A stretch of DNA of 64,000 nucleotides from Chlorokybus atmophyticus (lineage: Eukaryota; Plantae; Mesostigma and Chlorokybus algae). Shown here piece after piece: positions 1-64,000 of this stretch. The DNA is taken from NCBI GenBank assembly GCA_009103225.1, contig RHPI01002823.1:5003-69002 (forward strand), read 5' to 3'. Under the pieces are notes generated by a model that worked only from the letters and a program-made list of their open reading frames with translations, ran no database searches and was not told the DNA's origin. Position numbers and translations under genes: made by a program. Every line of letters starts with the position of its first letter. The stretch's first letter is position 1.

Positions 1-667
1 CACAGGACTCACTGGAGTCTGCTGCTTGTGTGCAATCCTGGAGGCCAACTTGGAAGTGACACGCCGCCTTTACTCGTCCATCTCGACTCCCTTGGCCTGC
101 ATCGCAACGTTGATGGACCTATGCGCGCTTACCTTGACTACATGTGGGGCAGAAAGCATGGAAGTGACTCACAACGACGCTTCTCTCCCGAAAACGTACA
201 GCTTCTTGTACCACAGGTAGCACACGTTGCATTGCACTAGTGATGAGTTTGCATGCATTCTGTCACAAGCACTGATTGGATGCATGCACATGCATTTGGT
301 TTGCAAGCATTGACACATGTTTGTGCAGGTCCCTCAGCAGAAGGATGGAGTTGCGTGCGGGTTGTTTGTCATGCTTTATCTTGACAAGTTTATAGATGGG
401 GTACAAGCTGGTCCAATTGACCCAAACGCACGGATATTTCAACAGGTACAGTTCATGCATGTGCACTGCAATGTTTACAAGTGGAAGGTGCTTCAATGGC
501 ACTGTCGTGTAGGCCGACACGTGCTTAGTAACCACATGTTATTGCTGTGTGGTTGTGTGCAGATGCAAAGGAGTTGGTTTCATCCTCAAGTGGCAGACAG
601 GTTGAGAAGACGATTGCGAACACTCATGGACAGTATGTTAGCACAGCAAAGACGTGAGTTGAGCTAG
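1..667 (+). CDS. 3' exons of a ULP1/C48-family SUMO protease (exons <1-216, 329-445, 563-667)
   Basis: Spliced at GT-AG sites the frame reads HWSLLLVCNPG...LVHLDSLG...VPQ|VPQQKDGVACGLFV...|MQRSWFHPQVADRLRRRLR*. This gives the His, Asp, oxyanion Gln and Cys motifs of C48 peptidases and the WFxP C-terminal helix. The 5' part lies outside the window. Confidence 0.82.
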
Positions 668-883
668 TAGTAGCAGGTGGTGTGTAGCATAGCAATGCTG
701 TAGTCCATATCAGAGCTGTCCCCCATCATCAACTCAAATCAGCTGTGTAGAATTGCTGAGCAACTCTGGCTGTGACATATACTAGGCTGTATATTAGAAT
801 TAGCAGTGCAATCTACTTGGTTTTCAATCAACATTCGGGACTTGGCCAAAATGAGAGTATATGTATATGTTCATTCGTGTGGG

Positions 884-1022
884 GTTGAATATTCACTCAC
901 AGCTAGGAGTTAGTGCAAAACGTATTGCTTGGTTTTGGAATGGTGTTGAAAATTCACTCAAAGCTAGGACTTAGTGTGAATCGTATTGCGTAGTTTTAGA
1001 TTGTTGTTGAATGTTCACTCAC
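884..1022. repeat. Tandem repeat, 61-bp period, ~2.3 copies
   Basis: GTTGAA(T/A)(A/G)TTCACTCA recurs at 884, 945 and 1006 with conserved AGCTAGGA..TTAGTG..CGTATTGC between. Confidence 0.8.
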
Positions 1023-1486
1023 ATCTGTGGCATGAAACTGATGAAGGTTATGAATATACATGTGTGACAAGCTGATCAATTGATTATTCACGGGCAGTTG
1101 GGACTTGGTGAGTTTAAGCTGTCTGTTATAGCCAGGAGCTTATGCCCCTTCATGAATGTTCAGGCAATGTATAGCTGAATATTTAGCAGAGCACATGCTG
1201 TGTCCATTCACAATTGCATGCCTTGAACATTCAATCGATTTCAACTGAATATACGAGGTATATGGGTTTTGAAAGGTGGCATTGGTTTATCGTGTGGATA
1301 TTCACGCGATTTGTAGGTGAATGTCGCGATTTCGTTTTGGCAGGGATTGCACAAAATATACGAAAACACTTGAATATTCACTCGATAAAAAGCTAAAACG
1401 GTAAATCCAACGAATATTCAGTGCGTTTGCCATGAATTTTCAAAAATTCGGGGGTCTCATAATTACCGGTGAGAGATCAAGCAAAA

Positions 1487-2607
1487 ATGTACTGATCGCC
1501 TTCGCAACACACCATGCGGAGATGGATGCGGCAGGGCTCGCAAGGAATGTTGCAACTTGTTGTACAATCGTATAGGTGCCCGGCTTAGCGCCAAGTTGGT
1601 TGCCTCTTTAATCGCTCACGACTTTTTGAAAGAATGGCACCACAAAGATGGATGGATGCACGTTCCTGTGGAAGAAGTACCCATTGCAAACATCGGGTAC
1701 TGGCATGACGAAGACGCGGCATTACTGCAGCTTCTGGGACTCTCGCCACAAAATCAAGGTGCCTATGTCTTGCATGACACAGGCACCTGCGCATTCTGCC
1801 ACCACATCCCGGATGGCGACTTGGAGCATCGCAACGCAGGCGATCACGTGACATTTAGATGCTCAAGGTGCCACAAAACCAATTATCAGATGGTACAGCA
1901 AGCTCTTGGCGACCCTCGCAACATAGCCCTACTGATCGACGCCTACGGCTTCAGCTCACCAACCATAGTGAAGCACAGCTGCACTGTTGTCAGTGCCTGT
2001 GCGCATTGAGCATGCTCAATAGCGGGAAGCGCATTTCCTCACAAGAGTCTTACGTCATGCCTTTGCTTTTTATTCCCACTGATCAGCTCTCAAACGATGT
2101 CGATAGTCTAAAGCCTTTTTGGAACCATTGGTGCGTGTCCTGGAGATCCTCTACTTAATTGGCTTCACTGTTCGTTATGGCCTCGACTCCAATCATGTCA
2201 ACAGCCGCATGCTTGATCGACGACCAGGTAATGACTTGGTTATAGTATATCATATCACACATATCACCCAAAGTATCACAAGCACTGTCCTGAGTCAACA
2301 AGTTATGCTTTCCATTGCTGTGACCCAAAAAATCATATGCAATGAACAGTGGCTACGACTTCTTACAGCATTTTTGCTTGCTTGCGGTCTATAAAAGTTA
2401 GCCCAGTGCGGTTTATGACAGTGGCATATCCGACTGGTATTGTGAGATGCTAATGTTGCCAAAATTGCAGGTCAAGAGATAACGCTATGGGTAGTGCTGT
2501 GGGCATGGATGGGTGACCAGTCAGCGCAATGTAAATCAAGCCAGTATAAGAATGGAGGCCTCATCCTCTGCTGGCGGTGTCTCCTCAAAGCCACTCAGCA
2601 CAAAGTG
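1487..2607 (+). mobile_element. Degenerate CACTA/EnSpm (CMC)-like transposase relic, frameshifted, with a probable intron; cut by a Copia LTR at 2608
   Basis: Joined frames give GDPRNIALLIDAYGF...HSC...MPLLFIP...SLKPFWEPLVRVLEILYLIGF, then after a GT..AG intron ITLWVVLWAWMGDQSAQCKS...GG...CWRC. These resemble the Transposase_21/Tnp2 motifs DPRNxxL..DG, LQPLVDEL and GDxPA. Confidence 0.62.
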
Positions 2608-3460
2608 TGTTGAAGGACTAGCATGCACATGTAGTTGAGGCAAGCATAGACACAGAGACAGAGCTACCGCCACCAGAGCATACACAAGTCACATCACATT
2701 CATCCCTTACAAGTTGTCCGCTGGTTCTTATATCAGCCAATTACACACACGTCTACGTTTGCAAGCACTGCGTAAGCTGTACTTAGCCTTTTTACGCGCT
2801 TTAAGCTGCGTTTTTTTCTTACAATCAGAGCTTTCCAACAAGCTCTCACACGTCTAGTATGAGTAAGTATACGCGGAGATACAAGCAGTTAGTAAGGCTC
2901 CAGTCTAGAGTCCGGAGCCTGGTCCGACGACGCCATCTTGCTAAGTCCGGACCTAGTGCCCGTCCTTACGACCTTCTACTCCTGTGTGGAGGGTCAATGC
3001 TGATCGCATGTAAGAATGACTCTCAACACTCCCACGCGAGCAGCTTGACCTCCAACGCTTGCTCCTGTGGTTAAACACAGATGCCAAGTCCTGCGCAACA
3101 AGTCTTGAACTTGAGCGGTGACAATGGCTTTGTCATGAAGTCCGCCAGCATGCCCTCGGTGTTGCAGTACTGGCACTCCACCTCCTTCCTTGTGACGATG
3201 TCACGCACAAAGTGATGCATGACATCAATGTGCTTCGTCCTTGCCGATGCGATAGGGTGCTTCAACAACTTGATGGCTCCTTGGTTGTCACAGTTGATGA
3301 CGATGCACGCCATGGGGTGCTCCAAGTCTGCCATGAGCTTACAAAGCCAGAGTGCCTCCTTCACTGCTGCTATCGCTGCCATGTACTCAGCCTCTGTTGT
3401 TGATGGCTGCAGCCTGCTGTTGATGGCTGCAGCCTGCTGTTTCAGCTCACCAACAGGAAG
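2608..3460 (-). mobile_element. Ty1/Copia 3' fragment: RNase H (3071-3382), PPT and 3' LTR (2608-3028, LTR family A)
   Basis: ORF has KEALWL...CDNQGAI...RTKHIDV...MLADFMTKPL. The LTR runs TGTTGA...TCAACA, with a GCGTGGGAG PPT-like tract abutting it on the minus strand. It shares CTCCGCGTATACTTA and AGCTTGTTGGAAAGCT blocks with LTR 8431-8937. Confidence 0.9.
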
Positions 3461-3936
3461 TTGATTTGAGATCAGCTACATGCGGCGTACATTAAGGAGA
3501 TGGATTCTGAGGACGCTCAGCAGTATTTGAGAAGATCAGCGGACTGGAAAGCTGCTGTGCCACCGAGCTAATGTAATGGCGTACTCTTAGCAGGTTTACC
3601 ATCCTTTGAGTGGAGCATGAAGCGACTGTCATTACAAGGTGCACACTCAAAAGCACGCCATGAAGCTCAAGACCCCTAGTTGAGAAGTTCTCAGACTTGG
3701 AGCATGCGCGACTGATCAGAGAGAACGGCATCCTTATTGGCAGCACAAGAAGCATGTCCCTCTTTAAAGAACCTTGGCCTTAAAAATTAAACGCGTTGGA
3801 AACATTACTGGCAACTTGCCCGGAGGCATACGCAAGTTCCGCACATATATGCGTAATGGGGTCATCTACAGGTGTGGGGTAATCTACAAGTTATGCAGTG
3901 CATTGCTGCGACCTGAAGTCTTACAGGCACAGTCCA

Positions 3937-4080
3937 GTGTCTACGACTTATGCATTCCATTGTGACCCAAAGTTTCAAAGGCATTGTCTAGTGTCTATAA
4001 CTTATACCTTCCATGCCTGTGACATAAAGACTCAAAGACACTAAACAGTGCCTATAAGTTATGCATTCCATTACTGTGAC
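3937..4080. repeat. Degenerate tandem repeat, 54-57 bp period, ~2.6 copies
   Basis: GTG(T/C)CTA..A.TTAT.C.TTCCAT..TGTGAC starts at 3937, 3991 and 4048. Confidence 0.7.
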
Positions 4081-4511
4081 TTAAAGTCGCATGGGCACCG
4101 TCCATCTCTTAGTACGCAGTGAGTAAAACCTTTGGGATTGGCATTTGCAGACGCAGAGGCGTTGCATGACTTTTTTCTTCACTTTAGTGCACTTTCCCAC
4201 TTTATTTAACTTTGCTTTCTTTCTCTTTCTCACACTCTTCACGCGTAGTGTGGGCCCATAACCTGTTGAGAAGCAAGCATGCAAGCGAAGAGGGCAAGCA
4301 ATGACACACAGGAGAAGGCAACACCGAGCTACAACGTTTCTTCTACATCGCCTGGAAGTCTCTTGACTCTGTACTTGACTCCGTGCCTGGAACCTTCTCA
4401 ATTGAAGTCCTCGCCTGGACCTTTCTCGACTGGCACCTTCTAGCGCCTGAATCTTCTCGCGGCTATTCTTATTTAGAGAGCGAGCTGACCGATACAAGAA
4501 TATCCTCAACA
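4081..4511 (-). mobile_element. Copia 5' LTR (4264-4511, family B) with PBS (4250-4263) and truncated leader
   Basis: TGTTGA...TCAACA termini. The minus strand reads LTR-GGTTATGGGCCCAC. The LTR is homologous to 11475-11869 and to the reverse complement of 17457-17927. Confidence 0.85.
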
Positions 4512-7500
4512 GACCTCTGAAAGAGGCGTGACAAGATGGCAGAAGATGAAGGCTCCAGCGTTAGGTTGTCGGTGGCACCTCTGCACCTGGAGAACTACAG
4601 CACATGGAGCATAAAGATGAAGGCGCTCCTGAAGTACAAGGGTTTGTGGAAGTATGCCGATCCCAATGAAAACGCACCCATAAAGGGTACGCAGAGTGTG
4701 TGGTTGGAGAAAAGTGAAAAGGCAGTCGCAGTGCTATTCTTGAACGTGAAAGATCACCATCTTGTGATGCTTGATGAGTGTGAACATGCGAAGGAAGCGT
4801 GGCAGAAGCTGGCAGACACACTCAAAGCAAGGAAGCTGCAGCTGAGAAGGCAGCTGAACGCGCTGAAGAAGGAGTCAGCGGAGCCTATTTCCAAGTACGC
4901 GGGACGAGCAAGGGAGCAGTGGAAAGACCTCACTTCGATAGGTCACAAGGTGAAGTAGGTGGAGCTGGTTTGGGCTATCCTCTCCGGTCTTCTTGAGGAG
5001 TACGACATGGTGGTGACCGTGCTTAAGACGCAAAGGGAAGAACTCAAGCTCAATGTGGTGCTGCCCATGCTGCTTCAACAAGAAGAGAAGACATGCAGGA
5101 GAAGGGATGAAGCAGATTCGGCGGCGTTTGCTGCTTCAAGCTCAACGAAAGGAAGTTAGAGTGGAGGAGGAGGCTCGTACAACAGTGGCAACAGGAAGGG
5201 GAAGGACTACAAGAAGACCCTCAAGTATCATCATTGTGGGAAGAAGGGCCACTTCAAGATGGAGTGCCGGCTGTGGTCAGCGGAGCAAAAGAAGGCGAAA
5301 GGTGGCGGACACGACAACAAGGGTGAGAAACCCATGGCGTTTACAGCTGCATCGTCAAGATCTTCTATCGCTTGGGTGCTGGACTCCAGGAAACAAGCAT
5401 CTCACCTTTAATAAGGAACAGTTCCAAAGCTAGCTTATGGACAAGCCTGTCATGGTCACATTTGCAAGCAGTGAGGAAGCAGCCATTGCCATGGGGGACA
5501 TCCACCTCACCTGCAGTGTTGAAGGAGCTGAGAGGCAAGTGTGCTTGCGCATCTTGTTACATGTCCCCGAGCGGTTGTTCGTCTATTCTTAGTGCGTGCT
5601 GCTGCAAAAGTTATGGCTAGGACTGTATTTGAGGGAGACCATGGGCGTGTATTGTTTGTGGGGTCGTGTACATGATCGCCAAAGATCATGGAGGAGGAGA
5701 GCATCATGTGAAGCTTGCTGGTGTGCAAGCGTATACTGCATCGATAAAAGAGTCTGCAGCGCTGTGGCATCGACGACACGAACATCTCGGCTACGATAAC
5801 CTCACCAGTCTGATGAAGGAAGACATGGTGGATGGCATCAACATTAAGCCGGAGGACTTCAAAACCATGCAAGAGGTGTTGTGTGAACCCTGTGTGCTGG
5901 CGAAGCAACGAAGATTGCCATTCCCAGCATCACAGAGTGTGACAACCAAGCCTTTGCAACTGGTACACTGATGTATGCGGCCCACGGTCTGTTGCAACTG
6001 CTGAAGGGTACAGGTATTTCTGTACATTTTGGGATGACTACAGCAAGGTTGCGGTGGTGGTGCCTCTGCATTTGAAGTCGGAAGTTTCGGCACAGCTGAA
6101 GAGAGTACTCTCCCTTATGGTGAAACAGTCAGAAGAGAAGGTGGTGACAGTGCGGTCAGATGAAGGTGGAGAATACATCAGCAAGGAGCTGAAGACCTGG
6201 TTGGCCAAGCACGGGATCACGCACCAATACACGGCACCCTACACCTCGCAGCAGAACGGAGCAGCTAAGAGGCTGAACAGAACCCTGTTGGAGAAAGTCA
6301 GAGCAATGCTGGTGGACGAAAAAATGCAAGACCATACGTGTGGTGAGATGCACTGCTTACTGCAGCGTATGTGCGCAATCGCTCACCGAAAGCATCTCAA
6401 GCAAAGACACCGTGGGAGTTTTTCACCAAGAAAAGGCCAGACATCTCTATGTTGAAGGTTTTCGGCTTTACAGCGTATGTTTTCATCCCCAAGCAACTGC
6501 AAAAGATGCTGGCGCCCAAGAGCAAATAGAGCGTATTTATTGGCTATGAGTTCAACTCAAAGGCCTACCGCGTGCTGCTGGAAGACAACAAGGTGGTAGT
6601 GAGTAGGGATGCGATGTTTATGGAGGAAGGCATTACAGGTGCTGTCGCAGAGGTTGTTGTTGTTGTTGAGGAGGAGGACCCCACATGGAGGAGTCATTAA
6701 TCAACAACATTCCGCACCCTCAGGACTAAACTACAGACACCAGCCATCAGCCTTAGCAACAAGCATCGGAGGAAGAAGCTGTGGAGGTCTAGGAAGAGCC
6801 CGGGTACATATTGAGGAGCACGAGACTTGAGGAAGGACGCTTCAAGAGCTTGGCAGCATTAACTAAGGAGAAGGAGCCTACCACATATGAGGAGGCAATG
6901 ACAGCCCCAGTCACGGAGCTGTGGCAGCATGCGATAGACAAGGAGATAGCATCCTTGCACGCCAACGGCACATGGAGGCTAGAGTAGGTCCCACCTGAAG
7001 TGAAGCCCTTACCGGTGAAGGGTGTACAAAATCAAACGCGATGGTCAAGGCCGCATTAAGAGATACAAGGCACGATTGGTGGTGAAGGGGTACTTGCAGC
7101 AAGAGGGCATTGACTCTAATGAGGTGTTAGCCCCTGCTAGCAAGCTTGTAACCTTTCGCACCATGTTCACACTTGTGGTAGCTAAGGATTGGGAGCTACA
7201 CCACTTGGATGTGAAGACTGCATTCCTTTACAGAGAGTTGGAGGAGGAGATCTACATGCAGCAACCCAAGGGCTATGAGGGAGGACCAGGCACTGCTTGC
7301 AGACTTGTAAAGGCGTTGTATGGGCTCAAGCAAGCGCCAAGAGTATGGCACATCCGGCTCACCACGGAGTTGGAGGAGATTGGCTTCACACCTTCTGAAG
7401 CTAATTCTGGACTCATCACGCACAAGGAGAAGAAGATCTGGCTGTTGGTCTACGTTGACGACATCATGGCTGCGAAGAAGCTGAAGGACTTTGAGGAGGT

Positions 7501-8937
7501 GAAGACATCTATCAAGTTTGCCTTCGACGTGAGGGACTTGGGAGAGGTAAAGCTGTTTTTGAGCATGGTGATTGAGAGGGACAGGGACAACAAGACAGCC
7601 AAGAATAGCCAGGAGTTGATGAGGCGCGAAGGATTGTGGCAGAAGTTTGGAATGGGAGACGCCAAAAGCAAAGTGATACCCATGTCCGTGGGAGCTAAGC
7701 TGCAGCGAGCAATAAGTGAGACAGAGCACCTCGACAGGAGCAAGTTCCCTTAAAGTGAGTTGGTTGGGAGCATGCTTTACATGTCCGTGAGCACTAGGCC
7801 AGACATCGCACATGCTATGGGGGTGCTTGCACGCTACATGTCAGCACCCACCATGGAGCATTGGAGAGCTGCAAAGGAGTTGCTGCGTTATGTGATGGGG
7901 AGCACAAGCGTGGGCATTCACTTTGGAGAGGGAGCTGGTGCTGGAGACGAGGAGTTGGAGGGCTACTGTAACGCTGACTACGCTGGGGACCTCGACACGA
8001 GGAGGTCAACTACATGCTACGCGTTTCCTGATCAATGGTAAAGTTGTTAGCTGGAACAGTAAGCTGCAACCTACTATGGCTGTCTCAACAGCAGAGGTGG
8101 AGTACATGGCTACCTCATCGGCAATGAAGGAGGCATTGTGGTTGAAGAAGCTGATGGTGGACTTATGCTACCCTGCAAGCTGCATCAGGATCAACTGCGA
8201 CAACCAAGGCGCAACCAAGCTGCTAAAGCATCCGATTGCTTCAATCCGGTCGAAGCACATTGACGTGATTCACCACTTCGTGCGCGAGCGTGTGGCAAGG
8301 ACGAAGGTGGCGTTCAAGTACTGCAACACGGAGGAGATGCTGGCTAATTGCATGACCAAGCCTTTGGTAACGAAGAAGTTCCATGACTGCACTGGAAAAC
8401 TTGGAGTCTATTAAGCTGCCTGCGTAGGAGTGTTAGCATGAGCATGTCTTGCACACTGCTCAGTCCAGTCAGCTTGTGAATTGGCTAAGGCATGAGCCTT
8501 AGAGATATTGCTACTAGTATGAGCTGATATCGATCAGTCATACGTCTGTAGCAGATGTCGAGTCCACTACGCGGAGTACGACCAAGGAGGAGACTACGGA
8601 CTTGCTCATGAGACTGGCGCAGCCTGACGCAGCCAACGCCTTAGGAGAATGATGAGGACTCCGCGTATACTTAGCCTTAGGAGGCGTGGCTTAGCTTGTT
8701 GGAAAGCTTTGACTGTAAGCTAGACAACTAAGCTTACATATTGGCAATCCGCGGAGTAGGGCTCACGCGGTGCTTGCTAAAGTAGACATGTGTAGTCTGG
8801 CTGGTATAAAGGCCAACGGAATTAACAAGTTGTTGGTTCGGGTGAAACCCCTTTGCTAGCCTTGTGTGCACGCCTTGTGTGTATGTTCTAGTGCATGTGT
8901 ATGCTGTAGTTGGCCAGCGCTAGGTCAGTGTTAAACA
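4512..8937 (+). mobile_element. Degenerate Ty1/Copia element (gag-PR-INT-RT-RH) with 3' LTR 8431-8937; 5' LTR missing
   Basis: Gag 4536- with knuckle HCGKKGHFKMEC, WVLDS protease, LWHRRHEHLG pre-integrase, VRSDEGGEY/APYTSQQNG integrase, YKARLVVKG/DVKTAFL/LVYVDD RT, DNQGA/RSKHID RNase H, PPT GCGTAGGAG, LTR TGTT...AACA. Multiple stops and frameshifts. Confidence 0.95.
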
Positions 8938-9470
8938 CTCTGAACTTGGAAAGGGCTGCCTATGCATCTTAGACAGCACATATGGCTCACACAACACTTC
9001 CCTGGCTTCCTTGACCTGCTGCTTAATCACGATGATGCCTTTGACCAAATCTTCAGCAATCAGCCTCTTGAGGTTGTTATAGCCTAGATGATCATATCTT
9101 TTATGCTAAAGCTCAGCTGATTCTGCCGTTGTAGCTACCAACGCAGTACCAGACTCTGCCTCTTCTATCTTTTTGAGACCTTCAGGCTGTTCCCTTGCAG
9201 TCAAGCAGAGCTTGCCATCGAGCTGCAACCAGCACTTGTCTTCTTCTCCTGATAGTTTGGCACATGCCTTCTCACATTTATTTGACAAAAAGATTTGGTC
9301 TTTATGCAGTCCTCATAAGAAGATAGCTTTCTCCACTTGCTGCCATGCCAATCTTCCCATTGAGGCACAGGGGGTTGGTTACCTGGCACGTTGAGCCAGG
9401 TGGCTTTTTCTCGTCAGGAAAAAAGGTTGTCATATGTAATGGAAGGCACTTGCAGCCACGGACTGAGCCT
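8938..9470 (-). mobile_element. Copia fragment (protease to pre-integrase), same family as 20830-26446
   Basis: Visibly colinear and highly similar to 24459-24800 (LGYNNLKRLIAEDLVKG...LSKMHRQPFPSS). Confidence 0.85.
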
Positions 9471-11474
9471 TGGACGAACAGGTATATACAAAAAGTCTGT
9501 GCACTCCTTGCGCGTGCGCCCGCATTAGCCTCCGCATAGCTGTTTTCATAAGCGCTTCACAAGCTTGTGGCCACTGTCATTTGCTTAATAGCTGTCCTCG
9601 CTTTTTTCATAACTTGATGGTCAGCATTTTACAAAAAGATAATTGCACATGCTATATGTCTATGTGACCATGACATTCCGATGCAAGTTAGCAATGCATC
9701 AACAGCTGCGATGTTACTTGCTGGCTAAGAGGGTTTGCGCTGGCCGAGCAAGGCGTGGAGGTCATTTTACAGACTGTGGTCATAAGCAAGGTTCTTGGCA
9801 AGCTGAACAATTGTATCCTCAGTGCCGATAACAATCTTTAGCACCTAATTGATCAGCAATTGCTGGGCATGACAGTCCTCCAAGTGTGTCAGCAGTGAAC
9901 TTATCCAGCATCTTTTGCATAGGTGTTTCTAAGGTTTGTTTTTGGCAAGCAATGCTTAATCAAGGGTCATCGCTGATTCTTAAGGCATTGCCAGTGGGTG
10001 CATACCTTTTTGCGCCGCCGTGTCCAGTCGCATGTGGGTCATTGCAGTCTTTGAATCGATTAACTACAAAAACAAACTAGCTGTCAACATTAAAAGTATG
10101 GTTTCCAACGTTGCGCGCATAGCAGTGGGCGGATATGATTATCGTATGCACAACCTCAAATTATTGACAATGCAGTATGTTGAGTAACAATGCGAAACAC
10201 GATTAGCGCTCACCTTGCCGTGGCAACCAAGGCGTGAGCAAATCCTCTGCGAGACTTTTTGCTGATCGGGTTCTTCAGCAGCCTTATTAACTAGTTGGTA
10301 TTAACTAGTTGGTGCATGCAAGTCATCGGTTGGCATGTCGACAATCGCTTGCACGTGTGATTTTTGCCATGTTGGTTGAGAGGGGGAAGCACTGCTGGTG
10401 CCAGCCAAGTTGACAGTAGGCTGTGAAACGAACTGATGTTGAACTGAAGCTGTCGCGGCGCTGCTCGTGCTGGCAACATCGACAGTTGGCTGTCCATCCA
10501 CCTGTTACCTTGGGTGATGTGTGGCTGCCACTCCGCTGGTGGTGGTGCGGGCCACATGGATAGTTGGACGTCAATCTACAGAATTATTGCAATTAGGCCA
10601 CATACATTGGCACCATCAACTAACAGCAATACACAGCAAGGCAACTAGTGCACGCCGTATATTGACAATCTATTAGCATGGCGAAGGCTTTTACGGAAAG
10701 CATAGTAGGTGGCAAACACAGGAGGCCGCGTGACCATTGCAAAGAAGCAAGTAAGGTACGCAGGCAGGTGAACTTATCGCTCATGCTGCTGGCTGATCTT
10801 GCCATGCAGCTGGTGGTGCGTGGACTCCACTTTATGGACAGATTGTGGGTTGACAACATCGTGCCGGACATAAGCCGTCTCCACAAAGGGTAGGGAAGTT
10901 TGTTGACTGCGACGGCGTTGTTTCTGAGCAGTATTCCTCTTACTAGCTAGATGCAAGTTTATTCCCAGCTTAGTGCTAATGTCCCTGGCAAATGTAAAAG
11001 TGGCAGCTTTGCGTGGCACCGCGTGCCACCAACATGCATGGCAAAGCACATGTCACTAATTATTTTTAAGTAGCACTCTAATCAAGGTTGTTGATGGCAT
11101 GCTGCTCGCAATCGCTGACTAAAGAGGCTTGTCAGAAGGAGCTCATGTCCGTCCTGAGCATGGACATCATAACGGCTTCACACCAACTCACCATTTGCAT
11201 GACGCGAGCTGCCACCATGGGCTGCAGGCTTGTCCTCTGTCGTCCCCTCCCCCCCTCCCCCCCGCCACCCATCCCGGGGCAAGCACGCTTGCATGCACAC
11301 ATGTTCACTACAGTGACGAACTTTATTTCATGCTGATGTCTGTCTTACGGTGCCAGTGGCATTGCACTCCGCACATAGGCTGTACTCCCTGGCAGCAACT
11401 TTCTCAACCATTGGGATATGCGTGTGGCTACGTGTGTAGACTGCGCGCTTTTGGACCACCCTTGACGGGTTGTG

Positions 11475-14400
11475 TGTTGAGAAGTAAGCACGCAAGCGAC
11501 GAGGGCAAGCAACGACACACAAGAGAAGGCAAAACACATCCCATTGTTTTACCAACAGACCGCGGGGTTATGTACCCGCCAGTCAGTACACAGTTTGTAC
11601 ACACTGCTGGTCTACACGCAACATGGTCCGTTACACTTGACCATATCCTACGCTGTAAAGTGTGCCACGTAGCTAACTTGACAAGCTTTGTAACAAGCTA
11701 TGCCACGTCCTATAAGACTGAGTATCCTAGGAGATATAACGATTCTCCTAGGACCCTTCTCTGCAGTCCGCGCCAGGACCTTCATGTCCGGAGTCTTCAA
11801 GGTCCTCCCATCGAGGTCCCTTCTCTTGTATTCAGGGCAGGCTGACCGGATGTGGGAATATCTTCAACACTCCCACGCGGGCAGCTTGGCCATAATACTT
11901 GGTCCAGCTTACGCACATATGCCGAGTCTCGTGCAACATGCCTTGAACTTCAGCGGTGCAGTGGCTTTGTCATGAAGTCCGCGAGCATGTCTTCTGTATT
12001 GCAATACTGAAACTCAACCTCCTTGCGTGTGCCTCTGTCACGCACAAATGTGCTTTGTCCTTGTCGCGGCAATGGGGTGCTTCAGCAACTTGATGGCGCC
12101 TTGGTTGTCGCAGTTGATCGTGATACACGCCATTCGGTGCTCCAGATCTGCCATTAGCTTGCGAAGCCATAATGCCTCCTTCACTGCAGCGGATGCTGCC
12201 ATGTACTCCGCTTCCGAAGTAGATGCTGCTGTTGTTGGTTGCAGCCTGCTGTTCCAGCTCACCACGCCTCCATTTAATTTGAAGACGTAAGCTGTAGTGG
12301 ACCTCCTGCTGTCAAGGTCACCTGCAAAGTCTGCGTCGCAGTAGCCCTCCATCTTTATGCTTCCGCAACCAAACTTGATGCCAACACTTGTGCTTCCAGC
12401 CGCGTAACGCAGTACTCCCTTCGCGGCACGCCAATGCTCCATGCTTGATGCAGACATGTAGCGCGCAAGCACTCCAACTGCATGTGCGATGTCGGGTCTT
12501 GTGCACACTACCAAGTAGAGCATGCTGCCAACAAGCTCACCATATGGGTATTGAGCGTTGTTCAGTATCTCCTCCATCCTTTGCTTTAACGAGGTTGGTG
12601 CCGAGTGCCAATGGAGTAGACTTGATCTTTGCTTCATTGAGTCCAAACTTGGTGACAAGTCGCTTCACCATTTGCTCTTGGCTGATCTTGATTGTGCGTG
12701 CTGCTCTGTTACGCTCTATCACCATGCCAAGAAATAATTTGAACTCTCCAAGGGCGCGCACTGCGAATGCTTGCTGCAATAAGTGCTTTGTCTCTTTCAG
12801 GTCTTCAACTTGCTTCGCCGTAATGATGATGTCGTCCACATACACGAGCAATCAAACCTTCTTCTCTTCATGAACGAAGAGCCCGAGATCTGCTGAGGAT
12901 GCTTTGTAGCCGAGTTTCTTCAACTCTTTTGTGAGGCGAATGTGCCACACACGTGGTGCTTGTCGCAGCCCATACAAAGCTTTGATCGACTTGCAAGCCA
13001 TGCCCGGGTCCCCTTGTGCGTAGCCTTGTGGTTGCTGAGTGTAGATCTCTTCCTCCAGATCTCCGTAAAGGAAAGCAGTCTTCACATCAAGGTGGTGACA
13101 CTCGAGGTCTTCAGCAGCAACCATGGCGAGCACCGTGCGAAAGGTTGCGTGCTTACTTGCATGTGCAAATACTTTATTGAAGTCCACACCTTCCTGTTGT
13201 AGGAATCCCTTTGCCACCAGCCTTGCCTTGTAGCGCTCAATGTTGCCTTGACCACCACGCTTCACCTTAAACACCCACTTGACTGGAACGGGTTTCACAC
13301 CGTGCGGGGGCTTTTCCAACACCCAAGTGTTGATGGCATGGAGTGATACAATCTCATCAGTCATAGCTCGCTGCCATTGCTTTGCTTCTGGTGCTCGCAA
13401 TGCCTCCTCGTAGGTGCTTGGTTCTTCACTCTCTTCATTGTGCACACTCGCGACGTGTGCCTTTAAGAAGTCAGGTGCTTTTCTCTCCCTGGTTGGGTAG
13501 CATCGAGCTTACTCCTGCTGCTTCTGCTTCTCGCCTTCCCACATCTAAGCCCTGCTCTTTGTTTATGACCGATGCCTCGCCTTCAACCTCCTCTCTGCTT
13601 TGAAGTTCTTCAGGTTGTGCTTGGTCATCTTCATCTTGAGGGTAGAAACCTTCTTCGACTTGAGCTTGTGATGAGCCTTCGTGGAACCCGTCTTCTCTGC
13701 TCACCACAATCTTGCACGTGTCCTCGAGTATGACCTTGTACGCCTTTGAGCCTGGCTCATAACCAACAAAGATGCCCTTTTTGCTGACTGGCTCCAACTT
13801 GTGTCGCAATTGACTTGGCATAAGTGCATATGCCACACATCCGAACACACGCATGCCACTCACATCTGGCGCTTCATTGTGAAAGAGCTCCCACGGAGTC
13901 TTTTGCTCAAAGATCACTGGTGCACGGTTGCAAATGTAGTTGGCAGTGAGAACGGCCTCCTTCCACAGACTGTCCTCCGACTTGGTGTCATTGAGCAAGG
14001 CTCGAACACGCTCCAATAGAATTCGGTTGACGTTCAGCTGCTCCATTCCGTTGTGGAGTGTATGGTGCTGCTGTCTCATGCCGTATGCCTTTGCTGGCGA
14101 AGAACTCTTTGAGCTGGGCGTTGATGTACTCCCCTCCTCGATCACTTCTCATTGCTTTCATCTTCTTCCCGATTGGGTCTCGAGCAATGCAATATCGGTA
14201 CGCACAGCTCCAGCGACTTCTGACTTTTGTATCAAAGAGAAGACGATGGAAAGCTTGCTGTAGTCGTCGAGAAAAGTCGCAAAGTACCTTACCCCTCCTT
14301 TCGCTACAATGCGCATAGGCCCGCAAACGTCCATGTGCACAAGCCCGCAAGGGCGCTTGCTACTTGAAGTAGAAGATGAGAACGGCATGCGGTGCTGCTT

Positions 14401-15354
14401 GGCCAATACACAAGGCTCACAGAGCGCACTCGAAGACGCTTGAAGGTCTTTCTTGCTCACGTTGATGCCTTTCACCATGTCTTCAGCGACGAGGCGTGCG
14501 AGGTTGCTGTAGCCTAAATGCCCGAACCTCCGATGGCAAAGCTCGGTCGTCTCCTTCTCCTTCACCATTATGGCCTTGCTGTTATAAATCTGCTTTACAA
14601 TGTAGAGCCCTCCTCGTTGGGTACCGACCATGTACTCGACCCCATCCATGCGTACGGAGCAGCGTCCCTTCCGGATCACTATCTCAGCTCCCACGCGTTC
14701 AGCAACTCTCACGGCGAACAAGTTTGCAGTAGCTCCAAGTACGTGCAATACTTCTTGCAGTACCACCTGTCTTTCACCAGCGCCAACCTTGCATTGAAGC
14801 CTTATTTCACCAACTCCTATTGCTTCAAGCTCGTGACCACTGAAGCCTTTCACCTTCCTTGTGGTTGTCAGCTTCCTGTAGTTCTCCGTCACCTCTGGGT
14901 GTGGTGTGAGATGCTAATTACAGCCTGAGTCAATTGCCCATGAAGTTGTATCAAACTTCCTTAGGGCAGTAAATGCAACAGCCTTCTCTTTGCGTTGAGC
15001 GTTGCCACTGGTGATTGCTTCGGATTGCTCTCGTTGGCGTTTGCGACAATCCTTTGAGATATGTTCTTGAATACCACAAAAGTGGCATGTGTGATTCTTG
15101 AACCTTGAGTTGATGCCTTTCGCCTTGTTCTTGTCTTCGTAGTTGCTTGTTTTCTTGTGTTTGTCTCGTGTGTAGAAGGCCACAGAGTCCGCTTGCTCTT
15201 CCTTCTTTGAGACGCGTTGCTCCACAGTGAGCAACTTGGGTAGCACATCGTCCAGGGTTAGCTCCGATGATGATGTCTCAGGTAGAGTAGCAACGACTTC
15301 GTACTCTGATGAAAGCCCTGCAACAATCGCCAATACAACCTCTGTCTCTTCCAT
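11475..15354 (-). mobile_element. Degenerate Ty1/Copia (family B): partial gag, PR, INT, RT, RH, PPT and 3' LTR 11475-11869
   Basis: Knuckle CHFCGIQEHISKDC, WAIDSG, HMDVCGP, APYTPQRNG, YKARLVAKG, LVYVDD, DADFAGD, DNQGA. LTR TGTTGA...TCAACA abutting CTCCCACGC (PPT on minus). 5' end truncated. Confidence 0.95.
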
Positions 15355-16938
15355 CTGCTGTAAGGAATATGCGGGTGTTTGGCTGCATTGCGTATGTGCT
15401 GGTACCCAAGCAAAAAAGGAAAAAGCTGGATCCTGTCAGCCAGAAAGGTATTTTCCTTGGGTGTGAATCAAACTCAAAGGCATATAGAGTGTTGATGGAC
15501 GAGACCAAAAAGATCATCATCGATAGAGATGTTGCTTACCATGAAAGCATGAGAGCACAGCAGCAGAAGAGCCCTGATCACAATGATAGCTCTGGTGATG
15601 AAGACATGAGCTCTGATGACGAAGATGAAGGTTTGCATTGCCATGAATACAGCACTGAAGACACTATGCCTTACTGGGGTAGAAGTGATTCTGAGTCTAA
15701 AGAAAGGGAGCTCAACCCTTGAAGAACGAGTAGTGCTGCAGCGGGTGGTGGACAAAAACATCGTAAGCAGCATAATCGGCAACAAAGCAACTAGCGAGCA
15801 TATCTTTGGCGTGAGAGGCATCAGCCTGATTGGTCCGATGTACAAGAAAAACAGAACCTGCAACATATGAAGAAGCACTGCGAGCAGCAAATTCTGAGCA
15901 ATGGCGCCAGGCGATGGATGAGGAAGTTGCGTCGCTGCATGCAAGCGATACTTGGGAGCTGGAGATTCCACCCCAAGGAACAAAGCCCATCTCCGTCAAC
16001 TGGGTATATAAGGTGAATAGAGACGGTCATGGCAACATTGAGAGATACAAGGCCAGGCTCGTGGCAAAGGGATTTTTGCAACAGCAAACAATTGACTTCA
16101 ATGAAATATTTGCTCTAGCTGAGAAGTCGGCAACTTTCAAAGCTATGGTGGCAGTTGTTGCTGTGGATAACCTGGAGTTTCGTCACCTTGATGTCAAGAC
16201 AGCCTTTTTGTATAGTGAGCTGGAAGAGGAAATCTACATTCAGCAACTAAAAGGGTATCAGGAGGGACCATCTGGTGCTGCATGCAGGCTGGTCAAGGCA
16301 TTGTAAGGGCTAAAGCAAGCACCAAGAGTGTCGCATGCGAGACTTTGCAAGGAGCTCAAGAAACAAGGCTTCACTGCAAGTCTAGCTGATCCTAGCTTGT
16401 TCAATTCCGGAAACAAGAGGATGTGGTTGTTGGTGTACGTGGATGACATTGTGATTGCGGCAGCACAAATGTAAGATGCTCAGCGAGTGAAGACTCAGCA
16501 AAAGACTGCATTTAAGTGCAGAGATCTAGGCGAGACCACATACTTTCTCAGGGTAGTTGTTAAAGGAACAGGGCTTCGGGAATCATCCGCATCACTCAGG
16601 AGCAGATGGTGAAGCAATTGGTGGCAAAGTTTGGTTTGATAACGCAAAAATAAGAGAGGTACCCTTGAGTGTGGGAGCTAAGTTGGTCAGAGCCGGAGAC
16701 AGCGGTAAGGAGTCAGACAAGCAGAGGTATCCCTGCTGTGAGCTTATTGGAAGTCTTGTCTACTTGTCAGTGGCATCAAGACCAGACATTGCACATGCTG
16801 TGGGACAGTTAGCAAACTACATGTTAGCCCCAATAATGCAGCATTGATTGGCAGCAATGGGAGTGTTGCGCTATCTGTCAACAACAGCGGCAATGGGCAT
16901 CGAGTATGGCTAGGGCAATGTAGAACTGCTGGGCTACT
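15355..16938 (+). mobile_element. Copia integrase C-terminus plus RT fragment; inverted near-copy of 21664-23242
   Basis: MRVFGCIAYVLVPK, KARLVAKG, DVKTAFL, LVYVDD, SRPDIAHAVG. ORFs 16258-16449 and 22160-22351 translate almost identically. Confidence 0.92.
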
Positions 16939-17283
16939 TGTTGACTAGAGATGCTGCATGCAACCATGCACAAGAAGCATATACAGCACAGTGGTAAGAG
17001 CAGAGCTACACCGCCAACGAAGTGACTAGAGAAGTGAACTCTCCTCAATAACCCGCGGCCTGTCGGCTCTGGGCCCTCAATCTGGGTCCTACCAAAGACC
17101 AGACCAGACTGTACCAGGTCCAATTGCCTGCAGCCTATGCATACAATTGCAGTATATGAGTAGCTTATCAAGTACCAGCGTAATAAGCTACAATAGGGCT
17201 AGCTAAGCTGATTGGACAATAGCACATAAGTGTCATATGCTATACATGTAGAGAACACTGAATAACATGCTTTATTCTCCACA
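16939..17283 (-). mobile_element. Copia LTR, family C, with non-matching flanks
   Basis: TGTTGACT...TTCTCCACA, homologous along its length to LTRs 20830-21164 and 26114-26446. Flanks CTACT/CTCAG are not a TSD, so this is a rearranged junction. Confidence 0.8.
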
Positions 17284-18300
17284 CTCAGCGGTGGTCAGCT
17301 CTTCCACAGCGGGGAGGTTTCCACTTGGCGCGGACGCGGTGTGCACGTGACCCATGGCGTGCGGCATTCATCTTGATCGGGTGGCCAAGGATAGAGCACA
17401 CGGTAGCTGTGCTGCACCTGGTGGCGACGATCATCCTTGGAGTGGACATTCTCGATTGTCGAGGATATTCTTGTATCCGGTCAGCTCGCCCTGTGGATAA
17501 GAATAGCTGCGAGAAGATTCAGGCGCGAGAAGGTGCCAGTCGAGAAAGGTCCCGGCGAGGACTTCAGTCGAGAAGGTTCTAGGCGTGGAGTCGAGTTCGG
17601 AGTTTGGAGACTTTCAGGAGCTGTAGAAGAAACGTTGTAGCTCGGTGTTTATATGATTGTATGGCGCGTGTTATAGCTTGTTAGAAAGCTCTTTGGTAGT
17701 AGCTACGTGGTGCAACTTAGAGCGCAAGAATCGGTTGAGTGTAGAAGTCGTGGTGACTCTAGAGTAGACAGGTGCAGAACTGGCGGGTATATAAGCTCGC
17801 AGTGTGACTTTGTTGTAATCCTTGGAACGCCTTTTTCGGATCAGCCTTGCGTGTATACTCTGGTAGAGTGTGTGTGCTTGTGCTTGCACCAACTCCATGC
17901 ATGATCAGTAGTGTCCAAATCTCAACATCGATGACGTATGCCAAGGGGTGTTGAATCTGGTGGTGCTGCAGGCGGTGGATGACTCGCAGCAGCTCTAAAA
18001 AGAGTGTGGACCGTGGATCGTTAGCCCCTGTCCTGTGCCGGCCTTGGAGTGACCATGGCACTTTCATCCAGCAATCAACAGATCCACATTGCCCAAGGCA
18101 CTGAGATAATTAGCCGAGATGAGGCGGATATCTTGAGGCAGAGCCTTAAGACTTCCACGCAATGCCGACAACGGCAGGAGGTGTGGATAGCGCAAGTGCA
18201 ACTGGCGTAGATAATGGTATTCAACAGTCTGAGCATGCGCATCATGGTCACAGTAGTAATACTGAGTCACCTTGACAGCGGTGTTGAAAAGAGATAGCTA
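17284..18300 (-). pseudogene. C5 cytosine DNA methyltransferase domain inside a retroelement polyprotein (motifs II-VIII; motif I deleted; split by a solo LTR)
   Basis: Minus strand: VTQYYYCD...LPQDIRLISANYLSALGNVDLLIAG*KCHGHSKAGTGQGL/DPRSTLFLELLRV...HPLAYVI|ENVHSKDD.../CSILGHPIKMNAARHGSRAHRVRAKW. This matches motif IV (G-W-P-C-Q-G-x-S-x-A-G; Cys codon at 18058-18060), motif V (DPRS-LF), motif VI (ENV) and motif VIII (GS-x-H-R-x-R). Confidence 0.85.
17457..17927 (+). mobile_element. Solo Copia LTR (family B) with 5-bp TSD TCGAT
   Basis: TGTCGA...CTCAACA, with TCGAT at 17452-17456 and 17928-17932. The first ~190 bp closely match the reverse complement of LTR 4264-4511. Confidence 0.92.
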
Positions 18301-18319
18301 TTATTCTTAAAAGGGCTGC

Positions 18320-18500
18320 TGTCCAGCGATGCTGCTGTGAGACCCAAGGCCTTAGCCGAGTGTTTGCCAATGATACATGGTTGTGCCCCTCCATCCAGCA
18401 TTACGCGCTTGGGCGTACGTTCATTAATTTGTACATGCTTGCCCTCGTTGGCAACCATGACGGCCTTGGCGTTGAGCCGTGCGCGATCGTCGGGACGTTG
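18320..18500 (-). pseudogene. Retropepsin-like aspartic protease of element G1
   Basis: VQINERTPKRVMLDGGAQPCIIGKHSAKALGL: hydrophobic-D-G-G-A variant of the DT/SG active-site motif. Confidence 0.7.
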
Positions 18501-20829
18501 AGGAACAGCAATTGCGTGGGGTGTTGCTCTAGGGTGCTGGACCTTAAGGCTACCATAGCTCGTCTTCCTGCAATAGGAGCTGTGCCCTGTCCTCATGCAC
18601 TCCCTTGTTCTGTTTTACCCCCTTGCCCTGCCCCTTGTCCGGGTGGTGCCGGCACTGGTGGTGGATTGCGACGAGAAGTTGGGTCAGTAGCAGGAGCTGC
18701 TGGTGGTGGTGGTGGATAAATGCGTTCCATTGCTGCCACTGCCTCCTTGTTGGTCCAATAGAGTGCATGAGCGGCCTCATAATAGAGTGCGCAAGCGTGC
18801 CCTCCCATATGGCTGAGGGGTGACAACGCCAGTCGGCGAACTCCTCCACCTGAGGCATAGGCGTGAGGTAGACGGCGTGTACCAGCTGCCTTCTCAATGC
18901 GTCGCCAATGGTGGGTATCCCAAGGATGCTCCGCATGTACGTGTCCCATTGGCCTCCAGTGATCCCTACGTCAATCACTGTTATGGCTCACCCTCTCAGG
19001 GTGAGCCATAACAGTCGGGCGAGTCCTGCTGTTGACGCTGAATGTCATAAGCCTGAGCGATGCGCCGAAGTTGCCGTGCTACCTCAATGCCTGGTAGATG
19101 CATGAGGGCGACCTCCGTGGTGATTCTATCACGAATGCCATAGGGACGCGTCTGGTCCACCACTTAGTCGTAGGCTTGCCGTATGGAGCGCATAAACGCA
19201 CTCATCCAAGGCAGTGTCGATGGAAATGTGAATAGTGGAACTGCAAGGTGTTTGTTGATAAACCATGTGAGTACTTGAGCCCGTCCTCCCGTGGTTTGCT
19301 GTAGTAGCAGTATCCCTCTGAGTGTGGCGCCTTCCGAGCCTTGTTGTTGCAATGTTCCCTACATGACTTTTTGCAGCAGGCGTGTGCGCAATTGTTGCTC
19401 CCCGTGTGTTTGTTGACAAGCGAGATGCGGGTAGGCTCCTTGTTGAAAATACCCCTTCCCTGGTCGACGTTGATTTGCTGGCCAATTGTTGGTCATGTTG
19501 ACGATAAGGGCAGCGATTTCTCCCCTGAAATATAGACACAATATCTGCTCAACACCTCCGTTTAAGTGAGTCTGATGCGCTCTCGGTCCTCGTTGGTGGG
19601 ATGCTGCGGCTTGTTCACCCGAATGTTGTCATATGTTTCAGCGCGGGTGTCAGTAATAAGGACACCAGCTAGTGCTTCGTCAATGTCCCGCTAGACATCT
19701 TTAAAGTGGTCCCGTTTGCGACGGCAAACCACCTGCTCTTGCTATTTACGGAACTGGCGAGCCCGATCCAATGCGTAGAAGCGGCGGCATTGATTACGCC
19801 ATGAGCATGTGGCCAACTCAAAATCGTTGCCCAGCGGACGCGCAGCAAATGCCCAAAACAGTTGAACCACTACGGGTACAAGTCGTCGAAGTGGTCCAGG
19901 TTGGACGGCTCTTGGTTGGGTGGCAATGCTGGATGCTCCGGGGCCAACTAATGACGGTTGTTCAGATCCTACAACATGGTGAGGGTTTTGTCGGTAATGC
20001 GCAGGGTGTCAAGGTCGTGGCCCAGCTCCTGACGATGGAGAGGGACAGCATCAACACCATATAGCAGGGCATCCTCGTCAATGCGCCACATGAACTGGTC
20101 ACCTTCAACGTGCGCCGGGGTGATTGGCATGCCAGCGGCGGTACGCGCTGGTCCTTGTCTGAGCGAGAACTGTGCTGCTGGTACGATAGCTGCGTTGGTT
20201 GAGGCTGCCTCCGCTATCGTGGACGTGGAGGGCCCCGCCCCTGTGGCAGCCATGGTGGCCGTTAATGGTCCGGCCACAATTGTTTCCAAGGCAACGATAT
20301 TGAGCTGAGCGGTAGCCACAGTAGTGGTTGGCTGCGCAGTGGGGTCACCAGCGACAATGGTTGCTGCAGATTAGGTTGCTGCCATCGACTCGGCAGCAAG
20401 GACAGCTGACGTTGCAGCGACAGTTGCTGCGAGACCTTTACTGACGGCAGCGGTGGCGGCTGTTGTGGCGGCTTGTGTGGCAGCAGCTGTAGTGGGATCC
20501 GCAAGGGCTTTCGCTGATGCAGACAATGACTCGGAGACACCAGTGGTGGCAGCCGGTGAAACCGCTGTGGTTGTTGCTGCTAATGTTGCCGCTTGGCCTG
20601 CAAAACCAGCTGTTCCACCTGTGGAGGATGGCCCGGCGTCCCCTCGGGTTCGCCGTGGTGGCTGCACGCCCGTAGGCGGGGTGACTTCCTTGTAAGCGTT
20701 AAGCGCTTCACTTTCTTACAAACGCTTCACTCTCATTGCTGCCCAATGTGCCGTGTACCATGCGCGATATTCATCCTCGCTGCCCTTCATCGCGTAAAGC
20801 TTATCCATCCATGCTGTGAGGGCAGCAAC

Positions 20830-23800
20830 TGTTGACTGGAGCTATTGCATGCAACCATGCACAGCATACAACATACACATGCAATGGTTGAGCTTGTGCA
20901 AGCTACACCGCTAGAATACTTGCTCGAGAGTAGATTGTACTCGTAAGACGCGAGCTGCCTCGGCTCTGGGCCCTGACTCAGGTCTTACCAAAAAGACCAG
21001 CCCGAACTGTGCCAGTTCTAGCCGCCTGCAGCCTATACACATTTGCAGTATAGAGTAGCTTATTTTATGTCACCAGATAAGAGACTCAGAGTTCTTATAG
21101 ACAAGCTGACTGCATACAAGTCACGAGAGTCATAAACCATACATAACATGATCTATTCTCAACACTCCCACGCAGGCAGCTTGGCTAGCTTCTCGCTTCA
21201 AGTCTTCAAGCCTTCGCTTCAACTTCAATGCCAAGTCCTTCACAGCATGTCCAGAACTTCGCAATAGACAATGCCTTGGTCATGAAGTCAGCAAGCATGC
21301 CTTTAGTCCTGCAACAACTAAACTCCAACTCTCCTCTCGCCACTCTGTCTCTCACAAAGTGATGATGCACATCAATGTGCTTGCCCCTTGCTGAGCGGAT
21401 TGGATTCTTCAGTAACTTCACAGCTCCCTAATTGCCACAATGGATCTTCACTCTCTCCAGAAGGTGCCCATGATCCGCCATCAGTTTCCTAAGCCAAAGT
21501 GCTTCCTTTGTAGCTGAAGCGGATGCCATGTACTCTGCTTCTGTAGTGGATGCAGCCACAGCAGGTTGCAACTTGATGTTCCAGCTGATCACCCCACCAC
21601 CAAGTTTGTACACTTAGCCAATAGTTGACCTCCATGTATTCACATCACTAGCATAGTCTGCATTACAGTAGCCCTGCAGTTCTACATTGCCCTGGCCATA
21701 CTTGATGCCCATTGCCGCTGTTGTTAACATATAGCGCAACACTCCCTTTGCTGCCAATCAATGCTGCATCATCGGGGCTAACATGTAGCATGCTAACTGT
21801 CCCACAACATGTGCAATGTCTGGTCTTGATGAGCCACTGACAAGTAGACAAGACTTTTCAATAAGCTCACAGCAGGGATACCTCTGCTTGTCTAACTCCT
21901 CATCGCTGTCTCCGGCTCTGACCAACTTAGCTCCCACACTCAAGGGTACCTCTCTTATTTTTGCGTTATCAAACCAGACTTTGCCACCAATTGCTTCACC
22001 ATCTGCTCCTGAGTGATGCGGATGATTCCTGAAGCCCTATTCCTCGTAACAACTACGCTGAGAAAGTATGTGGTCTCGCCTAAATCTCTGCACTTAAATG
22101 CAGTCTTCTGCTGAGTCTTCACTCGCTGAGCATCTTACATTCGTGCTGCCGCAATCACAATGTCATCCACGTACACCAACAACCACATCCTCTTATTTCC
22201 GGAATTGAACAAGCTAGGATCAGCCAGACTTGCAGTGAAGCCTTGTTTCTTGAGCTCCTTGCAAAGTCTCGCATGCGACACTCTTGGTGCTTGCTTCAGC
22301 CCTTACAATGCCTTGACTAGCCTGCATGCAATACCAGATGGTCCCTCCTGATACCCTTTTGGTTGCTGAATGTAGATTTCCTCTTCCAGCTCACCATACA
22401 AAAAGGCTGTCTTGACATCAAGGTGACGAAACTCCAGGTTATCCACAGCAACAACTGCCACCATAGCTCTGAAATTGCCAACTTCCCAGCTGGAGCAAAT
22501 ACTTCATTGAAGTCAACTCCTGGCTGTTGCGAAAATCCTTTTGCCACGAGCCTGGCCATGTATCTCTCAATGTTGCCATGACCATCTCTCTTCACCTTAT
22601 ACACTCACTTGACAGGGATGGGCTTTGTTCCTGGAGGTGGGACCTCCAGCTCCAAAGTGCCGTTTGCATGCAGCGACGCAACTCCCTCATCCATTGCCTG
22701 ACGCCATTGCTCAGAATCAGCTGCTCGCAGTGCTTCTTCATACATTGCAGGTTCCGTTTTTCTTGTACACCGGAACTTAACTAGCTAAAAATAACCGCAC
22801 ATGAAACCAATCAGGCTAATTCCTCTCACGCCAAAGATATGCTCGCTGGCTGCTTTGTTGCTGATTATGCTGCTGATGATATTTTTGTCCACCACCCGCT
22901 GCAGCAGTGCTCCTTCTTGTAGGGTTGAGCTCCCTTTCGTCAGACTCCGAATCACTTCTACCTCAAGATATAGTGTCTTCAATGCTGTATTTATGGCAAT
23001 GCAAACCTTCATCTTTGTCATTAGAGCTCCTGTCTTCATCACCGGAACTATCACTGTGATCAGGGCTTCTGCTGCTGTGCTCCCACGCCTTCGTGGAAGA
23101 CAACATCTCTATCGATGATGATCTTTTTGGTCTCGTCCATCAACACTCTATATGCCGTTGAGTCTGGTTCATACCCAAGGAAAATACCCTTCCGGCTGAC
23201 AGGATCTAGCTTTTTCCCATTTTGCTTGGGTATCAGCACATACAGTCTACCCTCGCTAGAAGAATACAGTCTGTCACCGAGGTTTCTAGTATAATGGCGG
23301 GGGTACTCCATTGATCGCTATAAAATTGCTTAGTCTTACAACGCATATTTGCATAAATATAATTATGTTGAAGGAAATGAGCAAATAACACTGCGTTTCT
23401 TACAACATGAGTGATATAATGAAACACACACACACGTGCATGACACACCACATTGCCTTCTTTGTACATACACATATGTATGCAATTGTACTTGCATGTG
23501 CATGCGGAGCATCACACACATGCGCACGCTTGCACGCACGCCCTCGCGCACGCGCAGCCTTGCATGCATGCATACACTTTGCGCACACGCTCATATGCAT
23601 CATCATCACCATCATCGGTAACAACAACATCTACTCAATCTTCATTGGGTCTGCACCTGCTACACTTGTAGAAGCGTCTGCAACATCAGCACCACGCGTG
23701 AAAAACTTAAACAACCGTGTCTGCACCGACGCACAGAAGATTTGGCGACACAACACCGCATTGCGAACACGGCGCAACCATACTAGAATCTCAACTGAAA

Positions 23801-26446
23801 TCATACAGTCGTTACTAGGAATAAAAGCCTCTACTTTGCTAAGATGATCCAAGCATTGCATGACGGTCACTTGCGCGGGCGGTATGTCGTCGTCATTCTC
23901 CTCCTCTTGGGTACCAGCACATACGCAGTGCAGCCAAACAGCCGCATACTGCTTACAGCAGGAGCCTGCTTATAAAACAGCTCCCACGGAGTCTTTGCCA
24001 AAGCATGTACAGGTGACCTGTTCCTGATGTAGTTGGCTGACAGGACCGCCTCTGCCCACCAACAATACTCCGGCTTGGCATCACTGATCATCGCTCTCAC
24101 ACTATTCGTTAGAGTCAAGTTGAGTCTCCCACTTCGCCATTCTGCTGCGGAGTGTAAGGAGCGGGTGTCTGAACAATGCCTTTTGCAGACCAGAAAAATG
24201 CTAACACCTCATTCATAAACGTTCCTCCCTTGTCACTGCTTACTGTCTTCACATTGTGCCCTGATTGCGTCTTCATCCAGAGCAATACCTCCTTCACCAC
24301 AGCTGGTACAATAGACTTCAACTTCGACGGACGCACGATGTATAGCTTTGAAGAGTTGTCAAGGAAGGTGACAATGTACGCAGCCCCCCTTTGACTTCTC
24401 AGACAGTGGACCACACACATCTGATTGCACTAGCTGTCCCACGTGCTTGCTGGCGTTCTATGAACTTGGAAAGGGCGACCTGTGCATCTTAGACAGCACA
24501 CATGGCTCACACAACACTAACCTAGCTTCCTTGACTTGCTGCTTACTCACATTGATGCCTTTGACCAAATTCTCAGCAATCAGCCTCTTGAGGTTGTCAT
24601 AGCCCAGATGACCATATAGTCTATGCCAAAGCTCATCTGATTCTGCCGTTGTAGCCACCAATGCAGTATCAGACTCTGCCTCTTTTATCTTATAGAGACC
24701 TGCAGGCTGTTCCCCTGCAATTAAGCAGAGCTTGCCATTGAACTGCAACCAGCACTTGTCTCCTCCAAATAGTTTGGCACCTGCCTTCAGCGCACTCCGG
24801 GCAGAGAAGAGGCTTGCCTGTACACCAGGTACATGGAGGACTGACTTCAACTCCACCCTTTGTACACCTTCTCCAACCTTGCATTGAAGTACAGCACTGC
24901 CTGTACCCTTCACATCCAAATTATGTCCCAAGGTGGGGTGGGGTGGGGCTTCCACCGTGCGAGGTGTCACTTGAGCCTTGTACTCGTGAAGTAGACCAAC
25001 ATCAGAAGTTTGATGCTGAGTATAGCCAGAATTAAACACCCACGCGGGATATTGCCTGCTTGTAAATGCTGTGAAGGCAACTGCACCTCCACCACCATTG
25101 TTGTGCCCTCCAGAGGTATTGCCCATCCCAACCTTTTTCTCCTTCATCTGCAGAGAATCCCTCTTTAAACGACCTTCCTGCTTGCAATGGTAACACTAGC
25201 CTTCAATGAGCTTCTTCTTCTGAGCTTCTTCTTTTTCTGTTCTCCCTTGCCACCACCACTGCTTCCACCAGAGTTGCTGTTGCTGGAGTTGCCCTTGCTG
25301 CTAGTTGCATCTCTTTGAATTCTCCATTTCGCTGCATGGGCATTGGCATCACCATCAGCATCGTTGCTCCTGATGCTAGACTCTGTCTTCAGCAGCACAG
25401 GCAGAATCTCACTCTTCAACTTTATTGATGCACTCCTTCCTTCAAGTATGATAACCACAACTTCGTACTCTCTACGCAGCACGGACAGCACACTCAGACA
25501 CAAGTTATCCTCTGAGACAGTCTCTCCAATAAAAGTCAAATCATTTCTGAGCTGCTGTGCACGTCCTTGATACTCTGTAACTGTCTCTGAACTCAGCTTT
25601 CTCATACTATTGAATACTTGCTTGAGCTCAATCCTACGACCAACAGAGCGTGTGGCAGACAAATTTTCCGGTGCTTCCCATGCTGCTTTGGCATCAAGAC
25701 ATGACTGCAGCATTGGCCTATGAAACGGCTCAATACGCATGCACATCAAAGCCCAAGCACGCATACTCTTTTGCCAAGCAGACTCATTCCCAACTGGTAC
25801 ACTTAGCTTTGGGTCAACGTAGTCCCAAAACTCTTTGTAAATTAGCTTCATCTTCATCTCAAAGCTCCAGCTGGCGTAGTTGTCATCTCCCAGGGCTTTG
25901 ATGGTATACTTCTCCCTCTCTGCATCTATGGTGGTTGCCATTGAATTCTCCAAGCCGCTCAACCTTCAGCAAATTTCCAGCAGACCTCTTGCCTGTTCGC
26001 CTACCCTCTTAGAACAGCTCCACCAAGTTCTAGCAACGTTTCAACGTCTTACACAGAGGACAAACACTCTCTCAAGCTACACACAACTCTAGCATGGGTG
26101 TGGGCCCATTACCTGTTGACTGGAGCTATTGCATGCAACCATGCACAGCATACAACATACACATGCAATGATTAAGCTTGTGCAAGCTACACCACTAGAG
26201 TACTGACTCGAGAGTAAACTGTACTGATATAACGCGGGCTGCATCGGCTCTGGGCCCTAACTCGGGTCTTACTAGAAAGACCAGCCCAGACTGTGCCAGT
26301 CCTAACTGCCTACAGCTTATATAACTGCCGTATAAAGTAGCTTATCTAATGTCGCTAAATAAGCTACTCAAAGTCCGAATTGACAAGCTCATTGCATATG
26401 AGTCATGAGAGTCATAAACCATGCATAACATGCTCTATTCTCAACA
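20830..26446 (-). mobile_element. Full-length but dead Ty1/Copia (family C): LTRs 26114-26446 and 20830-21164, PBS 26100-26113, TSD GCAAC
   Basis: Both LTRs TGTTGA...TCAACA; GCAAC at 20825-20829 and 26447-26451; minus strand LTR-GGTAATGGGCCCAC. Gag 25165-25962, WVFNSG protease, integrase, RT and RH present with many stops; PPT CTGCGTGGGAG. Confidence 0.95.
23243..23898 (-). mobile_element. 3' end of a pogo-like (Tc1/mariner) DNA transposon inside the Copia integrase
   Basis: Terminus TA|CAGTCTACCCTCGCTA matches the TIRs of the MITEs at 50055 and 51673. Minus frame QEEENDDDIPPAQVTVMQCLDHLSKVEAF...LRRVR...SVQTRLFKFF resembles pogo/Tigger C-termini. Confidence 0.65.
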
Positions 26447-26639
26447 GCAACCACCTCTGTGTTCTTTGCAATAGGAGCTTTGCGGCGTTGCCTGCCTTTA
26501 GTCCACCTTGGTGGTTCTGTTTTGATTTTGGAGGGTTGTTCTTCCCCCGATAGCCGTTGTTAGCTTGCTCCTTGCCCTTGTTGTCGTTGATGTTGTTGTT
26601 GTTATTGTTGTTGTTGTTGTTGTAACCGCTGCTACCATT

Positions 26640-27850
26640 TTAGCTGGTTGAGAGTCTCAACTCAGGGTGCTTAGCGTAGCAGACTGCCTCCAAGTGTCCG
26701 GTCTTGTGGCAGTGGTCATACGCCAGGTTCCCGTACTCCTCCGTGCAATCCTTTTTATAGTGGCAACCATGGCAGACGACAGGGGCAGATAGTGCAACGT
26801 GAGCTGACTTCGCAGAAGATTTGGGTGTGCTGGTGAGATAAGACTTGCGGTTACGTCGGCTGGGGTCTGGAGCATAGGCATTAGCACGTGAGGGACCAGA
26901 TTTCATATCCAACACGGCTATCATCCACACCTGGCGGTCATGGATTGCCCGGGCTGTTTCAAAGGCTTGAAGCAACGAATACCCTTCTGGTCGGGTATTG
27001 TCGAGAGCGTTGTCCACCGTCCTGTTCAGTGGAGGCTCCAGTTGGCTGATGATCACCACGGCGGCAGCCTCGTCGCTAAGGATCTTGTAGTTGGTGTCCT
27101 TCAGTGACTTGACCATACGGGTGTCAGTGCGCAGAGGATCCTCCCCTGCTTTGCGCCTGCAATGATGCAACTCCTCCATCTTCAGACTGGTCTGTGGTGG
27201 GAATGTGCGCCGAAGCGCCAGATACAAGTCCTGCAAGGGTGACAACATACGGTACACCCTGACGGTGAGGGTGGGTTCTCGCATGCTGACCGAGCCTGAA
27301 GATAGTAAACTGCCTGCAGCCGTGGCTACGGTTCCCCGAGTTGTTGTCCGGATTGGAGTATCAGGTACAGCAACGCGATGTCGTGCTTGTGCTTCCCCAA
27401 GCGCAAGTTGTTGCTCTGCCGTTAGCCTGAACGCTAAAGTTTGCAACTGGGACCAGCGTGCGTGTTGGGCTGCAGCCAACTCGCAGTCGACCAATGCAGG
27501 ATCAGCTGCTAGTATATCTGCTGCAGCTGTTAACTGCGCTGCGGTGAAAGCTTCCGTAAGAGTAGGGCCTTTCAGTGGGGCAGCTGGAACAATGAGCATG
27601 GCAGGGACGCCGGGAGTTGATGCTTCCATGGGCAGAGCTTCGGTGCCGGCCAGAACTCAATACCCACCAAACTCATGCTGTGCAGCAACTGACCTATACA
27701 TCTCATGTGCCTCGTGGTCTAAGCAAGTTGCAGCCATGCGAAAAGACATTACATCTGACTAGTTGGGAGTCTTAATCGTATGGTAGCTCATCTTGGAATC
27801 AACCTTGATGATGCATTTGTCCATGGTGTTGTGCCAGGACGTCCGAAGAA
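26640..27850 (-). pseudogene. Gag-like ORF of G1 with tandem Zn knuckles
   Basis: ORF 26640-27629 ends CHGCHYKKDC...YDHCHKTGHLEAVC and is homologous to 31532-32128 (CHCSGRYGHYQKEC...CDYCHKTGHLESVC). Homology extends upstream through stops. Confidence 0.75.
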
Positions 27851-28089
27851 GGTGAGACCACGAGTGGATCCAGATGCCTCATGTCGTCGCTGTCGAGCTG
27901 ATCCACGAAGCTTTCAACTTGACGATGAGACTAAGTATGTACGTAACGGGGTACTTGTGAAGACCGGGGGCTGTCGTTGTTGGCGTCTTCTTCACCGTAG
28001 CGTTCGTGTCATAGGTTCGAGCCCAACCAGCTGTCGCAGTAGCTGGTGTTCTCCTCGGCCACAGGGGGTAAGCACGTACCGATGGGTGA

Positions 28090-28980
28090 ACTTTCTCACT
28101 AGTGTAGACTCACACATGCAAATTGCACGGTGAGCGCCGGAGAGAGCGAGGCAGAGTGTGTGTGCTCTATTAATGCTCCCCCCGTGCTACCACCCAACAC
28201 ACTAGTGCTGGCAATGATAACCGTGAATGCACTATGTGCTGGCAATGATAACCTAACATTGATGCAACCATCGCGGCTGCAAGAATGCAAGCCACCCTGA
28301 TGCACGACACTCACTTGTACAAGGAGGATGACACTGTAAGTCAATACGCCACTACTAGAGGTAGTGCTGGTTATACAATTCCTTGCATGAGGTCAAAATA
28401 TTTCCACTGTTAAGTACAGTACATGAATGCGGCAACTCGTGGATGCCACACTCTGATGCGGACTACACAACGTGCACCCACGCAACCACAATCACATCAA
28501 GTGACAAGCAATGCACGTGTGCATTCACTGCATTTTTTGACGTGTAGATGTGTCTTGGCAAACGGGGCGGCGAGGTGATGCAGTCACATCAAGCCACAAC
28601 CTTCAGAGAGCAAGTCCCGAGCACTCCGAAGATCAACATCCATAATTCTTAATTTCAAGTCTTTCAGTTCTCACTTATAGTGTCATCAACGTACAAAGAC
28701 TAAGCCCTAAGCCTTTATAGTCAAGCTACAAATGTTTAGTTCTAAGATGACGGCTAGTTTACGAAATGACCATCATCAAGGCAAAGACAAACTCGCAACG
28801 GATCAGCTAGTACGGCTTATATTAGGTACCTACGAAGACTAACCAATAATTGCTTACTGACTGTTGCGCGAGACTCATGCCGGTAGCCGGAATTGATGTC
28901 TGGCTGTGGGCATAGCTGATCACAAGGGTTGCTGATGCTGGTAGCACGGAAACAATGCCTGTCTGTAGGCATCAACAAGG
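28090..28980 (-). repeat. Putative 5' LTR of G1; diverged direct repeat of ~32910-33790
   Basis: Colinear shared blocks, e.g. GAGTGT.TGTGCTCTA, CACACTAGTGCT, GGTAGTGCTG, CACTGTTAAGT, GCTGGTAG..CGGA.ACAATG. Exact ends not resolved. Confidence 0.55.
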
Positions 28981-29878
28981 AAGTTGGCCTCTCCTGGATC
29001 GCTGGCATGACAGCCCTCCTTGTCCGAGGCCTGGCCCGAACCGTCCTTGTCTTGGCTGTTAGTATACCCGCTGCGGCCTGGGTGCTGGCGGTGCTGCCTG
29101 TGGCTGCCTTGATTGTGGCGCAGGGGGATTGCGCCTCTGTGTGGCCGGGGTGATATCTGGCGGCGTAGCAAGTGGCTGTTGGGGAAACCCTGGTGGACAG
29201 GGTGTTTGTGGGGCCGCCTCCCGTGCAGCCTGTTCTTCCACATGAGTCCAGTGCGCAGCATGAGCTGCCTCCCTGGCCAGTGTACCTTCCCATATGGCTG
29301 TTAGATTGTGTGACCACGTCACTCTAGCGATGGTTCTGAGGCATGGGCTGGAGATACACTGCGCGCAGGAGCCGCGCTCTTATTTCGTGAGTGATGGTGG
29401 GAACCCTTAAGATCCCGGCTATGTAGGCATCCCATCTGCCATTGACCACCCCCACTTTCAGCACCGTTGTTGCTCGTACTTGCACAGTGAGGTAAATCTC
29501 TGGCTGTTGGACATGCTGCTCATAAGCAGCTGCGATGCGTCTGCGCTGTCGCACTGCTTCCACTCCTTGCAACCACAGTATGGCCTCTTGATGGCTGCTG
29601 AGGCAACCTCGTCATATGCTTGCCGTAGCGGGCGTAGGAAGGCGTCCAACCATAACAATCTAGTGCTGAATATAAATAGAGAGATTGCGGGGTGATTGGT
29701 GACTAGCCAAGTCACCAGTCTTGCTCGCGCTGCATTGCCACCTTCTCGCATCCCCATCATCCATCTCAAGCCGACGCCTTTTTGTCGATGTAGCATGGTT
29801 GCTTGTCGCAATAGGGCAGTGCGAACTTGCTGTTCCCCAACTAAGCCTGCTCCATCTCGTTGTGTACACCCTTCTGGT

Positions 29879-30130
29879 GTAAGGTAGCCTCCCCCTGAAT
29901 CCTGTTGATCGTCAGGCAAGTCTTCCACGATGGCGGGTAACAGCGGAGCGATCCCCCCCCCCCTGGTTTGTTGGGCCAGCACCCTCACCTGGTCACTGTT
30001 GGTGTGTGGTGTAAGGTAGCCTCTCCCTAAATCTCGTTGATCGTCAGGCAAGTCTTCCACCAAGGCGGGTAACAGCGGAGCGATCACCCCCTTGGTTTGT
30101 TTGGCCAGCACCCTCAACTGGTCACTGTCG
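29879..30130. repeat. 132-bp tandem duplication inside G2
   Basis: GTAAGGTAGCCT...CACCCTCA.CTGGTCACTGT at 29879 and 30011; encodes repeated IAPLLPA.VEDLPDDQ.D.G.GYLTP. Confidence 0.85.
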
Positions 30131-32690
30131 GGCTCAACGGCAAGAGGTGTCGTGCTAAACGATGGGCCAGCGATTGTCGGTTGAGGAGCAGAAGCAAGGG
30201 CTTGCGCTCTTGTGCTGATTGCTGCACTTTGGTTTTGTCGCTAGGCAAACGCTTGTTCCAGAGCGGTGTAGCGCTCGTGAAGCCGAACGGTACTGAGGGG
30301 TCTCAGTGCTTCGTTGTCATTCAAAGGCATGTTAACTGCATCAGCGATGTGCTGCTGCACGTTGGGTTGCCAGTCTCGATACATGTCCAGCGGGCTTGGC
30401 TAGAAAGGCTCGTAACGGACTAGTGCGGGTTGGCGTGGCGCCGTCTGCATGTTGTTATGCAGCGTCCAGAACAACCGTAGGGCCAACTCCAGTACAACAG
30501 GTGGTCTGACCACAAAGATGCGGTCTCGCATGGGAGGCGCCGTGCCGGCGAGGATTTCATCCTGTAGTTGCCGCTGAGTCTGTTCTAGCAGGGTGTAATA
30601 CTCAAGCAATGGGAAGACGCGATCACTGCGTCCAACCCGCGTTGTGCGCTCTCCTCCTCGCCCAAAAGCAATGGTAGTGGGATCTGCTGCACACATGATG
30701 GTCTCCCATGCGCGCTCAGCTTGCTTGCAGGACAGCCTGAATGACATTGAGGACGGGCAATGTAGCTGCGCGCGTCATTGCAGTGGCAGCGGACTCGACG
30801 ATGGCACTAGCAGTGGTTGCTATGGTGCCGCTCAGTGGCGCGAGAGTGGTCTCAACGCTTGCTGACACAGGTGGTCCTGCAATTGGAGCGGCACTGGTGC
30901 GATCTACTGCTGCAGAATGGGTGACAGCAGTGGCTGTCGTCAACATGCTCACCAGAGTTGGCGTAATAGTGCCCACCGATGCACCAACTCCTGGTGCAAC
31001 TGGAGTAGTTGCTGCTGACGTTGACGGAGACGACGTCGTAGCCGGTGTGGTTGTTGCTGCTAATGCAGCACCAATGGTGGCTTCAATGGAGGTAGCTGCT
31101 GATGATGTTGCGGCTTCCCCTCGAGCTCGTTGGGGTGGTTGAACACGTGATGGAGTGCTCGTGTCTCTCGTGCGCTTTGGAGCCATCCGTGCCCATCCGG
31201 CAGAGTAGCAGGCGCGGTAGTTTTGCTCTCTATCTTCCTTCAAGCGTGCTATACGCGCCATGAGGGCAGCAATATGGTCATCAGCTGGCGGGTTGGTCGG
31301 AGCCTTGGCGGCAACAGCAGCAGCGCGTGAACGTCCTTCTAGTCCTTTGTGCTGAGGAGGTTGATTCTTCCCCCTGTAGCCTTGCTCTTCTTTGCGAGCG
31401 TTGGCGTAGTTGTTGTTGTTGTAGTGGCCTCTGGTGTGGTTGCTATTGTTACCACCAGAGTTGTCGCCATCGTGGCCTCCAGTGTTGTTGCTGTTGTAGA
31501 TGCTGGCAGGTCTCAACTCAAGGAACTTGAGTCAGCAGACTGACTCCAAGTGGCCCGTCTTGTGACAATAGTCGCAGACCAGGGTTGAGAACTCTTTGGT
31601 GCACTCCTTTTGGTAGTGCCCATACCGTCCACTGCAATGACACAGCACAGGGGCAGGCAAAGCAGTATGAGCTGACCGTTTCCCTTTGTCGCGTGCTAGT
31701 GGAACGTCCCGGCCACATTCTTGGCGAGGAGGCTCAGTAGTTGTGCTGGCTACAGGCCGTGAGGCACTGCGGTTGGTGTCCAGCACCGCCTCCACATACA
31801 CCAAGCGCTTATGGATGGCTTGTGCGGTCTCGAAAGCTTTCTTGAGCGTGTAGCCAAGGATCATGCTGTAGTTTAGGGTCAGGCGCGTCGACTCGCTCAG
31901 GGTGGCATCCAACTCAATAACATACACCACTGCAGCAGCCTCGTCACTGATGATCATGTGGTCAGTGTTCTTTAGCAGCCCTTTCAGTCTGGAGTACAGG
32001 CGTAGAGGGTCCTCGTTGCGCTTGCGTCGGAATCGTCTCAGCTCCTCCACTTTGCTTGTGGTCTGAGGTGGGAAGGTGCGACAAAGTGCAGCGTATATCC
32101 TTGAGTGGAGAGTCAGAGATGGCAGCACTTACAGTAATGGCAAGTGCGCGCAGTGCGACTGACCCCGAGGGTGAAAGCACTGCCTCCCGCACGAGGGCCA
32201 GGGGTAAAGGTGTGCCCACCTTTACGGCTGCAGCTCGTTGTTCTTTAAAGATAGCAGCAGAACGGTCCAAGATCCGCGCCCGTCGTGTGGCCGTCTTGGT
32301 CTAAATCTCTGCAGGGGTCAGGTTGACAATCACCAACTCAGGCTCCTCCTCCTCTGCCTTGTCAATGGCTGCCGCTATGGACAAGCCGGTGACTGCAGCG
32401 GGAGTGGCAGGTGGAAAGGCGGCTGCTGGACTGTGCAGCGACGCAGATGCTATAGCGCTGGCGAGCTCGCCATAGCCATCAACTCGATGCAGTTCAGCAA
32501 CAGACTTTCAGACATCATGTGCTTTATGATTAAGATACTGAGCAGTAATGAGAAAATAGATCTCACCTGACCAGTCTTTGTTTCTTGAGTGCTTGCTGTC
32601 GCATCTTGGAATGGAACTTAATCATGAATTCGTCAAGCGAGGTAGTGCCAGCATGTCCGAAAAAGCGCAGGGATGTGGTTGAGCTGGAAG

Positions 32691-32699
32691 CCTCCCCCC

Positions 32700-32758
<59 letters not shown>
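32691..32758. repeat. (CT)n microsatellite in the G2 leader
   Basis: Direct reading. Confidence 0.95.
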
Positions 32759-32760
<2 letters not shown>

Positions 32761-34219
32761 GTCGTCACTAACGGACGATAGTGGGGAAGCTCGATGGCGA
32801 GGAGTAGACCGGACCGGAGTGAAGCTGGAGACAGAACGCGAGCCTTTGCTGCTGCGATTGTTGCTCCCGTCACTGGTCCGCTCGTAGGTGAGATTGGGGC
32901 CAGTTGCTGAGGTCACCCTTGTGTATTGGAGAGAACGGGGTGGGCCTGCTCATACAGTCCATAGGTGAAAGTGTATGCAGGACTGAGTGTTTGTGCTCTA
33001 CTGCATGTCTTGATGCCGCTACCACTCACCACACTAGTGCTTGTGTGTGCACTATGTGATGACAGTGATAACGAATGCACAGGGATGTATCCCCAGCTAC
33101 AGACTGCACTATCTGATGCAGAATGCGACGCACTCACTTGAGCAAAGAGGGTGACACTGCTAGTCAACAAGCCACTGCTATAGGTAGTGCTGTTTACACA
33201 GTTCTTTGCATGAGTGGAAAGTGTGTTACACTGTTAAGTGAGGTGAATGAGCAAGCAACAGGTGGATGCTATGCTTTAACTGATGTCAACACGCACACCG
33301 CGACCAGGCACACCAAACTCACAGCAATGATAAGCGCGGTGCATACGAGCATCCACAGGCTCTCACACGGTGAGGGGTTTCTTGATAACCGGGACGGCGT
33401 GTTTGTAGTTCAAGTCGCTTCACAAGCTCTTAGCTTTCTCACTCACAGTGTCACCAGCTGATCCGGTGAACGCTGTGACTACTTATACAAGTCAAATCAC
33501 GTCTGTTTAGAACATAAGCTAACGGTCACATCGAGGCTATTTTCACAGAAATCCCCATTCGATATAGAACACAACATATGACTGAACTCAGAACTGAACA
33601 GCTACACGCGGTGCCTACGTAGGCTATGGCTATGAGCTAATCTAGAGTCATGACCTAGCTACTGGTCAGTGACGCGCGGGTTGGTATGCTGGTAGGCCGG
33701 GCGAGGGTTTCGATGTAGGCATGCCCGATGAAGGCTGGTAGTCGCGGACAATGGGCATGACACACAGCTAGTTCACACAGCTTGTCGAGTCTGAAGATGA
33801 GGATGTGGATCAGGTGAGCAAGAGTTATGTGTGCATTTACGAATCACTTGCTTTACCTGATGAAACAAGAGATGGATCTATGAGAGACGGAACCGCCAAT
33901 GGTAGCAAGAACTTGATTATCTATTGCCCGCTAGTTAGGGCTCAAACATCAGCAAGTTTTCGGTACCAGCTGCTTTGTTTCCGACATTGCAAGACACCTT
34001 CCATTTGTAACTGCGCTATGCTGCATTGGCACATTGTTCCATGTTCTGTCACTAGCATGCCAAGTATAAGAGCAATGTGTGCTATTATGGCATGCTACCA
34101 TGCACGCGTGACATATTTTATAATGACATATTGTATATAGCAATGTTTTACGGTACGGCTACCAGCACACCATTATAGCAAGTTGTAGACTATTGAGAGT
34201 ATGACATCTGTTGCGGACA

Positions 34220-36275
34220 TTTTTTTTTTTTTTTTTTTCACACACATACACATTGAGGGAAGAGTTTGTGCAGAAAACAAACTAGTGCTAGGTACAGGGC
34301 TTACTCTAGTCTAGAGTAAGCTAGTGAAAAGAAGACTGTGTTTACGATGAACAAATCTAGGTGAGTAAGGGGGGCGCACGGGAAATGTCCTGTGAAGGGT
34401 GAGCCATGGGAGAGTTGGATGAAGCGGAAGAAAAGGGGGGAGGGGGGAGGCTGTGCCAGGTTATGCTAGGATGTAGAAGGCGCCATGAGGGAGTGCAAAG
34501 AAAGTGGTTGTGCCCCCAGCCGGACTGGAAGCGAAGGAAGGAGCGGAGTTTCTTGTCGGCTGAGGAGACTGTAGACAACATGCACTGCCAATCTCCCTTT
34601 GTCAAAAGGAGGATGGAGTGAGACAGGGGGTGGACGCAATCCGAAGGAGAGAGGGTGACACTGTCGAAGAGAGAGCGGTTGCGGCTCAACCACAGGTGCC
34701 AGAGGACCAGTGGAATCAGCTGCGGGAAGAGAGGTTTAAGGTGAGGGGGAGTTGCAGGAGGAAGGAGAAGAAGGTGACGAAGAGAGAGAGGGAGAGGGGG
34801 TCCCGCTAGGCCAGCCCAGACCTTTGCGAACCACTGCCATACTGCAATGCTGAAGGGGCATTCAATAAAGAGGTGGGAGGGGGTCTCCACCGCGTCCAGG
34901 GTGCATAGCACGCACTTGCCCGCCGACATGTGGAAGCGGAGGAGGTGGTCCCCTGTGTAAAGGGCTTTGTGGACAAGCAGCCAAGTGAAGGAGCGAATGG
35001 AGCCCTTTAGGGGAGCGGAATGAATCCTTTTCCACACGGAGGGCCAGTGTATTCCTTGCTTGTCTTCTGCAGTCCACCGCTTCAGAGCTGGGATGTCTTG
35101 GGAGTGTCGTGCTGCAATGGCGGAGTAGCCCAGCTTAGACCCATAGTCCCATAGTGAGGTGGTGGAAGGAGAGGGAGGGTGAAGAGTTGTCCACTCTTGC
35201 ATCGAAGGGTCAAGATGCAGAATGCTCAGAGGGGCGCTGCCTGCCACACGCCAGCCAAAGAAGCGGATGCCTGGTGGGGAGTCAGCAGCTTGTCGTGTTG
35301 AAGCTTGTGTCAGAGACAACAAGGAGCTCCAACGGCGAGGGGGTGGAAGAACCCGAACTCGAACCAATCTGCTAACAGGCAAAGACAATGATGAAGGGGA
35401 GGATAGAGTGTCCTGCTCTTCTCCTGTCAGGTCGAAGGCTGTGCCACTGCAGCGGTTGTCAGAGCATTGCTCCACATGCAGGACTATCTGTATGCGGGAT
35501 GAGTTGTCGGGGGAGCCCCACCATTCACCTGCAGCGGGGGAGCCTACCCCAGCCGAGAGAATAAGACGCCATCTGTCTGGGATAGAGGAAATCAAGGTGG
35601 CGAGCTGAGCTTGAACTCGAGAGGTGGATGTGTGAGGCAGCCAACGACACAGCTCCTCAGCTGAGTAGAAGGAGCGGCGTGTAGGGCTCCAAAGGTCGCG
35701 GATGGTGAGAAACTCTGCAACCACCCATGAGCGCCACTGCCGTCGTGAGACTCTCGTTGCTGCTAGCACTCCTTCCTCAGGGTGCTGGATGTAGGGGTTG
35801 AGAAAGATGTGCTGCCGCAGCACTGAGTCGTATGTGTCTGGCTCCGGGGGGTGAAGAGGACGCACTTGCTGCCAGGCTCGGAAGATGCGTTGCCAGTGTG
35901 AGGGTAGATGTTTCATTGGCAACCCCGGGGAGGAGAGGAGTGCAGCTCCAATGGGAATCCATCGAACAAGCTGCGGGGTAGGGTGATGTTGACCATGCTG
36001 ACGTGCTGAGGGGAGAAGTTCATTGCCCCACCAATCCAGGTACCTGTGGCCGAGGATCTTCCAAGCTGCCCAAGACGGATCTGAGAGTCTGGCTGACCAC
36101 TTGGCTAGCAATGCCGTCGTTTGCCAACCTGGGTCGTGTATGCCTAAGCCTCCTAGCCTGCGGGGGTGACATACAGTCGACCAGTTGACTAGTTCCCCTG
36201 CCTGTCTTGGCCGTTTCCAGAGGAAGGAGCGGATGCTTGATGTGATTGAGGAAAGGGAGGCAGGTGAAGGCGCAA
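34220..36275 (-). mobile_element. 5'-truncated L1-clade LINE (ORF2 C-terminus, 3' UTR, poly-A)
   Basis: Frame RSFLWK...LVNWSTVCHPRRLGGLGIHD...ALLAKW continues into ORF 34357-36111 with zf-RVT motif IRSFTWLLVHKALYT...CVLC...ETPSHLFIECPFSIAVW. T19 at 34220-34238 is the poly-A tail on the minus strand. Confidence 0.9.
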
Positions 36276-36289
36276 CATTGAAAGGTTGC

Positions 36290-50054: not shown

Positions 50055-50546
50055 TAGTCTACCCCCGCTAAGAGACTTCGCTCCAAGAGAATAACCTCGC
50101 TAATAGCATAGAAAATGAGATTACCAAGCGGAATACAGGCAAATGTTGGTGCTTCAGAGAATATGCTTAACCGCGAAGAGCATATATTTGTTACATAATT
50201 CTTGCAAGTTTTAATAATGAATAATCCCAGGGGGAGTAGCGCGTGACGGGTGTGGCATAAAACGTAATGCGCGTGATGAATTCGGCGTGATGGATAAGGT
50301 GTCACACCGCGTCACGGTGACGCGCAATCATTGTGACAGATGTGATGGCGCAATTTGCGGGGGAGTAGTGCGTGACGTAACACGTGTGATGCAATGGGCA
50401 TGATGAGCGCGATGAAACCGCGCTTATAGCATATTTATGCTCTTGACACCCAAGAGCATACTACGCTCTTAGACGTTAAGAGAATGACCTCGCCACGAGC
50501 ATAAGATAGCGGAGGATAAACAGTATGCTCTTAAGGGGGTAAGCTG
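50055..50546. mobile_element. Tc1/mariner (pogo-type) MITE, degenerate ends
   Basis: TA|TAGTCTACCCCCGCTAAGAG ... CTCTTAAGGGGGTAAGCTG; internally homologous to 51673-52130. Confidence 0.7.
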
Positions 50547-51672
50547 AATGTGTGACTGTGTAACGCATGCATGGATATGGCCTTGTGCGCGCCTTGCTGT
50601 GCCTTGCTGTTGTGGTATGCAACGGCGTACGTTTACAAAAGTGTAGCCGCTATACTATTGGGATTGCTCAGCCTGAGCAATTAGTGAACCTCCGTTCTAT
50701 CGGATAAGCCGGCGTTCACAACCGAAGGAGCCTGTGATTAATTGGCTCATTACATTCTAGTTGTTGCGACAGCAGCCTGCTAGTTGATTGCCTGGTTGTG
50801 ATTAGATAGGCGATTAAGCAGGGCATTTATATAGCAGAGTTCGTCCCTGTTGTCGGTATATAAGCGGCAATCGCACCTTAATATGGTACCCACTTTTTGA
50901 CTGCATTCGGGGCAGCAAAAAGTGCCCATCTGGCCTAGCCAGGTGGGGTTCTTAGCTACAGTGGTGTGGTGTACATATGAACGGATAATGTAACCTTTTA
51001 TGTTATGCAATCTCTGTGCTATAAGTGAAACAGATGCATGTTGCTGTGGTTGTAATGAATGCGTGAGTAACTGAAGGTGTTTCATTTACATGTGCAAACT
51101 CAAGTCCGCGTACTTAGCATAGCGGCGTGACCGGCATGGTATTGGACGTAATTACAATCTGAGGGATGGCAATTGCAAATGTTGTTTCAATTGAATCTGA
51201 AGAGAATGCAATTGTAAGAGTTGTGATGATAAAATGCAATTGTGATTGCAATTGTGTGGTGGCAGACAACTGTTTCCGCGAGTAGTTGCTCTCAGGAAAG
51301 GTGAAGTTGCTGTGAGGACTCGTGCAAGAGTAGCTTATGTAGTTTCAGGGTCTCATATCGAACTTCAAAGGGAACTTATTATTGTGCACCACGGCTCGTG
51401 TTACGCGAGCATAACAATTAGCAGTTGATGATGTCGCCGCATAGCGGCGTGACCGACCACACATGTCTTGCAAGACCGTCCGTGCGACCCCGCACCGGCA
51501 CGTGACCGCCAAGTTGGCAGCGCTAACCCCTCCCTATGTCGAAGTGCACTTCAAGTGCAACACGTGACAACCAGTGTACCGGTGTACACGTGTTGAAATG
51601 CTCTTACACACCGTTGAATCCAATCGCGTATGCTGGGAACACCAGCGGTGATGAATTAGGATCACGTTTGTA

Positions 51673-52130
51673 CAGTCTACACCCTAAGGGACTTCGCTGC
51701 AAGCGAGTAACCACGCTAACAGCATGGACATTGAGATGACAAAACAGAACATAGCAAACTTGGTGCCTAAGAGGATATGCTTAACCACGAAGAGCATAAT
51801 TGTGATTCATGTAATTCTCGCAAGTTCTAATGAGCAATATTTCACGATTAGGGGAGTAGCGCGTAACGGGTGTGGCATAAAGCGTGACGCGTGTGATAAA
51901 TATGGCATGATGGGTAAGTGTGACGCACAGCGAGCGTGACGAGCGGAATGGCACAATTGGCGCAACATGATATGCGTGATGGGCGTGATGAAACCGCGCT
52001 TATATAGCATGTTCATGCTCTTGACACCTTGGAGCATAGTATGGTATGCTCTTAGTCGTCAAGAGAATCACCCCGCCAAGAGCATAAGATAGCGGAGGAT
52101 AAACAGTATGCTCTTAAAGGGGGTAGACTG
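51673..52130. mobile_element. Tc1/mariner (pogo-type) MITE with TA TSD
   Basis: TA|CAGTCTACACCCTAAG ... CTTAAAGGGGGTAGACTG|TA; no coding capacity. Confidence 0.85.
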
Positions 52131-52189
52131 TACTGAGTGCACTGGTACGCTGCTCTGGTTCGGCCTGACTTGTGGGTGGGGACGTGCTT

Positions 52190-53985
52190 GGTGTTCTTTT
52201 CCGTTCTTTTCAGGCCGCCTAGCCTAGGCCGCCTAGGCGACCTAGCGTAGGCCAGGTGGAGCAACCAGGCCAGCCGCGTGGCCAATCAAGCGTAGCGTCT
52301 TGGATACAACCAGTGTACAGCCTAATCAGCTTACTTAATAGTAGTGCTACGTAGTAGGTAGCCTACTACGTAGCACAGGCAGTGACTGTGCTTTACGGAG
52401 TATCCATCATTATTACCGAAATGCTGTACAGATTCTGTACTACAAAGTGTACAGTTTAACTGTACTAGGCCTACTTTACAGTACAGTAAACAATGTACTG
52501 TATTACATTAAAAATAGGCCTAGTTCACATCATATACACTGTGTGCAATACAGTGTATGAGTGTATGACACAGTAGGCCAACTGTGTCATACACTCAATA
52601 AGTCTGTGGTGCACAGTGCAGGTACACTGTAGGCCTACTGGTCACCCGACTCCAATGTACATGAAGTACCGTTTTGAGCCATGACATGATGGTTTCAACA
52701 ACGCTGTTGGACGACAGGCCTAGCAGGGGCTGACGTGGCGGCGGTGGTGGCGGCGATGGTGCGGCGGTCGCAGTAGCGGAGGCGCCCCGCGTCATGCACA
52801 ACAGAACCTGCCGCCAGTTACTAGCAGCGAGAGATTGACATGTTTGCTGTAGTTGTAGTAGTATAAGCGCAGGTTGCTGCTCGCAGGCAAGCTGCTGCAA
52901 GTGGCGCTGCCAGCAGCTACGTCACTTGCTGCAAGCTCGTTCTCGATGCTGACTGCTGGCAGCACTAAGCCATAAAACACTTCTTACAGTTCGTGATTGG
53001 CCAAGTAAGTACTCTCCGAACACTCAAGTTGTCTGCCCCTGGCTGCTTAGCTTGCATTGCCCGCATAGTCCTAGTCCGGAAGGGGCCTCTGTGTGGTCTA
53101 TCTTGTCTTGCCTAACGTGGAACACATGCCTGCCTGCCCTTGCCTACCGTCACCTGTGCGACTGTGAGTGTTGTCGAAATGCTTGCATGCAGAGTGTAAG
53201 AACTTGCTGCAAGGTGTAACCTTCTGATAGTCTACTAGTAGTGAGCTCGAGCTGCGGTTCCACTCTTGGCATCCAACGCTTTGATGCCAGGAGCAAGAGC
53301 AGCAGCAAGTTAGAGAGTACATACAACGTGCCTTTGTCTACTTAGTAACTAAGTGCATGGCTGCTAGGTCACCGCTGCCTTTGCTGCTGCCAGCGCGCTA
53401 TACCAGCAGTGACACAACCCTTGATGCTGCGTTCTAGCAAGTAACGCTTCTGCTAGCAGCTAGCAGCAGCATGGTTTGAAGCGAGAGTACAAGTTTACAC
53501 ATATGTCCCAGCATGCACGAACATGCACACACGAGCACGCCAGAACAATGTACGCACGGACATGCAAATAATGCGTCTGCTCTGAGTAGCATTAAAAGCA
53601 GCGAGTAGGAAGCATGCTGCCAGCCGCAGGCACCCACGCACATACGCATGCAATGCTGCTGCTGCGCGTGAGCACACACGCGCACACACGTAGTTGCAAC
53701 AGATAACGCTGCTGGTGGCATGCGTGCTACTCGCTGCCGCTGCCACTAGCGGCAGCAAGTGGCACGCATGCTACCTGTGCCGCACCCACGCAAGCAGGCA
53801 TGCAAGCAGCAACGGCAGCATTGCATGCGTTCAGCTGTTAGCTAACTGCAACGTATCGCACGCACCCCGATGTTGCACGCACGCGCATGCACCCACGTCA
53901 CCTTGCACGGCCTAACTCCCAGTGCATATGCCTGTGCGTGTGCACAGTTCAGTCAAAGGCGCATGCTGAGTACTAGGAGGCGCAT
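52190..53985 (-). repeat. Interspersed repeat R1, long copy (inverted partner of 42090-43700)
   Basis: Same colinear blocks as listed for 42090-43700. Confidence 0.8.
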
Positions 53986-54039
53986 GTTTTGCATAAACGT
54001 CCACGCGCACACTACAGTGGTGTGCTGATCTGTGCAGAT

Positions 54040-56086
54040 GTTGCACAGGCGCGGTGGAGTCCTTCAACTCAGAGGGACAGGATTCAACAATGTCGTCTGC
54101 ATTGTGTCAAAAGGCCTGTTGGTACAAGTGGAGCGGGGATGAACGTCCTGGCAGTGGTGCTCAACGCCGCCCGGAAGCACCCTAATTTGGGCATGATGCG
54201 GTGTGACCCACACCGGCGATCACGACCTCAGGTTGGTCGGTTGCAGCATGACCGCTCCATAATGCGTCGTTGACTCCCGAGCAGGTAAGCGGTTGGTTAT
54301 TATGCTTGGACTGACATACTCGCACGCGTATGCACTTGGGTACCACCCAATAATATGAACAGACTCAAAACACGCACCCGGTGCATGCGCGGCACATGCA
54401 CGCATACCTACACGCACATGCATGCACTTGCAAGTGTGCACATGCAAAGTACAAGATTCTCATATGCCGAACACGTACATTCACACATCTGCGCATGAGC
54501 GTGCATGCACACACGCGTACCCGCCTGCAAGGACGCCTGCAGGGACGCGCACATACACGAAAAGGCATGCACAGGGCCTAACGACGCCATCGTCACCGTA
54601 ACGGTCGCCTATGACCTGTATGTGTCCACAAGACATGTAGTTGATGCATGTGTATACGTGTGTGTTCTACGTGTTTGTGATCATAGCGCGTCCTTCTACC
54701 CCAACTATGCCACCAAGCCCCCCGCTGTGGCGACACTCTCATCGCCGCGGAGTCTTCCGCTGGCTATGCTCGCGGCCTCACCTTCTCTCACCCTGTGGAC
54801 GGTGTCTACGTCATTGACTCCACCTACCCACTGAGCTTTACCGTCATCACCTACGACCTCCCGTCGTACGCCTTCCTCGTGCTGTACACGCGGGTGCGTG
54901 GTCGCTTAGTGCACGAGGCCTTGTCACATTCGCATTGCATGCGGGGGCGCACGCAGCACATGCGTGCACATCAAATGACACAGAGCTCACTTTGTGCTGT
55001 GTGTGCTGTTTAAGCAGATGAGTGAAGCGAAGCTTTCCCAGTGAAGACCCGTACCTGGCGGAGTTAAGCTGTCACAACAGTCTTTGTAACTTACAAAGAC
55101 AGTGTGACATGTAGGGCTTGGTTGTACATGACTTTTGAATGTTTCGAGTAGTACATCAACTCATGTGTTTACACAGTGTTTAAACAGCCAACCAGCCAAG
55201 GAGTGAAGTGCTGCTGCTCTCCATCTTGGACTTGTAAGTCCGGCAAAAGCTTCGGCAACCGGGGCTCCGTTCAGGCTGACCCATATCTATTCGACCAGCT
55301 TCAGGGGCCCTACACCGTTGGAGACAGCGGGGTACGGCATGATGCGTGCGCATGAACGTCTCCCTCTCTCTCCCTCCCTCTCGCTCTCTCCCTCTCGCTC
55401 TCTCCCTCTCTCCCTCTCCCTCTCTCCCTCTCCCTCTCGCTCTCTCGCTCTCTCTCGCTCTCTCTCGCTCTCTCGCTCTCTCCCCCTCTCGCTCTCTCCC
55501 CCCCTCGCTCTCGCTCTCCCCCCCTCCNNNNNNNNNNNNNNNNNNNNNNNNNNNNNNNNNNNNNNNNNNNNNNNNNNNNNNNNNNNNNNNNNNNNNNNNN
55601 NNNNNNNNNNNNNNNNNNNNNNNNNNNNNNNNNNNNNNNNNNNNNNNNNNNNNNNNNNNNNNNNNNNNNNNNNNNNNNNNNNNNNNNNNNNNNNNNNNNN
55701 NNNNNNNNNNNNNNNNNNNNNNNNNNNNNNNNNNNNNNNNNNNNNNNNNNNNNNNNNNNNNNNNNNNNNNNNNNNNNNNNNNNNNNNNNNNNNNNNNNNN
55801 NNNNNNNNNNNNNNNNNNNNNNNNNNNNNNNNNNNNNNNNNNNNNNNNNNNNNNNNNNNNNNNNNNNNNNNNNNNNNNNNNNNNNNNNNNNNNNNNNNNN
55901 NNNNNNNNNNNNNNNNNNNNNNNNNNNNNNNNNNNNNNNNNNNNNNNNNNNNNNNNNNNNNNNNNNNNNNNNNNNNNNNNNNNNNNNNNNNNNNNNNNNN
56001 NNNNNNNNNNNNNNNNNNNNNNNNNNNNNNNNNNNNNNNNNNNNNNNNNNNNNNNNNNNNNNNNNNNNNNNNNNNNNNNNNNNNNN

Positions 56087-56174
<88 letters not shown>

Positions 56175-58000
56175 CTGCAACAGCTCTCCACCACGGACCC
56201 CGGTGCATTTTCTCTTGTTCTTGGGTTTGCTGGTAGACAGCGCACGAGGGCCTGTATACGTGTATGCGTTCATGCATGTGCATGACGCTGACAAATATTG
56301 ATCAAATAGTGTGTTGGGTTTCCGCCTTAACGATCCGGATACGCCTCTGGGAACCTGTGAGCTCCCGCCTGATATGGCCGACATCGCGCCTTACTCCGAA
56401 CCAAACACGCTGAACGTAACCTTTGACCAAGTGTTTCGCAGGTTGTTTTGTCTTACTACCTACAGGAACGAATCAAGCTTGCTCATGACGCACATATGAA
56501 CTCACTCCACCATCATTACCAGAAGTCTAGTGTCGCTCGAGTCACTTCACTCTGCATGTGTGTGTGCAAGTTCACCATAAACGTAACTGGCAATGTCTCC
56601 CCTGATGACGCTTTTGCCTTGAGCATATGGCCACACAAAGTCCTGGCGCCTGAGTCGCTGGAGGACACGGAGGCTTTCTACCGCCGCTACTTCCCTCCGT
56701 ACGTGCAGCCCCTGATTCTGTGTGTGCAGCGCATAGCCAAATGCGTGCCAACAGCACATTGTTGCCCTTTTCAGATACCCACCCACTGGGCTGCAGTTCA
56801 CTGGCCCATTCACTTCGATAGAGTTGCAGCTGTTGTTGGCCCTGCCTTCGACAACAACCTTCAAGTCGTTTCAAACTGTTTCCATAACGTCTTTCCCACT
56901 CCCCGATGTTCCCTGTAGAACAATTACAAGAATATTTTCTGCGTGATAACGTCTGAAGAAAGCATCACCATAAGGACTCACGTTCAGTCACCATACAATC
57001 CACTATACGACGTCTTATCGTACAATATTACTCCTGTATATGTGGTGCGTAAGCTCTCTCCCTCCCACCCTTCCTATTGCTAACCTGTTCTCGTCATCTT
57101 CCCATGTTGTTGTGTGCATGCAACGCTGCTTCAGGCCCACCCTGCTCCTATTGGCGTGCTGGCCATCTCTCCCTCCTCCAGCATGAACGACTCCAGAGCT
57201 ATGATGTTTACACCACCTTCTCTCCGGACATCGAAGGTGACAAGAGCGTCTTTGCAATTGTGCAGTACTTCTCTGGCCCCCCCTCCCAGTTCACGCCGTG
57301 TCCCGTCGTTTGCGTCATCGTTGTCATCAGTAACAATAATTAATAGTGCTGCTTGCCCTTGGCTGACTACTCACAGCGTTTCTCACTGCTTGCTAACACT
57401 ATTGCTGCGCAGCGTCCTCCTCCTGCTTCCCTTCCCCCCCCTCCCCATCCTCCTCTTTCCCCATCGCCTCCTCCTCCACGGTGAGTGAGCTCAGTTGGGT
57501 TGCTGCTGCTGCTGCTGCTGTTTTTGTTGTTGTGGTGGTGGTTGGCCCAACTTGCAGTTCACATTGACTGGCGCTGCGTATGGGTACAGGTCCAAGGTGG
57601 CGCCAAGGTGTGGACGAACTCCAGCTACGCCTGTCACTTCCCGTCCTATGTCCAGCTGGGAACCAAGCTGAAGCACGCCATGGCCAGCCGCGTCCCCTGC
57701 CGACCAGAACCTCAACGTCCGACCGATACGGCAACATCACTGTTGTCGAGGCGCTCAAGATGTCAGATGCCAAGCAGGTGGGGTGGGGTGGGTGGAATTC
57801 TTGACTTTGATTCGAGTAGCTGTGGGTGGGTGGTGACATGACGTGATGTGCAGTATGAGGTGCTGGCAAAGGTAGCCACGGCGGTGCTGTTGACTGCCAT
57901 CTAAGTTCAGGGTACCCTCTCACTCCTGTGGATGTGCGCGTCAAGTTCCGCAACGCCCTGAGGGAACCAAACAAGGCTAGTAATCACACGCACGCATGTG
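54040..58000 (+). pseudogene. Unidentified multi-exon gene relic (product unknown)
   Basis: Series of GC-rich, codon-like segments with GT/AG-like borders separated by GCAT/CA-rich intron-like DNA, e.g. GGVLQLRGTGFNNVVCIV, SAGYARGLTFSHPVDGVYVIDSTYPLSFTVITYDLPSYAFLVLYTR, SGKSFGNRGSVQADPYLFDQLQGPYTVG, FRLNDPDTPLGTCELP, SYDVYTTFSPDIEGDKSVFAIVQYF. Stops and shifts are present; no family recognised. Confidence 0.4.
55528..56086. other. Assembly gap (559 N) flanked by CT-rich microsatellite
   Basis: Direct reading. Confidence 0.99.
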
Positions 58001-60284
58001 CGCGCACAGCCGTATGAGGTACTTACGCAATCACTACTACATCTTGCTTTCTTCTGTGCAGTTGCTGCTACCAAATCTTTGTTTCAAAGCTACCGCAGGC
58101 GATGCCGTATGGCCACGTGCTGAGGTAGGGGTCATAGCATGTGTCAACAGCTGCTTACAAGCTGCTACTATAAAAATAGTACAGGTTTGTTGCGCATAGC
58201 AGCACGATGTTTCCAGTAGTCAAGTAGATAAAGGGTTCAAGGTAGTCCAAAGGTTAATGACCTCATCTTGTCCGCTGCAGTGTACAAGAACGTTGCAACA
58301 CAACAGCCACCTTATTGTGTGTCCATGTATGCGGTGGCGCATGCATGGATTGACCCACCTATGTCGCTCGCTCAGCGAGGCTCTGTATGTAGGCACTCTT
58401 CTGCCGGCAATGTACCTTCAATTGCACACCGTCAGCTACTGCATTGGAAAAAGACAAGCAATCTGTATAGCAGCTGTGGGTTGCGTTTCTGGCAGTGCAG
58501 CCGTGTTGCAAGTAGCAGCAAGCGATGCACCGCTCATATTGCAAGGCTGCCACTCTGACCTCCGGCAAGGGTAAGCCACGTGGTGCAGTATGATGTAGCA
58601 GCTGGAGCAGGCGCCTGAGTCTCCCACTCTTGTAACTTGTAGGCAGCTGTTGCGATTGTTGAGACAGCTTTATGCGCTGCGTCTTGTCACTGATACTCTG
58701 CACGCAAGGTGCAAAGGTTTTGATGTTCCAGTGTGCATGCGTGTGGTTGGCTACCGAATTGCGTGAAGTCCTCCATTAACCACAAGCTTGCCCACAATCA
58801 ATCACTCTGCAACGCAATTAGCGCACCTCATGGCGTCCTCCTTGCTTCTGACAACAATGCAAGTCAACAACTGGCAGTTGTTGACTTGTTGCATTGCTAG
58901 CAAGCAGGACAGTCGCCATCCAGGCAACACCACCCTCTGACACTTGCACCTGTGTTGGTGCGCTGCACACAGGTGCAAGTGTCTTCAAGTGGCGGCTGTC
59001 TGTCAAGCAAGGCTGCTTGCACTCAAGTTTGCTCGGGCGGCCCTATCACTCCCCTCCATGGCGGCAATAAACACTACATCCGGTTGTGGGGCAAGCCAGT
59101 GCCCTGGCCAACGCTCCTCAGAAGAATCAACCACCACAAGTGTGTAGAGAGGACGAGTGGGGTGAGCAGAAGTTTGAATTGGAGTCAGCACTTGTATGTG
59201 TGATGCCATGCTGCACACGGGATTGTGAGTGTGTGCGCGCGCGTCTGCAAGCAAATTGTGTACAAGCGCATGCACGCGACTGTGTGCGTGCATGTGCACA
59301 ATAGCAAGCGAGCACAAGCATGGCGGTGTACACGTATGCGCAGTCCCCGTCTGCGCGCGAGCATGTGCGTGCGCACTCGCATGTATGCGTCAGAGTTGTG
59401 CATAAGCGTGCTGTAAGTGTGCGGAACAAGTTAGGGTCAATGCTCTTTGCAGCATCTGCTCCATTCTGCACTTTAGCTCAGCTGCACTGACACGATACTG
59501 TCATGTCAACCTGAGCTTATGCCAATCACAAACAGTTACCTTGTTGCAATCCCTTTAGACATGGACCCGGCAAAGCCAACAACTGTCAGTGTGCTATGAC
59601 AACCGCTCGTGCACTATCGCATGGCAAGCTTTCTCACGACAGGTCAGTTTTGTCTGCGAGTCTATACTCATCGCATGAGGCTTTGCTGTCAGTCCAACTT
59701 GGTTGAATTAAGTTTTAGCGTCGCAAGCGCAGGTACTGCTCGCACTAACTGGCTTGTCTGCGCAAAGGCTGACAAGCCAAGTAGTGGGAGTGCGCATGCA
59801 TGTGGGGCGGGAGGGTGTAAGTGCAGCGTGTGTAACGCTGCTCCCGGTTTGAGCGTGCCAGCACACGTGCAAACCTTGAACTCAGTTGAACTCGTGTCAG
59901 TGCCTCCACCGCATGCCTCTCCTCGACATCCTCCTTTCTCCTCTCCAAGGCATTCAGCAACAGCGTTGGCGTGCACAGCATTCGGATGGACCGCCCAACA
60001 CTCCAACTGTGTCAAGTTTGCTATGCCAGTACACGCATACGAAGTGCAAGCAGCAACTGGCTGCCAGCAAGTTGCTGCTTACCCTTTGTACCACATGCAG
60101 TCTCTATCAGAAGCTGCTAGGCGAAGCTACTGCATGCCATGTAACAACAGTGACGAACGATAAAAAAATGCTGACGCACGGAGCTGCGTACGTTAGCTTC
60201 GGCTGTAACAATCTCACGATATCCTGTAGGTACAGTAGCGCTGCCAGCTGGCAGAGTAGGCGCTGACGTGGAGAAAGCGTCAGC

Positions 60285-63200
60285 ATGGCGGCGGCGGCGG
60301 CCGCAACCGTGGCGGCCTGGCGCTTGCTGCCGCCGTCGCCGGTGTCGATCCACGCACCTTCGCTTGGCCGCTCCGCACGCAGCAGCAGACATGCGCCTAT
60401 CAGCTTGGGAGGAGGTCAGAAGCGGCGAGACGGCAAGCAGCAGGCTGGAAGCAGGCAAGCAGGCGTCCAGCTGGTCTGGTCCGGCGCTGTGAGGTGTCAC
60501 GCTGCTTCTGCGGCTGGTGCTGTCGGCAGTGACAACGGCCATGTCGTTGACGACCATGAGCATGCCGGCCCCACGCTGGTGTGGTTTAAGCAGGACCTCC
60601 GCCTGGACGACCACCCTGGCTTCCACCGCGCCCTCAAGCAGTCAAGCAGCGGTGTCATACCAGTCTACTGCTTCGATCCAGACCTGGTGAGCAAGTCTCA
60701 TTGATGGTGAATTAAGTGAGTTGTAGGTGGGATCTTGCTGTGTTTGTCGTTTCTCACTTCGCTCACATGCACAGCTGGCGAATTGCACAGCTCCAACGCT
60801 GCGTTACCTCCACCAAAGGTACATGCAAGAGAAAGGTTGGTCGCATGCTTGAACAAGAGTAACAAGAAACAAGAAAACTACAGCCTGCATGCAAATGTTC
60901 ACATTCATCCACAAATTTCCAATGAGTAATCTCCACAACAGTGTGGCGGCATTGAAAGCGAGTTTGCAAGCGTGCGGCAGCGACCTCGTTGTCCTCACCG
61001 GCCCTGCATGCGAAGCGATCCCCCGCCTCGCCCGGGACCTTGGGGCTTCCACAATCATTGCAGAAGAGGAGGCGGAGCACAGCTGGCGCCAGGTTGGTTA
61101 TAGTGCTGAAGGAACAACCAGTTTCAACACTGAGCACTTCGTCTCAAACGTGCGTTTGTGTGTTGTTGTGTGTGTAGGTAGTTGGTCAGGTGGAGGATGC
61201 GGTGTCGGCAGAGGGTGTGAAAGTGAACCTTTGGCAGCTGCAACTCTTTGAAGACGACAGCACAGCTTTACCAGACAACTTCCGAGAGGTGACAGTGAGA
61301 CTGTTGTTATGTAAACACGAGTGCAAATAGCAATGAGGTCAGGTACTGAGTGTTGTGTGCCTTGTTTCATAGTACGTTGCGCAGCGAAGGTCGGTGTTGC
61401 AGCCTATACCCTCGCCAGAGAGGCTCCCGCCGCTGCCTTCTTCAAGTACAGATGTGTTATCAACCCAGCTGCCGGAGCTTTCAGACCTGCACACCCTGGC
61501 TGGCTTAACTGAAGAAGAAGAAGAAGCAAGTTCATCCTCCGCACCAACCTCATCATTAGATGAGTATACCCAAGTCTGGAGAAGCTTTCGTTGTGATGGA
61601 GGCAAACTTCCAGCAACAGGTACACGCATGGCGTCACGAACCCTGTGTAGAAATTTACACAAGCGCTCACACAGACACACGCACACACAGCGTGTGCGCC
61701 GGATGCATGCGCAAATGCACATATGCACGCACCATTCATGTTGTGCATCATGTGCAGCTCAGGTGCAAACGCCAAGCACACCTGAGTTAGCTGGAGGTGA
61801 GGACGCTGGGCGGGCGGCATTGAGTGAGTATCTGAGGTTTCCAGCAAGGGCAACAAGACGAAGGCCCAAGCAGCGCACGCAGGGCGTGTCGTCTCCAACA
61901 AACACCTTCATGGAAGTCTTCGGCCCTGTTCTGGCCCTCGGTTGCTTGTCTAGGAGACGAGTCTTCCATCGTGCAACAAGAGCCGCAGAGGTGAGTGTCG
62001 TTTCCTCACATGTTGGCAAATTGTGTCTTTTTCACCAACGTGACTTCAACTCTTCAGGGATGGCGAAGGGCTAGGAGGAAAGCCATCATTCCTCAGAGTG
62101 TGGGTTTGCCCAGCGCGCAAGCGGCTGCTGAAACGGCCGAGTGCGGGGTGTTTCACTACTGGCTGGCGCTTCGCTCATTCCATGAAACGGAGCAGGAGAG
62201 CAGTCAGGCCAAGAAGCATTGGCGGTGGCGAGGCCTCCTCACTGAATACAGTATGCAATCATGGATATGTACTATGTAAGCCATGCAGCAGCCGACATAA
62301 GGCACTGACTTACAGTGTGTGTTGTGGTTGATTCTCAGTGGAGGCAGGTGAGCCTGGAGCACCCTGTGTGTTGCTGGTACACGGGTGAGTGCCTTGTCTC
62401 AATTGTGCATAGTTGGCGATTGTGTGATGATGAAGGCATGACCGTCATTGCTGTTGTGGTGTAACAGCTTTGGGGCGTTTGCTGACCATTACCGGAAGAA
62501 TGTGGAGGGTTTGGCGCCGAACGCGCACGTGTTCTCGGTGACTCTCCCCGGCTTTGGACGAGCAGAGAAGCCAGCGCTGCTGTATTCGCAGGTGCTATGG
62601 ATGGAGTTCCTGCGCGACTTTGTATTGCAAGTAGTTGGCGGGCCCGTCACCATAGTCGGCAACTCCATTGGCGGTATACTCATGCTTGAGTCCGTTGCTT
62701 TTGTATAGAAATGTCAAAACAGTTTGTTGGCGGACTGCAGTTGAGAAACTGTGTGCAACTGACAACTGCATGCGTGCGATGCAGAGCTTGGTGCTTGTTT
62801 GTGACACGCAACTTACTTGTGTACATTCTGTTTTATCAGGCTTCATGTCGGCGTGCTTGGCTGCTGATTGCCCTGAGCTCGTGCAATCTGTCGTGCTTTT
62901 GAACAGCGCCGGGCCCATTGTTCCAGGTTATGCACCACCTGGCGGGTGAGTGGGTTGTTTATGCGTTGCGTGCATCAGGCAACAATATCAACACTGAGAA
63001 ACACACCTATCTCCCGCAGTGCGACATTGGCTCCCGTGCACGTGACGCCCCGCAAGCCTATGATCCCGAAGCCCATGGTGATGGCCATTACCACGGGTCT
63101 TTTCCGCTACCTGGAGAAGCGCATTGAGCAGACGCTGCGGAGGTGCTACCCTGTCAACCCCGCCGCTGTCGATGACTTCCTCATCGAGGAGATCTTCCGC

Positions 63201-63624
63201 GCCGCCTGTGATGCCGGCGCTGTCGGCGTCTTCGCCTCCGTGTTCTACCTCCCGCAGCCCAGACCACTCAACTTCCTCCTCGACGCCTGCGGCAAACCCG
63301 TCCTCATTCTTCAGGTGTTGAATTATTCTGAGTCTAGTGAGGGTTTGCGGCAACTGGAAGACTACACGCACATTGACATTAACATTGACTTGTTAACAAC
63401 AGGGGCGGTTGGATCCGCTTAATGATGCCGGTGGCCGAGCCAAGGCTCTTGCCAAGGTCTGCAGGCGCGTGACGGTTCATCTGCTGGACGCCGGACACTG
63501 CCCGCACGACGAGATACCCGACGTTGTGAACGCCAAGATATGCGAGTGGCTCTCTCAGCTGCCTGCACAAACATTGCAACAACAGTCGCTACAACAACAG
63601 CCCACTCCAGCTCTCGCAGCATAG
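60285..63624 (+). CDS. Photolyase N-terminal domain / alpha-beta hydrolase fusion protein (At4g25290-like), multi-exon, probable transit peptide
   Basis: LVWFKQDLRLDDHPG...PVYCFDP, GSDLVV, IIAEEEAE, GGEDAGRAALSEYL, ALGCLSRRRV, HWRWRG, LLVHG|FGAFADHYR, LPGFGRAEKP, VGNSIGG, LLNSAG, PVLILQ|G.LDP, LDAGHCPHDEIP. GT-AG splicing gives a continuous frame to TAG at 63622-63624; no lesion seen. Confidence 0.88.
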
Positions 63625-64000
63625 CGTGCGCGCATATATGCATTGCAGCCCATGACTGCATGCGCTTAATACTAGTGCTAGTGCTGGTACATCAAAGTTA
63701 GCAGGAATGTCAGTGGCAGTACAGTCAAGGCAATGATGTACATGTACACTGCAATAAGTTGTCTGCAAGTGGTACTTTACCAAGGGCTCAACCGGTGATG
63801 TACCTACAAAAAGGTTGGCCGTGCTTAGCTGTCGCATGTGTCTTCATAACTTCTACTGGGTTGTCCGGTTTTAGACAGCTACTTCGCCAAGAGGTATACA
63901 TGCTATACATGCGCGGTCACCATGCGACGGTGCTAGTCAGCACTTCCATCACCACAAGCCCGCTTCATCATAGCTGATATGCGGGCCCGTTCTACACGGT

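Follow-up and report, generated by a model that had tools for sequence, protein, structure and literature searches.

The minus strand of the analysed stretch of Chlorokybus atmophyticus DNA (64,000 nucleotides in full length, hereafter the window) carries an element, G1, that is likely the remains of the 5' half of a broken Ty3/Gypsy-type retrotransposon with the order gag, protease (PR) and a DNMT3-like DNA methyltransferase (DNMT). Its ancestor likely continued into RT, RNase H (RH), integrase (INT) and a PHD finger, and the DNMT would have marked the element's own cDNA. The order gag-protease-DNMT and the inactivating breaks are observed in the window itself; the full order is seen in relatives, and the 3' order proposed for G1 is taken from relatives only ~44% identical to it. 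What is left of G1 is a leader, gag, a long linker, half of a protease and a DNMT fragment; as a copy, it is dead.

All features of G1, as well as the insertions into it, are described on the minus strand. The non-coding block 5' of gag (approximately 28186-28446) is 70% identical to positions 33018-33269 upstream of gag in the sibling element G2, and is likely part of a 5' terminal repeat or leader. It is also all that remains of possible terminal repeats in G1, whose 3' end is lost. The 5' part of gag follows at 26452-27850 and contains two decayed zinc-knuckle-like motifs. A profile made from 41 PR-DNMT gag regions matches 27422-26619 (iE 1e-23), and the best BLASTP matches of G1 gag are the proteins P0184 and P0256 (E 2e-6); a Pfam scan of G1 yielded no gag family. 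Gag with a zinc knuckle, followed by a retropepsin, is the arrangement of Ty3/Gypsy LTR retrotransposons. A Copia element foreign to G1 is nested in gag at 20830-26446. It is delimited by a pair of LTRs (285 identities and 49 mismatches, ~85% alike) and by the target duplication GTTGC at 26451-26447 and 20829-20825, and the G1 frame runs on across it, matching G2. The linker between gag and the protease (18490-20824) consists of an Ala/Thr-rich part and conserved blocks with 48–64% protein identity to G2, and has no Pfam match. The N-terminal half of the retropepsin (18303-18489) contains the DGGA motif within VMLDGGAQP, its Asp encoded at 18395-18393. This half matches PF13650 with E 1e-3, below the curated cut-off, and positions 2–52 of the 116-position homolog profile with iE 4e-12; each of the 29 protease BLASTP matches below E 1e-3 is a PR-DNMT protein.

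The match to the protease profile stops at 18303, that to the DNMT profile starts at 18291, hence the segment 18292-18302 contains an internal deletion junction. Lost at this junction are the C-terminal half of the protease, a linker and DNMT motif I. In 32 homologs the corresponding span is 160–400 amino acids (median 213), and the tight PR-DNMT join in G1 thus results from a deletion of roughly 210 codons, a size taken from the homologs because the junction cannot be viewed in sibling contigs. Further downstream, a solo Copia-type LTR of 471 bp with TG..CA ends (17457-17927) is inserted into motif VI. It is flanked by the 5-bp target duplication ATCGA (17932-17928 and 17456-17452) and over 193 bp shares 88% identity with the LTR region of a Copia at 4320-4511. 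G1 ends at another Copia-type LTR (16939-17283), with ~72% identity to those at 20830 and 26110; its flanks differ and contain no target duplication. The rest of the DNMT and the entire pol (RT, RNase H, integrase) are absent. Altogether, the damage to G1 comprises two Copia insertions, an internal deletion and truncation of the 3' end. The LTRs at 20830 and 16939 were considered as G1's own and rejected: both are Copia-type, and the first one pairs with 26110-26446. A Copia RT region is present as an inverted copy flanking the 3' part of G1 (15355-16938 vs 21667-23243, 88–97% identical), and these inverted copies may have driven the rearrangement that removed the pol of G1.

Translation of the minus strand between 18291 and 17284 yields C5-methyltransferase motifs II–VIII in pieces, with the catalytic Cys kept. 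The first part (17933-18291) covers motif II to the start of motif VI, and the second (17284-17456, with two frameshifts) runs from the ENV of motif VI to just beyond motif VIII. Motif IV reads AG*KCHGHSKAG, where the stop codon (18066-18064) lies two codons ahead of the catalytic Cys (18060-18058); this Cys is preceded by K and followed by H, compared to P/E-C-Q in the family. DPRSTLF (motif V) comes after a frameshift near 18021, motif VI is split as YVI|ENV by the solo LTR, and motif VIII, GSRAHRVR (17353-17330), is followed by ten further family-like codons and then by the Copia-type LTR. Motifs IV, VI and VIII stand in the correct order with the catalytic Cys and Glu. In total, the domain has suffered one stop, three frameshifts and the LTR insertion, while the SAM-binding motif I is deleted and motifs IX–X are cut off. 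Since it lacks these motifs and carries the stop and the frameshifts, the G1 copy is unable to methylate.

These data largely bear out the earlier note, which had reported motifs IV, V, VI and VIII in this order on the minus strand (all four are present), loss of motif I by a deletion at ~18300 (the DNMT profile begins at its position 16, at 18291) and truncation of everything past motif VIII at 17284, where the Copia-type LTR indeed terminates G1. The segment 17457-17932 that it proposed to remove comprises the solo LTR and one copy of the target duplication. Its placement of the DNMT directly downstream of a retropepsin needs qualification, since the adjacency is real and yet a product of the deletion. 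Likewise, it described a real element at 17284-18300, which in fact reaches far upstream of this region.

The assignment of the decayed pieces was assessed by several searches. A search of 1.84 billion proteins with the 92-aa first piece yielded 255 matches at E ≤ 1e-3, and 25 of the 27 highly conserved family columns covered by G1 are matched. The G1 read-through with X at each break scored 195 bits on the homolog profile, compared to 3.4 bits for the best shuffle (500 shuffles, 382 of them reported), a test that is partly circular because members of the profile were found using a piece of the window. Single DNMT pieces reached E 0.15–0.17 and 12 bits at best against PF00145 (curated cut-off, 22 bits), close relatives reached 32–45 bits, and a word-index search with the 92-aa piece gave no matches.

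Judged on the profile and the predicted fold of relatives, the DNMT of the G1 class is DNMT3-like, nearer to DNMT3 than to DRM, DNMT2 or bacterial enzymes and with motifs in non-permuted order. The profile of 35 relatives matched solved structures of DNMT3A/B/C with E from 1e-27 to 1e-21, ahead of DRM (1e-15 to 1e-11) and HhaI (1e-8). For the structure model of the close relative P0024 (pLDDT mostly above 90 over the DNMT domain), all top matches listed are DNMT3A/B/C (E 3e-13). The catalytic domain of mammalian DNMT3A/3B is thus the best solved match, whether judged by the sequence profile or by the fold of P0024, and shares a motif VIII of the AHRxRxxWxNL type. In contrast to the mammalian enzymes, to which identity is ~20%, the domain of the G1 class has no PWWP or ADD and is embedded in a polyprotein. 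Ka/Ks of the DNMT among relatives equals 0.09–0.12 in the three unsaturated pairs of six (the three pairs with locus L001 are saturated), similar to 0.10–0.15 for the protease in the same three pairs. Values below 0.2 indicate that the DNMT of these relatives, to which this estimate applies, is under purifying selection.

Relatives show two main domain orders. Among 202 fetched proteins, 36 have the protease directly before the DNMT (class B), 57 have the DNMT after RNase H or before integrase (class A), 96 consist of DNMT only and 13 are other; the second homolog search started from a class B protein, and class B also supplied the protease profile. In class A the order is PR-RT-RH-DNMT-INT-PHD (RT-RH-DNMT-INT-PHD in P0028, P0050, P0102 and others), and the catalytic Cys is kept, commonly in CQDLS. 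Two class B proteins, P0183 and P0256, are single ORFs with the order PR-DNMT-RT-RH-INT-PHD. In 33 metagenome loci, retrieved through a G1-like protein profile by search patterns that favour class B, the protease precedes the DNMT in 24 and RT follows it in 20; PR, DNMT, RT, RH and INT all occur in that order in ten, and RT or RNase H upstream of the DNMT in none. The order PR-DNMT-RT-RH-INT, which the earlier note proposed to look for, therefore exists in relatives, and its reading of G1 as a decayed member of a gag-PR-DNMT-(pol) family is supported, the homologs lying in gag/RT-containing elements and not in host genes. Direct repeats of 342 bp (92%) are present in the relative L021, and among nine relatives checked for DIRS-like split terminal repeats no clear split pattern was seen.

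All 20 loci spanning DNMT to RT have a stop codon (TAG in 13, TAA in seven) followed by CARYY in the RT frame, 363–384 nt before RT (L001:4509-4517, L010:5083-5091, L014:4661-4669 and 17 other loci). This stop separates the gag-PR-DNMT ORF from the RT-RH-INT-PHD ORF. The loci form four families that are 52–73% alike in DNA, namely L001, L009/L010, L014 and a 16-locus family that includes five near-identical pairs, and the full CARYYA is present in three of the four. The same signal was found in six of nine further loci without RT, four loci with incomplete DNMT being left out. As a background, 0.85% of the 12,308 stop triplets in these loci have CARYY next. CAR-YYA is the readthrough consensus of TMV, as given in the accessible part of PMC2194720, and the stop with CARYY in the relatives is likely a TMV-type readthrough signal. 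Folding of 110 nt past the stop in four loci revealed no shared structure. Eight proteins, among them P0183 and P0256, the nearest relatives of G1, pass from DNMT into RT without a stop. G1 is cut before the corresponding position, so the signal is seen in relatives only.

If the preferred explanation holds, the DNMT would be made as part of the Gag-protease precursor and the element's protease would cut it free inside the particle. The enzyme would then methylate cytosines, probably in CG, on the new cDNA before integration, and the new copy would arrive already marked like host DNA. Here we follow de Mendoza et al., who proposed self-marking for DIRS elements in the accessible part of PMC5890265. 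The same element could instead have directed its DNMT to the insertion site or to host chromatin close by, upon integration or later, or have used it as a DNA-binding module, which we consider unlikely. In line with such a role, relatives end in a PHD finger, a domain of the chromatin-reader type. Moreover, the Klebsormidium domain, the only Gypsy-borne DNMT tested, was inactive in yeast, a result its authors call inconclusive in the accessible text of PMC5890265. The observed-to-expected CpG ratio also fits: it equals 0.77 in G1 and 0.48–0.73 in neighbouring Copia and LINE elements, that is, G1 is no lower than its neighbours and therefore shows no sign of extra self-methylation. Against this role, the catalytic motifs I, IV, VI and VIII are kept in 26, 24, 24 and 24, respectively, of 26 full-length class B domains, the DNMT of the PR-DNMT class is joined to Gag-protease and not to integrase, and the stop divides it from RT-integrase in 20/20 loci.

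The assignment of G1 to the PR-DNMT-RT class bears on another explanation, that G1 had the class A order and lost RT and RNase H in a 3-kb deletion, which joined protease and DNMT. Class A is common among the fetched proteins, and the PR-DNMT join in G1 is a deletion; however, class A is missing from the top 29 BLASTP matches of G1 (22 class B, seven DNMT only). In a quick DNMT tree of 90 rows, with DNMT-only and short rows left out, 55 class A rows lie on one side of a branch (SH-aLRT 91) and G1 on the other, placed with weak support (81) beside P0183, P0024, P0004, P0184 and P0100. Class profiles prefer class B for G1 in 6/6 splits, with 236/240 and 90/90 held-out controls correct. Motif IV of G1 is of the CxGHS form, compared to CQDLS as the commonest class A form, and CQG occurs in 0/48 class A proteins. 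By the tree, profile scores, protease and motif IV, G1 groups with the PR-DNMT-RT class, and the class A origin is very improbable. Class B is also separate (93) in a FastTree of RT-RNase H with 49 rows. The separation of the two orders in both the RT and DNMT trees suggests that the domain was either relocated or captured a second time.

A piece or retrocopy of a host DNMT3 gene might also have come to lie beside a Gypsy protease by chance, in line with the nested insertions of this region and with the break point at the join. Yet the DNMT piece of G1 has no introns, the best matches of its gag, protease and DNMT all fall into one polyprotein class, and there is no host-type DNMT3 among the named matches, which leaves chance juxtaposition with a slim probability, slightly below that of a class A origin.

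The relative P0018, which clusters with P0153 and P0154, is a DIRS-like protein with two methyltransferases in one ORF: RT is followed by a DNMT of this family and by a Dam adenine methylase (PF05869, E 6e-12). Its DNMT type is unlike the DNMT4-sister enzyme of EpiLTRs. P0018 matches strongly (E 1e-11) and shares G1's side of the DNMT tree, yet it is extremely improbable that G1 itself was a DIRS-type element with RT-DNMT-DAM: RT precedes the DNMT of P0018 and no protease was detected in it, whereas G1 has a retropepsin and a gag that matches Gypsy-type PR-DNMT proteins. In another match, P0070 (858 aa), a DNMT piece comes after RT and RNase H of Copia; this protein is probably a nested-insertion chimera.

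Among known systems, the Gypsy-type reading of G1 is closest in described features, as distinct from clade placement, to KnitGypsy-Dnmt3 of Klebsormidium nitens, and by this analogy G1 would have worked in the same way. Both KnitGypsy-Dnmt3 and the G1 class have an intronless DNMT3-related domain in a Gypsy-type polyprotein, with catalytic residues kept, and Ka/Ks is below 0.2 both in KnitGypsy-Dnmt3 and in G1's relatives. A streptophyte host is a further likely common feature; for G1, an At1g33420-like PHD gene in the window and the top Atlas cluster for a relative point to it. According to the accessible part of PMC5890265, the DNMT of KnitGypsy-Dnmt3 shares one ORF with RT and RNase H. This layout is that of P0183 and P0256, whereas four other class B families have the in-frame stop. 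In contrast to KnitGypsy-Dnmt3, G1 is dead and truncated, and its relatives are found in the land plant Marchantia polymorpha; no proteins named as K. nitens or Klebsormidium were among the homolog matches. SymbioDIRS-Dnmt3 and SymbioLINE-Dnmt are, like G1, retrotransposon-borne C5 methyltransferases, but as far as the available text describes them they belong to other retrotransposon classes in a dinoflagellate host, whereas G1 has a retropepsin and a Gypsy-type gag. SymbioDIRS-Dnmt3 is DNMT3-type, and the accessible part of PMC5890265 reports de novo CG methylation in yeast for this enzyme only. EpiLTRs/DAM-LTRs, as presented in the accessible part of bioRxiv 10.64898/2026.05.21.726589, are LTR elements that, like the G1 class, combine a DNA methyltransferase with a chromatin-reader domain. 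Their DNMT is sister to DNMT4 and accompanied by DAM and a chromodomain, whereas the G1 class has a DNMT3-like enzyme and a PHD finger; no DAM domain was found in the PR-DNMT proteins scanned. Streptophyte Gypsy-DNMT3 is already listed as known in the accessible text of a 2026 preprint and is mentioned in passing in that of PMC12344493. With G1, a type of element known since its description in 2018 gains a further host lineage.

Marchantia polymorpha contains many copies annotated as hypothetical, e.g. Mp4g09160, Mp5g06330 and MpVg00370. P0170, P0224, P0225, P0231 and P0232 are gene models of this species from several chromosomes, ~1280 aa long; named hypothetical or CCHC-type, they are gag-PR-DNMT ORFs with a common end point. 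Many class B proteins, including the Marchantia ones, end at the place that corresponds to the stop of the 20 loci. We consider it slightly more probable than not that the broad gag-PR-DNMT3-RT-RH-INT-PHD lineage, G1 included, reaches land plants and that in a large branch of it DNMT and RT are separated by a leaky stop of the TMV type. If so, the leaky stop would yield DNMT in Gag-like amounts, with RT and integrase as a minor product, and each particle would hold many DNMT copies to methylate its own cDNA; the conserved stop context thus predicts the amount of the enzyme and its place of action. Marchantia polymorpha is a genetic model, and its multi-copy open frames make the function of transposon-borne DNMTs testable. 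A literature search, with most subscription journals outside its scope, returned no report of a leaky-stop gag-PR-DNMT3 arrangement or of this element class in bryophytes, and the accessible text of PMC6317226 mentions neither PHD nor a methyltransferase.

Directly upstream of G1 lies G2 (29000-33269, minus strand), a sibling reduced to leader, gag and linker. The gag profile matches it at 32092-31112 (iE 7e-25), and the protease and DNMT profiles gave no match. The linker, of ~850 codons, has conserved blocks common to G1 (18725-19283) and G2; the conserved block of G2 had no usable match in Atlas and Pfam. Run X1 placed 104 contigs on 16900-21200, some of them on Copia LTRs rather than on G1, with identities of at least 99% (five contigs), 95–99% (12), 90–95% (25) and below 90% (62). 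In one contig 17375 is connected directly to 17951, the solo LTR being absent, and four contigs deviate from G1 where it has the premature stop; no intact G1-type copy was found among these contigs. Runs X2 and X3 gave no contigs here. They show that G1 belongs to an element family in this organism. X1 is possibly the window's own source, and the contigs therefore provide no independent support.

The rest of the window contains a long GA microsatellite (41350-41900), an N gap (55400-56200) and, at 44500-45030, a G/C homopolymer of ~400 bp, possibly an artefact of the assembly. A 645-codon open frame at 34357-36294 represents the 3' part of a LINE with zf-RVT (PF13966, E 3e-12), and a perfect 26-bp palindrome lies at 36363-36416. 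Two host genes were identified: an At1g33420-like PHD-finger gene at 46826-50051 (PF25565, PF00628) and a photolyase/cryptochrome gene at 60267-62074 (PF00875).
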